Source: a virus
DNA: 57,804 nt
Reading direction: 5' to 3' (one strand)
Virus record (IMG/VR): IMGVR_UViG_3300045988_015817
The notes below the pieces were generated by a model, which saw only the letters and a list, made by a program, of their open reading frames with translations, was not told the origin of the DNA and searched no databases. The position numbers and the translations under genes were made by a program. This document shows positions 1 through 57,804 of the stretch, piece by piece. Within the stretch, counting starts at the first letter, position 1, and each line of letters begins with the position of its first letter.

Positions 1-55
1 CAGCAAACGCATAAGCAATAGCATCGATAACGTCAATAGCTGAATCAGAGAATAC
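1..55. repeat. Exact 55-nt terminal overlap (1..55 = 57750..57804), the circular closure of a ~57,749-bp unit genome
   Basis: Read directly: cagcaaacgcataagcaatagcatcgataacgtcaatagctgaatcagagaatac is present at both window ends, and an ORF reads through the junction. Confidence 0.95.
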
Positions 56-211
56 ACCAGCCGGTCCGTTCTTCTCTAAATATCTAGCAGCATTTAACAC
101 ACTAACACGGCACTCGCTACGGCTGAACATAGCTTCTACATACCGCTCTACTTTTATTTTTTCAAGTTCATACTCTGATAATTTTGGGTTAATAATTTTT
201 AGTTTGCTCAT
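1..211 (-). CDS. Hypothetical protein, 5' part (87 aa in total; continues across the circular junction to the stop at 57697)
   Basis: ATG at 209..211 forms an ATGA overlap with the stop of the 208..762 gene. The frame is open through position 1 and, via the 55-nt overlap, on to TAA at 57697..57699. Confidence 0.6.
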   Translation of the reverse strand, partial: MSKLKIINPKLSEYELEKIKVERYVEAMFSRSECRVSVLNAARYLEKNGPAGVFSDSAIDVIDAIAYAFA

Positions 212-762
212 AGATGAATTTCCTCCTTATAATTTGCATTGAGATACTCGCACATCTGATCCCAAATCTGCATGCGTCTCAAGTTCTTTTTAGTTCCTTT
301 GACCCACCATAAGCCGCCCTCTCCATCCTGCTTATACTGACGTGAAGCACACTTCTTAAGTATTACTTCATCATCCTCGGAGCAGTCAAGATAAAGGCCA
401 AGTGAGTCAACCATTACGTTAAACCAGTGAGGTGTGCGGTCTCCAAATTCGTCATTTCCCATAATGGAATCTTCACATCGAATGGCTAACCCAACCATCA
501 TTTCAAGCCAGGAACACTGCTTATCAAGTAATGCTTGTCTTACTTCTGGATATCTATAACCACACTCATAAGCGAACGTAGAACGGAGATCGACACCGTC
601 CGCAGCCCGGTTGGCGTCAAGTTTATGAGACCACTGGAAGTCAGTTGCGAACAGCCATTTGAAGCCCTGAATGTGCTCATTTTTGGCCGGATCAACGCTA
701 ATTTTATTCAAAAGCCACTCGAAATAGTCCATTTTGACCCTATTTTTGTCGATTTTTATCAT
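208..762 (-). CDS. Hypothetical protein (184 aa)
   Basis: Track ORF 208..822, start moved to ATG 762, which is preceded by an AAAGGAG SD. The TGA stop overlaps the next ATG. Confidence 0.65.
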   Translation of the reverse strand: MIKIDKNRVKMDYFEWLLNKISVDPAKNEHIQGFKWLFATDFQWSHKLDANRAADGVDLRSTFAYECGYRYPEVRQALLDKQCSWLEMMVGLAIRCEDSIMGNDEFGDRTPHWFNVMVDSLGLYLDCSEDDEVILKKCASRQYKQDGEGGLWWVKGTKKNLRRMQIWDQMCEYLNANYKEEIHL

Positions 763-852
763 TTTTCTCCTTTCTAGACTGTTTTTCAGCCTCTTTTTTC
801 GCTCTTTCATATCTGTTGGCACTGTGTAATGTGTCCGGATAATAGTATTTTA

Positions 853-1512
853 TCATAACGTTATCTCCTCTAAGAACTCTTCGTAAGTTACGTCCTCATA
901 CTGGACACAATCAATTTTGATGCCTTCACGAGCATTCTTTACGTACAGCGTGTCTACTTCAAACTCACCGAATGAGTCTAAGTTTTCCTCGCCAAGCATC
1001 TTAATACCGTCTACAATCTCTTCATCGCCGTTCTCAGAATATACTGCATGCTCCTTAGGCAAGTAATTCCATACAACTCTCTTAAGGCCATCATCTTCCA
1101 TATACTCACTAGGATCAATCACAACCGGTCCAATTGCAGAGTCTACCTTATTTTCAACGTCGATCTCGTCGATTTTATCGATGTCTGGAGTCCGGATTTT
1201 GGCATAATTTACTCTTTCGAGCTTAGCATCAGCCTCTTTTTTACCTGTATCTACGCTAGAAATGCTCTTCTGGGTAGCTGAAGCATACTTTTTCAGGGCT
1301 TTTTCAGCATCTTTTTCCAGATTTTCCTCCATTTCCTTAACATCTTTGCTCTTTTTTTCCTCTTTTTTCTGGTGAGCAGCCTCATAATCAGCCTTAAACT
1401 GCTCAATTTCTTTGTCGATGTACTTTTCACAGGCCTGTTTCATGCCAAAATACATACCTACTGCACCTGTAGCTGCTCCTAATACAAAACTTAATACTAC
1501 CTTTCCGCTCAT
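853..1512 (-). CDS. Hypothetical membrane-anchored charged protein (219 aa)
   Basis: N-terminal hydrophobic helix (VVLSFVLGAATGAVGMYFG) followed by a Lys/Glu-rich region. Ends with a TGA-TAA double stop. Confidence 0.75.
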   Translation of the reverse strand: MSGKVVLSFVLGAATGAVGMYFGMKQACEKYIDKEIEQFKADYEAAHQKKEEKKSKDVKEMEENLEKDAEKALKKYASATQKSISSVDTGKKEADAKLERVNYAKIRTPDIDKIDEIDVENKVDSAIGPVVIDPSEYMEDDGLKRVVWNYLPKEHAVYSENGDEEIVDGIKMLGEENLDSFGEFEVDTLYVKNAREGIKIDCVQYEDVTYEEFLEEITL

Positions 1513-1680
1513 TTATTTGCCCTCCTTATTCTCATGTCTACTGATAAATGTGTTAACTAAGCATCTGGCATCTGTACTGAACAAACACCCGTTACATCTG
1601 AAATCTGGATCTCCATTAGACTCCGGGTTCTTATCACAATAATTCTTTTTAAACTCTACTAAACATTCTTTTGCTGTCAT
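1513..1680 (-). CDS. Small Cys-rich protein (55 aa)
   Basis: Hand-translated ORF below the track cutoff. AAGGAGG SD upstream of ATG 1680; TAA at 1513 abuts the next ATG. Five Cys residues, including CNGC. Confidence 0.6.
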   Translation of the reverse strand: MTAKECLVEFKKNYCDKNPESNGDPDFRCNGCLFSTDARCLVNTFISRHENKEGK

Positions 1681-1683
1681 TTT

Positions 1684-2055
1684 TTAATCCTCCTTAAGAT
1701 ACTTAGCATTAGACAAATCAATTGTTAATGATGCACGACAATCTCCACTACTGATAGATACATTGTATCCTGCATTGCCTAAGTAATCTGCAATATTGTT
1801 TGCAATTTTCTTTCCGTCCCTAGTAGCTGTGTCAACACCAAAAGAAACTAAATCAATTGAGATCTCATAGTCACATGTTTTAGGGCTCATATCGGCACCT
1901 AAAATCTGAACATCACGGAAATCTTCGATAGAACCGTCAAGGGATTTCCAAAAGCTATTACGACACGAATTGCAATAGTAGCAATATCCTTTAACACCGT
2001 CAATATTTTTCATTGGGATCGATCCTACTTTTCCACCGCACTTAGCGCATCTCAT
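1684..2055 (-). CDS. Zinc-ribbon protein (123 aa)
   Basis: N-terminal CAKCGG ... CYYCNSC gives two CxxC pairs. SD-led, with an ATGA overlap with the upstream gene. Confidence 0.75.
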   Translation of the reverse strand: MRCAKCGGKVGSIPMKNIDGVKGYCYYCNSCRNSFWKSLDGSIEDFRDVQILGADMSPKTCDYEISIDLVSFGVDTATRDGKKIANNIADYLGNAGYNVSISSGDCRASLTIDLSNAKYLKED

Positions 2056-2348
2056 TTTGACTCCTCCTGTTCTTCCGGCTTAATCCAAGATACCAGCAAT
2101 GCAGGATAACGCTTGTCTCCAGAAATTACAGAATGATATCCTAAGCTTCTTAAATATCCAATGATTGCCATAGTTATTTTGCGGCTTTCGTCTTCAGAAA
2201 TATCAAATCCACGGGCTGCAAGTTTAATAGAAACATTGTAATTACCTGCTTTAGCTTCTTCTAAAATCTTCCGTTCAATCTCGTCGAGATATTCTTGGCA
2301 CTCATTATTTACAAAACTTATACTATAAGCTTCTTTTGCACTAATCAT
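2052..2348 (-). CDS. Hypothetical protein (98 aa)
   Basis: Track ORF with ATGA overlaps on both sides. Confidence 0.75.
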   Translation of the reverse strand: MISAKEAYSISFVNNECQEYLDEIERKILEEAKAGNYNVSIKLAARGFDISEDESRKITMAIIGYLRSLGYHSVISGDKRYPALLVSWIKPEEQEESK

Positions 2349-2521
2349 CTCCTCTTACCTCTCTTTCTGTTTACCATAGCCATACCGAAATCCTGCACTA
2401 GTACATACTCCTTATTTGGATCAGCGAGAGGCCATTCAGTATGGTTCCAAGCCTCATATACTTTACGATTTGACTGGTTCTTATCTACACGAATATTATG
2501 TGTTACATTTGTCTCTTTCAT
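2345..2521 (-). CDS. Small hypothetical protein (58 aa)
   Basis: Hand-translated ORF with a GGAGGAGTCAAAATG start context and ATGA overlaps with both neighbours. Confidence 0.55.
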   Translation of the reverse strand: MKETNVTHNIRVDKNQSNRKVYEAWNHTEWPLADPNKEYVLVQDFGMAMVNRKRGKRR

Positions 2522-2679
2522 TTTGACTCCTCCATTTTAGTGTACGGGTTATCTTTACAATGATACCTGCATGCTCCCTGATTTCTTACCTGAATATAAC
2601 ATTCATCGAAGTAAGGACATGCTAACTCTTCTTCAGTATACGTACGATCGTCCCTAGATGTATGTTCAAATTCCTGCAT
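2518..2679 (-). CDS. Small Cys-containing protein (53 aa)
   Basis: Hand-translated ORF with a TAAGGAGG SD. Contains CPYFDEC ... CRYHC. The TGA stop overlaps the next ATG. Confidence 0.55.
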   Translation of the reverse strand: MQEFEHTSRDDRTYTEEELACPYFDECYIQVRNQGACRYHCKDNPYTKMEESK

Positions 2680-2689
2680 AATAACCTCC

Positions 2690-2875
2690 TTAATGCAAAT
2701 CTACTGACCATGATACAGCTATGCACATTCCGATGATAATAATCACAAATTCTGAAATCAAGTCAATATCATGTTTCTTGAAAATACATTTTACGGTATG
2801 TACCACACCAGCAAACATAAGACCGCCTAAAATGAATAAGCTCAAAGTTCTGAAAAATATAAACACGCTATTCAA
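2690..2875 (-). CDS. Small two-helix membrane protein (61 aa; start uncertain)
   Basis: Two hydrophobic segments. The track start is a TTG that overlaps the upstream stop, and the SD is weak. Confidence 0.5.
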   Translation of the reverse strand: MNSVFIFFRTLSLFILGGLMFAGVVHTVKCIFKKHDIDLISEFVIIIIGMCIAVSWSVDLH

Positions 2876-3018
2876 TTCTAATCACCGTCCCTGTCTGAAA
2901 GTTGGCATAATACTTATGGTGCTTGTATATAACGATGTCGCCGTCCCAATCGCCACCAGTGTGAAACAGTTTGTGCAAGATAGCTGGTTTTCTGAACCAA
3001 TCGATAATTCTCTTCATT
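2869..3018 (-). CDS. Small hypothetical protein (49 aa)
   Basis: Hand-translated ORF with an AGGAGGAAATTAAAATG start context. Confidence 0.5.
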
Positions 3019-3037
3019 TTAATTTCCTCCTAATTTT

Positions 3038-3128
3038 CGAAAAATGAAAGGAGATGCAAACGGGATATGAACCCGCATCTCTGGTATAGGGTATACCAGT
3101 GCACTGCTATTGTGCTACTACGCATCTC
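3038..3128 (-). ncRNA. Structured, cloverleaf-like leader or small RNA (~80 nt) ending in a U-tract; not a canonical tRNA by eye
   Basis: A closing helix GAGATGC/GCATCTC (3122..3128 with 3051..3057) encloses three hairpins: GCAC..GTGC, TGGTATA-CCC-TATACCA and CGGG-TTCATAT-CCCG. It is followed by UUUCAUUUUU and starts at the predicted TSS of promoter 3131..3159. Confidence 0.3.
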
Positions 3129-3130
3129 TT

Positions 3131-3159
3131 CTCATTATAAGCTTTGTTTTTTATGCGAG
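3131..3159 (-). promoter_or_regulatory. Promoter-like motif copy a (TCGCA-N14-TATAATGAG family)
   Basis: Minus strand reads ctcgcataaaaaacaaagctTATAATgag, immediately after the stop of the 3160..3426 gene. Confidence 0.5.
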
Positions 3160-3426
3160 TTATTCAGGTTTGTTCATTGGAAAGTTTTCATCCCTAGACA
3201 TTTTTATCCAGTTGTAGAATCGCTCAAAGCAATTAGGGCAAAGATCCATAACTGCTGGCATGTCAGTAAGCTTATCGCCACTCTGTGTGCTTAACTGAGA
3301 AGCTGACGCCGGAAACTTGTTTTCTCCAGCTTTGTTTTTCCACCATACAGTAATGCCATCATATACCGGGTTCTCTTTTTCACAGTATACATTACCACAT
3401 AAATCGCATTTACAAATTCCTCTCAT
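3160..3426 (-). CDS. Zinc-ribbon protein (88 aa), paralog of 3426..3677
   Basis: Contains CKCDLCG ... CPNCF. AAGGAGG SD and a TAATG junction. Confidence 0.75.
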   Translation of the reverse strand: MRGICKCDLCGNVYCEKENPVYDGITVWWKNKAGENKFPASASQLSTQSGDKLTDMPAVMDLCPNCFERFYNWIKMSRDENFPMNKPE

Positions 3427-3677
3427 TATTTGTTCTCCTCCTTAAATGATTTAATCCAGTCACAGAACCGTCCAAAGCAGGCAGGACATACATCCATCAT
3501 CTCTGGAGATCCTTTCATTGTTTCTCCATTCGGTTCAATAATATCATACTTTCGGTTTCCATGCATAGTAGTGCCAGTCTCTTGATCAGTATACCAAATC
3601 ATGATTCCATCATAGTTCTTGTTCTCATCTTGGTGATACACTTTTCCACAAATATCACATTTACAAAATCCAATCAT
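3426..3677 (-). CDS. Zinc-ribbon protein (83 aa), paralog of 3160..3426
   Basis: Track ORF 3426..3947 trimmed to ATG 3677 (AAGGGGGG SD). Begins MIGFCKCDICGK and contains CPACF. The longer N-terminal extension would overlap the 3691..4161 gene. Confidence 0.7.
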   Translation of the reverse strand: MIGFCKCDICGKVYHQDENKNYDGIMIWYTDQETGTTMHGNRKYDIIEPNGETMKGSPEMMDVCPACFGRFCDWIKSFKEENK

Positions 3678-3690
3678 ACCTAGACCCCCC

Positions 3691-4161
3691 TTAAAATTCC
3701 TTATAGTATTTTGACGTAAGCTTCTTGATTTTCTTAACAAATGACTTACTCTTGCCACTTTTAGCATAGCTAGTTTTGTCAGTATAATCTTCAAAATCAA
3801 TATCGTATTCACTGCAATAGTTCCATGTAGAAGTAACATATACACTTTCCATAACGTTTCCGCCATAAGCATTTGATGCTGTATAATCCACCTTCCAAGT
3901 GATTGTCCTGTAGCCATCAAGAATTCCACACGCTTCATATACTTCAAAGTTATCTTTATTTAGCACATATTTAACCTTACTAATTTTCTTTATTTTAAAT
4001 GAATCTGGGTTTAACAGTTCACTATCCTGGAAAACAGCCAGTGTATAAGCTAAATTCTTATCTGCCTTGGTATATTTAGTTTTGGCGTTTACTGGTTGAA
4101 CCATAGTTAAGCACATAATAATCGAAAGTAATAAGCATAATCCTTTAGTAATTTTCTTCAT
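3691..4161 (-). CDS. Secreted or exported protein with signal peptide (156 aa)
   Basis: Start set at MKKITKG (GAGGAG SD). Signal-like segment LCLLLSIIMCLTMVQPVNA. Confidence 0.75.
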   Translation of the reverse strand: MKKITKGLCLLLSIIMCLTMVQPVNAKTKYTKADKNLAYTLAVFQDSELLNPDSFKIKKISKVKYVLNKDNFEVYEACGILDGYRTITWKVDYTASNAYGGNVMESVYVTSTWNYCSEYDIDFEDYTDKTSYAKSGKSKSFVKKIKKLTSKYYKEF

Positions 4162-4555
4162 TTTTATTCTCCTCTTCTTCACGTCTCTGGCACAGAAAGT
4201 CATTTAACTGAATAAGTATTTTCTTTTCAATCGTATCTCCGATACCAGGTATGGTTGTGAGTCTGTTATGCTTGACCCACTCAGTTAATTCATTAAGATC
4301 CTTAGCACCTCTCTTAACTAAGAATTTTCTGGTTCGAGGTGTAATAGACTGTAAATATCTGAGATCGTATGGATCTTTATAGACTTCTTCACCACGGAAT
4401 AGCCGTACCTTAGTAATTATCTCATATATTCGCTGTGTAGAGACATATTCGTCCATCGCTATCATGCGAACGCTGTCTCCACTCTGCCAACGCTTGAATA
4501 TTGCCAGATCGCGTTCCGTTACAGTCCAGTTACTCATTTTTCTTTTGTCGCACAT
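4145..4555 (-). CDS. DNA-binding protein: sigma region-4-like HTH plus helix-hairpin-helix (RNAP alpha-CTD-like) (136 aa)
   Basis: ERDLAIFKRWQSGDSVRMIAMDEYVSTQRIYEIITKVR resembles a sigma-70 region 4 HTH. LTTIPGIGDTIEKKI is a GIG-type HhH motif. Confidence 0.6.
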   Translation of the reverse strand: MCDKRKMSNWTVTERDLAIFKRWQSGDSVRMIAMDEYVSTQRIYEIITKVRLFRGEEVYKDPYDLRYLQSITPRTRKFLVKRGAKDLNELTEWVKHNRLTTIPGIGDTIEKKILIQLNDFLCQRREEEENKNEENY

Positions 4556-4569
4556 AGAAGTACCCCCCT

Positions 4570-5262
4570 TTAATCAATTACTTTCTTTATAGCAATATCA
4601 ATAGTTTTCTGTATTGGTGTGGCAACATCAGTCACATTGTCAAGATCACTCTTTGTCACAGAGATGCTGAATACCAGGTTATTCTTGCTGGATTCGAAAT
4701 GAATTCCTACAGCCGTCATGTAAACCTCCAACTCAACACCGGTCTCTGACTTAATAGCATTCAGATCCTTGAAGACAGCGGAAACATTGTCGAACATATT
4801 TGTTACAATATCATGCGCTACGCTATCGTCTTTAGAGAAGTTAACAGTTGCTCTAACAGTTGTGATCTCAATGCTTGCTTTCATCAGAGTCTTTGTATTG
4901 ATCTCGTTGATATATGCATAGATGTCTGATATATCTTTAGTTACACAGTCGGTTGAGAATTCCTTCTGAACTTCATCCTCGATCTCGAACACCAGGTATA
5001 CACACATACTCTCGACATCTTGATGCAATCCAATGTCAGAAATTCCATAGATCTTAGACTTTAAGTCGTGAATACCAAAAGCTTCCAGGATTTCTTTTTC
5101 TGCTTCAACTCCTAAACAACGATTAAAGAGTTCGATGTATATAACATTGCCTGATAAGACTCCATAGTTACTTTTAGCAATCGTATAGAGTCTATCAATT
5201 AGTTTATTGACCGAACTCTTTTCATATGGAAGCATGTCGCACTTTAAATAAACTTCTTTCAT
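4570..5262 (-). CDS. Hypothetical protein (230 aa); C-terminus paralogous to 5276..5548
   Basis: SD-led track ORF. C-terminal SKNNLVFSISVTKSDLD..TPIQKTIDIAIKKVID matches SKDNLVYRIIIPKFTLD..IPIENTL in the neighbouring gene. Confidence 0.8.
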   Translation of the reverse strand: MKEVYLKCDMLPYEKSSVNKLIDRLYTIAKSNYGVLSGNVIYIELFNRCLGVEAEKEILEAFGIHDLKSKIYGISDIGLHQDVESMCVYLVFEIEDEVQKEFSTDCVTKDISDIYAYINEINTKTLMKASIEITTVRATVNFSKDDSVAHDIVTNMFDNVSAVFKDLNAIKSETGVELEVYMTAVGIHFESSKNNLVFSISVTKSDLDNVTDVATPIQKTIDIAIKKVID

Positions 5263-5275
5263 TTTTATTTCCTCC

Positions 5276-5548
5276 TTAATCCATCATTTTTCTCATAACA
5301 GCACACAGTGTGTTCTCAATTGGAATCGTTATATCTACAGCTTCGTCGAGTGTAAACTTCGGAATAATAATCCGGTATACAAGGTTGTCCTTAGAAGCTT
5401 CAATTTCTATACCGTCGGTTGTAATTTTAGCAGCTATTTTGACATCTGTCTTCTCCTGAAGTTCATTAAGTCTTGCATAGACTTTTGCAAATGCCTCAGC
5501 AGCTTTACTATTGTCGATATTTTCTTCATTGTATATTGCGTTCTTCAT
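5276..5548 (-). CDS. Hypothetical protein (90 aa), paralog of the C-terminal domain of 4570..5262
   Basis: Track ORF 5276..5587 trimmed to MKNAIYN, which is preceded by AAGGAGAAAAAGAAATG. Confidence 0.7.
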   Translation of the reverse strand: MKNAIYNEENIDNSKAAEAFAKVYARLNELQEKTDVKIAAKITTDGIEIEASKDNLVYRIIIPKFTLDEAVDITIPIENTLCAVMRKMMD

Positions 5549-5685
5549 TTCTTTTTCTCCTTCTTTACAAATATATTTGCCAGACATTCACTGCATAAGT
5601 TTTGCATTGGCACGCCTTGAAAGAACTCTAACTCTGTGAGCTCGTTTTCCTCACATTGCTCACCGCATCCATCACATCTATACAC
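5545..5685 (-). CDS. Small zinc-ribbon protein (46 aa, GTG start)
   Basis: Hand-translated ORF. AGGAGG lies 6 nt upstream of the GTG. Contains CDGCGEQC ... CSEC. The TGA stop overlaps the next ATG. Confidence 0.45.
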   Translation of the reverse strand: MYRCDGCGEQCEENELTELEFFQGVPMQNLCSECLANIFVKKEKKK

Positions 5686-6016
5686 CTGTAGCCTCCTTAT
5701 AGAACTTATTAGCGCCATAAACTTTGTTGAGCATCTTTTTCATTTCCTCGGCTGTCATAGATCCTATGTCACTTTTATTGCTTCCTACAGGCTGACCGAT
5801 GTATGCGATGACTGGTTTTCCTTTGAACTTAAGCTGTCCGTCCATAGTCAGTTCGGTATTGTACTTGTAAAACGCATGATCTTTAAAATACTCTACAATG
5901 GCATCCATATGCTCATGCTTGATTACAACGGCGTCTGCATCTGGGTTCTTATTATATTCTGTTGTTACAGCGATTGAAGCGCTTGCTATAAAACATATTT
6001 TACTCATGTTTCTCAT
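5678..6016 (-). CDS. Hypothetical protein (112 aa; start could be the second ATG)
   Basis: Track ORF with a GGAAGGAG SD just upstream. Confidence 0.7.
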   Translation of the reverse strand: MRNMSKICFIASASIAVTTEYNKNPDADAVVIKHEHMDAIVEYFKDHAFYKYNTELTMDGQLKFKGKPVIAYIGQPVGSNKSDIGSMTAEEMKKMLNKVYGANKFYKEATGV

Positions 6017-6111
6017 TTTCTCCTTCCTACGGTCCTAGACCGCCCTTAGTAGCACCACTGCTGCCAAGGGTAATCTAATACACCGTCCCTAAACATTATC
6101 TGTTCGTCAAT

Positions 6112-7080
6112 TCATCTCTGTGATACTTCGCCGTAAATGCAGCCATCACAGTTGAAGTCGATCAGTAATGTTCTCTCATTTTCACCAGTTTCCTCATTCG
6201 GAATCATAACCCACTTGGTCAGGAATGTTACATTGTTGTCGAACTTACCATAGTCCGGATCTTTCTGGCTTCTGTATCTCCAACCATGAGTAAGACCAAT
6301 ATCAGTAGGCTTCAGACCGATCATACGGTATACGTCGTTCAGTGTCAGGATTCCTTCGCATTTTAACCGTGTGTCTGCTTCCTTCTCACGCTGTGCGAGC
6401 ATGAACTCATTCTGAGGATTGTCGTTGAACCACTCAGTAGAGTTCTCACGTGTGAAGAGTCGTGCATATGGTGAACCGCCGAAGTTTCTAATGATCTCCT
6501 GCTCTTCAGTTACTTTCTTCTTTTCACCTGTCTCTGGATCTGTCTCAGTCTTCTTGACTGTTTTCTTTTCAGAACCATATAACATTTCTTTGTCAACTTC
6601 CTCACCATATTTGTTGATTACATTCTGACGGTAAGTCTTATAAGCCTGAGCAATTGCCGCACAGGATGCTGCTAATGCTGCCTGACGCTGTTTCATAATG
6701 TGATGAGATCCAAGAATGAGTCCGATAGATACTGTCTCGAGAATTACAGGACCTGCATAAAGCTTGATATACTCTAATACTGTTTTACGCTGTAACAGAA
6801 CCATATCGTTTGCTGCAGTCTCTCTTGTGTACGGCTTATTGAGGGAATCCGGATCTTCTTCGTACATTGCTGCTTTTTCTGCAATATTCTTTTTGATAGC
6901 TTCTTCATTTGCCTTTACTTCTGACACTTTAAGTGTAGCTCTCTGTGTCATGATCAGAGCTCCAATACCTGCTCCGATTCCTGCAAATAACATGATTTCT
7001 GGTGAGTTCATTTTGGTCCAGGCCTTAGTATGACCTACTACTGTTGATAAACTTGTTACTGCTGTGTCTAATGCTTTCAT
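6112..7080 (-). CDS. Membrane-anchored protein, member 1 of a three-member paralog family (322 aa)
   Basis: Start moved to MKALDT (AGGAGG SD). Has an N-terminal TM helix and a layout and C-terminal G-W motif shared with 10212..11042 and 11058..11903. Confidence 0.8.
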   Translation of the reverse strand: MKALDTAVTSLSTVVGHTKAWTKMNSPEIMLFAGIGAGIGALIMTQRATLKVSEVKANEEAIKKNIAEKAAMYEEDPDSLNKPYTRETAANDMVLLQRKTVLEYIKLYAGPVILETVSIGLILGSHHIMKQRQAALAASCAAIAQAYKTYRQNVINKYGEEVDKEMLYGSEKKTVKKTETDPETGEKKKVTEEQEIIRNFGGSPYARLFTRENSTEWFNDNPQNEFMLAQREKEADTRLKCEGILTLNDVYRMIGLKPTDIGLTHGWRYRSQKDPDYGKFDNNVTFLTKWVMIPNEETGENERTLLIDFNCDGCIYGEVSQR

Positions 7081-7081
7081 T

Positions 7082-8695
7082 TTATTTTCCTCCTTGTAAA
7101 TCAATAATAAACTCTAATGCATACTTTCCTGCTTCGTCAGTAATGTGGAATCCCTTAAAGACCTCATTCCACGGTATAGTTACTGATAAGTTATCGTCCT
7201 CTTTAGAGAACATAAACTTTGTCTCTTCCAGAATATCCCGAATTGAGAATCTATGGCTGTTGTAGCTAAGATATCTAAAGAACTTGATAGCGAATGTGTC
7301 TCTGCCGCCTTTATCGTCGAACAGAAGTTTCGTACATGTTCCTTCTGGCATATCTGTAGAATAGTATACTTCTACACTTCCCCAAACTGTAGACTTGTAT
7401 AAGTTGCATTTATCACTCGTAGCCTGCATCTCTTCTAATGTGTCTAATGCATCCTTCTTGTAAACTAAATCCAAGAAATATTTATCTTTTATAGAACGCA
7501 GTCTAAACTTTGCAAAGAGATCTTTCCATGGAAGCTCAGTACTGAAATTGTCTGTGCCATCTGGATCAATGAAATTTGTATCAGCCAAAACATCTCTAAT
7601 AGAGAATTTATTTTTCTTGAACTTGTTAAAGAAGTTGCTAATAAACATGTCTCTAACCAGTTCACTCGTAAATGCAATTGTGACACATGTTCCTGGATAC
7701 ATCTGAGTAGAATAGTACACTTCTGCATGTCCAGAAATCTTTGACTCATAGATAACACATGGACCATGTTCAGTCTTGATTTCTTTTGGGGGCTTTGAAT
7801 TGGAATTTTTGTAATAGAATACTAATGCAAAATTTCCATCTTTTTTAGTTAATGCAAAGCTTGTAAAGATGTCCTTCCACTGGACTTTTTTCGAGAAACA
7901 ATCAGCTGCTTCTGACAGAGGTACAGAGATATCGGATAAAACATCTCTGATAGAAAACGGCTTATAATCGGTGCTTGTAAGCCTTTTAAAGAAGCTATCA
8001 GAGAATCGTTTTCTAGCAGCTCTGCTGTCAAACATAATTGTTGTACATGCGCCAGGATACATGTTTGCAGAATGATATACTTCTACATGTCCGAGATCAT
8101 TTGATTCGTATATAACACACGAATCTTGTGTTTTGTAGTTGAATATCAATTCATACTTGCCATCATCTTCATTAATAGATAAGTTATCAAGAACTCTATC
8201 CCAGTATACAAGCTCGTCCCATTTGTTCCACTTGTTACCTTTTGTGATTTTGAATTTCATCTCTAATGCGGCATCTGCAATAGAAAACTCAGTATATCCT
8301 TCGCTAATTATATTGTAAACTACGCTCTGGAATTCTTCTGCAGCGTCCCTAGATTCGAAAACTAACTTTGACGGCATCCCATTCGGTTCCTTGGATTTTG
8401 CAAAGATTGTCATGTTGCCATACTCATTGGAAAACCATGTATCCCACAGGATCTCTTTATTGCCTGTATCCTGAGTTGATGCTATATCATCGATAAGGTA
8501 CTGAAGATAATTTTGTGCTTTCTTCAGATCCTCTACGCCGTTTTTTTTCTGGAATCTGAACAAATACTTCATAGTATTCCATAGCATTGCGGCCTGCTTT
8601 CCTGGCAGGTCCTTAACCACATCATTCAGAATATCAATAGCTTCGACCCCAGCAATATTCTGATAATGCTCTGGATGATTTACATTGTTTGACAT
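7082..8695 (-). CDS. DUF3310-like N-terminal domain followed by four ~110-aa internal repeats (537 aa)
   Basis: The N-terminus NHPEHYQ..GVEAIDI matches the DUF3310 signature as I remember it. Repeated blocks of the form C(V/N)(I/L)Y(E/K)S..G..EVY(H/Y)S..M..G.C...FSIRD(V/I)L. Confidence 0.8.
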   Translation of the reverse strand: MSNNVNHPEHYQNIAGVEAIDILNDVVKDLPGKQAAMLWNTMKYLFRFQKKNGVEDLKKAQNYLQYLIDDIASTQDTGNKEILWDTWFSNEYGNMTIFAKSKEPNGMPSKLVFESRDAAEEFQSVVYNIISEGYTEFSIADAALEMKFKITKGNKWNKWDELVYWDRVLDNLSINEDDGKYELIFNYKTQDSCVIYESNDLGHVEVYHSANMYPGACTTIMFDSRAARKRFSDSFFKRLTSTDYKPFSIRDVLSDISVPLSEAADCFSKKVQWKDIFTSFALTKKDGNFALVFYYKNSNSKPPKEIKTEHGPCVIYESKISGHAEVYYSTQMYPGTCVTIAFTSELVRDMFISNFFNKFKKNKFSIRDVLADTNFIDPDGTDNFSTELPWKDLFAKFRLRSIKDKYFLDLVYKKDALDTLEEMQATSDKCNLYKSTVWGSVEVYYSTDMPEGTCTKLLFDDKGGRDTFAIKFFRYLSYNSHRFSIRDILEETKFMFSKEDDNLSVTIPWNEVFKGFHITDEAGKYALEFIIDLQGGK

Positions 8696-8708
8696 TTTCT
8701 ATTCCTCC

Positions 8709-8936
8709 TTATGCTCTCTGCATTTTAATTGAAATAACCGTAAGATCCTTTCCACACTGTGGGCACAATACATAATACTCAAATAATTTTGGAAGTTTTT
8801 GTAATACTTGGCGCGCACATCCATCAGGTGTCTTGTGTGGACGACTCTGAATATCTTCTTTCTCATAAGAGAACTTACAACCGCAGCTATTGCATTCGGC
8901 CACGGTTTTAGTTCCTGGTTCAATAATTTTGATCAT
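8709..8936 (-). CDS. Zinc-ribbon protein (75 aa), paralog of 8949..9128
   Basis: Contains CNSCGC ... CPQCG. Confidence 0.7.
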   Translation of the reverse strand: MIKIIEPGTKTVAECNSCGCKFSYEKEDIQSRPHKTPDGCARQVLQKLPKLFEYYVLCPQCGKDLTVISIKMQRA

Positions 8937-8948
8937 TTCTGTTCCTCC

Positions 8949-9128
8949 TTATTTTACTTTGTGCTGCTTGCCGCAACGTGGGCAATTGATATAAGATATA
9001 ACTGCTTTTAACTCATTCCCAGCATAAAGCTCATAGTTCTGAATGCTCTCTTCACCATAAGCGAATCTACAGCCACAGTTTTCACACTCGCCAATTGTCG
9101 TGTCTCCAAGCTTTATAACATTGATCAT
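8949..9128 (-). CDS. Zinc-ribbon protein (59 aa), paralog of 8709..8936
   Basis: Hand-translated: MINVIKLGDTTIGECENCGC..INCPRCGKQHKVK. TAATG junction with the upstream gene. Confidence 0.65.
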   Translation of the reverse strand: MINVIKLGDTTIGECENCGCRFAYGEESIQNYELYAGNELKAVISYINCPRCGKQHKVK

Positions 9129-9763
9129 TAGTCGAGTTCCTCCAATCTTGGCATCTCCAATACGTATCCACCGTCTCTAGACTTTCTAATATGTGCTCCG
9201 CCAAGCTCATACCATCCATAGTGGAAGTCATTTGCCTGCGTTGGAATACCGAGTGACTCGTATACATCTCCTACTGATACAGAATCATACTTATCAAGAT
9301 ACTCGGTTAAGGTATCAAGAGTTAAATCTGCATCTGCTCGAGTTTTGAATCTGATGTTATCCATATCATATCTAGCCCGTCCTCGAGGAGCTGATCTACG
9401 TCTACGGCTACCAAACTGATCATCGTACGGTACTCGTTCAATACTTGTACGGCTGACGTTGCTACGTCCATGTGATCTACGTCTTGTATCTCCGTAGAAT
9501 GCCATATTGATAGCACCTTCAACCATATCAACGAATGTATCTTTTAATGCTGGAATCAGAACATCATTGAATATATAAGATCCAACACCTCCAGATTCAT
9601 CACTTAAAAATGTTTCTCCGAATTTCTGACCCAGGGATTTTTTCTGAGTCGTTACTCTATTCTTTACCACTTTTTCAATCTTCTGACGCTCTTCAGATTT
9701 TGTAGATTTCTTCTTTGTTGCCTTTGCGCCAGTAGCGATTGAGTTGCTCTCCAATCTTTCCAT
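9128..9763 (-). CDS. Hypothetical basic protein (211 aa)
   Basis: SD-led track ORF with an Arg-rich central region. Confidence 0.8.
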   Translation of the reverse strand: MERLESNSIATGAKATKKKSTKSEERQKIEKVVKNRVTTQKKSLGQKFGETFLSDESGGVGSYIFNDVLIPALKDTFVDMVEGAINMAFYGDTRRRSHGRSNVSRTSIERVPYDDQFGSRRRRSAPRGRARYDMDNIRFKTRADADLTLDTLTEYLDKYDSVSVGDVYESLGIPTQANDFHYGWYELGGAHIRKSRDGGYVLEMPRLEELD

Positions 9764-9778
9764 TTTAGCTCCTTTCTA

Positions 9779-9816
9779 AGAAAAAAGTCTAAGACCATGT
9801 TTCCATGATCCCAGAC
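9779..9816 (-). terminator. Rho-independent terminator
   Basis: Minus RNA folds as GUCUGG-GAUCAUG-GAAA-CAUGGUC-UUAGAC followed by UUUUUUCUU. Related to the terminators at 12213 and 14118. Confidence 0.6.
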
Positions 9817-9842
9817 CTTAAGATTTCCAATCTTGTTAAGTA

Positions 9843-10148
9843 CTACTTTTCGTTTTCAGTTTCATCCTGATCCTCATCAGTCTCTTCAGGTTCCGCTTCA
9901 CGATAGTCTGCATCTTTAGAGTCTTTAAACCTCTTCAAGTCGGCTCTCTTTTCTTTTACCTTCTCGACTAACATCATGCCTCCCTTAACTGCCGCTTTTC
10001 CAAGCGTGTAAGTTCCAACACAAGCTAATCCAATCAGAGCAATTCCAAGTTTACCTAATGAATCATCATCCTTAGATTCCTCAGTTGCAGGCGTTGCGTT
10101 AACGTCCTCTGATACCAATACCTCTGTGTTCTCATGTAATTCTGACAT
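9843..10148 (-). CDS. Acidic single-pass membrane protein (101 aa)
   Basis: Central hydrophobic helix (LGIALIGLACVGTYTLG) with acidic termini; SD-led. Confidence 0.75.
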   Translation of the reverse strand: MSELHENTEVLVSEDVNATPATEESKDDDSLGKLGIALIGLACVGTYTLGKAAVKGGMMLVEKVKEKRADLKRFKDSKDADYREAEPEETDEDQDETENEK

Positions 10149-10181
10149 ACTTTTGTCCTCCTTAAATTTTTTGGTATATCT

Positions 10182-10210
10182 CTCATTATAATATATGATT
10201 TTTTTGCGAG
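10182..10210 (-). promoter_or_regulatory. Promoter-like motif copy b
   Basis: Minus strand reads ctcgcaaaaaaatcatatatTATAATgag, upstream of the 9843..10148 gene. Confidence 0.5.
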
Positions 10211-10211
10211 T

Positions 10212-11042
10212 CTACATTAACTCACGATAATCAAACCTCGGATTTGCGAAATATCCGATTGTCAGACATGGCTTCCCATTTCTCAATGTTGAGTCAAACT
10301 GGACATCTACATAAGTGTCTGGTGACCATCCTACGTCATCTCCTACTTCTACGTGACTTGCATTTACTTCATCATAGAATTCGTTAAGAGATATAAACAT
10401 CTCACCGCCAAGGAATCGATCCTTTATCTTTCCAACGGCCTGCAGTATTTCTTCTCTTGTCGAATAGAACACATTACCAGTATAGAGGTCGATACAAACC
10501 TCTTTTCCTTCTGGCATGCCATCGAACTTTGACTCTGGGATCTCTTTTACCCGCTCGTCCCTAGCAGCTTTGGTAGCTTTGATATCTGTCTTTGGTGATA
10601 CTTTGGCTACATTTCTACGGTATCTGTCATATGCATTGGCTGTAAACTCGTACATTGCTGTCATAGCTGTAAGTCTAGCTGTGCTTACTTTGTATGATCC
10701 GATAAATGCTGAGATGCTTAAGGCTCCTAAAATCACTGTAGGAACATAGCACTTCCAGCAAGACTTTACGATCTGCTTCGGACCGAGTTCCTCGAATCTA
10801 TATGCCATGTCAGATTTGTTTACAGACATTGGCAGATCCTCGTATTCGATTTCTCCTTCTTCGTATCGCCTAGCAATCTCATCATCCATTTTGTCAATTG
10901 CCAATGGTGTAGCTTTAACCGCACTTATTACTGTAGCTGCTAACCCACCGATTCCAGCAATCATAAGGAGCATCGGTGCATTCTTATCGGCAATGACTGG
11001 AACCTTGTTTGCCTCCTTAATTAAATCGTTTAAAAAACTCAT
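10212..11042 (-). CDS. Membrane-anchored protein, paralog family member 2 (276 aa)
   Basis: Same architecture as 6112..7080 and 11058..11903. Confidence 0.8.
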   Translation of the reverse strand: MSFLNDLIKEANKVPVIADKNAPMLLMIAGIGGLAATVISAVKATPLAIDKMDDEIARRYEEGEIEYEDLPMSVNKSDMAYRFEELGPKQIVKSCWKCYVPTVILGALSISAFIGSYKVSTARLTAMTAMYEFTANAYDRYRRNVAKVSPKTDIKATKAARDERVKEIPESKFDGMPEGKEVCIDLYTGNVFYSTREEILQAVGKIKDRFLGGEMFISLNEFYDEVNASHVEVGDDVGWSPDTYVDVQFDSTLRNGKPCLTIGYFANPRFDYRELM

Positions 11043-11057
11043 TTTGTTTCTCCTTTC

Positions 11058-11903
11058 TTATATCAGCATGCTTGAACTGTATTCCATGTCTTTGAACCAG
11101 CCTTTGGCTTCTCGTTTTTCTTGTTTAGTCGCCATAAATAACCCATGCGGTAAATCAAGATACCGTATATAGTAACCCTCAGTGTTTTCAAACGGGACTA
11201 ACTGAATATCAATCCAGCTATTGATTTTGTTATCTTCATCCATGTCAATCTTAGACCATCCGACAACGTTGCCGAAGCATGTTGGAATCAAATCCAGATC
11301 GTTCCTGAACTCATTCAGAGTTACCGTCTGATTTGGATTCATCTGCAGTTTTCTATTTAATTTTAATATGGCTGATTCTACTGTCGCTTTATCTGTATAG
11401 AATCCTTCATCTGTCAGACTATCGATGAAGAATGTCAAACCTGTCGTATCTACAAACTTTGACTCCTGCTCGTGGATGGTTTTGTATAATTTATCGCTAG
11501 ATACATCAGCTTTGCTCTTTTTCCAAACGTTTTTCTCTTTTTCTTCTCCTACCTCGTTGACTACTTCTGCTCTGTATCGTTTAAAGTTTGATTGCAGAAT
11601 ACTCATAGCTCCTGCCAATGCTACAAGCTGTTTCTTGTTTAAGAAGTTCGATCCAAAGATGCACCCTATTGTAGCAGCGCCAACTACAATAGACGGAGCG
11701 TAAATTGGAGCTACAGCTTTTACTTCTTCAGTAAATGTAAGCTCTCTATGCTTCTTTTTCTCAAGCTCATCAACTTTAAGGGTTGCCTTTATAGATGCTT
11801 TGTTCGTAAGAATATTGGATACTACAACACCTACAGCCGCACCTATAGATAATATTGTAGGCATGTTTCTTTTAACGAAATATCCTATCTGTTCACTGTT
11901 CAT
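11058..11903 (-). CDS. Membrane-anchored protein, paralog family member 3 (281 aa)
   Basis: Same architecture as 6112..7080 and 10212..11042; SD-led. Confidence 0.8.
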   Translation of the reverse strand: MNSEQIGYFVKRNMPTILSIGAAVGVVVSNILTNKASIKATLKVDELEKKKHRELTFTEEVKAVAPIYAPSIVVGAATIGCIFGSNFLNKKQLVALAGAMSILQSNFKRYRAEVVNEVGEEKEKNVWKKSKADVSSDKLYKTIHEQESKFVDTTGLTFFIDSLTDEGFYTDKATVESAILKLNRKLQMNPNQTVTLNEFRNDLDLIPTCFGNVVGWSKIDMDEDNKINSWIDIQLVPFENTEGYYIRYLDLPHGLFMATKQEKREAKGWFKDMEYSSSMLI

Positions 11904-11924
11904 TTTGACTCCTTTCTGAAAAGC

Positions 11925-12200
11925 TTAATTCTTTGTTTCGTTATACACCGGATGCTTAATTGCGAAATCCGACAGTATTTTAAGAAACTCTGGATTATCT
12001 GAATTTTCAACAATTAACTGATCCCAGCAAGCATTGACTCCGATTTGGTATGCATTATTTGCTCTAGCATCACTGATTGCAACAAAACTGCTTCCTATAA
12101 GCTTACCGAATGTAAAGCAACCAACTAAGAATAACCCATTCTCAATTATGCCTTTGTTATCGTGTACGAATCTCTTTACAGCGTTTACTTTCTTTTTCAT
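11925..12200 (-). CDS. Small membrane protein (91 aa), paralog of 12259..12534
   Basis: KxFVHDxK..hydrophobic helix..N(A/C)C(W/Y)..(V/I)NEN..NPE(F/V)LK aligns with the neighbouring gene. Confidence 0.75.
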   Translation of the reverse strand: MKKKVNAVKRFVHDNKGIIENGLFLVGCFTFGKLIGSSFVAISDARANNAYQIGVNACWDQLIVENSDNPEFLKILSDFAIKHPVYNETKN

Positions 12201-12212
12201 TTTGACTCCTTT

Positions 12213-12245
12213 CTAGAAAAGCTTAAAGGCCATGTTTCCATAGCC
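12213..12245 (-). terminator. Rho-independent terminator (part of a 55-nt repeat)
   Basis: Minus RNA folds as GGCUAUG-GAAA-CAUGGCC followed by UUUAAGCUUUUCU. Confidence 0.6.
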
Positions 12246-12258
12246 TCTAGCCGATCAC

Positions 12259-12534
12259 TTAATGATTCTCACAATGCTTAATGTTGAAATCCACTAATGC
12301 TTTGAGGACTTCAGGGTTCTTTACATTCTCATTGATCATCAGGTTGTAACAGCAATTCATTCCCTGGTCGAATCCTTTATGGTACATCGATTCCATGACA
12401 TTTGCAAGGCCATGTCCAATACGATTACCAATCAGATAACAACCAGCTAACCACGCTACTACTTCAATCTGATCTTTATGATCGTGCACAAACTCCTTTA
12501 CTCCGTTCAACTTCTGTTTAGTTTCTTCTTTCAT
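12259..12534 (-). CDS. Small membrane protein (91 aa), paralog of 11925..12200
   Basis: SD-led track ORF that aligns with 11925..12200. Confidence 0.75.
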   Translation of the reverse strand: MKEETKQKLNGVKEFVHDHKDQIEVVAWLAGCYLIGNRIGHGLANVMESMYHKGFDQGMNCCYNLMINENVKNPEVLKALVDFNIKHCENH

Positions 12535-12566
12535 TTTAATACTCCTTTCGTGTTAAACAATAAGTT

Positions 12567-12595
12567 CTCATTATAATACATGATTTATTTGCGAT
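12567..12595 (-). promoter_or_regulatory. Promoter-like motif copy c
   Basis: Minus strand reads atcgcaaataaatcatgtatTATAATgag. Confidence 0.5.
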
Positions 12596-12623
12596 AAAGA
12601 AGAGAGGACCTGAATTAGTCCTC
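12596..12623 (-). terminator. Rho-independent terminator with the stop codon in its loop
   Basis: Minus RNA folds as GAGGAC-UAAUUCAG-GUCCUC followed by UCUUCUUUAU. The UAA of the 12615..12770 gene lies in the loop. Confidence 0.55.
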
Positions 12624-12770
12624 ATCCTCTTTTGAGTCGGTTGACTCTATAGCTTTTACCCTTTCATCGACTGCTTCATCGATATGCATCTGTGTTAAAC
12701 AGATTCCTAAGAATCCTGCTATCGCCGTGCATCCGATCTGTCCAATCTTTAACAAAGTTTCTTTGCTCAT
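12615..12770 (-). CDS. Small membrane protein with acidic tail (51 aa)
   Basis: Hand-translated: MSKETLLKIGQIGCTAIAGFLGICLTQ...KEDED. GGAGGTGATAAAATG start context. Confidence 0.55.
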   Translation of the reverse strand: MSKETLLKIGQIGCTAIAGFLGICLTQMHIDEAVDERVKAIESTDSKEDED

Positions 12771-12791
12771 TTTATCACCTCCTATTATATA

Positions 12792-13031
12792 CTATGATTT
12801 AGTTGCGAGACGGTTGAGTTCATTCATCATGATGTGTATGCCTTCAAGCCTACCTGTTAAACGTTCTGTTTCCTTAATAATTTTCAGTCCTTCTGCCGAT
12901 TCTTCATCTGGTAATGATTCTGCTTCCTTGTTTAATTCTTTTGCTCGTGCCAAGATTTTCTCTGCCTCTCTGTTAGCAAAGTCAATCATTACTAATAACT
13001 TATTGGTTTCTATGATTTTTTCTACTGTCAT
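12792..13031 (-). CDS. Coiled-coil protein (79 aa)
   Basis: SD-led track ORF, helical and charged throughout. Confidence 0.7.
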   Translation of the reverse strand: MTVEKIIETNKLLVMIDFANREAEKILARAKELNKEAESLPDEESAEGLKIIKETERLTGRLEGIHIMMNELNRLATKS

Positions 13032-13048
13032 ATTTAACTCCTTATAAT

Positions 13049-13123
13049 TTACTTGTGATCATGTCTATCGCATACTATCATGACTATAAACGCGGTTAAA
13101 ACTGCTAATAAGAATGTATCCAT
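13049..13123 (-). CDS. Possible 24-aa hydrophobic micropeptide
   Basis: Hand-translated: MDTFLLAVLTAFIVMIVCDRHDHK. An AGGAG lies 9 nt upstream, and the ORF fills an otherwise empty gap. Confidence 0.3.
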   Translation of the reverse strand: MDTFLLAVLTAFIVMIVCDRHDHK

Positions 13124-13135
13124 AATAACTAACTC

Positions 13136-13621
13136 CTAATAAATATCAATGTGGTCTACTTCGCTTTGCCATTGTGGGTAGGCGTATGCACAACTGCCAT
13201 GCTCCTTAACTTCCGATGATAAGCTTGATTCATTTACAACGAATTCTACAATTGATCCATTTGCATTTTGACGTCTCGTAGAATCAGTATCTTTATCCGA
13301 TTTGCAGTCAGCAAGTATACCAGTTATCGTTGTACCGTTCTTTAACACAATATCAATGTATTGTCCAACTTGAGTAGTGTAATATGAGCCTACAGCAATA
13401 CACCAACGTCCATCGTATGTCCAAATGCCAGACGAATCAAGTCGATATTTTGATTTCATTTCATGTTGGTCCGTCCCTACACTCGTAATACAATCTGCAT
13501 CCATGTATGAGAAGAATCCATTTTGATCCGGAACTGATTTTGTTTCGCCGATAGGAGATCTTACAACTGGTGTGTCGTTTTCTTCCACACTAATGTCCGG
13601 TTCAAAGTGATACGGTGTCAT
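13136..13621 (-). CDS. Hypothetical protein; C-terminal half possibly a DPBB/3D-like cell-wall-active fold (161 aa as annotated)
   Basis: Track ORF. CIAVGSYY..GQYIDIVLKNGTTITGILADCKSDKD..GSIVEFVV loosely resembles 3D/RlpA-type barrels. No SD precedes the ATG, and an in-frame TGA lies 17 codons upstream (see findings). Confidence 0.6.
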   Translation of the reverse strand: MTPYHFEPDISVEENDTPVVRSPIGETKSVPDQNGFFSYMDADCITSVGTDQHEMKSKYRLDSSGIWTYDGRWCIAVGSYYTTQVGQYIDIVLKNGTTITGILADCKSDKDTDSTRRQNANGSIVEFVVNESSLSSEVKEHGSCAYAYPQWQSEVDHIDIY

Positions 13622-13669
13622 GTAAGTATCTTCTAATTCAGCAGTTTTTCTTTGCAGTTCTTTTACGAT

Positions 13670-13783
13670 TCAGTTGGTTTCTTCTTGCTGTTTATCATAC
13701 TCGTATCTAGTCCATGCTCGAAACGATCCCAGGATCACGAGCATGATAACACAGATTATGAATAATTTATCTTCCTTCTTCAA
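13670..13783 (-). CDS. Small signal-anchor ORF (37 aa, TTG start) ending at a TGA that is in frame with 13136..13621
   Basis: Hand-translated: (M)KKEDKLFIICVIMLVILGSFRAWTRYEYDKQQEETN. AAGGGAG lies 6 nt upstream of the TTG. Confidence 0.35.
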   Translation of the reverse strand: MKKEDKLFIICVIMLVILGSFRAWTRYEYDKQQEETN

Positions 13784-14105
13784 TCTCTTTTCTCCCTTTA
13801 GCTTCATTGTATTCTATTGGAGTTGCAGACCAGCAATACCAATTGTCTTGTACACGCCGACCAGCATGAACTCTACAATCTCCTGCACCATGATTATATT
13901 TATCTGGTTTGTATCTCTCGCAATAAGACACACAGTCTTTGCAGAAACATTTTGCTGTAGGACCTCCTTTGAACCTACTTTTAAGCTTCTTCTGGTACCT
14001 ACGGTTTTCTGCTGCTTCCTTAGCGAGTGCGGTAAGTACTGCTATTACTGCTACTACAATTATAAATACTGATATTACACCAATACTTGCAAATATCTTA
14101 ATCAT
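13767..14105 (-). CDS. Membrane-anchored Cys-rich protein (112 aa)
   Basis: N-terminal TM helix followed by CFCKDCVSYC..DC..YCW; SD-led. Confidence 0.75.
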   Translation of the reverse strand: MIKIFASIGVISVFIIVVAVIAVLTALAKEAAENRRYQKKLKSRFKGGPTAKCFCKDCVSYCERYKPDKYNHGAGDCRVHAGRRVQDNWYCWSATPIEYNEAKGRKEIEEGR

Positions 14106-14117
14106 TTTGACTCCTTC

Positions 14118-14150
14118 CTAGAAAAGCTTAAAGGCCATGTTTCCATAGCC
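14118..14150 (-). terminator. Rho-independent terminator (second copy of the 55-nt repeat)
   Basis: Hairpin and U-tract identical to 12213..12245. Confidence 0.6.
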
Positions 14151-14170
14151 TCTAGCCTTAACTTTTGTTC

Positions 14171-14599
14171 TCAGATCTTAGTTTTAGGAAAGATCCCTGG
14201 GAACGCCTTACTGAGTATTGCGCCTCCGTTACCTTCGAAGACCATAACCCCGATGCTCAATCCAGTCCAAGCTGCCAGCGTTAAGCCTGACTTGATCATT
14301 TCTAACTTCGAGTTAGTTTTGGACTGTAACAGTTCACGTTCTCTCAGATCAAGTTCCCGTTCTTTATTGCTCATCTCTTTTTCAGATAAGCGTTCTTTAC
14401 TAAGGATCTCTTTCGTTTTGAGATCGTACTCCTGTTTAAGTTTGTCCTCTTCTAACTTCAATTTATAGAAGTCAACCAAGTTCTCGGCAATAGCGTTTCG
14501 CTCGTCTCCGATTTTCTCATCAAAGAGTTTATTGTCCTCTTCGATAATTGTCTGCTCCAACACTTCTCTTAAGTCTGTAGTTCCTTCTTCTCTTGCCAT
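14171..14599 (-). CDS. Coiled-coil protein with C-terminal membrane helix (142 aa)
   Basis: SD-led track ORF. Glu/Lys-rich region followed by LTLAAWTGLSIGVMVF. Confidence 0.8.
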   Translation of the reverse strand: MAREEGTTDLREVLEQTIIEEDNKLFDEKIGDERNAIAENLVDFYKLKLEEDKLKQEYDLKTKEILSKERLSEKEMSNKERELDLRERELLQSKTNSKLEMIKSGLTLAAWTGLSIGVMVFEGNGGAILSKAFPGIFPKTKI

Positions 14600-14629
14600 T
14601 TTAAACTCCTTTCTAATTTACAACAAGTT

Positions 14630-14658
14630 CTCATTATAAGCCTTGTTTTATTTGCGTT
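14630..14658 (-). promoter_or_regulatory. Promoter-like motif copy d (the -10 element overlaps the stop codon of 14634..14876)
   Basis: Minus strand reads aacgcaaataaaacaaggctTATAATgag. Confidence 0.45.
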
Positions 14659-14876
14659 TCGGACATACGCTGTACTTCGAACGTTACAGTGTCAGATTTG
14701 TATATATCTTGGAGCGCGCCTTTGCCTTTAACCTCCAGGGCACAGTAGTATCCACTGCCTTCGTCCCTAGCGATTTTGATTATGCCTGGGCAAGATATTT
14801 TCACCGTATTTTTACCAACGTGAAAACCTGCAATATACCCGATGGTTACACATATAATAGCTACTAAAATATTCAT
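14634..14876 (-). CDS. Small N-terminally anchored protein (80 aa)
   Basis: Track ORF trimmed to MNILVAIICV, which is preceded by AAGGAGGAAATTAAAATG. Confidence 0.7.
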   Translation of the reverse strand: MNILVAIICVTIGYIAGFHVGKNTVKISCPGIIKIARDEGSGYYCALEVKGKGALQDIYKSDTVTFEVQRMSETQIKQGL

Positions 14877-15292
14877 TTTAATTTCCTCCTTAAACAATTG
14901 TACAGACTGATCTTACATCCTATCACGCATCCATTATTGTCTACGATAGCTTCGAGATTTCTGTCTTTAGCAATTCCTCGAATGTTGTCGAGGACGAATC
15001 TTGCTGTTGCTTCTTCGTCCGCTCGTACATATTGCATTTCTGCTTCTGATAAGAAACCCCCGTGAAGAATGTCGGGTTTACAATAATACTTGTAACGTTC
15101 TTCACAATCTTTCACCACCTTTTTAAATGCGCATACCTTGTAATATTGATACCACTTGTAATAGAAGTAGATGCTTACGCGTCCGGTCTCAATGACAACT
15201 GTACATACAGGCCATCCATTTCTATCAATCATATTCTTTACAATCTCTGGTGCATGGCCAACCGCAGCCACGCTTACACATGTTTTAAACAT
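14873..15292 (-). CDS. Hypothetical protein (139 aa), paralog of 15304..15621
   Basis: Shares MFKTC..VSxYFxYKWYxYYKVCAFKKxVK with the neighbouring gene. Confidence 0.8.
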   Translation of the reverse strand: MFKTCVSVAAVGHAPEIVKNMIDRNGWPVCTVVIETGRVSIYFYYKWYQYYKVCAFKKVVKDCEERYKYYCKPDILHGGFLSEAEMQYVRADEEATARFVLDNIRGIAKDRNLEAIVDNNGCVIGCKISLYNCLRRKLK

Positions 15293-15303
15293 TATTTTCC
15301 CTC

Positions 15304-15621
15304 CTATTTGTTGCTGTTTTCAGGGCTTCCTTGAATTCCGGATTTTGCGAATTGTTCCGATGATACGCGTTTCTTCGGTGCGAGTACACGATTGAGTGCA
15401 TCGGCTGCACTCTGATATCTGAGCTTATTAACATAGTTTTTCACCGCCTTTTTAAATGCACATACTTTATAATACTCATACCATTTATAGCTTACATAGA
15501 AGCTTACTTTATCTGTTTCATAGATAATTGTATCTACATGGAATCCAATAACATCCAGTGTATGATTGATAATATCTGGCGTCTGGCCTGCTCTAGGGAC
15601 GATTATACATGTCTTAAACAT
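15304..15621 (-). CDS. Hypothetical protein (105 aa), paralog of 14873..15292
   Basis: SD-led, with a TAATG junction. Confidence 0.8.
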   Translation of the reverse strand: MFKTCIIVPRAGQTPDIINHTLDVIGFHVDTIIYETDKVSFYVSYKWYEYYKVCAFKKAVKNYVNKLRYQSAADALNRVLAPKKRVSSEQFAKSGIQGSPENSNK

Positions 15622-16181
15622 TACATTCCCTCCTTCATAGTTTTAAACAACTGATTAAAGCTGTCATCATTGAACTCAATTGCATGGTAAATATCTTTCG
15701 AAATGTTCCTGCTATCGACTGGAGTATCCTTTGGTAACTTACCAGCGATTAACGGGCTCTTGCCAATTGTCTTCATTACTGAATTCAGCTCAATGTATTT
15801 TGACAGCTTTACAGCCTTGAGCCCAGACAAATCAATAGGTGCTGACGTGGTGTGCATATCAAATATATTATTGTCCAGGTACAGCATCTTCTTATCGATA
15901 TCTCTTGTTGAGAATGGAATAATCATACTCTGATCATTATCTCGATATAAGAATACTGCAGACAACATACCTCCACAGATCGGAACTAACCGAATAGAAT
16001 TGCATTCCGACGTCACCTTACTCTCATTGAAATTACCATCCAATCCCATAAAATCTTCAACATACTCTACTACCATTTTTGTTTCCTCCTTATCATTTTT
16101 CTTAGCGTTCATTTTGAACGGATGCTTAATAGCCTTACTTACAATAATTACCCCTGAAATTACAAATCCGATCAGTGTCAT
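15621..16181 (-). CDS. Membrane-anchored hypothetical protein (186 aa as annotated; may start at 16220 if the in-frame TGA is decoded)
   Basis: Track ORF. There is no SD before ATG 16181, but a strong GGAGG-N8-ATG at 16220 is followed by AAA TGA in the same frame (see findings). Confidence 0.65.
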   Translation of the reverse strand: MTLIGFVISGVIIVSKAIKHPFKMNAKKNDKEETKMVVEYVEDFMGLDGNFNESKVTSECNSIRLVPICGGMLSAVFLYRDNDQSMIIPFSTRDIDKKMLYLDNNIFDMHTTSAPIDLSGLKAVKLSKYIELNSVMKTIGKSPLIAGKLPKDTPVDSRNISKDIYHAIEFNDDSFNQLFKTMKEGM

Positions 16182-16252
16182 TACGACATAAGTAATTGGT
16201 TTACTAAATAATCATTTCATTATAATTACCTCCTTATGATAATAGTTTATTT

Positions 16253-16283
16253 CTCATTATAGTACATGAGATTTTTTTGCGAG
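16253..16283 (-). promoter_or_regulatory. Promoter-like motif copy e (16-nt spacer)
   Basis: Minus strand reads ctcgcaaaaaaatctcatgtacTATAATgag. Confidence 0.5.
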
Positions 16284-16313
16284 AAAAAAGAGGAAGCTAA
16301 TTATCTGGTTTCC
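16284..16313 (-). terminator. Probable terminator of an orphan ~100-nt transcription unit
   Basis: Minus RNA folds as GGAAAC-CAGAUAAUUA-GCUUCC (one mismatch) followed by UCUUUUUUCU. The loop resembles the loops of the terminators at 12596 and 16417. Confidence 0.4.
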
Positions 16314-16366
16314 GTGCTCCATCTTTCGATTTCGTTTCCATAAGATAACTGTCCAGCCCAGGTCAT
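16301..16366 (-). CDS. Possible 21-aa micro-ORF inside the orphan unit
   Basis: Hand-translated: MTWAGQLSYGNEIERWSTETR. Its UAA sits in the terminator loop, as in two neighbouring real genes. The nearest GAGGAG is 18 nt upstream, which is a poor SD spacing. Confidence 0.25.
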   Translation of the reverse strand: MTWAGQLSYGNEIERWSTETR

Positions 16367-16387
16367 TAGCCTAGGATTCGCTTACTC

Positions 16388-16416
16388 CTCATTATAAGAA
16401 TTGAATTTTTTGCGAG
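16388..16416 (-). promoter_or_regulatory. Promoter-like motif copy f
   Basis: Minus strand reads ctcgcaaaaaattcaattctTATAATgag, nearly identical to copy h. Confidence 0.5.
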
Positions 16417-16446
16417 AAAAAAGAAAGAGACCTTGAATTAGGCCTC
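16417..16446 (-). terminator. Rho-independent terminator with the stop codon in its loop
   Basis: Minus RNA folds as GAGGCC-UAAUUCAA-GGUCUC followed by UUUCUUUUUUCU. Confidence 0.55.
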
Positions 16447-16587
16447 CTTTACTTGAAACAAAGAATTCCAAAATGTTGTACATTCTTCAACAGTTATATC
16501 ACTCTCAGGTTTGATCTTCAAATACTCTCTATTTTTTCTATCATCTTCCTCAGTGATACGCTCTGCTGTTCTAATCTCTCTAAACAT
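16438..16587 (-). CDS. Small acidic protein (49 aa)
   Basis: Hand-translated: MFREIRTAERITEEDDRKNREYLKIKPESDITVEECTTFWNSLFQVKEA. GGAGGTATTTATTATG start context. Confidence 0.55.
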   Translation of the reverse strand: MFREIRTAERITEEDDRKNREYLKIKPESDITVEECTTFWNSLFQVKEA

Positions 16588-16608
16588 AATAAATACCTCC
16601 TTTTATTT

Positions 16609-16637
16609 CTCATTATAATATATGAAATATTTGCGAA
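16609..16637 (-). promoter_or_regulatory. Promoter-like motif copy g
   Basis: Minus strand reads ttcgcaaatatttcatatatTATAATgag. Confidence 0.5.
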
Positions 16638-16668
16638 AAAGGAACGGGCTTTGAATCGCCCGCGTCCC
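16636..16668 (-). terminator. Rho-independent terminator
   Basis: Minus RNA folds as GGA(CG)CGGGC-GAUUCAAA-GCCCG(U)UCC followed by UUUUUCG, directly after the stop at 16674. Confidence 0.5.
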
Positions 16669-16673
16669 TAGAC

Positions 16674-16892
16674 TTATTTAGTTTTCTTCTTTGATTTTTT
16701 AGAATCATACCACATCTGCAGTTGACCATACTCCCATACGCATGCCGCATATCCAACAACACTCAATCCTAATCCGATCCAGAGACCTACATTGTAGATC
16801 ATCCAAAATCCAATTAACATTACTAATGTTGGTGCGCATACGAAACTTAAAGCTGCCATCAATGCAAATGCTCGTTCAATCTTTCTTTTCAT
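16674..16892 (-). CDS. Two-helix membrane protein (72 aa)
   Basis: SD-led track ORF with two hydrophobic segments and a Lys-rich tail. Confidence 0.75.
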   Translation of the reverse strand: MKRKIERAFALMAALSFVCAPTLVMLIGFWMIYNVGLWIGLGLSVVGYAACVWEYGQLQMWYDSKKSKKKTK

Positions 16893-16916
16893 ATTAGTTA
16901 CCTCCTAAATATAATC

Positions 16917-16945
16917 TTCATTATAAGAATTGAATTTTTTGCGAG
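16917..16945 (-). promoter_or_regulatory. Promoter-like motif copy h
   Basis: Minus strand reads ctcgcaaaaaattcaattctTATAATgaa. Confidence 0.5.
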
Positions 16946-16985
16946 AAAAAAGAAACACCCAATGAATATCCAGCGATACTCTGAC

Positions 16986-17018
16986 GTCCCTAGACCATCG
17001 TATAAACAGCCTAGGGAC
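16986..17018. repeat. Perfect 8-bp inverted repeat GTCCCTAG-N17-CTAGGGAC just downstream of the holin gene
   Basis: Read directly. It is built from the over-represented GTCCCTAG octamer. No adjacent U-tract. Confidence 0.6.
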
Positions 17019-17029
17019 ATATATGCATA

Positions 17030-17254
17030 CTACTGCCTTTTTGCCGAAGCAGCTTTGCGTTTGTTATGCTGGCTAGTGCTAATACCGAGCAGGGCACCAA
17101 GAAAAGTATCTACTGCAGTAATAGTTCCTACGACCTGGTCTCCATACGGAAGTCCCCAGATGGTAGCAAGTGTGAAATATAAAGTACCAATTGCTGGTAA
17201 AGCAATCAGAGCGATCCATTTAAGAATATCATATTGTTTATTTGTTAACTTCAT
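17030..17254 (-). CDS. Holin, Dp-1-like family (74 aa)
   Basis: Track ORF trimmed to MKLTNKQYDILKWIALIALPAIGTLYFTLATIWGLPYG..GTITAVDTFLGALLGIS, with a GGAAGGAG SD. This matches the Dp-1 holin signature as I remember it. Confidence 0.75.
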   Translation of the reverse strand: MKLTNKQYDILKWIALIALPAIGTLYFTLATIWGLPYGDQVVGTITAVDTFLGALLGISTSQHNKRKAASAKRQ

Positions 17255-17582
17255 TTTGACTTTCTCCTTCCGATATTGGTGGTACGGTAAATATTTTGAG
17301 TCGGTTGACTCCCTCCATAACCCTCTTTGCTGAGCCATTTCCGCCTAGGGCTTTGTACGGTTCATAAAGATAGTCGCTCAGATTCTCATATTCATCTTTG
17401 GTGATCCATCCGCGTTCGATGTATGTCATCCCTAACGCTACAATGCGGTCATGGGCCAGTCCAATTAGCATCTGACTTTGTAATGATTTTTTGTCATCTT
17501 TTTTCTGGAGCCAAGCCCAGAATCCCGAGGATGCAATAACCGAGCACAACACAGTGACAATTATCGATACGATGCTTTCCAT
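17238..17582 (-). CDS. Lysis-cassette-associated membrane protein (114 aa)
   Basis: N-terminal TM helix followed by LAHDRI..GWITKDEYENL..LYEPYKALGGNG, a motif I recall from proteins adjacent to holins in Firmicutes phages. Confidence 0.6.
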   Translation of the reverse strand: MESIVSIIVTVLCSVIASSGFWAWLQKKDDKKSLQSQMLIGLAHDRIVALGMTYIERGWITKDEYENLSDYLYEPYKALGGNGSAKRVMEGVNRLKIFTVPPISEGESQNEVNK

Positions 17583-17592
17583 AATTTCCTCC

Positions 17593-17976
17593 TTATGCGA
17601 TTACTCTATCAAGTTCATAAGGAATAAACATCCATGCGTCATTACCTAATACAGAATAAGCTATTGAAAATATCTTAGTTCCATAATCGGCTATAAAGTT
17701 GCAGACCCATTCTTCAGCCCATATCCAATATTCTGGCTTTACAACCTTATGAATATCGTCTAGCAAACTGTAACTAACAAGAGCACAATGACCTAGCTCA
17801 TGGATAAGAACTTTCATAAGGAGCGCACCAGATAAGCTCCTCGACATGAAAATAGTTGCAAGGTTTGGATCAGTGGTGGCTAATGTCATTTTTCCAGTCC
17901 TATCCATAAGCATTTTGTCATTTGGGTTTACGAACTTTATTCTCCATAAATATCCATTCATTGAGAATCTGTCCAT
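17593..17976 (-). CDS. Small HExxH zinc metallopeptidase-like protein (127 aa)
   Basis: Contains LIHELGHCAL (HExxH). The SD is weak. Confidence 0.6.
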   Translation of the reverse strand: MDRFSMNGYLWRIKFVNPNDKMLMDRTGKMTLATTDPNLATIFMSRSLSGALLMKVLIHELGHCALVSYSLLDDIHKVVKPEYWIWAEEWVCNFIADYGTKIFSIAYSVLGNDAWMFIPYELDRVIA

Positions 17977-17990
17977 AATCGCAGTTCTCT

Positions 17991-18623
17991 TTAGATACTC
18001 ATGCTGTCTACTAATGTAGAAAGTTCGGTTTTCATTCTGCGTTTCAATTCAGGGCTGGCCTCGCTCCAAATGTCACGCATAGAGATAATGGCCTTCTCGA
18101 CATGTTCTTCTCCATGCTGTTCCATTCTCTCTTTATCTTCTGATGATCCAGTTTTCGTATAATGTTTTCTTGCATCAGACCAAGAATCATACGCAGCGCC
18201 ATAAGTGCTAACTGGTTTATTCATCATTTTTGGATCATTTTGATCAATGTAACCGTAACGAAGTTTCATTTGATCTGCAAACTCTGTTGGATCTCCAGTG
18301 AGATACTGCTGCATAATGTAGTCTTCACCTTCTAAATATGGCATATATCCATATCTAGTTCCATGCCCAGTTGAAGCGTATCTACCACTAGAAGCATAAC
18401 GATTTGGGTTGTAACCGTAAGATCCATCGCCCATAGCTTCCACAATCGACTTGTAATATTTCGACTGCATGCAGTAGTTCTCGGCTTCGTAAATGTCTTT
18501 GATCATGTCAACAACTTCTCCCATTTCGTGGGCATCTACGCATTCGATTCCATGTGAGAGTTGTTCTTTTACCGAATCAACAAGGGTTGCCTTAATAGAA
18601 CAAAGGTCTTTCATCTTTTCCAT
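17991..18623 (-). CDS. Hypothetical protein (210 aa)
   Basis: SD-led track ORF with a Tyr/Gly-rich middle section. Confidence 0.8.
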   Translation of the reverse strand: MEKMKDLCSIKATLVDSVKEQLSHGIECVDAHEMGEVVDMIKDIYEAENYCMQSKYYKSIVEAMGDGSYGYNPNRYASSGRYASTGHGTRYGYMPYLEGEDYIMQQYLTGDPTEFADQMKLRYGYIDQNDPKMMNKPVSTYGAAYDSWSDARKHYTKTGSSEDKERMEQHGEEHVEKAIISMRDIWSEASPELKRRMKTELSTLVDSMSI

Positions 18624-18638
18624 TTTGACGACACCTCC

Positions 18639-19043
18639 TTAGGCAAGCCTACGAACAATAAAAGCGCTGTTAGCAGCGACAGTTACGTCCGCAGTACCAT
18701 TATTAGTTACGGTTATACGATCGTAGTCCCCGCAGCAATTCTTGATTAAAGTTGAAGTAGCTACGTTGTTAGAAGCGTTAGCGGCTCCAGGAGTAGCAAC
18801 CATAGTTGTCTCTGGCATGGTTACGCCACCTAATTGAAAAGCAAGCTGAACAGGAGTGCCTGCGACTGCTCCCGAGATGTTACCAGCAAAAGAAACTTCA
18901 TAAATACCATTAGCTCTCATTTTGACAGATCCTGTGTTTTCCCTATGGCACTCAGCACAACCTGTTTTGAGAAGAACTTTGTCAAAGGTAATGGACTGAC
19001 CAGCAGGCAATACCTGGGCAGTAGTATTTGATAATTCAATCAT
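18639..19043 (-). CDS. BclA C-terminal-domain-like (C1q/TNF-like jelly-roll) protein (134 aa)
   Basis: MIELSNTTAQVLPAGQSITFDKVLLKTGC..CHR...GIYEVSFAGNI resembles BclA-CTD-like proteins of Clostridia. This is from memory, not from a search. Confidence 0.5.
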   Translation of the reverse strand: MIELSNTTAQVLPAGQSITFDKVLLKTGCAECHRENTGSVKMRANGIYEVSFAGNISGAVAGTPVQLAFQLGGVTMPETTMVATPGAANASNNVATSTLIKNCCGDYDRITVTNNGTADVTVAANSAFIVRRLA

Positions 19044-19107
19044 TTTGTAATACCTCCATACAAGGGAGAGCCCATTACTAGACCCTCCCTAATCATTTTG
19101 ACGTTAA

Positions 19108-19857
19108 TTAGCAGCAACCGTTATTATTTGATCCGCAGTAGCATCCAAACCCGTAGTTTGCATATGGATTTGGTACTGTAAATGCCGGAACAGCCGCTGG
19201 ACGTAACTGATTAACGAGATACTGGTTCTGAGCACACTGAGATGCTGTAAGCTCCAGTTTGTTAATAGCAGCCTGCTGACTAGCGATTGTCTGATCTTTC
19301 GCATCCATCTGCATTTTGACCATTTCATCATGCAGAGCGCGATAGTTGGCATTATCGTTGTCAATAATGTCTCTTGTCTGATTTTGAATAGCGTTAGTGA
19401 TAGCGCATGTGTTTGTAGCCATATCATACTGAATCTGAGCCTGACCCTGACGGTTCTGGCAGCAGCAATCAGCTAACTGTGTCTGGATTGCATTTGTTGA
19501 CTGTAAGTTTGCGATATTAGAAGCATTAGCACTGTCGCTAATAGCATTCTGAAGAGCGTTAGTAGACTGAAGCAGGCTAGTGTTCATAGCATAGAATCCA
19601 TCGCAAATTCCATTGTCAATGCCGCTAAGCTTGTTAAGGATTGACTGGGTATCAAATCCTCTCTGGAGATCACCGTTAGTTGCACAGCCCTCTCCATTTC
19701 GTCCCTGGCCACCCCAGCCATTTCCCCATCCGCCGAAGATAGCAAACAGGATGATTAACACCCACCATCCATTTCCATTACCCCAGCCATCACCGTTTCC
19801 ATCTTTTGTAACAGCAGCAATATCTGCAAGACTTGGTGCACTACCCATATTAAACAT
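19108..19857 (-). CDS. G/W/N-rich membrane protein with Q/N-rich coiled region and Cys-rich C-terminus (249 aa)
   Basis: GNGDGWGNGNGWWVLIILFAIFGGWGNGWGG, then ...CCCQ..., ending in ...GFGCYCGSNNNGCC. SD-led. Confidence 0.8.
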   Translation of the reverse strand: MFNMGSAPSLADIAAVTKDGNGDGWGNGNGWWVLIILFAIFGGWGNGWGGQGRNGEGCATNGDLQRGFDTQSILNKLSGIDNGICDGFYAMNTSLLQSTNALQNAISDSANASNIANLQSTNAIQTQLADCCCQNRQGQAQIQYDMATNTCAITNAIQNQTRDIIDNDNANYRALHDEMVKMQMDAKDQTIASQQAAINKLELTASQCAQNQYLVNQLRPAAVPAFTVPNPYANYGFGCYCGSNNNGCC

Positions 19858-19870
19858 AATTACTTCCTCC

Positions 19871-20083
19871 TTATTTTACATGAAAGAACTGTTCTGCTTG
19901 TCTAATAGCATCTTCTTTACTTACACCCATAGACTTACAAATGTTCTCTGCAATCTCCTGCCCTTTTTTCTCATCTCCAGATTGAATAACATTAATCATA
20001 CTTTGAGCATTTGGGTTATTGGCAATATTAGGATTCTCCTTTAGAATCTTCATCGCCATTTGCTGAATGCATTGACTTATCAT
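19871..20083 (-). CDS. Small hypothetical protein (70 aa)
   Basis: AAGGAGG SD. Overlaps the 3' end of the upstream gene by 56 nt. Confidence 0.6.
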   Translation of the reverse strand: MISQCIQQMAMKILKENPNIANNPNAQSMINVIQSGDEKKGQEIAENICKSMGVSKEDAIRQAEQFFHVK

Positions 20084-20555
20084 TCTTTTTGTCCTCCTTG
20101 AATCGCGACTTATTTTGATGATTTTGCCTCTTGAGCATGTTTTCTATCCTGTCAAGTTGAGCTTTTAATTCTCCGGTGCTATCAGCATTTTGACACTCTG
20201 ATTGAGCCTGCTCATTCGAACTTGGAGAATAGATAAGACTTTGCAGAACACCATTGCTGTTCCACTGCTTGGCAATAATGCTCTTACAATCTTCTGTCAT
20301 AAACAGGCAAATGCTACCATCCATCGGTATTTCTGCAGGTACAATGTCCTGTTCTGAAGTTACAATCCTTCCTCTGATTGGAATAATTGGTTGTTGGTTC
20401 GCCATTGCATTTGACAGATTAGGCTGCCCTACGGCCCGGTTGTTCATAACTTGGGGATTATGATTTAACCTTGGTCCTCCATTCCAATTTGGTTGGTCTA
20501 CAGGACCCATAGGCTGTCGCATTCCCTGGGTATTGATATTTGGTGTATAATCCAT
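20028..20555 (-). CDS. Hypothetical protein with Q/N/P-rich N-terminus (175 aa)
   Basis: SD-led track ORF. First gene after the 154-nt noncoding region. Confidence 0.75.
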   Translation of the reverse strand: MDYTPNINTQGMRQPMGPVDQPNWNGGPRLNHNPQVMNNRAVGQPNLSNAMANQQPIIPIRGRIVTSEQDIVPAEIPMDGSICLFMTEDCKSIIAKQWNSNGVLQSLIYSPSSNEQAQSECQNADSTGELKAQLDRIENMLKRQNHQNKSRFKEDKKNDKSMHSANGDEDSKGES

Positions 20556-20709
20556 AGCAAAACAGCTCCTTTCTTATTTTGATTGAAATGTTCTTATCTC
20601 TAGACACAAACGAGTAAAAGTCTAGGGATATTATTAAATTTTCTTTTAACGTCGCTTGGACAATCAAAAAAATTACTGCAATGGAATCACCTCCCTAAAC
20701 CATTTTGAT

Positions 20710-21057
20710 TTATGCTAAAGACTCACTAGTAGCCTCTAATTCTGAGCCGTCAGTTGTAATAACTGGGTCATTCTTGTAAGCCCTGATGGTAACATCATTG
20801 GATAATCCATCATGGATCTCAATAACGTTATCCAGTTTGAACCCATCGAATGTGGTGACATTTCCATTGTCGTCTGTGATCTCCATATGAGAGATATTGT
20901 CGGCATTTCGGGCCGTAGAAGCGATCCTGTCAAACACTGCTGGGGATTCATATGTTGAAGTAATGTTCAGATAAGTTCTACCTGATTGATTCTGAGCATA
21001 CTCTCTTGTAAATTTGCGAATATCAACTGTCGTTCCGTTTCCGAATTTAAGTTTCAT
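20710..21057 (-). CDS. Hypothetical protein (115 aa)
   Basis: AGGAGG SD. Overlaps the end of the rSAM gene by 11 nt. Confidence 0.75.
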   Translation of the reverse strand: MKLKFGNGTTVDIRKFTREYAQNQSGRTYLNITSTYESPAVFDRIASTARNADNISHMEITDDNGNVTTFDGFKLDNVIEIHDGLSNDVTIRAYKNDPVITTDGSELEATSESLA

Positions 21058-22384
21058 TTTGATCCTCCTTACTTAATTCTTTAAGCATATTAAGTTCTTC
21101 CTCTCCGATAATAGGAATGGCCCATTCGTCCGGGCAGTATATTTTGAATCTCTGTTTCCAATGTTTCTTACGATACCACTTATTCCAGAAGTATGCATTT
21201 GCAAGAGATCGAGTCTTGTGCATATCGCAAATATAAGTACAACGAGAATCTGGAGTTCCATTTTCTTGGTAGTTGTACGCAGAGCACCAACTGCAACCCT
21301 CAGCTATAGGACAATAGAAACACTCGTCACTAGACTCTGTTCTTCTGTCGATCTTATTCAGACATTCGACGCATTGCTTGTCGCATGTTCTCTGTGCAAT
21401 CCCGAAATTTACGTGACCAATTCTAAGAGGCTCTCGAGATGTTCCTAGACTGCTCTCCATATATCTTATACATGGATAAAGCCATCCGTCTGGGTCCATC
21501 GCCAGCATGAAGCCAGTTCCTCCACACCAGTTTTCGACATCCGTTTCTTCCTTTGGTTTGAAGAAGTCATTCTCGAATAATGCCATGAAATGGTCGTCGG
21601 CTAAGTCATTTTCAAGCCAATAATCGGCTAACATTTTGAGCTGCTCATAATAGATTTTCGCGTGCTCCAATGTCCATCCTTTTTCATAAACGACATTTGC
21701 ATTAATATCTTTGTATCCAAGTTCTACCATATGCTTAATCGCCGAGAATAGATGCTGCACATTACCTGGCGCTATGGTGATCTTAGAGCCCATATAGTAT
21801 CCTCTTGATATCCAATCTTGGGCTCCAGCTACTGCTATGTCATAAGACCCAGTACCATCTGGAAAGACTCTACAAGCATCGTGCAGAGCCTTATTTCCAT
21901 CGATGGTAATTGAGAAAGAGAGGTTATGACGCCATTTGTTCAGGAACTTCTGAACCTTAGGCTCAAAATATAATACACCATTTGAGCAAATCGAAATACA
22001 AAATTTTGTTGCCCATGGGTGCATCAACTCGATAGCCTTATCATAGAAATACGTGCAAATCTGATCAATAAGATCCACGCATAAGAAAGGCTCTCCGCCA
22101 ATAAACTCAATGATAATACCAGGTGATGTAGAGGCGTCGATGTAGTTACCGAGGCGTTCATCACCGGTAAGAAGCATATCAATAAGTTTCTTTGCATCTT
22201 CGAACTTCATTTTTCTCTTGCCTTTGTTTATCTGGTAACAGTAGGTACAGCACAAGTTACACTCGTCTGTTACTTGAAAAGTCACGGTACGAGATAAAGT
22301 TCTTCTGTCAGATGCATTATTTGTAATAATTGTCTCAGGATACAACCTTCCAATCATATCCTGAAACTGTTCAAACTTCTTCAT
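21047..22384 (-). CDS. Radical SAM enzyme with C-terminal SPASM-type Cys-rich domain (peptide/protein maturase-like, 445 aa)
   Basis: CNLCCTYC gives a Cx3Cx2C motif. The C-terminal region contains CGGTGF..DPDGWLYPC, CDKQCVEC and CFYCPIAEGCSWC. Confidence 0.9.
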   Translation of the reverse strand: MKKFEQFQDMIGRLYPETIITNNASDRRTLSRTVTFQVTDECNLCCTYCYQINKGKRKMKFEDAKKLIDMLLTGDERLGNYIDASTSPGIIIEFIGGEPFLCVDLIDQICTYFYDKAIELMHPWATKFCISICSNGVLYFEPKVQKFLNKWRHNLSFSITIDGNKALHDACRVFPDGTGSYDIAVAGAQDWISRGYYMGSKITIAPGNVQHLFSAIKHMVELGYKDINANVVYEKGWTLEHAKIYYEQLKMLADYWLENDLADDHFMALFENDFFKPKEETDVENWCGGTGFMLAMDPDGWLYPCIRYMESSLGTSREPLRIGHVNFGIAQRTCDKQCVECLNKIDRRTESSDECFYCPIAEGCSWCSAYNYQENGTPDSRCTYICDMHKTRSLANAYFWNKWYRKKHWKQRFKIYCPDEWAIPIIGEEELNMLKELSKEDQNET

Positions 22385-22388
22385 AGGC

Positions 22389-22718
22389 TTAGCCCTCTAA
22401 TACGGTAATGTGTACGAGGTGCTCTGAAAAGTCTGTTACTGCCCATCTGAATTTAACATCTTTTCCTTCATGCTCCAGAACACGAGGCTGTAAAGACTTT
22501 TCTAACTCAGCTTTAGCAATATCGTAGGAACACTCAGCCTCTTCAAGCAGTTTGTGATAATGCTTGAATGGTACTGAGTCCAGCACTGAAGCATCCGTAT
22601 CATCTTTCGCCGACTCAAGCATATGAGCTACAACGTCTTTTCTAGTCATAACCTCGTATGCAAGTCTCTGTAAATAGTCAGCTGTTTCCTTGTTAAGTTC
22701 TAATGTAAAGTTTTTCAT
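22389..22718 (-). CDS. Small acidic helical protein, putative accessory or partner of the maturase (109 aa)
   Basis: SD-led track ORF sandwiched between the Cys-repeat protein and the rSAM gene. Confidence 0.7.
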   Translation of the reverse strand: MKNFTLELNKETADYLQRLAYEVMTRKDVVAHMLESAKDDTDASVLDSVPFKHYHKLLEEAECSYDIAKAELEKSLQPRVLEHEGKDVKFRWAVTDFSEHLVHITVLEG

Positions 22719-22748
22719 ATTAGTTAACTCCTTTTCTTTTAATAGTTT

Positions 22749-24188
22749 TTATGCTTTGATATTAAAATGTAATTCGCTATAATATGTATTAGCGAATGTC
22801 GCTAATGGCTTTCCCTTGTTAATCTTTAGCTTATATGTTGGATAAACTGGAACAAGATACCAATCATTTTTGCTATCTAATTTTATAGTCGGTTCGTTGG
22901 CACTCATTTTGGAAGGGTCAAGCAATGAATCATGTTCATTAATAAATGTTATTGCTGTGTCGCCCAGATTTGTTTTCTGATTTAAAATCGTTAAACCATC
23001 AATATTAAAATTATAATATGTTCCTTTTCTAGTTACGCTTACAGATTTAGCAGTTACTAAATCGGTGTCAACTAAATAAGTCCATTCACCATTGGCAATC
23101 AGATCTACTGTTGGGTCCTGAACTCCACCTTGGACTACAGCTCCAAATGCTTGAGCTTGACATGTACCAGTACACGTTGCTGAGCAGGTAGTAGCACATG
23201 CGTTTTTACATTGTCCACTGCATTCATTACTACAACCATCACATCCCGAACCACAACCAGAACAACCGCTACATCCTCCAGAACAACCGCTACATCCTCC
23301 AGAACAACCAGAACAGCCTTGACATCCTGTTGTACATGCTGATTCACATGATCCTTCGCACCCACTACAATTACTAAAGCAACCAGCGTCACAAGACCCA
23401 TCACAGCCAGCATAGCACCCATCGCAATTGCCTCCGCATCCACTTGATCCAGAACATCCTCCACAAGATGAACATGAAGAACACGAACTAGCACAGCCAG
23501 TGCAACTATAGCATGTGGCACAAGCCGAACCTTTTCCTTTCGATGAACACGAACTAGAACAAGATCCTCCGCATCCGGCGCATCCTGAGCATCCTTCACA
23601 TGATCCCGAGCACCCACTGCACCCACTGCACGATTTCCCACACCCTTCACAAGATCCAGAACATCCTCCTTGGCATCCACTGCTACACCCTATGCAACCA
23701 GAGCAAGAATTACACCCGCCGCAATTTCCACTACATCCACCACAACCACTAGAGCCACTACCTCCAGATCCACCAGATCCGCTACATCCGCCAGAACAGC
23801 TACTACAACCACTACATGTATTACCACACGTCCCTACACATAGTCCAGAGCATGCTCCACGACATGAAGAGGTAGCCCCATCGATTGGCTCTTTAGACAA
23901 CGAGTCAGTGTAAGATAGTAATTCGTTGTTAAATGATGACGGAATCTTAGCGCCTGTCTTAAGATCGACAGTATTCAAATTGCCATGATCTTTAATGTTC
24001 AACAAAGGCTCGATTACTTTTTTACCTTGGTCTGCTGTGACTTTGGTTCCAGATGTAGGAGTTGTGGAGAAGTCGTACGATGCAGATGCGAACCCAGTCA
24101 TAGAACCATTGTATGCTCTACGTTGCATTTCAGTTTTTACCTTGGCTTTAAGAGTGTTCATTTCTGCCGCGGTAAGAAAATTAGGCAT
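22749..24188 (-). CDS. Cys/Gly/Ser-repeat protein with globular N- and C-terminal domains (putative fibre-like structural protein and rSAM substrate, 479 aa)
   Basis: Track start (GTG 24197) moved to ATG 24188 (AAGGAGG SD). The central ~235 aa contains about 62 Cys spaced Cx2C/Cx3C. The C-terminus is beta-rich. Confidence 0.85.
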   Translation of the reverse strand: MPNFLTAAEMNTLKAKVKTEMQRRAYNGSMTGFASASYDFSTTPTSGTKVTADQGKKVIEPLLNIKDHGNLNTVDLKTGAKIPSSFNNELLSYTDSLSKEPIDGATSSCRGACSGLCVGTCGNTCSGCSSCSGGCSGSGGSGGSGSSGCGGCSGNCGGCNSCSGCIGCSSGCQGGCSGSCEGCGKSCSGCSGCSGSCEGCSGCAGCGGSCSSSCSSKGKGSACATCYSCTGCASSCSSCSSCGGCSGSSGCGGNCDGCYAGCDGSCDAGCFSNCSGCEGSCESACTTGCQGCSGCSGGCSGCSGGCSGCSGCGSGCDGCSNECSGQCKNACATTCSATCTGTCQAQAFGAVVQGGVQDPTVDLIANGEWTYLVDTDLVTAKSVSVTRKGTYYNFNIDGLTILNQKTNLGDTAITFINEHDSLLDPSKMSANEPTIKLDSKNDWYLVPVYPTYKLKINKGKPLATFANTYYSELHFNIKA

Positions 24189-24320
24189 TATCTTCACCCT
24201 CCTTTTTAAAAAACTTTATTTGATTTTTCCTCCCGGGGATTTTTTGTATTTCGTTTTTCTTTATCTTTTGTAAAGCGATCAAATCCTGATAAATACATTA
24301 CATAATACCCCCATTTTGAA

Positions 24321-26705
24321 TTAACCCCACGTAGCTGCTAATGGTACCCAGGCAGAACCATTGTAGAATTTAGCCACACCTGAAGTATCAATCCATAGAA
24401 GCTTTGTATTAGATGGGGCTGAAGCGCCGTAATGATATCCTCCAGGATCATCCGATCCAACTGGGTACCAACCTGGACCGCCAAAAGATCCACCGTATGG
24501 AATATAAACATGCATCATTTTACTATTAGGGTTATAGACTAACTGGCCGACATATGGAGAAGATGGAAAACTGCCATTCTCACCAATATAAAGCTCATTA
24601 GTGACATACCAATATTTCCCAGTGTAAACGTATAAAACATTCGTTTCGTTTGGATTCACCCACAAATCTCCAGGCTTAGGATTGGTTGGTTTAGTTGCTC
24701 CATAGCTAACGCCTCCAGACTCTGCTGATTTCTTGATTGACTCTAACAGATATTTACCATTTGGAGCATCTGCGTGGAATGACTGAACATTACCTGGCGA
24801 GATAATGTGAGTAGCTCCATCGAATGCTTTTAGATCGAAATTAGGAAACTCTGTAGCCTGAGTGATCTTCATAGTAGAGGATTGGTATGGGGCGAATACT
24901 GTGGTGTCAGAATCGTCAAGAGTTACCATGATGTCCGAAATCGTAGCATTAACATTTGAAGCTGGGTTATTATGTTGAATCGCAATAATGACATGATGTT
25001 CGCTCCAATCATAAGCATCATGTTTTAAAATATCAGAAAAGTTTTTAACGTATACATTTGTATTTGTAAAAACTTGAATGTACGCTTCAACATTAGTTAC
25101 ACTTTTTTTAGCGATTATTTTTAGGTCATGTCCCGCTTTTAGCATTCTCAAAAGAAATGCATTGCATTCATCAGTACTAATAATGAAAGCTAAAAATGAT
25201 TTTTTAGTTGTTCCTTCGATTTTAATCATTCCTTCTTTTAAAACTGTAAATGTGAGACCGTTATTATTCGTAGTTTTCTGAGCATACGGATAAGCAAGAA
25301 TATTCTTCCCGTATGTCTTAATATCATAGCCTGAGTATGGAACAAATGGATCGTCAGCATTAGTTACAATTCTAATATTTGACACTGTTCCATGAACATC
25401 CCCAGATGTTTTATGATACTGAACTACATAATTGCATTTATAGTTTGTCCAATCATAATCATTTTTTGACAAAGTTTCAACGTTAGTTACCCAAGAACCA
25501 TCATTTTTTTTAAAAATTTGAAAAAACGAGTGCAAATCTCCTTTAATTGTCGTATCATATTTAGAATACAACGTATTTATAACACCATTAAATAGATTCT
25601 CAACATTCTCATATAACGCAAAACCAGGTTGTATATCGCCTGATATGGTGCCATCCAATGATACTGTTCCTTCTTTAGTGTATACCATGGTCACACCGTG
25701 TGAAATGCTTCCGTTAGCTTTAACATATGGAAAAGGTAATAAATTCCTCGTAGCCTTGCCAATCATCAACGGGGCTTCTACAGTACCTACGAGATCCATT
25801 TTAGTCGACTCAATTAGCGACACTTTCTCCTTACCTAGCTTTTCTGTTTCTAGAGTAAGTTTAGCACCAAGGTCGCCTTCGAGTTTGTTTTTCATATTCT
25901 CAAACCACTTATCGAACTCGGCCTGAGATGATTTTTCCCACTGCTGGAATGTTGACCAGTTAGCATCGTAAGCGGCTTTAATCGTAGCAAACCACTGGTC
26001 ATAGCCGTTCTTAATGCTGTCATACCATTTCTGATAGTCCGATTTTGAAGTTGCTTCCCAATCAGCAATCTCTTTCTTAGCGGCAGCAAGCCAAGCCTGA
26101 TAATCCTGTTTCTCACCATTCATCCAAGTATTGAAGTTGGCAGTATTCTCTTCTACAAACCTATTCAGGATATCTTTCCACTGAGGTATAAGCTGTTCAA
26201 TGCTGATTACCTCAAGGATACCTGTAACAAATGGACACACACTCGTCCCTACACAGTTCTCAATGTCTGCCTGTCTAATGGACGTAACCTCTTTGCCAAC
26301 CTTAACGTAAGCCAACGGATACTGATGAACTTCCTTAGCATTTGTCAATGATGGCTTGGTAGGCGTAGAAGATGGCGTTCCTTTAATTAGTTTAATGCTA
26401 TTCGCCCTTACCGCCTCGACAGAGTTGATCTCCAGAACAATTGCGTCGATTCTGTCCATAAGAATCTCTGATGGTGGAATCGTCACTGGGTAAAGTGCAT
26501 CGTTGTAACTCCAAGTATGATTGAACCATGCTCGGCCAGTTCCAACTGTTACGTTCATCTGGTTGCTCTGCTTTACAACAAAACAGTCGCCAATAGATGC
26601 GAATATTCCATCTCGAATTAGACCATCAAATAATCTCGAAATGTCTGTAGCATCATATAATCTATCATGATCTACGGAATTAAAAAATCCAGATGCAAAA
26701 CTCAT
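24321..26705 (-). CDS. Tail fibre / receptor-binding protein (794 aa)
   Basis: Position after Dit and the Gp37-like protein. N-terminus FFNSVDHDRLYDATDISRLFDGLIRDGIF is typical of Firmicutes phage fibre N-termini, as remembered. Two similar internal domains. Confidence 0.7.
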   Translation of the reverse strand: MSFASGFFNSVDHDRLYDATDISRLFDGLIRDGIFASIGDCFVVKQSNQMNVTVGTGRAWFNHTWSYNDALYPVTIPPSEILMDRIDAIVLEINSVEAVRANSIKLIKGTPSSTPTKPSLTNAKEVHQYPLAYVKVGKEVTSIRQADIENCVGTSVCPFVTGILEVISIEQLIPQWKDILNRFVEENTANFNTWMNGEKQDYQAWLAAAKKEIADWEATSKSDYQKWYDSIKNGYDQWFATIKAAYDANWSTFQQWEKSSQAEFDKWFENMKNKLEGDLGAKLTLETEKLGKEKVSLIESTKMDLVGTVEAPLMIGKATRNLLPFPYVKANGSISHGVTMVYTKEGTVSLDGTISGDIQPGFALYENVENLFNGVINTLYSKYDTTIKGDLHSFFQIFKKNDGSWVTNVETLSKNDYDWTNYKCNYVVQYHKTSGDVHGTVSNIRIVTNADDPFVPYSGYDIKTYGKNILAYPYAQKTTNNNGLTFTVLKEGMIKIEGTTKKSFLAFIISTDECNAFLLRMLKAGHDLKIIAKKSVTNVEAYIQVFTNTNVYVKNFSDILKHDAYDWSEHHVIIAIQHNNPASNVNATISDIMVTLDDSDTTVFAPYQSSTMKITQATEFPNFDLKAFDGATHIISPGNVQSFHADAPNGKYLLESIKKSAESGGVSYGATKPTNPKPGDLWVNPNETNVLYVYTGKYWYVTNELYIGENGSFPSSPYVGQLVYNPNSKMMHVYIPYGGSFGGPGWYPVGSDDPGGYHYGASAPSNTKLLWIDTSGVAKFYNGSAWVPLAATWG

Positions 26706-26729
26706 ATTTTTCCTCCTTTATCTTATTCT

Positions 26730-27869
26730 TTAAGAGCCGACTGGTATTCTGTTATCATCGGCGCTTACAAAGTCTGTAAAAGTAGGGTATGAAGTTTCCC
26801 CACTAGAATCTTGGGACATGATAAATTCCGACACGGTCGACGTCCCTTTAATACCATAGTCGTTTTCTATCTGTACTATATCCCCCATTTTGAAATCTCT
26901 TCCATACACAAACATAGTATGAGGATCAACGTCCCCGTCCATAGATATTGTATGTGGTTTCTCAGCCAAAGCTTCTTTGCCCTTCTGAGCAACTACTTTA
27001 AGTCGCTCGGCGTCGCTCATTTTATGGTCCTCATCCTCAGAAGTAATCGACCCAGCATCAACATATATCTCACATCGATGCATACCGCTCAACTGTTCCT
27101 GAGTTTCTCCGTCCCTAGTCACTTCTTTAGTAATCTTCAACGGATTCCCGGATAATGTTTGTGTATCCCCATCTTCTCCAACAGTTAACGCAACATTTGC
27201 GTAATCTTCTTTACTGTCCAAATAAGATGTGTTATTTAAGTTTTCAAATGAAGGACTGAATACAACATACGGAGTTAATTGCTGTGCATAAGATCTATCA
27301 ATACCTTTGTACAGCTCAAACTCGAATTGTTTATTTTCATTTAGTGTAATTTTAAACCCAATTTGCTTCTCGACACAAAGTGAGTTTATTGCCTCGTATA
27401 AGTTTTCATGTTGCTCATATTTAGCGTCAATTGTTAAAGCAGTTATTCTGCTGTCTGTACTCTTCTTGAATACAAAGTTAGAAATCTTTCTTTCTGATTT
27501 TGACGGCGATATGATAGCGTCATTTATTAGCTTCTGTACACCATCTTGGAAATTGCCACTCAGAGTAGTATTGTCCCAGATTATTCTACGCTTTAATAAG
27601 CTCTCAAGGGAATAACCTATTACTTTAATTGTCGGTCCTTCTGTAGCATTTGTTTCTAGAAGCATTCCCTGAATAATCATCATGTGAACTGAACTATCAT
27701 TTTGAAGATAGTAGTCGTTGACTAGATAAGGGAATACCCCATCCATATCCAAAGTGAGGTATAGTTCAAAGTCTCCATTCTCTTGATATCTATCAGTCCA
27801 AATGAAGGACTTGAACCTGTCAATGATGGCTACTTTTTCAAACCGTGAGTTTAATATTGTAGCTTCCAT
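26730..27869 (-). CDS. Baseplate/tail-tip protein, Siphovirus Gp37-like (379 aa)
   Basis: ILNSRFEKVAIIDRFKSFIWTDRYQENGDFELYL resembles the Sipho_Gp37 N-terminal signature. Sits immediately after Dit. Confidence 0.65.
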   Translation of the reverse strand: MEATILNSRFEKVAIIDRFKSFIWTDRYQENGDFELYLTLDMDGVFPYLVNDYYLQNDSSVHMMIIQGMLLETNATEGPTIKVIGYSLESLLKRRIIWDNTTLSGNFQDGVQKLINDAIISPSKSERKISNFVFKKSTDSRITALTIDAKYEQHENLYEAINSLCVEKQIGFKITLNENKQFEFELYKGIDRSYAQQLTPYVVFSPSFENLNNTSYLDSKEDYANVALTVGEDGDTQTLSGNPLKITKEVTRDGETQEQLSGMHRCEIYVDAGSITSEDEDHKMSDAERLKVVAQKGKEALAEKPHTISMDGDVDPHTMFVYGRDFKMGDIVQIENDYGIKGTSTVSEFIMSQDSSGETSYPTFTDFVSADDNRIPVGS

Positions 27870-27885
27870 TATTTACCTCCTTAAA

Positions 27886-28794
27886 TCATACTCCTTCATA
27901 GATTGTATCATTTTCAATCTTGAACTGAATACTCATTGCACCTTCTGTAGCATTGTAAATGAAGATGTTATCTCCTTTCGACAGCTGGAACCAACTAGAT
28001 CCTTTGCCTAGGCAATTGAGAATATTTGTTGTTAGTCCAGCTCTCAATAATGTAACTGACTTTTCACCTCGCTTGGTATTGATGATAATATCATCTCCAG
28101 CGCCATATGCTTGCCCAGTTAAGGTCTGTATAAAGTCAGTATTTATCCTCATAACTTCACGAGTTCTAGCATTATAGATTACGATATCTTTTACCGTATC
28201 TAATGCATGAATCGTTATTATTATACCAACTGAAGCATCTCCTTTATACGTTACTATATTCTCGTACATGTGCACGATATCGCCAAAGTTTATGAGCTTT
28301 TCAGTTAATGAGTTGTTTTCAAATGGAAATTCAAATTTAGGATTGACACCACTAAACAATGTAAGCGTCTTTCCATTAGTTGCATAAAAGTATGGATCTG
28401 GACAAATTACGGAAATCTGAGTTGCTTCATGTTCCTGGAATATTGCAGGCTCATTTGACTCGACGTAACCGAAAGCGTCAAGAGATCTCTGATCCGTTAC
28501 GAATGTCAACGTGATATATCTCTTGATAGGGAAATACTTATATGTAGTATGCCTGATGGTTTCAATGTCTGTTCCGAATCTAAAGTCCAGATCCATAACA
28601 ATGTTTCTAGTTTCAAGCTTAGCACTATTGTATAATGCTCCGTCGCCGGTCGCTATCTCACTAGTATTGATCGTGGCCTTTACGGGCCCTAATCCGTCGA
28701 TGTTTGTTATAGCTAGACCCGAAACCTCAGGCCTAGCTAATTCCATTTCTATGGATTCCCCTAAATAATTAGTAACAATTACTTTCTTTATCAT
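27886..28794 (-). CDS. Distal tail protein (Dit) (302 aa)
   Basis: Immediately follows the tape measure (ATGA overlap). N-terminus typical of phage tail family proteins. Confidence 0.75.
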   Translation of the reverse strand: MIKKVIVTNYLGESIEMELARPEVSGLAITNIDGLGPVKATINTSEIATGDGALYNSAKLETRNIVMDLDFRFGTDIETIRHTTYKYFPIKRYITLTFVTDQRSLDAFGYVESNEPAIFQEHEATQISVICPDPYFYATNGKTLTLFSGVNPKFEFPFENNSLTEKLINFGDIVHMYENIVTYKGDASVGIIITIHALDTVKDIVIYNARTREVMRINTDFIQTLTGQAYGAGDDIIINTKRGEKSVTLLRAGLTTNILNCLGKGSSWFQLSKGDNIFIYNATEGAMSIQFKIENDTIYEGV

Positions 28795-31700
28795 TTAAGA
28801 GCCCCCTTTAACTGACTAAACTGATTCTTTGTCTGTCGATATATCTCTGTATTAGATAATGCAACAGGAGAATTGTTTGTCTGATTGAATGTGTAGTTAT
28901 TAGTTACATTGGTACTAGATCCTTTTAGAGCGTGACCAGTTTTACCCCTTCCGCCATTCTGTAATGCCGCCAAAGCTTTTTTAAGATTACTTCCCATTAC
29001 ACCTCCTGCCAAACTGCTAGCTATAGAAGCTGCCAAACCAGCGCTAGTTCCAGCTGCAGAAGATCCAGTCGCAGACGTTACCGCGCCAGATATAATTGCT
29101 GAATTCGTTCCTAGACTCGATAACCCAGATGTGCTAATGCTAGCAGTCAATGTAGGCATTCTTATCGTTGATAATACAGCGTTTACAGCATCTACTAAAG
29201 CTTGAGCAGCACTTACAGCTGAAGGTATTGCACCTTTTATTCCGTTAGCGAATGACGTACCGAGTGAGGTTCCTTTTGATCCGGCTTTTCCACTGCCTTT
29301 TCCAAATTCAGACAACGCTTTATCGACTACAGCTTTACAAGAGGATTCTACAGTTGACAATACTGATGAAGATGAAAGTCCAATAGCAAAGCGCGTACCC
29401 ATAGATTCTCCAGCAGATTTAAAAGCTTTCTTGAAGTTTGTCTCTACGTAATTCGTAAAGGTTGTACAAGCCTTCTTGGCTGATTGCTTTGCAGAATTTG
29501 CAACCCCTTCGGAAGCTGAGTCGATTCCAGCTTTGAACTGGTTTCCAGCTTTCTTACCTGAAGACTTGAATGACGTATCTTTTTTAAGTACTTCGTCAAA
29601 TGACTTAGCTACCGCGTGAACAGTTTTTGTCGCTGCAGATCCTTTGAGGTTCCTAGATGAGCCTTTCTTAGAAGATACATCCTTGCCTGTAGCAGCATCA
29701 ATCATTCCCTGATACATGGAATTGACAGCTCCTAGACCTGCTTCTTTGTACGAATCAGATACTTCTTTAGAAACTTCCTCGTTCATAGATAATGTATCTT
29801 TGTAATACTGATTTATCTGCTTCTTTTCATCTGGTGTCATTTGGAAATACGCATCGACGATATCTGCTCCGTCCAAGCCTTTGTTTATCAACTCTTGCAA
29901 TAGCCTTGGGTCAAGCTCTTTCGACAACACAACAATTTCATCTCGCCATTTCTTAACAGATTCCATATTATCCTTTGCCTGCTGTAAAATTTGATCTTTT
30001 GTCATTTGCATCTTCTCTTTGAATACTGCATTTGTTCGACCAATCTGATCAGCCGTAGCAAGTCTGAATCCTTCGATATACGGTATCGCTTGCGTCCCTA
30101 GACTCTTAAGATAATCCAGCAATCCATCTGCAAATCCCATATTCTTTAGTTCCTCGAGACCTTCGATTACTCTCTTTTCGGCATTAACCTGTGACCACAT
30201 ACGATCGATAATGGTGTCATTGCCGAGATCATTTACTACTTCCTCGTATCTCGTAAAGTAATCCGTAGAACTTGAAATGTCGAAATTAACAAACGACGTG
30301 AAGCTATCGAGACTACTCTTTACAGACTCTGCCATAGACTTTGCAGTATCTTCGATTTTCTTCTTTGCATCGTCCCAATCGCCATTTATCTTCTTGAGGT
30401 TCTTCTCCATTTCTTTTGCTGCTTCTGAAACAGCATTAGGAATTTCTTTTACGTCCTTCTTAACATCTTTTGCAGTTTTCTTTACATTCTTCTTAGCTTT
30501 TTTCTTAGCTGCCTCTTTTTCCTTCTTTAAAGCAAACGACTTGATAATATCATTGGCTCCAGATTTTTGAAGTTTGAGATTCTTAACGTATACACTGTTG
30601 ATTTCTTTACGCTCTTCGTCTGAAAACGTGAGCATCTCTAATACTTTACTAAGATTTCCAGGTCCTTCATCGACCAATTCCTGAACAAGGCGAATATCCC
30701 AACCTTGATTGAGCATCTTCTTTATGGAATTCTTCCATTTAACAGCATCTTGATAGGTTTTCTTATAAGAAGCGATAATATCTTCTTTAGTTTGCTTACT
30801 AGCTTCTGCATACGCTGTGTTTGCCCTATCGATTTCTTCTTTTGAAGCATTTGCAAATAATTTTATGTATGCATAACCAGATTCTCCCATACCTTTAAGA
30901 GTATCAATAAGTCCTTTACTAAGACCATTCTTGGATAATTTCGCAAGGTTATCCTTCATCTCCTGATAACCATCAACCTGACTTTCCATGTTCTTAAGAA
31001 CTGTACTCATCTCATCGTCCATAGAATCAGAGAATTCGGAGAATATGTTCCTAGAGTTATCGAATGCAATATTCGTAAACTTAGTATATTCCTTTATCGA
31101 ATTAATAATATTGTTCCTGTATTCTTTGAACGTCGAGTTAATGTTGGACTGGATCGTCTTTTGATCATCTTTCAGCTGTTTCACAGCATTTTTAATAGCA
31201 GTGTTATTTTCCTTAATAGCCGAATTGAGATTCTTTTTGCTAAGCTTCTTACCTGAAGCGCTAAGACCCTTCTTTAAACGGTCTTGAGTTTTAAGAAGTT
31301 TCTTCAAAGCTGCCTCGTGCTGCTTAACAGACTTAGTGTCTTCCTTATACTGATCTGATTCCTTGTACAAGGCAATAGCAAAATTCTTAATAGTTTTTTC
31401 GGCAGTTTTAGTAGCTTTGCTAACGGTCTTAAGTTTCGGTGTTGTCTTAAGCAGCTCTTTTCCTAAACTCTTAGAGATTTTAGTAATCGTCTCATAAGGA
31501 GTTTTATTAAACGAGCTTACAGCTTTGTCGAAAGTCTTTCCAAACTGATAAGCGACCTTTATGATTTTGGTCATCTTGATCTTTGCTTTCTTGCTGTTCT
31601 TCTTAGACCTACCTGTAATTTTCTTAGAAGTGCTATCATATGCACTAGTTACGCCAGCTCCGGTTTTGTTAGCATTTTTGATAATGTCTTTTGTCGTTTT

Positions 31701-34700
31701 ATCCATTTGGTCTGAAAACGTACTGTTGCCTGCATTAAGAATGCCATTTACAGTCTTCATAACGCCATCAACGTCTTTATTTCCAACCGATTTACTAATG
31801 GATTTCTTAATTCCCTTAACATATCCCGTAACTGTTTTTTGTGCTTTCTTAGCACCGTCTTTTATTCCTTTTCCAGCGCCTAGCAAAGCTCCTCGTCCCA
31901 TGTCAATGCCCGCAAGCTCAACATCTCCAGTTTTAGATTTGACACCTTTGACAAGACCTTCTCCAGCGTAAACTCCAAGTTTATTGGTTTCCTTGGACGG
32001 GGAATGAATGTCAAGGGCTTTCTTTATGCCATTAAGAGCTTCCTTACCAACATCTGCCGCTGCCTTGGCAAGGCCCGCGGCCTTATCTTTTATGCCTTTG
32101 ATGACTCCAGACACAAAATTCTTGCCGACACTTAACCATTTGCTTCCAAAGGATTTTGCCGATTTTATTCCAGAAGAAATAGAATCTTTTATTGTTTTAA
32201 CCATCGTTGATGTTTTAGACTTAATACCCTTCACGAGTCCACTGTTCATTATTTTATTACCGATAGTCTTAAATAAGTCAATTCCACCGGTTAAAACTGT
32301 AACTGCAGCATCAAGTACTGCTATCATCAATTTATTAACAGCTTTTGTAAGTTTTGGGGTATTCTTGTCGATAGCGTCAGCAAGTCCATTGATAAAACTT
32401 ATAATGAGATTAAATCCCGCATCAATAACATCTGGTAATTTGTCAGATATTGCGTTGACGAAATTAATGACTATGTCAATAGCCGATTCTGTTATATCGC
32501 TTATGTGGTCTGCAATTCCAGATATGAAAGCTTCAAGTATATCCATGCCAGCATTAACAATGTTCGGCATATGTTGAGATATTGTCGTTAGTAGTGCGTC
32601 TATTAGTCCCACTACAGTTTCCACTATGTCTGGAGCGCATGTATTAATTACATCAAGAACTGTTAGTAATACTGTTTTAACCATATTACCAATAGCAGAA
32701 GCTCCATTTGCTATTGCTTTACAGAACTCTACTATTCCTTCTCCGATTTTAGAGGCTATTGCAGGTATTAGACCAGCTATTCCAGTTATAATCACAGATA
32801 AGGAAGCTACAATAGCAGTTGCACCTGCTGCGGTCGTACCAGCCAGAGCTGTAAATCCAGCTGCTATAGCTGTCAAACCAACACCAGCCGCTAATAATCC
32901 TGTACCTATACCTAATACTGATACACCGATAAGCGCAAATGCACCTGCCATGCCAAGTATAGCTGGTAATATAGGTACAAGTGCCGCTCCAGCAACTCCA
33001 ATTACTGTAAAAGCACCGGCTAATGTCAATAAACTTTTAGCTATACTACTAACGCTCATATTACCAAGTAATAATAGCTGAGGCGTAAGTATTGCTAATG
33101 CTCCAGCAGCAGTCGTCAATGCTATGCTTCCGGAAATTGTCCCCTTCATTGCATTAAGTGCAATTGCTAAAATACTTAACGAACCACCAATAGCAATTAG
33201 TCCTTTAGCTATTTCTGTCCACTCCATATTTCCGCTGCTAGACAGTGCCGATGTTAAAATATTTAACGCTGTAACAACCGCTATAAGACCAGCGCCTTTT
33301 GCAATCATACCCTTTGGCATAAAATTCATTGCTACTGATAATTCGACTAATGCTGCACCCATAGCAGTAAGACCTTTAGCTATTCCTGTCCAACTCATAC
33401 CAGAAAACCTATTCATAGCCAATGCTAACAAATTCATAGCTATACTCAATGAGATCATCGCAGTTGATGTACTGATTATTTTCTTAGCATTTCCTGTTAA
33501 TGCTGTAAAAGCTGCAATGCTAACAAGTAAAGCAGCAACAGATGTGAGACCTTTTCCAATCTGTTCCCAACTTAAATTTCCGAAATTTTTAACTGCTTGC
33601 GATAGGATTAGCATAGCCAAAGATATTGAAACTATTCCTTTTGAAGCTTTTCCAACTTTATCAATTTCTTTTGATATTGCTTGAAAAGCTAACAGTTCTG
33701 CAAGTAGTCCTCCAACAGCAGTCAAGCCTCTTCCTATCCCAGACAAATCAATAGAAGACAACTTTTTCATAGCTGATGATAGAATAAGTACCGCAGCACT
33801 TATCGATATCATTGCAGCACAAGATTTAGCTACACCTTTCATAGACCCGCTTATTTTACTAAATGCTGCTAATGACAACATTAATTCGCTAAATAAACCA
33901 CTAATTCCAAGTAATGCACTAGCTAATCGGTCAGGTTTAATTGATGCTATTAGCATTAGAGATACAGCTAATATACCTATTGCACTTGCGATTTTAATAA
34001 GCGCATCAGCTCTTAGTTTACTCTGAAATGCTTCAAAGCATTCTCTAACAGGATCTAGAATTTTTGTTATTCCGTCAACCGTCTTTTTAGCATCTTTAAA
34101 GAACGAGTTAAATTGTGCTACAAATTTATTTAATCCGATAAGCATACCAGAAATAAGACCTGTATTTAAAATATCAAGGGCCGACTTTATATCACCACTT
34201 CTAAATGCATTAGACATTCCGCTCCCAAGCATTTTGAAGAATGACGTTACCTTTCCTCCAACTATTGTTATAATTTTCCATATTCCCTTAAGAATAGAAA
34301 CGACTCCTTCGAATCCTGGCAAAGCAATTTTCTGGCCAACAAGTTTTACAAAATTAGTTATTTTATTAGTGACTCTATCTATAGCATCGCCCGATTTTGA
34401 AATAGCATCACCTGCTGATGCAGTTATTGTCAGTAATCCATCAGCGATAGCGGGAAATAGTTTGCTGGCTATTGCTAATGCCACATTTAAACCATTTCCT
34501 ATTAAATTAGTCATGATTTTTATAATCGTAAAGAAACCTTTTAAAGTTCTATAAAGTTTGTCTACCTTGTCCCTGGACATTATTAGTTTCTTAGTGAAAG
34601 CTTCAAATGCATCTGTTATATTTTTTATTTCTTTTGCATTCTTTTCTGGGAAGATTGCCCTGTAGGCAACCTTAAAAGTATCTAATACAGCAACAGCTGC

Positions 34701-35861
34701 TGCTAGAATATTTGTAAATGAGTGCATTAATGAATTGCGGCCGCCCATCTTCTTCCAAGCATCTAGAGTAGCATTCTTAGCGGCGAATGTCTTTACTATA
34801 TAATTACCGATTATGCTATCTAAGAATCCCCAAAGCTTTTTAGATTCTTCGAAATTACCAAATATTGTTTCCCACATGTGTTCCCACCCAGAACCAATCG
34901 CTTCTTTCCAAGCGGTGAACATCTGTCCGGCATCCTTAAATTCGGAAGCGGCAGCATATGCTTTTTGTCCTAATTCGGTTGTTTCATCCGTATACTTACT
35001 AAGCGTTTTAACGAGAACATCAGTTGTCATCCATTGATACTGAAGATTATCGTTCCAGTTTTTCGTAGCATTGAATGCATCAGATGTAGCTCCTTTAGCA
35101 TTGGTAGTTGTGGTATAGTAGTCTTCACCCTTTTTAACGACTGTACCTAGAGCAACTGCGGTATCAAGCAAATTCTGTTTAAAATCCATGGTTGCCATAT
35201 TCGCTACTTCAATAGATTTCCAATCTATGAGCTTTACATATCCAGATGATAATGCCTGAGCAAAGTTATACATCGCATGTGATGCTTGTTCTGCATTTGC
35301 GCCAGAAATTGCAGCTTCGTTCGATACACCCTTAATTGCCGCAACTGCATCTTTTAAGCCTACACCGGCATTTGTAAATTTACCGATATTCGCAGTCATG
35401 TCTGAGAACGAATAAATAGTTCTATCTGAATATGTATTAAGCTCATCAAGATACTTATTTACTGTAGATAAGCTTTCTCCAGTAGACATAATAATAGTCT
35501 GAATGGAGTTCATCTTTAGTTTGTATTCATTCCAACCATCAGACATACCATCAAAAGCTAAAGCCGATACTATTTTTTTGCCTGCATCAACAGCTGCATT
35601 TGTAAGTCGATTCAACACACTCATAACTACGGTATCCATAGCTGAGAATTTGACTTGAACTGCTTCTACCGCTCGGCCCATTCCGTCCATGTTGAACTTT
35701 TTGGTATCATTTTGAAATTTAGCAAGACTCTTTCCAGACTCACTAAAATCGATGCTTTTCTTAAGAGCTTCTATAGATTTTTGACTTTGACGAATTTTTT
35801 TCTCGAATTGCCCATTCTCGAATTGCATTCTGACAACGTCATCTTCAACAACTTTACCCAT
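28791..35861 (-). CDS. Tape measure protein (2356 aa)
   Basis: Track ORF trimmed to MGKVVED (GGAGG SD, TAATG junction). Its size, helical Ala/Lys-rich repeats, long central hydrophobic block and position all fit a tape measure. Confidence 0.9.
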   Translation of the reverse strand: MGKVVEDDVVRMQFENGQFEKKIRQSQKSIEALKKSIDFSESGKSLAKFQNDTKKFNMDGMGRAVEAVQVKFSAMDTVVMSVLNRLTNAAVDAGKKIVSALAFDGMSDGWNEYKLKMNSIQTIIMSTGESLSTVNKYLDELNTYSDRTIYSFSDMTANIGKFTNAGVGLKDAVAAIKGVSNEAAISGANAEQASHAMYNFAQALSSGYVKLIDWKSIEVANMATMDFKQNLLDTAVALGTVVKKGEDYYTTTTNAKGATSDAFNATKNWNDNLQYQWMTTDVLVKTLSKYTDETTELGQKAYAAASEFKDAGQMFTAWKEAIGSGWEHMWETIFGNFEESKKLWGFLDSIIGNYIVKTFAAKNATLDAWKKMGGRNSLMHSFTNILAAAVAVLDTFKVAYRAIFPEKNAKEIKNITDAFEAFTKKLIMSRDKVDKLYRTLKGFFTIIKIMTNLIGNGLNVALAIASKLFPAIADGLLTITASAGDAISKSGDAIDRVTNKITNFVKLVGQKIALPGFEGVVSILKGIWKIITIVGGKVTSFFKMLGSGMSNAFRSGDIKSALDILNTGLISGMLIGLNKFVAQFNSFFKDAKKTVDGITKILDPVRECFEAFQSKLRADALIKIASAIGILAVSLMLIASIKPDRLASALLGISGLFSELMLSLAAFSKISGSMKGVAKSCAAMISISAAVLILSSAMKKLSSIDLSGIGRGLTAVGGLLAELLAFQAISKEIDKVGKASKGIVSISLAMLILSQAVKNFGNLSWEQIGKGLTSVAALLVSIAAFTALTGNAKKIISTSTAMISLSIAMNLLALAMNRFSGMSWTGIAKGLTAMGAALVELSVAMNFMPKGMIAKGAGLIAVVTALNILTSALSSSGNMEWTEIAKGLIAIGGSLSILAIALNAMKGTISGSIALTTAAGALAILTPQLLLLGNMSVSSIAKSLLTLAGAFTVIGVAGAALVPILPAILGMAGAFALIGVSVLGIGTGLLAAGVGLTAIAAGFTALAGTTAAGATAIVASLSVIITGIAGLIPAIASKIGEGIVEFCKAIANGASAIGNMVKTVLLTVLDVINTCAPDIVETVVGLIDALLTTISQHMPNIVNAGMDILEAFISGIADHISDITESAIDIVINFVNAISDKLPDVIDAGFNLIISFINGLADAIDKNTPKLTKAVNKLMIAVLDAAVTVLTGGIDLFKTIGNKIMNSGLVKGIKSKTSTMVKTIKDSISSGIKSAKSFGSKWLSVGKNFVSGVIKGIKDKAAGLAKAAADVGKEALNGIKKALDIHSPSKETNKLGVYAGEGLVKGVKSKTGDVELAGIDMGRGALLGAGKGIKDGAKKAQKTVTGYVKGIKKSISKSVGNKDVDGVMKTVNGILNAGNSTFSDQMDKTTKDIIKNANKTGAGVTSAYDSTSKKITGRSKKNSKKAKIKMTKIIKVAYQFGKTFDKAVSSFNKTPYETITKISKSLGKELLKTTPKLKTVSKATKTAEKTIKNFAIALYKESDQYKEDTKSVKQHEAALKKLLKTQDRLKKGLSASGKKLSKKNLNSAIKENNTAIKNAVKQLKDDQKTIQSNINSTFKEYRNNIINSIKEYTKFTNIAFDNSRNIFSEFSDSMDDEMSTVLKNMESQVDGYQEMKDNLAKLSKNGLSKGLIDTLKGMGESGYAYIKLFANASKEEIDRANTAYAEASKQTKEDIIASYKKTYQDAVKWKNSIKKMLNQGWDIRLVQELVDEGPGNLSKVLEMLTFSDEERKEINSVYVKNLKLQKSGANDIIKSFALKKEKEAAKKKAKKNVKKTAKDVKKDVKEIPNAVSEAAKEMEKNLKKINGDWDDAKKKIEDTAKSMAESVKSSLDSFTSFVNFDISSSTDYFTRYEEVVNDLGNDTIIDRMWSQVNAEKRVIEGLEELKNMGFADGLLDYLKSLGTQAIPYIEGFRLATADQIGRTNAVFKEKMQMTKDQILQQAKDNMESVKKWRDEIVVLSKELDPRLLQELINKGLDGADIVDAYFQMTPDEKKQINQYYKDTLSMNEEVSKEVSDSYKEAGLGAVNSMYQGMIDAATGKDVSSKKGSSRNLKGSAATKTVHAVAKSFDEVLKKDTSFKSSGKKAGNQFKAGIDSASEGVANSAKQSAKKACTTFTNYVETNFKKAFKSAGESMGTRFAIGLSSSSVLSTVESSCKAVVDKALSEFGKGSGKAGSKGTSLGTSFANGIKGAIPSAVSAAQALVDAVNAVLSTIRMPTLTASISTSGLSSLGTNSAIISGAVTSATGSSAAGTSAGLAASIASSLAGGVMGSNLKKALAALQNGGRGKTGHALKGSSTNVTNNYTFNQTNNSPVALSNTEIYRQTKNQFSQLKGALK

Positions 35862-36235
35862 TATCCAGTGACCTCCTTCCAAGCATCTTTAGCTAGTCTA
35901 TCAAATACCGGTTTTAAAGCCGGATTAATGTAGTCAACCCCCTGAACATATCCACCATTTCTAGTTCCATGCCCATACTGTAGAATAATAGCTATATTCA
36001 CATGGTTCACTACATTAGAATTTTTAAAAACCAAACTTATAGATCTGTTATCGCGCACTATTTCATAATACCATGATGCAGCTGTTACTCCAGTATCAAC
36101 AGGAGTTGCAGCCTTGAGGGCAGCTACACCTTCACGTCCGTATTTGTTTAATACACCAACGTTAACGCCTTCCAAAAGCTTTTCGAAATAATTATTGAGC
36201 TTTTTAAAGTTACCCTCAAGTTTGCATCTGATCAT
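35861..36235 (-). CDS. HK97 gp10-like head-tail/tail-completion family protein (124 aa)
   Basis: Contains ATPVDTG .. QYGHGT .. YINPAL motifs. Confidence 0.6.
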   Translation of the reverse strand: MIRCKLEGNFKKLNNYFEKLLEGVNVGVLNKYGREGVAALKAATPVDTGVTAASWYYEIVRDNRSISLVFKNSNVVNHVNIAIILQYGHGTRNGGYVQGVDYINPALKPVFDRLAKDAWKEVTG

Positions 36236-36246
36236 ATCATTTCTCC

Positions 36247-37179
36247 TTATCCAATTAACTTAGAAGATTCTACAAATCCTGTATACTTCTTTCCTTTAAT
36301 GGTTACAGCACAAAGTAACCATACAGATTTTTTATACTTGCTGAAGTATCCGTAGCATTCAACCTTTCTCCCAGCTGGAATTTCAACCATAAGCTTTTTG
36401 TTCCATCCAGCGTCAATACGCATAGGAGTTTTCTTAGAAGTTTTATATGAGCCCTTATAAAAATAGCTCAGATGTGCTGCATAACAAGTAGTAGTCGTTA
36501 TTCCACATGGTGTGTTAATTACTGCATCTACTTCTTTCATAACGGCGTTGACATCATAATGCTTTTCTTTAAGATTCGATTTATAATCTTCTCCCCATTG
36601 ACCAGCGATTACTTCTCTTGCTACTGTTTTAACTTCTTTACCGGCATGGCGGTGAGTGCTGGTACTGATCTTTGGCTGATCAGCATCATATTTTGGCGTG
36701 ATGAATCCACGTATAAATTTTCCATTAATGTTAACGGTCCTCTTCTTAACAGCATCTTTATAATTACCCTCGGTTACGACAAAGTATCCTTCATTCTTGT
36801 TGACATATGTCACCATGCCAATATGTTTCGGAGTTCCTTTATTATCTCCTACTCCATTATCCTTCCAATCGTAAATACATGCATCTCCAATTTTAGGAAT
36901 ATAGTTATCTTTCTCCTGCCAGCAGCCCATTTTCTTAGCTTTTTTAATAATGTAAAAACAACTGCACTCAACTGGCATAATATCTGTATACCCCAGAGCA
37001 ATTGCCACGGCAGACCAAGTCGTAGCGCACCATGCCATCCCTGGTTTCATGGTTACTCCTCTTGGTTTTTCTTTCTGTTTATTATAAATGTCAAGAATAG
37101 ATTTATAAGATCCATCTTTTTCATTTTTTCCAACCCAAGAATTGATAAGGTTAACAGCTGCTTTTCGCGTTCTGGCCAT
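36247..37179 (-). CDS. CHAP-domain peptidoglycan hydrolase with C-terminal SH3b-like domain (310 aa)
   Basis: Start moved to MARTRK (AAAGGGG SD). Candidate catalytic Cys in GMAWCATTWS and His in PKHIGMVTY..VTEGN. C-terminal VECYGYF..WLLCAVTIKGKKYTGFV. Confidence 0.75.
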   Translation of the reverse strand: MARTRKAAVNLINSWVGKNEKDGSYKSILDIYNKQKEKPRGVTMKPGMAWCATTWSAVAIALGYTDIMPVECSCFYIIKKAKKMGCWQEKDNYIPKIGDACIYDWKDNGVGDNKGTPKHIGMVTYVNKNEGYFVVTEGNYKDAVKKRTVNINGKFIRGFITPKYDADQPKISTSTHRHAGKEVKTVAREVIAGQWGEDYKSNLKEKHYDVNAVMKEVDAVINTPCGITTTTCYAAHLSYFYKGSYKTSKKTPMRIDAGWNKKLMVEIPAGRKVECYGYFSKYKKSVWLLCAVTIKGKKYTGFVESSKLIG

Positions 37180-37183
37180 AATA

Positions 37184-37744
37184 TCACCCCTTTGTATGGT
37201 TTGCTTTTTTTCGTCTTTCATTTTCTTTCTTTTGCCATCTACGGATTTCATCAACGGACATCTTCTTAGGTGGATTAGTTTTTACAGCATACAATTCAAT
37301 CAACATGAATACACGCTTTATATTCCATTTCTCGCAAGGATCGAATGGTATTCTAGCCATGGCTAAGTAAGCGTATATTAATTCGCTAGTTAACGTCTCC
37401 GGTTTTTCTTTATTGTCATCTCCGATTGTAAAAACCCTAGATGCCGTAGCTGGGTCCTGAATATAGTCTATCACTTTTTTAAGTAAACGATCATCAAGCC
37501 GTTTAAAAAATTCAACCTTATCAAAAGACCCAACTATCATGCAATACATATAATCAAGAAACTCTTCATCGGTTAGAGTTCCCTCATCCATAAATTTCAA
37601 TAATGGTTTATGCCATATTTGCTCCCATTTTGAAATTGCTATTAAGGAATGCTCGAGCTTAATCTTAGTAGGTTTTATAACCTTTCCAAAAGTTTGAGTT
37701 TCTTGATCAAATGGCTCATATCCAGGAAGAATTAATTCGAGCAT
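37184..37744 (-). CDS. Tail-assembly-region protein, Phage_Gp15-like (186 aa)
   Basis: Position downstream of the chaperone-like gene. KLEHSLIAISKWEQIWHKP.. resembles the Gp15 family as remembered. Confidence 0.5.
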   Translation of the reverse strand: MLELILPGYEPFDQETQTFGKVIKPTKIKLEHSLIAISKWEQIWHKPLLKFMDEGTLTDEEFLDYMYCMIVGSFDKVEFFKRLDDRLLKKVIDYIQDPATASRVFTIGDDNKEKPETLTSELIYAYLAMARIPFDPCEKWNIKRVFMLIELYAVKTNPPKKMSVDEIRRWQKKENERRKKANHTKG

Positions 37745-37754
37745 AATTGTCTCC

Positions 37755-38261
37755 TTAGTTTGCTTCTTTCATAGCGTCATCAGCTGCAACTGCAGATCCT
37801 GCTACTTCTGCCATCGCTGCCGAGATTGCTTTTCGCTGAGCATCATTCAATGTAGCATCATCATAAACTCCAGATTCGGCTGCTTTCTTGATCTTGTCAC
37901 TTACATCGTCAGGCATGATTTTAAGCAGGAATTCGGAAGCTTTTGCTTCGTCCATGCAAATTTCCATAAAGAACTTGTCATATGCTGCAGTAGCCTTGAA
38001 CTCCGCCAGTGCTTCAGGGGTCTTTGTAAATGTACGACCGTCAAGAGACTTGATTCCATAAGCTGCATCAATGATCTTCTCAAAAAGATTCATAATATCC
38101 GGCTGGGACTGTTTCTGTACCATAAGACTCATATATGATGTTAAGCCCCCGTTAAGGCTTGTTTCCAATTTTAAAATTTCACTTTGCGTTAAGTTGAAGT
38201 AGAAATCCTCAGATCTCTCGTTTCCGTCAAAGTCCTTGTAACTGATTGTTTTGATAAACAT
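37755..38261 (-). CDS. Tail assembly chaperone-like acidic protein (168 aa)
   Basis: Position after the major tail protein. Contains DFDGNERSEDFYFNLTQSEILKLE. Acidic. Confidence 0.55.
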   Translation of the reverse strand: MFIKTISYKDFDGNERSEDFYFNLTQSEILKLETSLNGGLTSYMSLMVQKQSQPDIMNLFEKIIDAAYGIKSLDGRTFTKTPEALAEFKATAAYDKFFMEICMDEAKASEFLLKIMPDDVSDKIKKAAESGVYDDATLNDAQRKAISAAMAEVAGSAVAADDAMKEAN

Positions 38262-38279
38262 AGTTTAGTCTCCTTTCAT

Positions 38280-38318
38280 TTTTAAAAATCCTAGCCTGCA
38301 TATTTTTAGCAGACTAGG
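38280..38318 (-). terminator. Strong rho-independent terminator/attenuator after the major tail protein unit
   Basis: Minus RNA forms a 10-bp stem, CCUAGUCUGC-loop-GCAGGCUAGG, followed by AUUUUUAAAAAU. Confidence 0.7.
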
Positions 38319-38325
38319 AAAAACT

Positions 38326-38739
38326 TTATTTTGTTTTAAGTGTTAAACCAGTAAGTGTGTACTCTTTGGTTTCTGTTGTGCCTTTATTAGTCGCTTTAAT
38401 TAAGATAGACTGCTTATTAGCATCTTTGATCTTAAGAACCGCCTGATGATCAGACTGAAGAAGATTAGATGGACCAGATGTTCCGCCTTTAACTTCGACT
38501 GTCAATGATTCAGGGAAACCACTCTTTGGTGCAATGTCAAGAGCAATGTAATTACCGCTCTGTTCATCAACTTTACTGCTGAATCCGGTATAGCCCGTCA
38601 CATAGTTAAGAGTACCAGAAATTACTCCGGTGCTCTCATTGACCTTAATGTTTGACTGAAGATCAGCTGCCTTCTTGCCAAGCAGGTCGTCTTCTCCTGT
38701 AATAGGAGTTGCAGAGACGTCCAGTGACGGGTCTGTTAT
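38326..38739 (-). CDS. C-terminal ~137-aa beta-sandwich (Ig-like) extension ORF of the major tail protein, reached by -1 frameshift
   Basis: The frame is open from 38748 with no ATG or SD; the track shows only a GTG-started fragment, 38326..38601. It begins inside the slippery site at the end of the tail-protein gene. Confidence 0.6.
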   Translation of the reverse strand: MTDPSLDVSATPITGEDDLLGKKAADLQSNIKVNESTGVISGTLNYVTGYTGFSSKVDEQSGNYIALDIAPKSGFPESLTVEVKGGTSGPSNLLQSDHQAVLKIKDANKQSILIKATNKGTTETKEYTLTGLTLKTK

Positions 38740-39383
38740 TTTAAAAGGTTAATGATCTCATCTGGAAGCAGCAACTTAGCTTCTGCTTCTTCTGTTCCAT
38801 ATAAAGCATCTTCAATCTTCTTCATCTTTGTAGCTTCGACCTTTGTGGAATCGATCTCGAGATGAGCGGTAGGCTTGAATCCGTCAACTGTGACTGGAGT
38901 TGTTGACACTTCCCAACTGAATGAAATTGCCTCTGGGGAATCATTTACAGTCTGGAAGTTTTTCTCGGATGGCGATGCTTTAGCGCCATAAATGATGTGA
39001 ATCTTGTAGCCATAATCATTGCTCTTTACATCATTACCAAGCAATGTACGATAAGAGAAACCGAATGTATCTCTGTTCTGCTGGCCGATAGTAACTCCCT
39101 TAGTAATTTCAGCTGTACCATTGCATCTATCAAATGCTTCTGGATAAGTATAAGCTTCGATTGTAGCTCCGAACTCTTCAGCTGACATGAGGCTAAGATA
39201 CTTCATGTTATCAGCGTATACAGCGGATGCTTCTGCTCCAGATGGAGATTCTGTGACTGCAGTAAGGCCATTCCATGCAGAACCAGCGCCATATTCTCCG
39301 TCAACAACAGGGTAAATAACTCCATGATCTACACCGGTTTCGTACTTACGTTCTCCGGTTTTGTCCCATGTTAATTTAGACAT
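38736..39383 (-). CDS. Major tail (tube) protein (215 aa)
   Basis: LTWDKTGERKYETGVDHGVIYP..AWNGLTAVTESPSGAE..YADN..EAYTYPEAF is typical of siphovirus tube proteins. Position fits. Confidence 0.8.
   Translation of the reverse strand: MSKLTWDKTGERKYETGVDHGVIYPVVDGEYGAGSAWNGLTAVTESPSGAEASAVYADNMKYLSLMSAEEFGATIEAYTYPEAFDRCNGTAEITKGVTIGQQNRDTFGFSYRTLLGNDVKSNDYGYKIHIIYGAKASPSEKNFQTVNDSPEAISFSWEVSTTPVTVDGFKPTAHLEIDSTKVEATKMKKIEDALYGTEEAEAKLLLPDEIINLLK
38739..38745 (-). promoter_or_regulatory. Candidate -1 programmed frameshift heptamer U_UUA_AAA followed immediately by UAA
   Basis: The minus strand reads aac ctt tta aaa taa. It fits the X_XXY_YYZ pattern. The -1 frame continues ata aca gac ccg... 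Confidence 0.55.
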
Positions 39384-39395
39384 GTTTTTCCTCCT

Positions 39396-39731
39396 TTAAA
39401 ATATAATTACAAAGACCGAATGGTACATACCATCTGATATATAAGATCTATTAAATCTTGCAGTGGGTATCTCCACTATCGTATCAATCAGCATACTATC
39501 CGGATCTTTAGTTACCACTTCTACTGAGTATTCTTTATCAATACTATAATTTTTATTATCTGCCGATCGAATATTGTAATCGTCAACAGAATATATTATT
39601 GCCGGGTATTTGATGTTCTTTATAACTTTTTGCCCAGCACCGGATACATTGGAAGGGGGCTGGAAATATACATTGGCACCTTTTCCAATGATATCTTTTA
39701 AATATCTATCAAAGTCAAGTCTCGTCCTCAT
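39396..39731 (-). CDS. Head-tail joining / tail-completion protein (111 aa, position-based call)
   Basis: SD-led track ORF between the capsid and tube genes. Confidence 0.5.
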   Translation of the reverse strand: MRTRLDFDRYLKDIIGKGANVYFQPPSNVSGAGQKVIKNIKYPAIIYSVDDYNIRSADNKNYSIDKEYSVEVVTKDPDSMLIDTIVEIPTARFNRSYISDGMYHSVFVIIF

Positions 39732-40050
39732 TCCACAGCTCCCCTAATGTTATTATTAGTCTAGGGGCCTGTGAAGCATCAACTTCTGTTGCCTTCCACT
39801 TAGCCCCCATAAACTCAACCCATCTCATGTCAACGAAATGATCACGCATATAGGCATCGCCAATAACACTGATCTGATTAGAGATCGAAATGTTATATGA
39901 GATCTTCTCCTGTGAATCCTGAAGACGTCTAGTATTACGAAGAACATCACCTCTATACGTACGCTCAGTTATTTCCTCAGTCCAAACTGATTGAACTGTT
40001 TCAACTTGTTCTGCAAAGCCGATCTTGCCACACCATCTATTCACGATCAT
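39715..40050 (-). CDS. Head-tail joining protein (111 aa, position-based call)
   Basis: GGGAGG SD. Sits directly after the capsid gene. Confidence 0.5.
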   Translation of the reverse strand: MIVNRWCGKIGFAEQVETVQSVWTEEITERTYRGDVLRNTRRLQDSQEKISYNISISNQISVIGDAYMRDHFVDMRWVEFMGAKWKATEVDASQAPRLIITLGELWNEDET

Positions 40051-40065
40051 TTCCTCCCATTTTGA

Positions 40066-41955
40066 TTAGTTACCGCTGACTCCAGTTCCTGATCCAGCAG
40101 ATGCCTTGCTAAGGTCTGCTGTAGGAATTTTTGTCTCGATTGCAATGGCAGATAATGGTTTGATCAGAGCACCAGAGATACGTGTCTCGATAAGATACTT
40201 CTGAGCGTTGTAGTCGATATCGAAATCATCGAACATGTTGATTGCTCCACCCTTGTCTGCACCAATGTTGTAATCCTGCAGGTTTACGATGATACCCTGA
40301 AGAGTCAGTGTATCAGTCTTGTCTACACGTGTAAGGTTCTCCATAACCGGAACAGAAACAATCTTTGATGCACGGCATGCTGTAGCCAACTTGTCAATGT
40401 TATCGTAGATGGTTCTACCATTCTTATCTTTTAGCAGTAAGCACTCAGTGATAATTGACTCTGGTGCAAACAGCTTTGGATTACCAGAACCCTTGTACTC
40501 AATACGAGCTCTTACACATGCTTCAATAAATGCGTTAGCCTTCTCAGCTGCAGTTGACTCTTTTGTAATCGGAATAGCATACTTAATCGTGTAAAGATCG
40601 GCATCTTTCCAAATTGGACGAATGCTGTCCTCTTTGATGTGATCGTCACTAGATGTAAGACGTCCATCACCAACCAAGACTGCTCTTGCGATTTCCTCAT
40701 TCAGCATCAATCGCATTTCTGATTTCAACCAAATAATTACATCGATATCTGTAATATCGATAATATCGTCGCGATCAATCTTCTGCTTCTTGTAGATTGT
40801 CTGCGGGGTAGTTGTTCTCTTCAGTAATGAGAATACTTCCTCCTTCTTCAGCTTACCTTTGATATAACCTCTTGCCCGGGCTTCATCCTCTCTTAAATCA
40901 GCGAATACTGATTTAATTCTAGAGAATGGTGTATGGTGCACGCTATTCATTACATCATCTACCCACCCCTGATTTCTAGAGATAAATTCAGGCGATGCAT
41001 TTAAAGTCTTAGCATCCGGGAACAGATACTCGACATTTGTAATACCATGCGCCAGAAATGATTCTTTAAGAGAGCCGTATCTTTTTCCATCACTGATTGC
41101 TTCATTATACTTTTCCATATCCTGATGAGCAAGTGTAGCACCTTCTGCATTTTTCTCAAAAATATTGTGCTCAATTGTTGGCATTGTTTTATCCTCCTTA
41201 TTATCTGAATTGGTTGTTGTGCTATCGTCTTTTTTTGATGATGAATCAAGGGCATCCTGGACTAAGGCATAGGTTACCTTATACTGTGTATCTGACATCG
41301 AATCAAGTACTTCCTTAACAGTTTCGGTATCCTTCGTTGTATCTTTTTTATCTACCGGCATATCTTTAATCGCGTGTGCTACAATATTTTTATTACTGTT
41401 TTCCAGGATTGTATTAAGCTGCCCGATGATGCCCTGCAAAGTTTTCATATCCGGATTACCATCTGATGAGTGTATGATTTCAAGCTGCTCACCGGAATAA
41501 ATATTTGCTTCATAATCTGACATGTTCGGCATTTCCCCATGAGCTAATGCTACATCTTCGATATATGCACCAGGATTTGCTCCTGCAAGAACAAGGCTAA
41601 GTTCCTTGATTTCACCATGTTCAACATATGGGCCAACCTGCTTAAGATGATTTGCCCAGATGCTAAGTGAATCCATATCACCATGTTGTACTGCCTCTTT
41701 TGCAATACGAGCCTGTTCGGTCTCATTAAAATATCCGTAAGCATATACACCTTCATCGCGGCACTCCATATATGCATGACCTAAAACATCTGAAAGATTG
41801 TCATGGATGTGGTTGTATATTAACGGGATCTTAGCGCCATCAATATCATTGAAAGCGCCATGCTTAATAATTCGACCATCAGCGCAAAGAACGTTAAACT
41901 TTGTCGCCCATCCTGCAAAATCACAATCCGAATAATTCGAATTTTTAGTTCCCAT
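40066..41955 (-). CDS. Prohead protease (HK97/S78-like) fused to HK97-fold major capsid protein (629 aa)
   Basis: Start moved to MGTKNS (AGGAGG SD). N-terminus IPLIYNHIHDN..VLGHAY..LSIWAN is protease-like. An acidic linker follows, then a C-terminal ~370 aa that is capsid-like. Confidence 0.8.
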   Translation of the reverse strand: MGTKNSNYSDCDFAGWATKFNVLCADGRIIKHGAFNDIDGAKIPLIYNHIHDNLSDVLGHAYMECRDEGVYAYGYFNETEQARIAKEAVQHGDMDSLSIWANHLKQVGPYVEHGEIKELSLVLAGANPGAYIEDVALAHGEMPNMSDYEANIYSGEQLEIIHSSDGNPDMKTLQGIIGQLNTILENSNKNIVAHAIKDMPVDKKDTTKDTETVKEVLDSMSDTQYKVTYALVQDALDSSSKKDDSTTTNSDNKEDKTMPTIEHNIFEKNAEGATLAHQDMEKYNEAISDGKRYGSLKESFLAHGITNVEYLFPDAKTLNASPEFISRNQGWVDDVMNSVHHTPFSRIKSVFADLREDEARARGYIKGKLKKEEVFSLLKRTTTPQTIYKKQKIDRDDIIDITDIDVIIWLKSEMRLMLNEEIARAVLVGDGRLTSSDDHIKEDSIRPIWKDADLYTIKYAIPITKESTAAEKANAFIEACVRARIEYKGSGNPKLFAPESIITECLLLKDKNGRTIYDNIDKLATACRASKIVSVPVMENLTRVDKTDTLTLQGIIVNLQDYNIGADKGGAINMFDDFDIDYNAQKYLIETRISGALIKPLSAIAIETKIPTADLSKASAGSGTGVSGN

Positions 41956-43207
41956 TTTGAATTCCTCCTTCTGTTTTTTCACCATCTACCGAAGTCATAT
42001 CATTTGACTGATCGATTTCGGCATTTGATTGTGAAATGTTATTATTTATTAATTGATCTGCCTTAGGATCATCTACTGGCCTATATCCAATTACTTGCCT
42101 GAACTCATTAGATGTCATGATACAGTTTCTCGTGAACTTATCAGCAAGCTCTGCAAGATTTGTAGTAGACACCAGTTTGAATGGGTCCCTGAAATATTTA
42201 ATGGCATGTCCTTTAGTACGGGCTGTCTTAGTTAAGAACTTTCGATTCATCTCATCCACAACTGCTGCAAGTATTGGCTCGACTATACGATTGTAGTAAT
42301 TATTCATCGTGTTCTCATCCGCTGTGCCATTTAGAATCTCCACAGTCATTCCCAATTGTGAGAACAATAGATTTGTGAAGTACTCTACCTGTTTGAGTAA
42401 GTTATTTTCAATAGACCTATTGAGTTGTGTTATATGCTCAGTAGAATCGATGTAAGCAATGCCATATTCGGAGTTTGCCAACTGATCGGTCAGCTCCTTA
42501 CGGCGTTCTCTTGCCTGTTCCCTTTTCAATTCAGACTTAATCGTGTATGGCAACTGAATAATCAAATCCAGTTTGTTAGAACCGCTTCGATCATCAATGA
42601 AGTCAAGAATCGACAGCTTTCTTTTCAAACGATGTGCTGTTGAATTTTGCTCATTCATAATTGCATAGAACGGGTTCTCGACAATCGCCACCATTTTCTT
42701 TGGTAGATCAAGTTCCTCGAATTTGCCAGTATTGTCATTGTATATTCGCACTCTAACAGAATGAGGATACCAATTGATTATAGTGGCTGTGCGCATTGAC
42801 TGAATATCATAGACATTGCCATGCACAGGGTCCATAGTTGTATCGACTGGAACTATAGCAACACATCCTTCGTCGAGAAGCTTCAAGACAATATCCTGTT
42901 TGAATGCTCGGGATGCCTGATCGATATTAGCTTCTGTTGTAAGGCAATAATTAATCCCGTCTTCCACATTTTCAGTAAACCTTTTATTATTATCCAACAT
43001 GACGTGCTCTATATCTACTGCTGCAACATCCGTAGATATCTTATTGTAGATCGTTGTTACGATTGATCGTTCATTACCTCTCGTCAGTCTAGGGCGAGAT
43101 GGATTATCATAGCTAGCTGTTCCAAGACCAGTTCCATAAAGATACTGTGTCGGATCTTTGTTCATGAACGCATTCCAGCCATGCTTTAATCTGTTTATAA
43201 AACTCAT
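41945..43207 (-). CDS. Portal protein (420 aa)
   Basis: Size and position directly after TerL; SD-led. Confidence 0.75.
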   Translation of the reverse strand: MSFINRLKHGWNAFMNKDPTQYLYGTGLGTASYDNPSRPRLTRGNERSIVTTIYNKISTDVAAVDIEHVMLDNNKRFTENVEDGINYCLTTEANIDQASRAFKQDIVLKLLDEGCVAIVPVDTTMDPVHGNVYDIQSMRTATIINWYPHSVRVRIYNDNTGKFEELDLPKKMVAIVENPFYAIMNEQNSTAHRLKRKLSILDFIDDRSGSNKLDLIIQLPYTIKSELKREQARERRKELTDQLANSEYGIAYIDSTEHITQLNRSIENNLLKQVEYFTNLLFSQLGMTVEILNGTADENTMNNYYNRIVEPILAAVVDEMNRKFLTKTARTKGHAIKYFRDPFKLVSTTNLAELADKFTRNCIMTSNEFRQVIGYRPVDDPKADQLINNNISQSNAEIDQSNDMTSVDGEKTEGGIQNGN

Positions 43208-43218
43208 GTATAATCTCC

Positions 43219-44961
43219 TTATTCAAATGCATCTTTGTTTACTTTATATGCAACAAGCGCATCCATTAACGCTGATACATTGTCAATTTTGTCTTCGTAA
43301 CGTTTCTTGTACAATTTTCTGTTTCCATTTGTATCTTCTAATGTTATACAATGACCCATACAGAAACTCATCAAAGATTCGTCGAATATCAGCATTCTCT
43401 TTTCAGATAATTTCTTTATTTCTCCAAGAGGAACTGTTTCAGTTCTTACACCCTGTGGAACTTTCTCGATGCCAAATGATCCATTCTCCTGGGCCCACCT
43501 TTCAATGAACTCTTTGGCATTATACGGATCGTATCCAAGAGAGCAAACTTCGTATTGAGAATCTATTATGAATTTGTCAAGGTCGTCATACACCTCTTGC
43601 ACATTGATGATTGACCCCTCCATAACAACAAGCGTACCTTCGTCGATAAACTCTTGATACTTTTGTCTCATTGCTAGGTTCAACTTACTCAAGGTAAGTG
43701 TAGTTATATAACTTCTAACTTTAACTCCAAACATCCCGTTCCGAAGTGGAAACAAGAATGTGAAAGCACAGAAGTCATCACCTTGGGAAAGGTCTGCTCC
43801 CATTGAGCACTGCATCTTCCAAAAGCTTCTACGTCTATGCGGAAGCGTTTCTTCGTAAGAGAAATAATATGTATATCCCTCCATAGGAATTCCGAAACGT
43901 TTTGCCAGAATATCATTTCTTGTAGCCGGTGCTTTCTCAGCTCGTTCAACGTCTTGCTGGATTGTCTCATAACTAACTGTTATCGGTAGGTTAGGATTAG
44001 CCTTAGGCCACATGTCTGGGTCTCCGACTTCCTCTATGCTATCAAGCCTGTAATACCAAATACTAGTATGCCAGTTCTGGTATTCACCTTTGAGAATGTC
44101 CATCAGTTCCATTTTGATGGCATCTCCACATCCATTGCGGACGGTACCTTCCGAACTTACAGCTAAGATTACATATCCCTCTATTTTGGCTGCGCCCTGC
44201 TCAATAGCGCCAATTGGATCTTCTCTCAAATCGCCTGAGAGCCATTCATCAAGTGTTGCTACTTTTACTCGTAATCCCTGAAGTTTGTTAATACTCAAGG
44301 GTTTTATCTCTAGTAATGAATCAGTAAGAAAGTTCTGTATACCTTTTTTGGTACATGCAAGCTTAACACGGTTCGCTTTGGAACCGGTAGTATTTTGAAT
44401 AGAGCCTTCTGTCAAGAATTTGAACATAGGCCCTCTCGCTCTTGCTATGGCAGTGCTAATCGCACTTGTAACCTCTTCAGCCTGTTTCATTGTTGGGGCT
44501 ATTGTAATCTGATGTGTCGTTGTTGTATCGACTGTCAGAAAATAAGCTTGCACTAAACTCTCGTATAACGATTTCGCATTACTTCGAGAAATGATAAGAT
44601 ACTGTTTGTTGACGAGACGCTTTTTGACTGATTTCCTTACGAAATGTCCTCCTCGTCCAGAATCGTTTGGTTCATATACAGTTTTCTCAACGTAATAGAA
44701 CCAACCAAATAATTGCTCTCCCCAAAGTTTAAACGTATCCAACAGTTCCAAGTCTGATCCATCTGTCAAGACCATTTCAGACTCACAGAAAGCAATCCAA
44801 CCTTCTACAGCATTGTCGTCATAGTATACACCGGGGTTAGCTATCAGCCAATCAATACGGTTCATCTCCATAGAGATCTCCCTGTTGACAGGAATCTCTC
44901 CATCAAGAACTTTATCTCGGAACTCCCCGTAGTACCTAGGCGTTGCCGTATTGCTTAGCAT
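43219..44961 (-). CDS. terL: Terminase large subunit (580 aa)
   Basis: N-terminal ATPase-like and C-terminal nuclease-like halves, ending KIDNVSALMDALVAY. Position before the portal. Confidence 0.85.
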   Translation of the reverse strand: MLSNTATPRYYGEFRDKVLDGEIPVNREISMEMNRIDWLIANPGVYYDDNAVEGWIAFCESEMVLTDGSDLELLDTFKLWGEQLFGWFYYVEKTVYEPNDSGRGGHFVRKSVKKRLVNKQYLIISRSNAKSLYESLVQAYFLTVDTTTTHQITIAPTMKQAEEVTSAISTAIARARGPMFKFLTEGSIQNTTGSKANRVKLACTKKGIQNFLTDSLLEIKPLSINKLQGLRVKVATLDEWLSGDLREDPIGAIEQGAAKIEGYVILAVSSEGTVRNGCGDAIKMELMDILKGEYQNWHTSIWYYRLDSIEEVGDPDMWPKANPNLPITVSYETIQQDVERAEKAPATRNDILAKRFGIPMEGYTYYFSYEETLPHRRRSFWKMQCSMGADLSQGDDFCAFTFLFPLRNGMFGVKVRSYITTLTLSKLNLAMRQKYQEFIDEGTLVVMEGSIINVQEVYDDLDKFIIDSQYEVCSLGYDPYNAKEFIERWAQENGSFGIEKVPQGVRTETVPLGEIKKLSEKRMLIFDESLMSFCMGHCITLEDTNGNRKLYKKRYEDKIDNVSALMDALVAYKVNKDAFE

Positions 44962-44976
44962 TTACATCACCTACTT

Positions 44977-45390
44977 CTAAATTACTTTATTTGTATATTC
45001 GAATGCTTTTTCAAGAGATTTAGATCCTATAAAATCTGCTGCGGAATTTACTGCTTTTCCATTAATATAATTGATACCTCTGTCGAATGCTTTTTCTATA
45101 TATGGTTTTGCTTTTGCTGTTGCAACTGATGTGATTAAAACGCCAGCTGTTTTTGCAATTGTTTTTCCTTGTTTTTTCATTTTTGAAATTTTACTTGGGT
45201 TGTTTTTTAAATATTCTCTTTCGAGATTTGATCGTCGATTTGCGGCTATCAATTCCTGGTCAGTCATACTCTTGACTTTTGTTTTTACCGATTCCGATCT
45301 TAAACTTTGTTTCGGATCTTTGCCAGAACCCCAAGGATATCGACCAGAATGACGTTTAGTTCCATAATGAGCTAAGTAGTCATTATTCAT
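44977..45390 (-). CDS. Hypothetical head-module protein sharing an N-terminal YLAHYGT.RHSGRYPWGSG motif with the RNAP-like protein (137 aa)
   Basis: Start moved to MNNDYLAHYG (AGGAAAGAG SD). Basic middle section and a hydrophobic segment. Confidence 0.7.
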   Translation of the reverse strand: MNNDYLAHYGTKRHSGRYPWGSGKDPKQSLRSESVKTKVKSMTDQELIAANRRSNLEREYLKNNPSKISKMKKQGKTIAKTAGVLITSVATAKAKPYIEKAFDRGINYINGKAVNSAADFIGSKSLEKAFEYTNKVI

Positions 45391-45757
45391 TTTGTCTCTT
45401 TCCTTTCTCATCATCAGCTGAAACAGGATAGTACATTATATACAATCTCCATTCCATTTCCTTAAGTTGCTCTTTTAAACTATCCATTAACGAACCACTT
45501 GTTGGTGGGTCGAATAACAGACGAGTTTTGATGTACACATAATCTTTTATCAAACTTGACTTCTGAGTGTCCTCTTCGAATTCACTCCAGACATTATCTG
45601 GACCAGTGATTCGGTATCCTTCTTTCGGACCAACTCCTAATTGAGTGAGAGCTGCAAATGCAGAATTGATATGAATGGTTAAATCCAAGTCAAACTGCTC
45701 AAAGTCGTCAGGACATCCAATAAGCTGCTTGATAGTCTTAAGAATGCTCTCTTCCAT
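45383..45757 (-). CDS. gp6-like head-tail connector / DNA-packaging protein (124 aa)
   Basis: Start moved to MEESILK (GAGGAGG SD). ILKTIKQLIG..FDLDL..HINSAF..LTQLGVGP..YVYIKTRLLFDPP..EMEWRL resembles the Phage_connect_1 family. Confidence 0.65.
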   Translation of the reverse strand: MEESILKTIKQLIGCPDDFEQFDLDLTIHINSAFAALTQLGVGPKEGYRITGPDNVWSEFEEDTQKSSLIKDYVYIKTRLLFDPPTSGSLMDSLKEQLKEMEWRLYIMYYPVSADDEKGKRQNE

Positions 45758-45768
45758 TGAATTCCTCC

Positions 45769-46257
45769 TCAATGTTTCCAAGGGCATGTATCATTTGGTC
45801 TCCTTATTACAGGGCCGCTACGAACATTTGTATCGTGTCCATAGTGTATGGCATTATGTGTTCGATGGGTTGTCGTCACAACGTTATTCATGTCGAATAC
45901 CATTGGGTCTCGGTTAAGTATCATCTCTTTGGTAACTGGATTTATGTGATGTATCAACGGTCGTGTTTGTATCTCGTATCCTTCAACACCTAAATCGCAA
46001 CCGCCATCTCTGATAATTACTTTATGACGAAACTCTCTCCATTCGCCTGATGAATATAATGCCTGATTAACCCATCGGTCATAGCCAAATGTCTCATACC
46101 CAACTGAACCAGACAGCATTAAGTATTGCAGCCGTTCTTCAAACGTAGGATACATGATCATTTCCAAATATGATCGTGACATTGGACTTGATCTACTCAT
46201 CTTCGATACCCTGGTATCTACGCATTGCTTCAATTGCTGCAGCGTATCTCTCTTCAC
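45769..46257 (-). CDS. HNH endonuclease (start uncertain; probably an internal ATG near 46200 or 46182)
   Basis: Contains DGGCDLG..IHHINP..N..THRTHNAIH. Adjacent to the packaging genes, as in HNH-dependent cos phages. Confidence 0.75.
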   Translation of the reverse strand: MKRDTLQQLKQCVDTRVSKMSRSSPMSRSYLEMIMYPTFEERLQYLMLSGSVGYETFGYDRWVNQALYSSGEWREFRHKVIIRDGGCDLGVEGYEIQTRPLIHHINPVTKEMILNRDPMVFDMNNVVTTTHRTHNAIHYGHDTNVRSGPVIRRPNDTCPWKH

Positions 46258-46519
46258 TCTTAGCAGAAGCTTCCAATGAATCGATTTTGGCTTTTGTCTG
46301 CTTAGTTTCTTCTCTGAGCTTGTCCTGTTCCAGCTGCTCTCTTGAAGAACCGAGTTTTAAGAAATGCGTAATGACCTGTGATGAGGCTGTGCCTTCACGT
46401 AACTGCTTTTCAGCAGCATCGAGTGAAAGATTGATCAAGTACTGTTCCCTGTCTTCAGGAGTCATAGGAACCCTTGAACGCTTCTTTGCGGAAGTAGCTG
46501 TCGCTGCTCTTCTTCCCAT
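46193..46519 (-). CDS. Possible small terminase / packaging-associated helical protein (108 aa, position-based call)
   Basis: The track start is a TTG, moved to ATG 46519 (AGGAG SD). It is the first gene after the 332-nt noncoding region. Basic N-terminus and a coiled coil. Confidence 0.35.
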   Translation of the reverse strand: MGRRAATATSAKKRSRVPMTPEDREQYLINLSLDAAEKQLREGTASSQVITHFLKLGSSREQLEQDKLREETKQTKAKIDSLEASAKSEERYAAAIEAMRRYQGIEDE

Positions 46520-46872
46520 ATACTTTTGTCTCCTTTCCAATATCTTTTGCCGAGATGTTGAATACTTTACGTACTCTCTATAAGAGATCTAGGTATGTTT
46601 TAATAACCCTGAAAGGAGTCTTCAACTGAAAGAGGGCCCTTCTATGTGCGACAAAAGAAGACCAAGATCCCTTATAGAGAGGGCGTAAAGCTGTCAATCT
46701 AAAATCCATTTTGACAGGATTTTGACCCCCGGAGAATTTTTAAGGAGGCCGGCGATGACGAAGGGGGTGCTATTTTGACGACCCCCCCGGGGTGCTTGCT
46801 GAGACGTGCGAACGCTATAGTGAGTCCTTCGTGCTTGCGAAAGCTCTAAAACGTTCGAATCTCAGCAATTGT

Positions 46873-47214
46873 TTACTTGTTACTATGAATCTTTGGCTTG
46901 GTTTCACCATTAACACGAGTTACTTTGAAATACTGTCCCATAAAATCATTCTTGAGAATCTTGTCAATAGCAATCGATAAGAGTGCTTCATATGTTTCGT
47001 CACTCATGTCCGATGTATCAACATCAAAGTATCTCGCCAAATACCCTGAAGTGCAATAACCTTTGGACTCGTCGAATCTGTACCAATTGTCGAAGTCATC
47101 AAAAGGATCAAAGGGGTTGTCTACTGTTGTGATCCAGATATGCAATGTATCTTTGGAATCAGTAGGACTTTGTGTAGCTAACTTCAGAGATCCGCCGTCT
47201 TTTGAATTTCTCAT
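46873..47214 (-). CDS. Hypothetical acidic protein (113 aa)
   Basis: SD-led track ORF. Confidence 0.75.
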   Translation of the reverse strand: MRNSKDGGSLKLATQSPTDSKDTLHIWITTVDNPFDPFDDFDNWYRFDESKGYCTSGYLARYFDVDTSDMSDETYEALLSIAIDKILKNDFMGQYFKVTRVNGETKPKIHSNK

Positions 47215-47230
47215 TCCCTTATTCTCCTTT

Positions 47231-49930
47231 CTATAAATATTTGTTGACAGTTGATACAGAAAGTCCAGTTGCTTCAGCTACTTCGGCTTGCGTATAACCA
47301 AAGTTAAGCATAGACTTTATCCTTGCTGCTTGAGAAGCACTAACAGTAACTGTATTCTTCGGCGATGCAAGCTGCTTTACTCTGTCTGAATCAGCATTGT
47401 TAAGTATTTGTGTAAGCTTTGATGTGCTGACAGCACCAGCTTGAATTGCAGCCCATTCTCTGTCTGTGATGTCAACTTGTACATTAGACTTAGAAGCACC
47501 AACCTTTGCTCTAGCTGCAGTTAAAGCCTGCTGACCAGCTCGTTTGATCTCATCTGCTGTCCAATCTGGATTAGCTGCCTGCTTCTGCTTTAATGTCTTA
47601 TTAGCAATGATCTGTGCCTGTCTCTCTTTTGGTGCATTCTGTAATGCTCTATTTAGCTTAGCATTAAGACTAGCTACTTCTGCTGCATATACTTTCTTTG
47701 CCTGTGCATTTGTTTCAATATTCTTAGTAGCTACAAGATTCTTTCGTGCTATGTTTGCCATGGATTTAAGGGAGTTGGCATAGTCCGCATAGGCAACCTC
47801 TTTAGGATTAGGGTTCTTCGACAGTAATGTACGGGCATCATTTGTAGCTGCCATCTTAGAGGTCTTGACAGTTGCAACTTTCTCACCTTTAGATTCCCAT
47901 ACCCCGTCTTTATTTCTTTTCCAGTCCGTATAGGTACGCCCCGTAGGCTCCAGATGTACTTCACCAGTCTTAGGATCAATGTCCTTCAAACGAATCTGTT
48001 TTGTTTCAGGAACATAGGCTACTGATTTAGCCCGGGAGAGTAGGGTGGATGCACCTGCATCACTACTACCCTGGTACTTCTTCTTAAGTTCAGCAATACG
48101 GTTTTCCTCGTAGGACCTCTTATAGTCCAAGCCGTGCTTCGGTGCGTCAATAACGACCATCGAATGCCGTACAGCTCTTGCAATTTCATCAGGCTTTGCA
48201 CCCTTCAATGTCATATCAGTAATCAGGTTGGAGATCTTACCCATTTCCAAACCTTTACGTTTCTCTGGGAGTTTTGCTGTAACTCCTTCAACACCACGAT
48301 ACACAATCTTAGGATCGAAGTCCTTAAGACCAGTGTATTCACTAATGTCAGATGTAGTAATCTTAACTTTAGATCTCGGTGAATTAGAAGGAATAACTAC
48401 TGCTGTATCTCCATCAAAGTCAGCTCCTGACAATCTTTCTGCAACCTTAGCATTGATACCAACTGCATCGATCGCATTGCCAAGCATAGACTTTCCTTGA
48501 GGATTCTTATTGTTTACTTTAAGCTCAGGTATCTCGAATGTTCCTCCATGAGGGAATCGAACAAGACACACAGTTTCACCATTCTTGTATGATGGTGCAT
48601 AGATCTCGTTATCCTTCAAAGAAGATACAGGTAAGATTACCTTTGCACTCTGTCTTGGAAGTGCTGCTGCTTTAAGATCTACTGCCTGGCTGTTGCAACC
48701 TTCGGCAAAGTCCGCAAGCAGTTTACGCTTAACAACAGGGTTTGTCATTTTGAGGATCTTATCAAGCTCATCCTGTCTATTATCAATTGATAACTTAAGC
48801 TGCTTCTTAATCAATGGGAGCTGCTGTTTTGATAGGAACTGAGAAGCAAGGTTCTTAGAATAGTGGTCCCAATCGCCTTCTTCCTTAAGCTTGTTGATAG
48901 CTCCTAATTTTGTGTTGCCATCTTTATCTTTGTAATGGTACTGTCCATTCGCTTTGATTGTTGCTCCAAACGGGTTGTCTGGATCGTCTTTCATCTTTTT
49001 GAAGACGTCCATCTTTGGTACATCACTTGTTTTGTTGGTATTGAACACAACATCCACACCTTTTGGCATGTTGTCCGAGTAGATTGCCATACCTTTAAGG
49101 TAGTGTGTTCCATCGACAGCGATTCTTACCTGTGCATAATGTGAGTCGCCAAGGTCAAGGTCAGCAATTCCTCTTCGAAGCTCAATGACTCCATCTTTCT
49201 CCAGTCCACCTTTGTCGCCGTATCTTACAGCAACACGGCTTGATGAAATACTTGATGGGTATTCAGGAGCCCAGAATGTTTCTCCACCATCATGAGAATA
49301 CTCTTCCAATGGCTGGATTCTTTCAGTATGCTGCTGTACATCTTTCCATTCAGTTCCTGGAGGGCAAAGGACTTTAGTAGTCGTATATTGCCCTTTTTGG
49401 TTGATCTGTGGAACTTTGACTGAATGCACTTCATAACCTGCTTCTTTTAAGATCTGCAGAGATACATCCAATCTTGTTTTGGTGATACCGATTTCTCTTT
49501 CAACACCGGTACCAACATCTACAAAGTTCTTAGTTCCAACTTTCTTTGCTAAAGCTTCAGCTGTGTTGATACATGTGTCTTCCTTAAGTTTTTCGCCTTG
49601 GTTCAGTAACGATCGAACTGTTGACTCTTTCGATGCTGAATTGAACATAAGCTCAGCTATTTTGACGTTAGAGTAGCCATGCTCTTTTAACTTCATAGCT
49701 CTGTTGATTCGATCAACTTTCTCAGCATTTACATAAATTGACTGCTTGTTTCGGAACTCAGTTGTTTTCAAGCCCATAGATGCAGCGATCTCTTTCTCGC
49801 TTTTACCTTTAGCTTTCATTTCCTTTACAGTCTTTAAGAAGTCTGCATTGTGCTGATAAGGGTTGTCTCCTGAACCCCAAGGATATCTCCCCGAATGCCG
49901 AGGAGTACCGTAGTGTGCTAAGTAGCTCAT
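47231..49930 (-). CDS. Putative single-polypeptide two-barrel RNA polymerase (YonO / RdRP-like) with terminal HTH regions (899 aa)
   Basis: VCLVRFPHGG..(40 aa)..LSGADFDGDTAVVI (DFDGD at 48407..48421) resembles the beta-prime/RdRP catalytic DPBB. Upstream RYGDKGGLEKDGVIEL resembles the beta-type DPBB. C-terminal HTH: GYTQAEVAEATGLSVSTVNKYL. Confidence 0.6.
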   Translation of the reverse strand: MSYLAHYGTPRHSGRYPWGSGDNPYQHNADFLKTVKEMKAKGKSEKEIAASMGLKTTEFRNKQSIYVNAEKVDRINRAMKLKEHGYSNVKIAELMFNSASKESTVRSLLNQGEKLKEDTCINTAEALAKKVGTKNFVDVGTGVEREIGITKTRLDVSLQILKEAGYEVHSVKVPQINQKGQYTTTKVLCPPGTEWKDVQQHTERIQPLEEYSHDGGETFWAPEYPSSISSSRVAVRYGDKGGLEKDGVIELRRGIADLDLGDSHYAQVRIAVDGTHYLKGMAIYSDNMPKGVDVVFNTNKTSDVPKMDVFKKMKDDPDNPFGATIKANGQYHYKDKDGNTKLGAINKLKEEGDWDHYSKNLASQFLSKQQLPLIKKQLKLSIDNRQDELDKILKMTNPVVKRKLLADFAEGCNSQAVDLKAAALPRQSAKVILPVSSLKDNEIYAPSYKNGETVCLVRFPHGGTFEIPELKVNNKNPQGKSMLGNAIDAVGINAKVAERLSGADFDGDTAVVIPSNSPRSKVKITTSDISEYTGLKDFDPKIVYRGVEGVTAKLPEKRKGLEMGKISNLITDMTLKGAKPDEIARAVRHSMVVIDAPKHGLDYKRSYEENRIAELKKKYQGSSDAGASTLLSRAKSVAYVPETKQIRLKDIDPKTGEVHLEPTGRTYTDWKRNKDGVWESKGEKVATVKTSKMAATNDARTLLSKNPNPKEVAYADYANSLKSMANIARKNLVATKNIETNAQAKKVYAAEVASLNAKLNRALQNAPKERQAQIIANKTLKQKQAANPDWTADEIKRAGQQALTAARAKVGASKSNVQVDITDREWAAIQAGAVSTSKLTQILNNADSDRVKQLASPKNTVTVSASQAARIKSMLNFGYTQAEVAEATGLSVSTVNKYL

Positions 49931-50493
49931 TCTATGCCCTCCTCTTTCTTAACGGATACGATAATCTTGTCGAATGACTTGATCTTGTCCATAATTGGCA
50001 GTATGATGTCCGGTGTAGGAATCTCTTTAAGAATCTCATTATTTTGATAGATCCTTAACTCGATCCCAATATCTCCAGGTTTGATTCCATACTCTAAGCA
50101 GAACAGTGCAGTATAGATTTCCAACTGCTGCATGTGTGCAGGAATGTCACCTGTTTTCAAATCATGAATTCTAAGAAAGTCTTTAGCAAACTTAATTGCG
50201 TCTGCTGTGCCGAAACAATTCTCAGAATAATATAACACCTGCTCTGGTGTCATTCTATATCCAATTGCATCATTGACATGCATGTTAAGTGTTAAAGGTG
50301 ATCTTGGCAATCTCTGTCTAAGCTTAATACATTTTGCTGCAAACTCATGTAACTCTGTACCTTGTCGAGCTTTCAGAAATCTGCGATATGTGTGTTCAAG
50401 TTTCTCGGAATCGTAGTTTAGCCAATGATAGGAGCTAGCCCCGAGATATGCGTGATCTCCTTCTTTTACTTGTGAATGTTTCCTGAATTCCAT
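49927..50493 (-). CDS. PD-(D/E)XK (RecB/Cas4-like) nuclease (188 aa)
   Basis: Start moved to MEFRKH (AGGAGG SD). Motifs GTADAI .. IHDLKTG .. QQLEIY (QxxxY). Confidence 0.6.
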   Translation of the reverse strand: MEFRKHSQVKEGDHAYLGASSYHWLNYDSEKLEHTYRRFLKARQGTELHEFAAKCIKLRQRLPRSPLTLNMHVNDAIGYRMTPEQVLYYSENCFGTADAIKFAKDFLRIHDLKTGDIPAHMQQLEIYTALFCLEYGIKPGDIGIELRIYQNNEILKEIPTPDIILPIMDKIKSFDKIIVSVKKEEGIE

Positions 50494-50761
50494 TATAAAC
50501 CTCCTGCTTATTTTGCGGATAGATGAAACTTCCATATTGTCCCATTTCATTCGCTTTATTTACATAATAATCCTGGTTGGGTCTGTGACTTGCTTCGGCA
50601 TCTCTTTTAACTTCGAGTAATGCCCAGCCATCTCTATCCAATAAAACCAAATCAGGAATCCCCTGTTTGTAGTTAGGGTCGTTCTTTAAAATAATAGAAT
50701 CTGGAAATAACTCATTTAATTCTGAAATTATATCAGATTGAATTTTGTTTTCTTTTTTCAT
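50435..50761 (-). CDS. VRR-NUC domain nuclease (108 aa)
   Basis: Start moved to MKKENK (AAAGGAG SD). Contains GIPDLVLL..WALLEVK...NQ. Confidence 0.65.
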   Translation of the reverse strand: MKKENKIQSDIISELNELFPDSIILKNDPNYKQGIPDLVLLDRDGWALLEVKRDAEASHRPNQDYYVNKANEMGQYGSFIYPQNKQEVYNGIQETFTSKRRRSRISRG

Positions 50762-50842
50762 TGTTCTCCTTTCGTAGGGCCGGAGGTAAACGTAATGGCA
50801 GATTGTATTTTTAATAAGGAGGTAATACAACAAATTCAAAAG

Positions 50843-51055
50843 AGCCCCACGAAAAGGACAAACAAAAAGAGAAAGAGACTGTTACGCTCTCCTCCCCTAT
50901 AATAATCAATGTTTTTTCGCGAGGCTTTTTCGTAAGAATATTAAACAGCTACAGAACTTTAATTAAATAAAGCCCTACGAAAAGGCCAAACAAAAAGAGA
51001 AAGAGGCGCTCACACTCTCCTCCCCTATAATAATCTATGTTTTTTTCGCGAGGCT
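50843..51055. repeat. Two tandem ~85-nt copies (50843..50926 and 50971..51055, period 128 nt), each carrying a variant promoter-like motif
   Basis: Direct comparison shows agcccc/tacgaaaagg.caaacaaaaagagaaagag....ctctcctcccctataataatc.atgtttttt(t)cgcgaggct in both copies. Confidence 0.8.
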
Positions 51056-52260
51056 TATTTTATGAATGCAGACTCGTTGAAGTTCTTTTTCTGAGCTAGA
51101 GCTCGAGTGATCCGAAGTTCGATTGGACTTCTACATTTCAAGTGAAAGTACTTAAGCTCTTTGTATGGTGTGGTAAGTCTATCGATTCTTCCACTAGCCT
51201 GTTTCATCATTTTGTATGAATAGTTCTGTGAATAGAAAACCATTGTATCAGTCTTAATACAATTCCATGCTTCCGACCCAGCATTGTACTGAACTAGGTA
51301 AATCCATTTTGAATTACCGAATGGTTCAGGATCATGTCTGTGCCCATTGAGTTCAGCGATTACAACATCATCACCAAAGTCAATGTTTTTAATTATTTCC
51401 AATTCGTAATCAAAGTTGTAGAACACTATCAGTTTGTTGTGTTGATCGAAAATACTCTTCAGTGCTTCAGCTCTACTTTCATCAGCATAGCAGATTCTTC
51501 TTAACTTGTAACACAACTCACTAACATTTTCTATCGGTTCATTCTTTTCATAATCCCACCTGTCTCTCATAAGAGTTTTATAAGCTTCTCTATCATACGA
51601 GCACCACACATCTTCATGATGTTGAACTGCTGGATTTTGATACGGCATATCAACTAACACTCTTCGCCTTAATCTATTCAGTCTTTCAGTTCCAATGAAT
51701 TTCTCAATTTGTGGAAACTTGCTAAACCTGGAATATACACAATGCTCCGCAGTGAACTCACTTTTGTTCTTGTAGTATCCATTAGCAATGAAGACTGGCA
51801 TGTAATCCATGTAATTGTCTCCTGGTGTTGCTGATAGTAATATCCATTCGTTGGACTTTGCAATCTTTAGGAATGACTTAGTCCAAGTTCCATATCCAAC
51901 TACTCGCTGTTCGTCAAAAATAAAGAAGCTGTTTTTAACGTCGACATACTTTTTAATATTGTTCCATGAGTCTATGACTATTTTATGATCATAGATCTTG
52001 GAATCATCATCTGGCGTTAAGTAAAACCAACTCATGTCGCCAAGCCATTCACCGCTATCTCTTTTCTTAGCAGTTGTTATGATGTAGAGATCTTTTGGAT
52101 TTTTCATCTTTGACATTGGCTCTACAGTTCCACCATTTTGAATATAGTAGTACGCGAGTCCAGTAATTGATTTACCAGACCCTGTACCACCACAAAGTAT
52201 ACAGCCGTTATGCATTTTTGTTATTGCACTCCTTTGGTGCGGCTTCAACTTTAATTCCAT
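51055..52260 (-). CDS. SF2 (DEAD/SNF2-like) helicase (401 aa)
   Basis: Motifs GGTGSGKS (motif I), FIFDEQR (II), LLSATPG (III) and QASGRIDR (VI). Confidence 0.8.
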   Translation of the reverse strand: MELKLKPHQRSAITKMHNGCILCGGTGSGKSITGLAYYYIQNGGTVEPMSKMKNPKDLYIITTAKKRDSGEWLGDMSWFYLTPDDDSKIYDHKIVIDSWNNIKKYVDVKNSFFIFDEQRVVGYGTWTKSFLKIAKSNEWILLSATPGDNYMDYMPVFIANGYYKNKSEFTAEHCVYSRFSKFPQIEKFIGTERLNRLRRRVLVDMPYQNPAVQHHEDVWCSYDREAYKTLMRDRWDYEKNEPIENVSELCYKLRRICYADESRAEALKSIFDQHNKLIVFYNFDYELEIIKNIDFGDDVVIAELNGHRHDPEPFGNSKWIYLVQYNAGSEAWNCIKTDTMVFYSQNYSYKMMKQASGRIDRLTTPYKELKYFHLKCRSPIELRITRALAQKKNFNESAFIK

Positions 52261-52261
52261 A

Positions 52262-52717
52262 CTAATCTAAGTCAGCGTATTTCTCGGCGAACTTGTTCTC
52301 ACGAATTGTTACATACATTGAATCAACATATGCAGTAATTCCAGTACGACCATTCATCTCCCATTCGTAAGGACGGATTGAAAGATCACAGTTTACAATG
52401 TCGACTACATCCAGCTGTGCTACTGTGTCTTCATCCAGCAGATTCTTGTGCTTACCGACAATAAGCCATACCTGTGTGTAACGATTCATATTGAGTTTAA
52501 CAGGCAGAGTCCATTCCTGCTCAGAGTCATCTGCTCCTTCTGAAAGAGGACGCTCTTTTACATTCCATCCTTCCTGTCTCAGTTCATCAGCCATTACTGT
52601 ATCATCAATTACAACACTGAATCCTCTTTTACCAGGATTGAATTTATCTCTTTCTCCTGAAAAGTTCTTCCAAATAATCATTGCGCCTTCAATGTTAATA
52701 TTGTTTACGTTTGCCAT
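52262..52717 (-). CDS. Putative ssDNA-binding protein (OB-fold, acidic C-terminal tail) (151 aa)
   Basis: Position between the replicase and the helicase. The sequence pattern and the acidic ...EKYADLD end are suggestive. From memory only. Confidence 0.45.
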   Translation of the reverse strand: MANVNNINIEGAMIIWKNFSGERDKFNPGKRGFSVVIDDTVMADELRQEGWNVKERPLSEGADDSEQEWTLPVKLNMNRYTQVWLIVGKHKNLLDEDTVAQLDVVDIVNCDLSIRPYEWEMNGRTGITAYVDSMYVTIRENKFAEKYADLD

Positions 52718-52732
52718 AATAGACCTTCCTTT

Positions 52733-55700
52733 CTATGCTGCCATATCGGTATGTTCATCAATTGCAAATTTCTCAAAGTCACCAAACTCTGATATAGTTT
52801 CTATTGCTTTATTAGCAAGTTCCTCATAATAAGACATGTCAATCTTATCCTGAATATTGTTTGTTATTACATCTTCAGATTCGAGCCAACGGTACCCCTT
52901 TGTTCCAGATGGTGCAAAGTACTTATCGTCTTTTACTCTGAATAACTGAGCTCCACCGCAGCCTTCTTGGATTGGGCAGAACTGACCAACTTTACCAACG
53001 AACTTATAGTCGTGTTCGTCTTCTGCCAGATTCTCGTTAAAGTCGAGGTCAAGCTCTCCACCATTGCTGACGGCGATTGTCTGACATAAGTCATTGAATT
53101 CAATCTTTTCATGAGTGAAGAGTTTCTTGAATACATATGGTACTGCGAACTGAGTTCCAGTTGCCGTCCACCCTTCGCCTTTCTCATATGCAATGTAGAC
53201 TGCATTGTTTACTAAGCAGATTTTCTCATACTCAGCTTCGATCTCGAATGTATATCCATACTTCTTTCCGAAGTCATAGATGAACTGCTCAACTTCCGGT
53301 GTCGGATTATCGATTTTGATTGAATCGGTCTTGATGTGAACGACGTGTGCTCCAAGTTTCTCAACTTCGCTTTTAAGTGTTGCCATGAAGAGTGCTCCAC
53401 GTTTAGCAACGATGTTGTCGATGTTTCTTTCATCCTTGAACAGATTACTGAAGTGAGCTGATGTCAGTCCATATACAGAGTTAATTACAATCTTCAGAGC
53501 CTTAGCAAGTTTGTCGAGTTCTTCCTTAGCAAGATTAGCAAACCGAGCAAATGCTCCGCCGAACAGAGTCTTTAATGCTTCAACGTCACGATGCTTAATA
53601 GCAATGCGAGCATCAACAAGATCTTTAAATCTCGCGGTATACTTCTTACCAAACAGATTAAGCGCGATTACAGAATGTGGATGCATAGATGCTACATCAA
53701 ATGTTTTGACATTTCTGTACATTCCAGGATCAGCAATTACCAATCCACCCTCATTAAGTTTGATGTCACGATACGTTGATACACCATGATCAAACTTGTA
53801 TCCTTTGAACTCATTGATCGGATTGTAGGTTTCATTACCATCCATATCAACAGAGATTCCTGTAGACAGATCAGTATATACAAACTCTCGCTGTGGATTC
53901 TTGTCTTTTCCAAAGATCAGTTTACCAGACAACATGTTGTTTGTATCGTTTGGACATCCGCCAGCAATTTCAGCTAAGACACATCTTGCTTCAAAGTCTT
54001 CAATGTTAGCTTCAAATGTAGCTTCTGTTGCAATGACATCATTGTCACAATACTCAGCAACCTTAGGCCACAGTTCTTCTGGTACTGGCTGATCCCAAGG
54101 CAATGCCCATTCCTGATGATGAATACCTAACTCGATTTCCCACTTCTTCAGACTCTGCTTCTTAGCACAGAAGTCATAAACATCTGTATAGCTTAAGTTG
54201 TATGCCGATCCGAAGAAAGCATTTGGACTCTTGTTAATAATGTCTTGTGAGAGCTGGAATAAAGCTTCCAATGAATATCCCATCATTCGAGCATACAGAA
54301 TGTGGTTATCATATCTTCGACAGTTGAATCCAACAAGTTTCATTTTGAGGAACTCTTCAACTTCTGTCGGTGATGGATTGATCATCCTCTTACAAGGTCC
54401 AGGTTCTCCTCTGTATTTCCAGTTAACCAATAACAGGTTTGGAAACACCTCAATATCATAGAATACAATCCTGTCATCTTTTGGATTGTCAACTCCTGCA
54501 ACATCATCAGAACAGTAATGAATCTTTCCAACCTGCTCTAGACAATAGTCTGCATGGTTTGTACTTGATGCTGCGAATGCTACAATATCATTGCGCATGT
54601 CTGTTACGTCGTAGTGCTCGCCTGACTCATATGCATCGTCAAGAATCTTTTTAATAAAGTCTACACTTGGTTTTGTACCAGGATGACTCTCTTTCCGAAG
54701 ATTCTTTTTGATCAATGCTCGAATCATCTTTTCGCTGGCAACTACTTTAAAGTCTACCATATTTTCACTCCTTTTCTTTAACGGTAACCCTGAAGATATA
54801 GTAGCAATTGGAGTTGAGTTACATGCTGTTACAACTCTTCGCAATGCTCCTTTACCACTATAAACCTTGATCTCTATATTGTCGCTATATACATTGTCAA
54901 GTTGTTTAGGGTCACCAGTATAATAGTAATGCAGATGCACACCTGCGCCACTCTTTGAGAACTCAGCATATGTTGACGGCCATTGAGATGCCGCGTCTAA
55001 GTTCATTTCCTTAGACTTATTCCCTTCAGCATCTTTTAGATCAAAGTCAATGACTATTAAATTCTCTGGAACTCTAACATAGTGAAGTTTAGTAGTATCC
55101 AGATCCTTCAATGTTGTACCAACTCGATCCCACGCTTTTGATGGCGCATCGCCGCGTGCATATTGTGCTGGGCAATCTTTACACACTTCATCTAAGATAG
55201 ATTTAGTGCTATCCATTTTGAGCCATGATTCTTTGGCTTCGTCTGGCTTAAGCTCTTTGTCTACGAACTTATCTTTCTTGAAGCCTTTGTAATAGCTTCT
55301 AGCTCTTGTTCCATCTTCCAAAGTAATTCTGTCGAGAAACTCATCGAAGTAATCTTTCAAGTCTTCCCTGAATTTGTACATTGGCATTTTGTTTGGGAGC
55401 CCAGTGTTGTCGCAATACTCTTTATACAGACTATATGCTGCTTTTAATGTTGTTCCATCATCCTTCTCAAAGAACGGATAACAGCTTTCTACGAAGTTGA
55501 AGAAGACGTCCGTTTTGAACATCATATCCAATGGCTTATATCCATCGTAGTAATGCTTTCCGTATTTCTGGTATACTTTGAGACAATGATTAGCTATAGC
55601 TCCAAGCTCATATGGAATCTGACTCATGCATTCCTGGTAAGTATCTGGCTCGAGTAATTCGCCAGTTGGCTTAACATCAATCAGTCGTCTTATAATACCT

Positions 55701-56563
55701 GACTTTGCATCAGTGATTTTGACTGGTCGGTTTGTACCCATGAATAGCATACTGTTAACTCGCATTGGATACTCAGCTTTATACTTTTCAGAAATGCCGA
55801 TTTCCTCGTGTGCGATTATAGAGTTGAGAAGGGTGTTATCTTCAATTCTACTTAAGTCACCGTCATGTTGAATCATTACCAGAGGGTTATCTTTGAATGC
55901 GGCAGTCGCGAATGATTTTGACGGAGTAGCTAAGTCTTTAGCATTGAATGTTCCGCAATATCCTTCGAACAGCTTTTGGATGATGTTAAGGATTGTCGAC
56001 TTACCTGTTCCAGCTTCACCATAGAAGACTAAAAACTTCTGAATCTTTTTAGAGTCACCAGATATAACTGATCCAATGGCCCACTCGATCTTTCGTCGTT
56101 CTTCTGCATCATACAGAGTTGAGATGATTTTGTCATAGCCCGGTGTCTTGCCTGCTTTGATGTCGTATGGTAAGGTCTTGGAACGATAGTCCTCTTTGGT
56201 TGTCTTCTGGTTTAGGAATGTAATATCAGAATCTAACTGTATTGAAGACGACGGACTAAGCTGGCAATACTTCTTGTACTTTTCCCAGCGTCCATTGTCG
56301 AAGTCCCTTAAGTAGTCTTTTTCGATTTTGCTGGTTGTGGTCTTGCTAACTGTTTCATATACTTCATCGATCAAACGATCTACATAATCAACAACATCGT
56401 ATTCATCAGTAGACCATCTGTTATTCTTCTCATCCCAGAGAGCATAGAACGCCTTACCTTTACATAACAGGTTATCAACTTTCTTAGAAACAGCAAACGT
56501 TGGGTGAATGACCGTGGCATCCCTAGACTTGACATATGAACTCTTAATTGTTACAAAATTCAT
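52733..56563 (-). CDS. Fused replicase: D5/VirE-type SF3 helicase NTPase + prim-pol domain + family-B DNA polymerase (1276 aa)
   Basis: Start moved to MNFVTIK (AGGAAAGGA SD). Motifs GEAGTGKST; VIDFDLKD and GAGVHLHYYY; FYDIEVFPN and YCDNDV (exonuclease); DVASMHPHS, KIVINSVYG and IKTDSI (PolB motifs A, B, C). Confidence 0.85.
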   Translation of the reverse strand: MNFVTIKSSYVKSRDATVIHPTFAVSKKVDNLLCKGKAFYALWDEKNNRWSTDEYDVVDYVDRLIDEVYETVSKTTTSKIEKDYLRDFDNGRWEKYKKYCQLSPSSSIQLDSDITFLNQKTTKEDYRSKTLPYDIKAGKTPGYDKIISTLYDAEERRKIEWAIGSVISGDSKKIQKFLVFYGEAGTGKSTILNIIQKLFEGYCGTFNAKDLATPSKSFATAAFKDNPLVMIQHDGDLSRIEDNTLLNSIIAHEEIGISEKYKAEYPMRVNSMLFMGTNRPVKITDAKSGIIRRLIDVKPTGELLEPDTYQECMSQIPYELGAIANHCLKVYQKYGKHYYDGYKPLDMMFKTDVFFNFVESCYPFFEKDDGTTLKAAYSLYKEYCDNTGLPNKMPMYKFREDLKDYFDEFLDRITLEDGTRARSYYKGFKKDKFVDKELKPDEAKESWLKMDSTKSILDEVCKDCPAQYARGDAPSKAWDRVGTTLKDLDTTKLHYVRVPENLIVIDFDLKDAEGNKSKEMNLDAASQWPSTYAEFSKSGAGVHLHYYYTGDPKQLDNVYSDNIEIKVYSGKGALRRVVTACNSTPIATISSGLPLKKRSENMVDFKVVASEKMIRALIKKNLRKESHPGTKPSVDFIKKILDDAYESGEHYDVTDMRNDIVAFAASSTNHADYCLEQVGKIHYCSDDVAGVDNPKDDRIVFYDIEVFPNLLLVNWKYRGEPGPCKRMINPSPTEVEEFLKMKLVGFNCRRYDNHILYARMMGYSLEALFQLSQDIINKSPNAFFGSAYNLSYTDVYDFCAKKQSLKKWEIELGIHHQEWALPWDQPVPEELWPKVAEYCDNDVIATEATFEANIEDFEARCVLAEIAGGCPNDTNNMLSGKLIFGKDKNPQREFVYTDLSTGISVDMDGNETYNPINEFKGYKFDHGVSTYRDIKLNEGGLVIADPGMYRNVKTFDVASMHPHSVIALNLFGKKYTARFKDLVDARIAIKHRDVEALKTLFGGAFARFANLAKEELDKLAKALKIVINSVYGLTSAHFSNLFKDERNIDNIVAKRGALFMATLKSEVEKLGAHVVHIKTDSIKIDNPTPEVEQFIYDFGKKYGYTFEIEAEYEKICLVNNAVYIAYEKGEGWTATGTQFAVPYVFKKLFTHEKIEFNDLCQTIAVSNGGELDLDFNENLAEDEHDYKFVGKVGQFCPIQEGCGGAQLFRVKDDKYFAPSGTKGYRWLESEDVITNNIQDKIDMSYYEELANKAIETISEFGDFEKFAIDEHTDMAA

Positions 56564-56741
56564 ACTTTTTCCTTTCCTGACCGTTTGGACACAAAAATGT
56601 GCTCTCAAAAACTTTTATATATTTTCATACTTTCCTAAAAAGTTTTTAAACTATATAAAAAATGGGCTTTTGGCCAATAATAGGGTAAAATAGCACTAAA
56701 AAGCCACTTTTTCATCAATTTTTGCAACTTGCTGGCCATTT

Positions 56742-56978
56742 TTATTTTGCGCTTTTTCCTGTCAAAACGCTGTAAATATAGTCTGCATCGTCCCCTTTTA
56801 CTACCGAAATCAGTTGTAATTTCCCTTTCTGGCCATTTTTTTCACTTTCTCCAGCGACCGATAACCAGCTTTCATGCTTCCCATCAGACGGATTATACTG
56901 CAAAATAAGCAGTTTTCCACACTCGGAATTTGGCACAAGCTTGCCAACATAATCCTCATTTTTTCCTGTATTTCCCAT
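56742..56978 (-). CDS. Small hypothetical protein (78 aa), paralog of 57012..57227
   Basis: Shares the QYNPSDG core and overall layout; SD-led. Confidence 0.7.
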   Translation of the reverse strand: MGNTGKNEDYVGKLVPNSECGKLLILQYNPSDGKHESWLSVAGESEKNGQKGKLQLISVVKGDDADYIYSVLTGKSAK

Positions 56979-57011
56979 AATTACTACCTCAACTTTCTTT
57001 ATTATTTTTAT

Positions 57012-57227
57012 CTAAATCATCTTGTTATTTACGATGATGTCATGCATTTTATCAGCCTGATTGCCTTTCCAACATGCTACAGCTCGCAATCCAGCACTTT
57101 TACCATTCTCAATTTTTTCTTTAGCAACAGTAAAATAGCTAGGACTAGCGCCATCAGAAGGATTATATTGGCATATAAACATCTCAGATTTGTCCATATT
57201 AGGAATAAATTTCTTTGTATTTGCCAT
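57012..57227 (-). CDS. Small hypothetical protein (71 aa), paralog of 56742..56978
   Basis: Shares the QYNPSDG core; SD-led. Confidence 0.7.
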   Translation of the reverse strand: MANTKKFIPNMDKSEMFICQYNPSDGASPSYFTVAKEKIENGKSAGLRAVACWKGNQADKMHDIIVNNKMI

Positions 57228-57248
57228 AATATTTACCTCAACTTTCTA

Positions 57249-57707
57249 TTATTTACTACGTCTTTTTGCCATCCTGTCGTTCGAAACCTTCTTGAAACCC
57301 TCGACAACGTTCCTAGAAATTCCACTATTATCGATGGATTTAGCAATGGTTTTAACCGGATATATAGACTCGTCATCGGTAGCTTTAACAAGTTCCGCCA
57401 TAGACTTATTGTTGTAACGTTCCATCCCTACACCGACTACGACTACTTTATCTCTCGGTACATACTTCCCAGCATCCACAGTTACTCTTGGCTTCTGCTC
57501 CCAAACGAGCTCATTCTTACTGAATGCTTCTGCCAGAATCGTCATTAACTTGATATCATTCCTACGCTGTTTGGAAGTACCCGCGAATGGTTTTCCTGAT
57601 TCTTTTTCCATTGTTTCAAGGTTCTTTGTAATTCGTACCAAGGCCTCTAAAACCATGTCATGTTGGGCAGCCGAACTGAATCCCTTAAACTCTTCCTTAG
57701 TCATCAT
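57249..57707 (-). CDS. Hypothetical protein (152 aa)
   Basis: SD-led track ORF. Its start overlaps the end of the junction-spanning gene. Confidence 0.75.
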   Translation of the reverse strand: MMTKEEFKGFSSAAQHDMVLEALVRITKNLETMEKESGKPFAGTSKQRRNDIKLMTILAEAFSKNELVWEQKPRVTVDAGKYVPRDKVVVVGVGMERYNNKSMAELVKATDDESIYPVKTIAKSIDNSGISRNVVEGFKKVSNDRMAKRRSK

Positions 57708-57804
57708 CCTCGCTCCTTCCTACATCTTTAACCCAATCGATCTCTCCTGCAGCAAACGCATAAGCAATAGCATCGATAACGTCAATAGCTGAATCAGAGA
57801 ATAC
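57697..57804 (-). CDS. 3' part of the junction-spanning 87-aa hypothetical protein (same gene as 1..211)
   Basis: The frame continues from the duplicated 55 nt to TAA at 57697..57699 (...AFAAGEIDWVKDVGRSEDDD). Confidence 0.6.
   Translation of the reverse strand, partial: VFSDSAIDVIDAIAYAFAAGEIDWVKDVGRSEDDD
57750..57804. repeat. Second copy of the 55-nt terminal overlap
   Basis: Identical to 1..55. Confidence 0.95.

Follow-up and report, generated by a model that had tools for sequence, protein, structure and literature searches.

A tail-module phage cassette of Cys-repeat protein, small partner and radical SAM/SPASM enzyme: a candidate system for cross-linking a tail stalk

A 57,804-nt stretch of viral DNA (IMG/VR record IMGVR_UViG_3300045988_015817; hereafter the window) carries three consecutive genes on its minus strand, for a Cys-repeat protein, a small partner and a radical SAM (rSAM)/SPASM enzyme, in that order, within a tail module. 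We favor, with a probability of about 0.55, the explanation that the first of these serves at the tail as a stalk or adhesin, and that a phage-adapted CXXX-repeat rSAM system introduces cross-links, probably thioethers, into its Cys repeat before assembly takes place. We infer all three elements of this explanation: the enzyme acts on the Cys-repeat protein, it forms thioethers, and the Cys-repeat protein becomes part of the virion. If the explanation is correct, a tail part of a gut phage is chemically cross-linked by a radical enzyme; no precedent for radical-enzyme cross-linking of a phage tail part was found in the searchable literature.

The enzyme, its partner and their linkage to the Cys-repeat gene

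The enzyme (445 aa; 21047..22384, minus strand; phrog_1802) scores 495.9 bits against NCBIfam TIGR04115 (radical SAM peptide maturase, CXXX-repeat target family; cutoff 350), a family that is, to our knowledge, biochemically uncharacterized. The runner-up models are PapB (167, cutoff 340), the QhpD-type TIGR03906 (104, cutoff 453) and SCIFF (96, cutoff 425), such that the next-scoring families are all Cys-thioether maturases. Both the CX3CX2C motif (C42-x3-C46-x2-C49, CNLCCTYC; 22238..22261, minus strand) and a complete set of SPASM cysteines (C287...G300xxxxC305, C355xxC358x5C364xxC367 and C386; 21227..21526, minus strand) are present. Among solved structures, CteB (5wgg; E = 1.4e-18) comes nearest, with residues 23–375 of the window enzyme aligning to CteB 88–426; an N-terminal RRE domain is absent from the window enzyme. 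Because it is without the ~85-aa N-terminal domain of the CteB/SCIFF maturases, a separate recognition partner is plausible.

The 109-aa protein encoded immediately upstream of the enzyme (22389..22718, minus strand) is acidic (~22 acidic against 14 basic residues) and helical, with a predicted fold of a two-helix hairpin and a small beta element; its gene has its own RBS and a stop 4 nt ahead of the rSAM start. The curated TIGR04116 (CXXX_rpt_assoc) HMM did not match it, but alignment of the two families with hhalign (A2 against A3) gave 91% (E = 1.1e-6) over 93 columns, the full length, and a jackhmmer scan of 170 sequences (169 loci and the window) picked up a single partner ORF per locus in 165 of them, with all 49 canonical ones among these. 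By these profile comparisons, the partner is a remote, divergent homologue of TIGR04116.

Among 38 rSAM clusters of the Firmicutes/phage clade, a Cys-repeat protein with the N-terminal domain described below was found in 31 and the partner in 35, the misses being mostly truncated contigs or permuted variants. In the opposite direction, N-terminal-domain proteins chosen independently of the enzyme were followed, in five of five cases, by a ~90-aa gene and a Radical_SAM gene 2–3 genes downstream. The order of Cys-repeat protein, partner and rSAM enzyme recurs across these clusters, which come from Firmicutes (pro)phages, within tail modules of the siphovirus, PBSX-like and PAAR/wedge kinds. Gene-neighborhood comparison shows the linkage to be strict in both directions, and this two-way co-occurrence over many phage lineages supports the view, put forward in the first-pass annotation of this DNA, that the substrate is a large protein within a tail module. 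Named host genomes belong to gut, rumen or other anaerobe-associated taxa, a fit for an oxygen-labile enzyme. One locus (L177) contains three rSAM genes, and jumbo Erwinia and Salmonella phages have rSAM genes of ~25% identity with no such neighbors.

Domain architecture of the Cys-repeat protein

The presumptive substrate (479 aa plus stop; 22749..24188, minus strand) comprises an N-terminal domain, the Cys repeat and a C-terminal domain. Its likely start is the ATG at 24188, with an RBS (AAAGGAGG, GGAGG) 8–9 nt upstream; the alternative GTG at 24197 falls within that RBS. Searches of the protein against Pfam, NCBIfam and PHROG gave no match, nor did the target-repeat model TIGR04114 match it; the repeats of its relatives carry the precomputed Pfam annotation PF27846 (tSAM_targ_Cxxx_rpt).

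The N-terminal domain (residues 1–108; 23865..24188, minus strand) is predicted by AF2 to form four helices (pLDDT 87–98). It runs into the repeat through a near-invariant junction motif, S-S-C-R-G-x-C-[ST]-G-L-C-x-x-x-C (residues 107–121), and the invariant positions of the family alignment (A4) are R24, C109, C113, G115, C117 and C121. Searches returned 158 relatives from the 5.8e9 database and, among 1.84e9 representatives, 186 clusters; the domain defines a phage-specific family, for which no relative was found in the PDB by sequence or fold and no resemblance to a known tail-attachment domain was detectable. Since some loci contain an additional Cys-repeat protein without this domain, it is not obligatory for recognition. 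In L070, L072 and L073 the domains follow a permuted order, and the N-terminal domain can stand C-terminal to the repeat.

The repeat itself (residues 109–343; 23160..23864, minus strand) holds every one of the 62 Cys of the protein, precisely the number and the central ~235-aa extent that had been counted by hand in the first-pass annotation. Its 235 residues include 65 Gly, 62 Cys and 56 Ser (28%, 26% and 24%), with Cys-to-Cys spacings of 3 (27 times), 4 (31 times) and 6, 9 and 14 (once each), corresponding to shares of 46% for CxxC and 53% for CxxxC; in other phage versions the repeat reaches 95 Cys (473 aa). As there are just nine Asp/Glu and no conserved thioether acceptor position in the repeat, PapB-type Cys-to-Asp/Glu chemistry would be insufficient for most of the Cys. 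The composition is metallothionein-like and the repeat may bind metal. AF2 gave no confident fold for the unmodified repeat (pLDDT ~30).

In 33 conspecific genomes, the gene is open, with no internal stops, and all length differences in the repeat region are in frame. The residues that link one Cys to the next are hypervariable, with 100 of 179 non-Cys repeat columns variable as opposed to 6 of 62 Cys columns, a pattern that shows, at the sequence level, purifying selection on the Cys. Because the frame stays open and the Cys columns are kept, the region is coding and no compositional accident. A perfect 21-nt tandem repeat (TRF; 2.5 copies, 100% identical; 23257..23309, minus strand), whose unit encodes GGCSGCS, includes the two perfect copies at 23259..23300 that were originally reported as a duplication; conspecifics differ here by in-frame indels of 3–45 nt, and the tandem repeat marks continuing expansion or contraction.

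The C-terminal domain (residues 344–479, 136 aa; 22752..23159, minus strand) had been described as beta-rich and resembling a fiber head. AF2 predicts eight strands, in agreement with the first half of that description, but at pLDDT 50–69, and the best Foldseek matches, to fiber/RBP heads of adenovirus and a lactococcal phage, are not significant (E ≥ 0.045); the domain is weakly suggested to be a receptor-binding head. Its homologues occur only within this phage species (66–94% identity), and in conspecifics it is replaced by a ~190-aa domain or missing. At the junction with the repeat (AVVQGGVQDP; 23112..23138, minus strand), conspecifics have a poly-G tract that varies from G4 to G9 and puts the C-terminal domain in or out of frame; the tract of the window is interrupted (GTC CAA GGT GGA GTT CAG) and in frame. 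Comparison of these genomes shows C-termini that are apparently modular or phase-variable. Putative binding domains fused to the Cys repeat include the window head, the alternative ~190-aa head, two ALK_LTK_GRD glycine-rich domains, a CBM_4_9-like insert and a ~400-aa C-terminus.

Tail context and relation to known systems

The gene order in the window is Dit (27886..28794), Sipho_Gp37/Tal (26730..27869), a 794-aa tail fiber or virion structural protein (24321..26705, minus strand; phrog_1220, E = 1.5e-76 over its N-terminal 237 aa), the cassette and holin, with 132 nt between the fiber gene and the cassette start. N-termini homologous to this fiber directly precede the cassette in many related loci; collagen-like fiber genes flank it on both sides in L043, PBSX-like baseplate and PAAR/sheath-initiator/wedge modules also carry it, and a cassette-less relative has a 1374-aa fiber in its position. 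No consensus promoter or terminator was found to separate the cassette from the adjacent tail genes, the promoter-like repeats of the window being confined to 10.2–16.9 kb. As the genes share a strand and the gaps are short, the cassette is probably co-expressed late with the tail and lysis genes. A 115-aa ORF (20710..21057, minus strand) overlaps the rSAM stop by 11 nt; its homologues occur only in the same phage species and in L045, and its membership of the system is doubtful. The interval between fiber and lysis genes is a classic site for non-structural cargo genes; the gene lists that were read for phage loci showed neither a transporter nor a leader peptidase.

The CXXX-repeat system is already catalogued, though uncharacterized, and the phage version departs from its canonical form. 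In the Bacteroidales locus L044 (the TIGR04114/04115/04116/04119 system), the rSAM family is the same (TIGR04115 score 630 bits, against 496 for the window), the ~90–110-aa accessory proteins are homologous, and the target, encoded upstream of the enzyme, likewise has a Cys every 3–4 residues separated by small linkers. Canonical targets, however, are 90–250-aa peptides with a ~36–50-aa N-terminal leader, including a twin-arginine-type signal (SRREFFK) in L044, and canonical clusters have TatC nearby (27/46) and the second maturase TIGR04119 (at least 22/46). The phage version has no TAT signal, TatC or TIGR04119, its accessory protein scores below the curated TIGR04116 cutoff, and it adds the ~105-aa folded N-terminal domain, the tail-module location and C-terminal binding-type domains. 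The first-pass annotation, which had named this system and described both an acidic, helical protein of 109 aa and an enzyme of 445 aa with its motifs, was right about both proteins; its assignment holds for the layout, the enzyme family and the homology of the partner, although the cassette is not a complete canonical member, with no match to the partner HMM or the TIGR04114 target model and with neither a TIGR04119 gene nor a TAT signal.

By HMM score, the closest characterized enzyme family is that of PapB, the rSAM/SPASM enzyme of the ranthipeptide freyrasin (PapA), which acts on repeated CxxxX motifs and installs one thioether per motif (PMC10739248). PapB links Cys to Asp/Glu within CXXXD/E motifs, its substrate being a short peptide with a leader, whereas the 62 Cys of the window repeat are accompanied by 9 acidic residues. 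CteB, the maturase of SCIFF (six Cys in forty-five; 5WGG), is also a thioether-forming rSAM enzyme with a SPASM domain and is the nearest solved structure to the window enzyme, but it has a ~87-residue N-terminal peptide-recognition domain with no counterpart here, and its substrate is a ~45-aa peptide rather than a 479-aa protein. QhpD, another rSAM/SPASM enzyme, installs Cys thioethers in QhpC, a subunit retained in quinohemoprotein amine dehydrogenase. It provides a precedent for a cross-linked subunit that stays in a larger assembly instead of being released as a peptide, although QhpC has few, non-repetitive Cys-Asp/Glu links and no phage context. Receptor-binding genes of Campylobacter phages contain hypermutable poly-G tracts, and here, too, a variable G tract switches a host-recognition domain in and out of frame between near-identical phages; unlike in those phages, it divides a Cys-repeat stalk from a head, and the window version, which is interrupted, has a fixed frame that includes the head. 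The conspecific variation may reflect a slippage switch, or possibly assembly error.

Proposed role and alternative explanations

In the explanation that we favor, the target, instead of being a small peptide for export, would be a protein of modular build at the tail end that recognizes the host, and the cassette would be expressed late alongside tail and lysis genes. The enzyme, with no built-in substrate-recognition domain, would act with the 109-aa TIGR04116-like partner, and together they would engage the Cys protein, most likely via its N-terminal domain and the invariant start of the repeat (SSCRGxC[ST]GLC). Many of the 62 Cys would be turned into covalent cross-links, most probably Cys-derived thioethers because the closest characterized relatives of the enzyme make them, and an unstructured Gly/Ser/Cys chain would be converted into a stiff rod, resistant to proteases and to redox change and independent of the disulfides that anaerobic hosts cannot supply. 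The N-terminal domain would carry the rod on the tail, with an exchangeable binding domain (in the window, the 136-aa beta-rich head) displayed at its end.

The arrangement of precursor, accessory and rSAM genes is also that of a RiPP cluster, and the N-terminal domain could instead be a long leader. The modified Cys-rich core would then be cut off and set free, either at lysis or in lysogeny, and would help the lysogen by acting as a bacteriocin, a signal or a metal-binding peptide. Phage cargo of this kind would match the known hot-spot in which the cassette lies, its absence from one related phage, the Cys-repeat genes with their own RBS and no N-terminal domain that some loci add, and the canonical Bacteroidales relatives, which are small peptides with TAT-like signals beside TatA/TatC. 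We nevertheless consider it unlikely, as peptidases, transporters, immunity genes and signal peptides were not seen in the phage loci examined, the cassette is not delimited by a consensus promoter or terminator, cores extend to 95 Cys, the domain can be C-terminal to the repeat, fusions to fiber-like, CBM-like and head-like domains occur repeatedly, and a phase-variable head is hard to square with a discarded leader. The Cys-rich composition with its CxxC/CxxxC spacing, and the lack of a conserved acceptor residue, would also suit a metal or iron–sulfur scaffold, either metallothionein-like or a metal-stapled fiber shaft, with the rSAM enzyme making few modifications or handling clusters or folding. 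The tip of T4 gp37 contains metal ions, TAT export of the bacterial relatives suits cofactor-loaded or folded cargo, and SPASM enzymes themselves hold auxiliary clusters. Such a scaffold seems improbable, however, given that all characterized close relatives of the enzyme are catalytic Cys cross-linkers (PapB, PMC10739248), that simple metal binding needs no strictly co-inherited, dedicated rSAM enzyme and accessory, and that no metal-handling genes lie nearby.

That the enzyme has some other substrate, such as a different protein of the tail, a molecule of the host or a nucleotide, with the Cys-rich protein a mere neighbor, might be suggested by the jumbo-phage rSAM genes and the three rSAM genes of L177. 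We regard this as very improbable against an enzyme family defined by Cys-repeat targets and a two-way linkage to Cys repeats over ~84 enzyme clusters, two phyla and unrelated flanking genes. Finally, low-complexity DNA yields spurious ORFs in other frames, here 23135..23680 (minus strand) and 23515..23913 (plus strand), and the Cys-rich ORF has no database family matches, as would a non-coding repeat or an assembly artifact. The chance of either is negligible: both are refuted by the frame and Cys conserved in 33/33 conspecific versions, by the confidently folded N-terminal domain and by homologues in hundreds of clusters.

Genomic setting of the cassette

The window is a complete siphovirus-type phage genome. 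Its first 55 nt recur perfectly as its last 55 (1-55 = 57750-57804), a terminal direct repeat implying that the contig is complete, that the genome is circular or circularly permuted and that its unit length is 57,749 bp. Nearly all of its long ORFs lie on the minus strand and the late genes comprise, in descending coordinate order, the large terminase (43219-44961), the portal (41945-43207), a protease/capsid fusion (40066-41985), a 2363-aa ORF (28791-35882) taken as the tape-measure protein from its size and position, Dit (27886-28794), a Sipho_Gp37/Tal-like protein (26730-27869) and a 794-aa fibre or structural protein (24321-26705, phrog_1220). Directly after these comes the cassette, which encodes the Cys-repeat protein (22749..24188, minus strand), its small partner (22389..22718, minus strand) and the radical SAM (rSAM)/SPASM enzyme (21047..22384, minus strand). 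Beyond them lie small ORFs and then a holin (17030-17338), so that the cassette is co-oriented with the tail-tip/fibre module, with Dit, Tal and the fibre upstream and the holin downstream. Every feature reported in the first-pass annotation was found at its position.

The cassette is tightly packed. The start codon of the Cys-repeat gene is ATG 24188, preceded at 8-9 nt by GGAGG; a 30-nt gap containing a ribosome-binding site (RBS) precedes the partner gene, 4 nt separate the partner stop from the rSAM start, and the next ORF overlaps the rSAM gene by 11 nt. This 115-aa ORF was considered as a fourth component and rejected, since its conservation extends no further than the same species and one other locus (L045). 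Scans for consensus promoters and terminators around the cassette returned sites at no more than chance expectation. Seven copies of a conserved 37-56-nt repeat at 10172..16967 (plus strand ...TTCTCATTATAAT..ATGA.TTTTTTGCG), which display a TATAAT-like box when read on the minus (coding) strand, look like promoters of one temporal class, and the family has no copy in the 17-45 kb structural/lysis block. Because these scans found nothing above chance around the cassette and this repeat family is confined to 10.2-16.9 kb, the three genes are most likely transcribed with the late structural/lysis genes.

Several other features of the genome are recorded here. Between the cassette and the holin are encoded a 134-aa protein (18639..19043, minus strand; phrog_20016) with a weak match to 'collagen like minor tail' and a 127-aa protein (17593..17976, minus strand) with an HExxH motif (LIHELGH). 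A 249-aa protein (19108..19857, minus strand; phrog_16490) combines an N-terminus rich in Gly, Trp and Asn, which includes a hydrophobic stretch, with the Cys clusters ADCCCQ and, C-terminally, GFGCYCGSNNNGCC. Two 85-nt direct repeats (50833..51045) are 87% identical and 128 nt apart, and two 62-nt repeats (12191..14157) are 95% identical and 1.9 kb apart. Megablast of the cassette region returned a sole match, to one unannotated faecal contig, overlapping the fibre gene.

The enzyme and its partner compared with known maturation systems

The first-pass annotation had likened the three-gene layout to the CXXX-repeat systems catalogued in NCBIfam, and for the enzyme this assignment was accurate: it passes the curated model TIGR04115 ('radical SAM peptide maturase, CXXX-repeat target family') with 495.9 bits against a cutoff of 350 (E = 8e-149), the match spanning profile positions 2-359 of 359, and on this evidence it is a member of that family. 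Its CX3CX2C motif (C42/C46/C49) and complete SPASM cysteines (C287...G300...C305, C355/C358/C364/C367 and C386) are conserved in an alignment of rSAM enzymes. To our knowledge, the TIGR04115 family is biochemically uncharacterised.

The families ranking next mature peptides or proteins through Cys thioethers, and the enzyme reaches the cutoff of none of them: PapB with 167.3 bits (NF047865, cutoff 340), the QhpD type with 104 (453) and the SCIFF maturase with 96.4 (425). The closest solved structure is that of CteB (5WGG, E = 1.4e-18). We considered whether the window system might itself be one of these. PapB links Cys to Asp or Glu in CXXXD/E motifs (PMC10739248), but the cassette lacks such motifs and its enzyme stays under the PapB cutoff. 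Comparison with SCIFF/CteB leads to a similar result, with the enzyme under the TIGR03974 cutoff and without the RRE that is present in CteB; as the alignment begins only at CteB residue 88, or SCIFF profile position ~83, the phage enzyme lacks the N-terminal peptide-recognition domain. By these profile comparisons the window system is neither a PapB nor a SCIFF system, and the assignment to TIGR04115 is retained.

The partner was confirmed as an acidic protein of 109 aa that is predicted to be helical, and its relationship to the catalogued accessory family TIGR04116 emerges only from profiles. The window partner has no TIGR04116 match even at E ≤ 10, just 1 of 24 phage-clade partners has one (E = 0.046), and BLASTP of the window partner against the partners of L043 (the locus with the most divergent enzyme of its clade) and L044 (a canonical locus) gave no match; neither the target nor the partner of the window matches any NCBIfam, Pfam or PHROG family. 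However, jackhmmer seeded with the window partner finds one ORF per locus in 165 of 170 sequences (169 loci plus the window) and recovers all 49 canonical accessory ORFs, and hhalign of 24 phage-type partners against 17 Bacteroidales TIGR04116-type proteins gives a probability of 91% (E = 1.1e-6) over 93 columns. Both groups carry a C-terminal W-x-[IL]-[ND]-F-x-T motif. From the profile evidence, the partner is a remote homologue of the TIGR04116 family. An AF2 model (from the single sequence with no alignment, pLDDT 77) consists of a long helical hairpin and a short beta hairpin; its Foldseek matches are generic coiled coils only (E ≥ 0.2), and the partner profile has no sequence match in the PDB. 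As modelled, the partner does not look like a PqqD-type RRE winged helix, in which a three-stranded sheet is followed by three helices.

The extent to which the cassette departs from the catalogued system is best seen against L044 (MT837480, labelled a phage but with bacterial content), which holds a complete one: a 174-aa target with a twin-arginine-type signal (SRREFFK), TatA and TatC, an enzyme scoring 630 bits to TIGR04115, a TIGR04119 'CXXX repeat peptide maturase' (235 bits) and a TIGR04116 'CXXX repeat peptide modification system protein' (104.6 bits against a cutoff of 50). The enzyme is the sole component of the window cassette to pass a curated model (TIGR04115). Instead of a small TAT-exported peptide, the target is a protein of 479 aa with a predicted folded N-domain and no signal; it has no match to the target model TIGR04114, to which the L043 homologue scores 21.3 bits (cutoff 20). 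The cassette system thus fails the catalogued features of the TIGR04116 and TIGR04114 models, TIGR04119 and the small TAT-exported target. Of the layout proposed in the first-pass annotation, the enzyme family, the adjacent Cys repeat and the remote TIGR04116 homology stand, but the partner and target do not conform to the existing TIGR04116 and TIGR04114 models. In the full-text literature we found no account of the cassette system, of an rSAM-matured phage tail protein or of the N-domain, and no proteomic data either, although the founding work on these families may mention a prophage context in passing.

Among the Bacteroidales loci (L044 and L076-L124), targets often lie beside TatA/TatC, many leaders end in ...PMGC, and up to four target genes occur in tandem (L091, L116).

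Architecture and variation of the Cys-repeat protein

The manual count of 62 cysteines in the 479-aa protein was exact, and all of them fall within residues 109-343 (23160..23864), a stretch of 235 residues that also contains 65 Gly and 56 Ser. Successive cysteines are spaced by 3 (27 times), 4 (31 times) and 6, 9 and 14 residues (once each). CxxxC and CxxC account for 53% and 46% of spacings in the window, 72% and 27% in the Firmicutes/phage clade, and 87% and 9% in the Bacteroidales clade. The tandem duplication seen earlier at the DNA level is a 21-nt unit present in 2.5 copies that are 100% identical (23257..23309). Structure prediction for the repeat carries no confidence (pLDDT ~30), and relatives' repeats have a precomputed match, marked faint, to Pfam PF27846 (tSAM_targ_Cxxx_rpt). 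Linker positions are filled by Ser, Gly and Thr, and none is conserved as an acidic residue.

The N-domain (residues 1-108) is modelled as four helices with pLDDT 87-98, and neither sequence nor fold searches found a relative in the PDB. Its BFVD matches are limited to homologues in gut viromes that lack annotation, for example a 'TNFR-Cys domain-containing protein' (an automatic label). The family numbers 158 members by word-indexed search and 186 clusters at 50% identity by exhaustive search; tblastn of the N-domain and C-domain against 50,697 GenBank phage records (INPHARED) gave no match, so no cultured phage in that set carries either. The N-domain invariably ends in S-S-C-R-G-x-C-[ST]-G-L-C-x-x-x-C, and this junction motif is the best candidate for a recognition site. 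A CxGxCxGLC pattern common to the phage protein and the L044 target was rejected as a general signature, because only members of the phage N-domain family keep it without change.

Comparison of 33 conspecific genomes reveals what is conserved within the repeat. Each repeat sequence is different and yet all keep the frame with no stops; variable columns amount to 6 of 62 for cysteines compared with 100 of 179 for linkers (and 18 of 108 for the N-domain), which shows that selection maintains the Cys lattice and leaves the residues in between free to drift or diversify. A template repeat of the DGR type was considered as the origin of the linker hypervariability and rejected, as a repeat search found no long copy of the region elsewhere in the window. 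Some other candidates were also discarded: two ORFs in other frames of the repeat (23135..23680, minus strand, 181 aa; 23515..23913, plus strand, 132 aa) are low-complexity artefacts and not genes, a 100-aa 'C-terminal tail' at locus L134 is the repeat read out of frame, and P0230, a 1506-aa protein with 10 matched stretches, is an unrelated repetitive protein and not a family member.

Most family members stop 5-9 residues past the last Cys; the window protein has an added 136-aa beta domain at its C-terminus (residues 344-479), which the first-pass annotation had likened to a fibre head. Its model has pLDDT 50-69 and its PDB fold matches, all with E between 0.045 and 1, are not significant; the best is the atadenovirus fibre head 4UE0 (E = 0.045, probability 0.87), and the others include the receptor-binding protein (RBP) heads of TP901-1 (ORF49) and bIL170 and reovirus sigma1.

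The C-terminus is modular. Within one phage species (loci L001-L042, homologous to window 22749..23160) the C-domain is swappable, being either the 136-aa window type, an unrelated ~190-aa domain (of which there are two or more subtypes), or absent (6 genomes). At L163 (6800..9229) the Cys repeat is fused to two ALK_LTK_GRD glycine-rich domains (E = 7e-99), and in the N-domain family protein P0219 it has a ~400-aa beta-rich C-terminus; P0182, from the same family, has a CBM_4_9-like insert inside the N-domain (E = 4.6e-4, below cutoff). Three loci are permuted, with the Cys repeat N-terminal (L070 8850..9668, L072 11897..12895 and L073 8965..9678) and a C-terminal domain of ~100 aa that carries the N-domain helix motif (...E[IM]N.L...V..E..RR). 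At L050 and similar loci (L049, L052, L055 and the L142 type), the first gene (L050 8328..8858) encodes an N-domain with 11-17 Cys and the second (L050 8868..9665), with its own strong RBS, encodes the repeat only, with 44-64 Cys and no N-domain. Read-through or selenocysteine insertion between them was rejected: the first ORF closes with a double stop (TAA TGA) and the second has its own ATG behind the strong RBS, so these are two separate genes. Since the N-domain can move to the C-terminus and is dispensable in the second gene of the L050 type, it is not expected to be a discarded leader. The varied fused domains and the permuted order suggest that the Cys repeat is a stalk carrying binding domains.

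In the conspecific genomes, the boundary between repeat and C-domain, after ...CQAQAFGAVV, is a poly-G tract of G4-G9 (L001-L042, ~370-400 nt upstream of the partner gene). Tracts of G5, G9, or G7 then TAGTT put the C-domain in frame; with G4, G6, G7 or G8 it is out of frame or stopped. Among the 33 genomes, 18 have it in frame, 9 carry it out of frame or stopped (7 by tract length and 2 by point mutations) and 6 are without it. In the protein database, the out-of-frame C-domain appears as separate gene calls of 141-145 aa, in clusters of 12 and 19 member sequences. The tract looks like a site of slipped-strand phase variation of a receptor-binding head, or possibly a frameshift site; the tract lengths are known from contigs only, and homopolymer assembly error could conceivably account for some of the differences. 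In the window itself (23112..23138), the tract is interrupted, there is no homopolymer and the C-domain is in frame.

Linkage, tail context and proposed role

Scans with an rSAM alignment as query yielded 80 loci from genomes and 80 from viruses (some of the viral ones were already part of the locus set), and clustering of the enzymes at 90% identity gave 84 clusters, 38 from Firmicutes/phages and 46 from Bacteroidales. The Firmicutes/phage enzymes, from Agathobacter, Lachnoclostridium, Blautia, Eubacterium, Oscillospiraceae, Desnuesiella and Slackia genomes and from IMG/VR contigs, are 43-75% identical to the window enzyme (38% for L043). In this clade an N-domain homologue followed by a Cys repeat is present in 31 of the 38 clusters and the partner in 35; the missing genes are mostly explained by contigs cut beside the enzyme or by architectural variants. 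No TIGR04119 protein occurs in the 38 clusters or in the window (an extra TIGR04119 match at L132 is a second rSAM gene, not a TIGR04119 protein), and TatC was found in this clade only at L064. The Bacteroidales clusters have no N-domain (0/46), a TIGR04116-type accessory in every case (46/46), TatC nearby in 27 and TIGR04119 in at least 22; their targets have an N-terminal leader of 36-50 aa. The linkage also holds in reverse: five N-domain proteins picked from the protein search without regard to the enzyme all had a gene of ~90-96 aa and a Radical_SAM gene two or three genes downstream.

The location within tail modules, raised in the first-pass annotation as a point to check in relatives, is conserved in three tail types. 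The flanking genes are siphovirus Dit/Tal in the window and L148, PBSX-like baseplate genes, then holin and lysin in L049, L053 and L061, and PAAR, sheath-initiator and wedge genes in L170; at L043, collagen-like fibre genes lie on both sides. Two of these loci come from prophages of cultured strains, L061 from Desnuesiella massiliensis mt10 (NZ_LN879456.1, 155040-176332) and L049 from Eubacterium pyruvativorans i6. Because the flanks differ among loci, the linkage is not simple vertical synteny. A related 57-kb phage (L218, IMGVR_UViG_3300033053_000010) with a Tal 46% identical is without the cassette, its gene order running from Dit and Tal to a 1374-aa fibre and then directly to holin and amidase, which argues that the cassette acts as an exchangeable host-range module. 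All named host genomes that were retrieved are from gut, rumen or other anaerobe-associated taxa, which is in keeping with an enzyme sensitive to oxygen and with a requirement for oxidation-independent cross-links.

As far as sequence analysis can reach, these results support the first-pass interpretation, in which a maturase of the RiPP type acts on a large protein of the tail module. The Cys-repeat protein is very likely the substrate of the rSAM enzyme, because the enzyme family is defined by such targets, and by analogy with PapB, CteB and QhpD the products are likely to be thioether cross-links; as only 9 of the 235 residues of the window repeat are Asp or Glu, the acceptor must differ from that of PapB. 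Genomic context and domain fusions make it plausible that the matured protein is a part of the tail. The full reading, which we put forward tentatively and with a probability of roughly 0.4, is that, in phages infecting strictly anaerobic gut Firmicutes, one part of the host-recognition apparatus is a RiPP-like, rSAM-matured Cys-repeat rod. This rod would be 'stapled' by many thioethers in place of disulfides, with up to ~95 cross-linkable cysteines; a new helical domain would anchor it, and interchangeable binding heads, phase-variable through poly-G, would form its tip. On this reading no earlier tail component would have been enzymatically cross-linked by a phage-encoded radical enzyme, and TIGR04115 would receive its first biological role.

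If this reading is correct, RiPP-type rSAM chemistry, familiar from small secreted peptides, would also act on a structural part of the virus particle, and phages would have a new route to a rigid, redox-independent fibre in anaerobes. The curated but uncharacterised TIGR04115 family would gain a testable biological context, and an analogous reading may then apply to its Bacteroidales form (46 of the 84 clusters). The cassette is common (~186 N-domain clusters) and occurs in prophages of Lachnospiraceae, Oscillospiraceae, Blautia, Eubacterium and Slackia; because it occupies a host-range region with swappable, apparently phase-variable heads, it is relevant to host-range prediction and phage engineering for gut anaerobes. 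Such a widespread system would be unexpected for phage and RiPP specialists alike, and a protein with dozens of programmable thioether staples would be of interest to peptide and biomaterial engineers, by whom PapB is already used (PMC10739248; PMC12373016).

Some loci show further variation in gene content. A subclade (L043 9107..9715, L170 6689..7824, L173 6591..7199 and L175-L177) has one or two extra conserved genes of ~176-202 aa, with no family match, between the Cys protein and the partner; these may be additional components of the system. L177 (3707..8748) has three Radical_SAM genes around one N-domain-Cys protein, with a faintly YadA_head-like protein downstream. At L132 (7669..9573 and 15513..17849), two tandem N-domain-Cys paralogues lie upstream of the enzyme, and a third with a different Cys pattern (CSCYQDCCNFNCSCDNNCC...) lies beside the second rSAM gene.

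What the first reader, a model, noticed from the sequence alone, without database searches (positions are those of the whole stretch)
47231..49930. 899-aa protein with an SGADFDGD catalytic-loop motif: candidate YonO/RdRP-type single-chain two-barrel RNA polymerase fused to HTH domains
The segment VCLVRFPHGGTFEIPELKV..GNAIDAVGINAKVAERLSGADFDGDTAVVI aligns by eye with the beta-prime double-psi beta-barrel (xxLNRAPTLH ... NADFDGDQM). It aligns even better with the SGGD(L/F)DGD loop of cellular RdRPs and SPbeta YonO. About 265 residues upstream, RYGDKGGLEKDGVIEL resembles the Lys-bearing beta-type barrel (GDK..R.GNKGV).

The protein also carries a C-terminal HTH (GYTQAEVAEATGLSVSTVNKYL) and an N-terminal helical or HTH-like region. 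These could supply promoter recognition within a single polypeptide. It sits at the boundary between the replication genes and the structural operon, which fits a phage-encoded middle or late transcriptase, or a virion-delivered one.
Basis: partly seen in the sequence, partly recalled or inferred. Interest (0 to 1): 0.8.

Follow-up and report, generated by a model that had tools for sequence, protein, structure and literature searches.

The report
Phage two-barrel RNA polymerase with HTH domains
This phage gene very probably encodes a small single-chain RNA polymerase related to the catalytic core of cellular RNA polymerases, fused to DNA-binding domains; the family has already been predicted by computer but never tested, and here it co-occurs, in phages of two bacterial phyla, with a conserved promoter-like DNA motif that could be its target.

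Summary
It is a full-length member of PHROG 4291. Relatives occur in 250 phage records from Arthrobacter, Gordonia, Streptomyces, Lactococcus and other hosts.

An AlphaFold model (pLDDT 83) contains two double-psi beta-barrels. Its best PDB matches are the largest subunits of multisubunit RNA polymerases, though E-values are weak. Pfam RdRP is hit by 37 of 46 homologs.

Residues invariant across phyla match QDE-1 landmarks in order and spacing: D246, Q267-x-R269, K279, K300, R458-x-P460, D504-x-D506-G-D508.

Sequence similarity to YonO itself is only marginal. HTH modules at both ends are confirmed.

The family was already described in silico (Ruprich-Robert 2010; Koert 2021), so this is a new member of a known, untested kind.

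New leads:
- A promoter-like motif (TCGCA..TTACA-N5-TATAAT-GAGA) recurs 6-11 times per genome in five relatives from two phyla. It is absent from four control phage loci and one E. coli locus.
- The N-terminus carries a DUF7211-like peptide shared with proteins encoded beside the terminase gene.

The parts
47231..49930 (-). 899-aa ORF: HTH-fused single-chain two-barrel RNA polymerase homolog (phrog_4291)
   Evidence: ORF. phrog_4291 matched full length, E = 0, 1197 bits. 250 phage records hold homologs.
49853..49924 (-). N-terminal peptide motif YLAHYGTPRHSGRYPWGSGDNPYQ (aa 3-26), DUF7211-like and predicted disordered
   Evidence: H6, G8, R11 and S13-G21 are invariant across phyla. pLDDT is below 50. 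83% identical to aa 13-36 of the 145-aa ORF.
49529..49849 (-). N-terminal helical region with two HTH-like modules (aa 28-134)
   Evidence: Weak GerE hit at 35-56 and MerR hit at 69-95. Profile match of residues 69-133 to HTH-repeat and lambda cI chains. All-helical in the model.
49331..49525 (-). Small alpha/beta domain (aa 136-200), possibly a winged helix
   Evidence: Secondary structure. Weak HTH_5 hit at 145-166. Inference only.
48875..49243 (-). First double-psi beta-barrel (aa 230-352) with invariant D246-G, Q267-V-R269, K279-G, NTNK300 and K311
   Evidence: Invariant columns. Crop model has pLDDT 83. Fold matches are dominated by DPBB proteins plus P23-45 gp96, all with E >= 0.24. Spacing matches QDE-1 D709, Q736-x-R738, K743 and K767.
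48677..48844 (-). Long helical hairpin between the two barrels (aa 363-418)
   Evidence: Model secondary structure.
48389..48649 (-). Second double-psi beta-barrel (aa 428-514) with R458-x-P460-HGG and the metal-binding loop
   Evidence: Invariant columns. PDB fold matches are beta-prime/Rpb1 chains. Only region with marginal profile similarity to YonO. Pfam RdRP hit covers 495-605.
48407..48430 (-). SGADFDGD catalytic loop (aa 501-508)
   Evidence: Invariant in all 52 sequences aligned. Aligns with E. coli beta-prime NADFDGD.
48134..48265 (-). Two conserved helices after barrel 2 (aa 556-599: MGxISNLITDMT and ARAVRHSMVVIDAxKH), candidate bridge-helix region
   Evidence: Invariant residues. 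G-x-ISN-x-IT aligns with YonO NIGEISNNIT. Functional assignment is inference.
47234..47338 (-). C-terminal HTH (aa 865-899), sigma-70 region 4-like
   Evidence: Sigma70_r4_2, HTH_7 and HTH_3 pass Pfam cut-offs. Sigma70_r4_2 is hit by 46 of 46 family members.
46873..47214 (-). Conserved small partner gene (113 aa, phrog_4303), always immediately downstream
   Evidence: phrog_4303 E = 2e-24. An equivalent gene follows the polymerase in Secretariat, Correa, Rima, Count, L009 and L011.
49927..50550 (-). Cas4-like exonuclease; its stop overlaps the polymerase start (same operon)
   Evidence: phrog_3953 E = 5.5e-74. Synteny is conserved.
50435..50839 (-). VRR-Nuc-type endonuclease, first gene of the operon (start codon uncertain)
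   Evidence: phrog_93. Synteny.
51027..51050 (-). Variant copy 1 of the promoter-like motif, upstream of the operon
   Evidence: Part of the 85-nt tandem duplication.
50899..50922 (-). Variant copy 2 of the promoter-like motif, followed by a hairpin leader
   Evidence: The leader folds at -19.5 kcal/mol, z = -2.45.
3132..3157 (-). Promoter-like motif copy (candidate cognate promoter)
10183..10208 (-). Promoter-like motif copy
12568..12593 (-). Promoter-like motif copy
14631..14656 (-). Promoter-like motif copy
16254..16279 (-). Promoter-like motif copy
16389..16414 (-). Promoter-like motif copy
16610..16635 (-). Promoter-like motif copy
16918..16943 (-). Promoter-like motif copy
44977..45414 (-). 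145-aa ORF beside TerL that carries the same N-terminal peptide motif
   Evidence: BLASTP: 20 of 24 residues identical, E = 2e-13. phrog_4291 positions 5-83 matched, E = 9e-14. 79% DNA identity over 57 nt (family D13).

Best explanation
The ORF encodes a roughly 100-kDa single-chain RNA polymerase of the two-barrel (double-psi beta-barrel) superfamily. It belongs to the RdRP/YonO-like branch and is fused to HTH DNA-binding modules at both ends.

**Shown here**
- Family membership: phrog_4291, the 'phage 1706-like' family.
- A predicted pair of barrels.
- A set of cross-phylum invariant residues that matches QDE-1 catalytic and product-binding residues in order and spacing. D504, D506 and D508 plus D246 correspond to the metal ligands. 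R458-x-P460 corresponds to the Pro-gate loop. Q267-x-R269, K279 and K300 correspond to the RNA and NTP contacts.
- Conserved synteny: the gene is third in a four-gene operon (endonuclease, exonuclease, polymerase, small protein) at the right end of the genome, next to a cos-like site.

**Inferred**
- By analogy with YonO and from the dsDNA phage setting, it copies DNA into RNA by two-metal catalysis without host subunits.
- Its own HTH modules stand in for a sigma factor in promoter recognition.
- Its most likely targets (probability about 0.5) are the TCGCA-N6-TTACA-N5-TATAAT-GAGA elements. These precede the small-gene module and its own operon, and they are conserved in relatives infecting Actinobacteria and Firmicutes.

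If so, it would be an early or middle transcriptase with positive feedback, rather than a late-gene enzyme.
For: **Family and fold**
- phrog_4291 matched full length, E = 0.
- Pfam RdRP hit by 37 of 46 members, best E = 1.7e-4. It is the only recurrent non-HTH family.
- AlphaFold model: pLDDT 83.1, pTM 0.71, with two beta-rich modules.
- 47 of the top 50 PDB fold matches are chains of multisubunit RNA polymerase complexes, best E = 9.9e-3.
- Viral library: full-length match to a phage 'RNA dependent RNA polymerase', E = 9e-7, plus RlpA-type barrel hits.
- Barrel-1 crop: matches dominated by double-psi barrel proteins, plus P23-45 gp96.

**Catalytic residues**
- Invariant residues.
- QDE-1 landmarks and spacings from PMC9508822. 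R to first D is 46 residues here, 45 in QDE-1 and 43 in YonO.

**HTH modules**
-.

**Promoter-like motif**
- One uniform pattern gives 9, 6, 11, 10 and 9 sites in five genomes, against 0-0.9 expected. All are on the coding strand.
- There are 0 sites in SPbeta, phiC31, sk1 and E. coli loci.
- Sites lie 24-36 nt upstream of start codons. A copy precedes the polymerase operon in 4 of 8 genomes checked.
- The motif has no -35 box at 17 nt and no TG extension, unlike the annotated host-type promoters of sk1.
- 24 of 120 motif-bearing viral-contig stretches hold signature genes of this phage group within 14 kb or less.
Against: - No biochemical data exist for any family member in the searchable literature.
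- All PDB fold-search E-values are weak: 0.01 or higher for the whole protein and 0.24 or higher for barrel 1.
- QDE-1, RDR2 and crAss gp66 are not among the 50 PDB matches listed.
- The single Pfam RdRP hit (15 bits) is below the gathering score (23.8).
- Profile comparison with YonO is marginal, and barrel 1 gives no signal.
- I had no model coordinates, so the residue mapping rests on order and spacing rather than superposition.
- The motif contains a perfect TATAAT, so host sigma-A could use it, especially in Actinobacteria, where promoters with only a -10 box are common. The link between motif and polymerase is co-occurrence only.
Confidence: 0.72

Rival explanations
1. It is a YonO-style late-gene transcriptase. 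Host sigma-A RNA polymerase uses the TATAAT motifs to express the small genes, the replication genes and this polymerase. The phage enzyme then transcribes the structural genes, which lie just downstream across cos on circular or concatemeric DNA.
For: YonO, the only characterised bacterial relative, transcribes the late genes of SPbeta (PMC5467207). The gene is the second-to-last gene before the cos-like block and the head genes, and all genes share one orientation. The motif has a perfect -10 hexamer. The polymerase operon lies behind the same motif class as the small genes, as expected if one early system (the host's) expresses both.
Against: No separate repeated motif was found upstream of the structural genes. 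The TATAAT motif keeps its flanks (TCGCA, TTACA, GAGA) across two phyla and lacks a -35 box or TG extension, which is unusual for sigma-A promoters in Lactococcus.
Confidence: 0.25
2. It is a virion-packaged polymerase injected with the DNA, like N4 vRNAP, crAss gp66 and P23-45 gp96. The N-terminal DUF7211-like peptide is the capsid-targeting or portal-binding signal. The enzyme starts early transcription at the conserved motifs.
For: The invariant, disordered N-terminal peptide is shared with proteins encoded beside TerL and portal in the head module: the window's 145-aa ORF, Correa gp07 (two copies) and gp09, and the L009 and L011 genes. In the wider database it also heads small phage proteins and glutamine-deamidase toxin fusions. 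The candidate promoters drive the early-looking module and the polymerase's own operon, so some enzyme would have to be present at the outset.
Against: No virion proteomics was found for any relative. The function of the peptide is unknown (DUF). The gene lies in the replication module, not the structural one. Host transcription of the first-entering genome end would serve equally well.
Confidence: 0.2
3. It works on RNA or in replication: either as a true RNA-dependent RNA polymerase, or as a primer- or R-loop-forming enzyme at the replication origin.
For: It carries the Q-x-R signature that QDE-1-type RdRPs have in place of the Pol II lysine. Databases name it RdRP. The gene sits with the exonuclease, helicase, ssDNA-binding protein and primase-polymerase genes. 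QDE-1 uses both DNA and RNA templates (PMC9508822).
Against: The genome already encodes a primase-polymerase fusion. YonO also has Q-x-R and is DNA-dependent. A dsDNA phage has no evident RNA template. Three or four HTH modules point to recognition of double-stranded DNA.
Confidence: 0.08
4. It is only an HTH DNA-binding regulator, as most GenBank records annotate it, and the polymerase-like core is an inactive relic.
For: Most records call it 'helix-turn-helix DNA-binding domain protein'. Only the HTH hits pass Pfam thresholds.
Against: The aspartate triad, R-x-P, Q-x-R and the lysines are invariant between Firmicute and Actinobacterial phages at about 40-50% overall identity. That pattern is the signature of a maintained active site.
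Confidence: 0.04

Closest known systems
phrog_4291, the 'phage 1706-like' YonO-like family (Ruprich-Robert and Thuriaux 2010), which is the 'HTH/RdRP' protein of the actinophage-Lactococcus-Faecalibacterium supercluster (Koert et al. 2021)
   Same: Full-length homology at 39-51% identity to isolates. It shares the same domain order, the same operon (endonuclease, exonuclease, polymerase, small protein), and the same position at the right end of a 54-60 kb siphophage genome.
   Different: Nothing essential; this is a gut-metagenome member of that family. In this phage the small ORF beside TerL has taken on the polymerase-type variant of the N-terminal peptide.
YonO of Bacillus phage SPbeta (single-chain DNA-dependent RNA polymerase)
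   Same: Phage-encoded, about 100 kDa, single chain. Both have the same order of motifs: Q-x-R, then R-x-PH, then D-x-DGD, then G-x-ISN-x-IT.
   Different: There is no significant sequence similarity (BLASTP E = 0.44; hhalign E = 0.007-0.07, barrel 2 only). YonO has no Pfam HTH and ends in a four-cysteine cluster. The barrel spacing differs (237 against 385 residues). The SPbeta loci lack the promoter-like motif.
Eukaryotic RdRPs: QDE-1, Pfam PF05183
   Same: Weak but recurrent Pfam hits over the D-x-DGD region. Both have a Q-x-R signature in barrel 1, a barrel-1 aspartate, and an R-x-P loop 45-46 residues before the triad.
   Different: Below the Pfam gathering score. Not among the 50 PDB fold matches listed. 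No evidence for slab, neck or head domains. QDE-1 has no HTH modules. The biological setting is a dsDNA phage.
Beta and beta-prime (Rpb2 and Rpb1) of multisubunit RNA polymerases
   Same: Best PDB fold matches. SGADFDGD against NADFDGD, and R-x-P against NRAPTLH.
   Different: Both barrels lie in one 899-aa chain. Sequence similarity is limited to the triad. Q replaces the first barrel-1 lysine.
Phage virion two-barrel polymerases: crAss-like gp66 and P23-45 gp96
   Same: Single-chain phage two-barrel enzymes. gp96 (PDB 8h2m) appears among the barrel-1 fold matches. Virion delivery is a possibility here.
   Different: No sequence similarity was detected. Those proteins are far larger or fused to the tape-measure protein. 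Virion association is untested here.

Membership tests
Two-barrel (double-psi beta-barrel) RNA polymerase superfamily | Beta-prime-type barrel carrying the D-x-D-G-D metal-binding loop | tested here: met
   SGADFDGD is invariant. The model places it between a helix and the last strand of a six-strand module at 428-514. PDB fold matches are RNA polymerase largest subunits, best E = 9.9e-3.
Two-barrel (double-psi beta-barrel) RNA polymerase superfamily | Invariant R-x-P loop upstream of the triad in the same barrel | tested here: met
   R458 and P460 are invariant. Spacing to the first D is 46 residues, against 45 in QDE-1, 43 in YonO and 35 in E. coli beta-prime.
Two-barrel (double-psi beta-barrel) RNA polymerase superfamily | Second, beta-type double-psi barrel with a metal-site aspartate and basic residues that contact the RNA product | tested here: inconclusive
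   The crop model is confident (pLDDT 83), and its fold matches are nearly all double-psi barrel proteins plus P23-45 gp96. However, every E-value is 0.24 or higher. D246, Q267-x-R269, K279 and K300 are invariant and spaced as in QDE-1. No superposition was possible.
Two-barrel (double-psi beta-barrel) RNA polymerase superfamily | Template-dependent RNA synthesis that needs the aspartate triad | not testable with these tools
   Needs biochemistry, as was done for YonO (PMC5467207).
YonO family proper (SPbeta YonO and close relatives) | Detectable sequence or profile homology to YonO along the catalytic core | tested here: not met
   BLASTP E = 0.44. hhalign of the 46-sequence profile against the 33-sequence YonO profile gives E = 0.07, probability 0.8%. 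Barrel 2 alone gives E = 0.007 against a reversed control score of 18. Barrel 1 gives no signal.
Pfam RdRP (PF05183) | Score at or above the Pfam gathering threshold (23.8 bits) | tested here: not met
   15.0 bits, E = 0.01. Even so, 37 of 46 homologs hit it at E <= 0.1, best 1.7e-4. Koert et al. report an HHpred probability of 95.7%.
phrog_4291 | Full-length match to the PHROG profile | tested here: met
   E = 0, 1197.5 bits, residues 3-899 on profile positions 11-905 of 909.
Sigma-70 region 4-type HTH | Pfam Sigma70_r4_2 above the gathering score | tested here: met
   29.3 bits against a cut-off of 25.7, at residues 877-899. All 46 of 46 members match. Only the HTH is matched, so this is not a sigma factor.
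Virion-delivered phage RNA polymerases (N4 vRNAP, crAss gp66, P23-45 gp96) | Presence of the protein in purified virions | not testable with these tools
   No proteomic data were found. The only hint is the shared N-terminal peptide.

The most novel reading that the evidence does not exclude
The protein is a self-sufficient, sigma-independent minimal RNA polymerase with three linked properties:
1. Its fused HTH modules read a three-part promoter (TCGCA box, TTACA box and a TATAAT-like box) that has been kept in phages of both Actinobacteria and Firmicutes.
2. It is packaged into the capsid through its N-terminal DUF7211-like peptide, the same tag carried by the small proteins encoded beside the terminase and portal genes.
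3. It is injected with the DNA to launch early transcription and to amplify its own operon.

This would be the first two-barrel phage polymerase for which the promoter, the built-in specificity domains and the packaging signal are all defined.
Probability: 0.15. Interest if true: 0.85.

Novelty: new member of a known kind. Interest (0 to 1): 0.6.

Why it matters
Single-chain two-barrel polymerases are viewed as living models of the ancestor of all cellular RNA polymerases. Only YonO, QDE-1-type RdRPs and a few virion enzymes have been studied, and how YonO-like enzymes find promoters is still unknown (PMC5467207).

This family is very abundant. The protein search returned 8,000 hits (its cap), many from gut metagenomes, and 250 isolated phages carry it. 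It also has cultivable members in Arthrobacter, Gordonia, Streptomyces and Lactococcus.

It carries its own HTH modules. As shown here, it also co-occurs with a sharply defined promoter-like element that is conserved across phyla. Promoter recognition by a minimal two-barrel polymerase therefore becomes directly testable with existing phages. It also suggests a compact orthogonal transcription system.

The finding as submitted is a correct re-discovery of a published in-silico prediction, not a new class.

Tried and rejected
1. **Sequence search against PDB chains.** The single protein, the full family profile and the barrel-1 profile found only HTH proteins or noise. No polymerase was found.
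2. **Direct and profile comparison with YonO.** The result was marginal for barrel 2 and nil for barrel 1.
3. **Family HMM against E. coli beta and beta-prime.** Only the GADFDGD heptad aligned.
It is reproduced as the best local alignment, but it is not above shuffled controls and the lysine is not conserved. Rejected.
5. **Pfam DUF7211 for the polymerase N-terminus.** There is no hit for the polymerase itself and only E = 0.076 for the 145-aa ORF. The link rests on relatives whose TerL-flanking genes carry the canonical motif.
6. **Literature on DUF7211, virion proteomics of relatives, and promoter motifs in these phages.** Nothing was found.
7. **TOPRIM or other folds for the DFDGD loop.** No support from the fold searches.
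8. **A second repeated motif upstream of the structural genes** (a candidate late promoter). None was found.
9. **The tRNA next to one motif copy as a marker of the transcription start.** Rfam scores it at 34 bits but ARAGORN does not call it, so I did not rely on it.
I used marker genes within the held stretches instead.


Full report
**Observation**

The ORF at 47231-49930 is real. It is on the minus strand and encodes 899 aa. All quoted segments are present:
- VCLVRFPHGG...SGADFDGDTAVVI at residues 453-513.
- RYGDKGGLEKDGVIEL at residues 236-251.
- The C-terminal GYTQAEVAEATGLSVSTVNKYL at residues 878-899.

The window's first and last 55 nt are identical, so it is a circular assembly of a phage genome of about 57.75 kb. 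Nearly all genes lie on the minus strand. The nearest database protein (85% identity) comes from a Lachnospiraceae metagenome bin, and G+C is about 39%. The host is therefore probably a gut Firmicute, though this is a weak inference.

**Family**

The protein matches phrog_4291 ('RNA-dependent RNA polymerase') end to end (E = 0, 1197 bits).

A tblastn search finds full-length relatives at 39-51% identity in 250 phage records from Arthrobacter, Gordonia, Streptomyces, Lactococcus, Microbacterium, Rhodococcus, Curtobacterium and Faecalibacterium hosts. Most are annotated 'helix-turn-helix DNA-binding domain protein', and some 'RNA-dependent RNA polymerase'.

The family is already in the literature:
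- Ruprich-Robert and Thuriaux listed a 'phage 1706' group among five YonO-like families (PMC2919709).
- Koert et al. described exactly this protein as a signature of an actinophage-Lactococcus-Faecalibacterium supercluster. They reported HHpred 95.7% to Pfam RdRP, HTH domains at both ends and a DxDGD motif (bioRxiv 10.1101/842583).

I found no experimental work on it.

**Structure**

An AlphaFold2 model built from 46 non-redundant homologs is confident (pLDDT 83.1, pTM 0.71). Its parts are:

| Residues | Feature |
|---|---|
| 1-24 | Disordered N-terminus |
| 28-134 | Helical region |
| 136-200 | Small alpha/beta domain |
| about 230-352 | Beta-rich module |
| 363-418 | Helical hairpin |
| 428-514 | Second beta-rich module, ending in the SGADFDGD loop |
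| 556-599 | Two conserved helices |
| 637-691 | Beta domain |
| 709-810 | Long helices |
| 814-899 | Terminal helical bundle containing the HTH (865-899) |

Against PDB, 47 of the 50 listed fold matches are chains of multisubunit RNA polymerase complexes from bacteria, Pol II, Pol IV, vaccinia virus and ASFV. No E-value is below 1e-3, and the best is 9.9e-3.

Against predicted viral structures, the top hit is a full-length phage 'RNA dependent RNA polymerase' (E = 9e-7). Several RlpA-type double-psi barrels also appear.

I modelled residues 215-425 alone (pLDDT 83.2). Its PDB matches are all weak (E >= 0.24). They are almost exclusively double-psi beta-barrel proteins: formylmethanofuran dehydrogenase subunit D, the barrel domains of DMSO reductase and formate dehydrogenase, p97/NSF N-domains and kiwellin. 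The phage P23-45 gp96 two-barrel polymerase is also among them.

I read this as good but not conclusive support for two barrels.

**Sequence evidence**

- **Pfam.** The window protein hits RdRP at E = 0.01, below the gathering score. Scanned individually, 37 of 46 homologs hit it (best E = 1.7e-4), and it is the only recurrent non-HTH family.
- **YonO.** Direct BLASTP is not significant, although the top HSP pairs RFPH...DFDGD with RSPH...DNDGD. Profile-profile comparison gives E = 0.07 over 125 columns. For barrel 2 alone the result is E = 0.007, score 25 against 18 for a reversed control. Barrel 1 gives nothing.
- **E. coli.** The family HMM aligns to beta-prime only at GADFDGD.

This is therefore a separate lineage of the RdRP/YonO-like branch, not a close relative of YonO.

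**Catalytic residues**

The following are invariant in the 46 metagenomic homologs and in six isolates from two phyla:
- D246-G247
- Y-A-Q267-V-R269-I
- H-Y-x-K279-G
- F-N-T-N-K300
- K311
- R458-x-P460-H-G-G
- S-G-A-D504-F-D506-G-D508
- M-G564..S-N568-L-I..D-M-T574
- R585..H589..D595..K-H599

Order and spacing agree:

| Protein | Landmark spacing |
|---|---|
| Window protein | D -21- QxR -10- K -21- K ... RxP -46- DxDGD |
| QDE-1 | D -27- QxR -5- K -24- K ... R -45- DxD |

YonO also has an invariant Q150-I-R152 and R492-x-P494-H. This mapping rests on order and spacing, because I had no coordinates to superpose.

K239 is E in the other sequences. Its alignment to beta GRHGNKG is matched or beaten by 34 of 300 shuffles.

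**HTH modules**

- The C-terminal HTH passes Pfam thresholds for Sigma70_r4_2, HTH_7 and HTH_3, and all 46 members hit Sigma70_r4_2.
- Residues 69-133 match HTH-repeat and lambda-repressor chains.
- Residues 35-56 weakly match GerE.

The three modules share a pattern of the form G-(L/Y)-(S/T)-x3-I-A-x2-(M/L)-G.

**Context**

The gene order is VRR-Nuc endonuclease, Cas4-like exonuclease, this protein, then a small phrog_4303 protein. The exonuclease stop overlaps the polymerase start. The same four-gene order ends the linear genomes of Correa, Secretariat, Rima and Count, and it recurs in metagenomic relatives.

Downstream lies a 332-nt gap. A block of about 65 nt within it (46726-46790) is conserved among relatives while the flanks are not. 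Its core, CATCGCCGGCCT, resembles the physical right end of Secretariat (...CATCGCCGCTCT). It is probably the cos site. The head genes follow.

**Candidate promoters (a new lead)**

A motif of the form CTCGCAAAAAAATCA-N5-TATAATGAGA occurs eight times, against 0.04 expected. All copies are on the coding strand, and all lie between 3.1 and 16.9 kb in the small-gene module. They sit 24-36 nt upstream of start codons and are often preceded by a hairpin and a T-run.

Two variant copies lie in an 85-nt tandem duplication directly upstream of the polymerase operon.

The same architecture is the top repeat family in relatives:
- **Correa:** TCGCGTAAATTACACGGGCTATAATGAGA, 6 copies.
- **Rima:** 11-12 copies.
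- **P078:** 9-10 copies.
- **Secretariat:** 9 copies.

One uniform pattern (WCA-N4-Y-TATART-RR) gives these counts:

| Sequence | Hits | Shuffled mean |
|---|---|---|
| Window | 9 | 0.45 |
| Arthrobacter phage Correa | 6 | 0.25 |
| Streptomyces phage Rima | 11 | 0.00 |
| Lactococcus phage P078 | 10 | 0.93 |
| Gordonia phage Secretariat | 9 | 0.05 |
| SPbeta (two loci, control) | 0 | 0.42-0.48 |
| E. coli rpoBC (control) | 0 | 0.02 |
| phiC31 (control) | 0 | not computed |
| sk1 (control) | 0 | not computed |

All hits are on the coding strand. None of the four phage control loci (SPbeta, phiC31, sk1) has a tblastn match to this protein at E <= 0.01.

The 44-site consensus is tcgcA...atTACA.g.ccTATAATGAgA. 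It has no -35 box at 17 nt and no TG extension. The annotated host-type early promoters of Lactococcus phage sk1, by contrast, are TTGACA-N17-TATAAT.

A copy also precedes the polymerase operon in Correa, Secretariat and L009.

In the viral contig collection, 24 of 120 motif-bearing stretches hold signature genes of this phage group within the 14 kb or less that is held. Three of them hold the polymerase itself.

Koert et al. do not mention promoters.

A regulatory element kept across two phyla, together with a conserved HTH-bearing polymerase, suggests that the polymerase recognises it. I put this at about 0.5. The perfect TATAAT keeps host sigma-A in play.

**N-terminal peptide (second lead)**

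Residues 3-26 (YLAHYGTPRHSGRYPWGSGDNPYQ) are invariant across phyla and predicted to be disordered.

The 145-aa ORF between the connector and TerL carries the same peptide, with 20 of 24 residues identical and 79% DNA identity.

In relatives, the genes flanking TerL carry the canonical DUF7211 form (LAHYGVxGMKWG):
- Correa gp07 (two copies) and gp09.
- The L011 179-aa protein, which has a recorded Pfam DUF7211 hit.
- The L009 242-aa and 190-aa proteins.

A search of 1.84 billion representative proteins finds 457 proteins with the peptide. It is nearly always at the N-terminus. Carriers include small phage proteins and fusions to a glutamine-deamidase toxin domain.

Its function is unknown. A capsid-targeting or portal-binding role, and therefore virion delivery of the polymerase, is possible but untested.

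**Verdict**

The object is a new member of a known, computationally predicted but experimentally untested family. The promoter-like motif and the shared N-terminal peptide are the parts that deserve follow-up.

Noticed in passing
window 1-55 and 57750-57804: The two ends of the window are identical over 55 nt, so the window is a circular assembly of a complete phage genome of about 57.75 kb.
   Followed up: partly
window 3132-3157, 10183-10208, 12568-12593, 14631-14656, 16254-16279, 16389-16414, 16610-16635, 16918-16943 (all minus strand): A promoter-like motif, TCGCA..TCA/ACA-N5-TATAAT-GAGA, is repeated eight times in the small-gene module (0.04 expected). The same architecture recurs 6-11 times per genome in relatives from Arthrobacter, Streptomyces, Gordonia and Lactococcus. 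It is absent from the control loci.
   Followed up: yes
window 44977-45414 (-), motif at 45307-45378: A 145-aa ORF between the connector and TerL shares the polymerase's N-terminal 24-residue peptide (83% aa identity, 79% nt identity). Relatives have canonical DUF7211 proteins in this slot. The peptide also heads many small phage proteins and some glutamine-deamidase toxin fusions.
   Followed up: partly
window 46726-46790: A G/C-rich block of about 65 nt (GGGGGGGTCG..CACCCCC..CATCGCCGGCCTCC..CCGGGGG) is conserved in relatives L009 and L011 while its flanks diverge. Its core resembles the physical right end of Gordonia phage Secretariat. It is probably the cos site.
   Followed up: partly
window 50833-50917 and 50961-51045: An 85-nt element is tandemly duplicated (87% identity) upstream of the endonuclease-exonuclease-polymerase operon. 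Each copy is a variant promoter-like box followed by a two-hairpin leader (-19.5 kcal/mol, z = -2.45) and a T-run. It may be an attenuator or a small RNA.
   Followed up: partly
window 46873-47214 (-): A small acidic protein (phrog_4303, with a DNPF-DPF...W..F...GY...YLAR motif) always follows the polymerase gene, in phages of both phyla. It is a possible accessory factor.
   Followed up: no
window 3052-3126 (-): Rfam's tRNA model scores 34.1 bits (gathering score 29), but ARAGORN calls no tRNA. The element starts about 8 nt after one promoter-like TATAAT.
   Followed up: partly
window 52733-56608 (-): A 1291-aa fusion combines a primase/D5-like NTPase region with a family-B DNA polymerase region (phrog_4210). 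It is conserved in the whole phage group.
   Followed up: no
window 23230-23865, inside ORF 22749-24197 (-): Dense short repeats with 9- and 21-nt periodicity occur on the plus strand (CCAGAACAACC...), within a 482-aa minus-strand ORF downstream of the tail genes. I assume this is a repetitive protein segment, but I did not translate or analyse it.
   Followed up: no
window 7222-8106, inside ORF 7082-8695 (-): Three internal direct repeats with a period of about 355 nt occur within a 537-aa ORF, pointing to a protein of repeated domains (families D6 and D14).
   Followed up: no
window 9782-9806, 12191-12252, 14096-14157: A repeated hairpin element (GGCCATGTTTCCATAGCC) is followed by a ribosome-binding site in the small-gene module. 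Two copies are 95% identical over 62 nt. These are probably terminators between gene cassettes (families D11 and D16).
   Followed up: no
L015 (Streptomyces phage Rima) 6636-14303: Eleven copies of the hairpin CCCGACCCCGCAAGGGGTTTGGGTTT alternate with the promoter-like motif. The terminator-promoter cassette layout is therefore also conserved across phyla.
   Followed up: no
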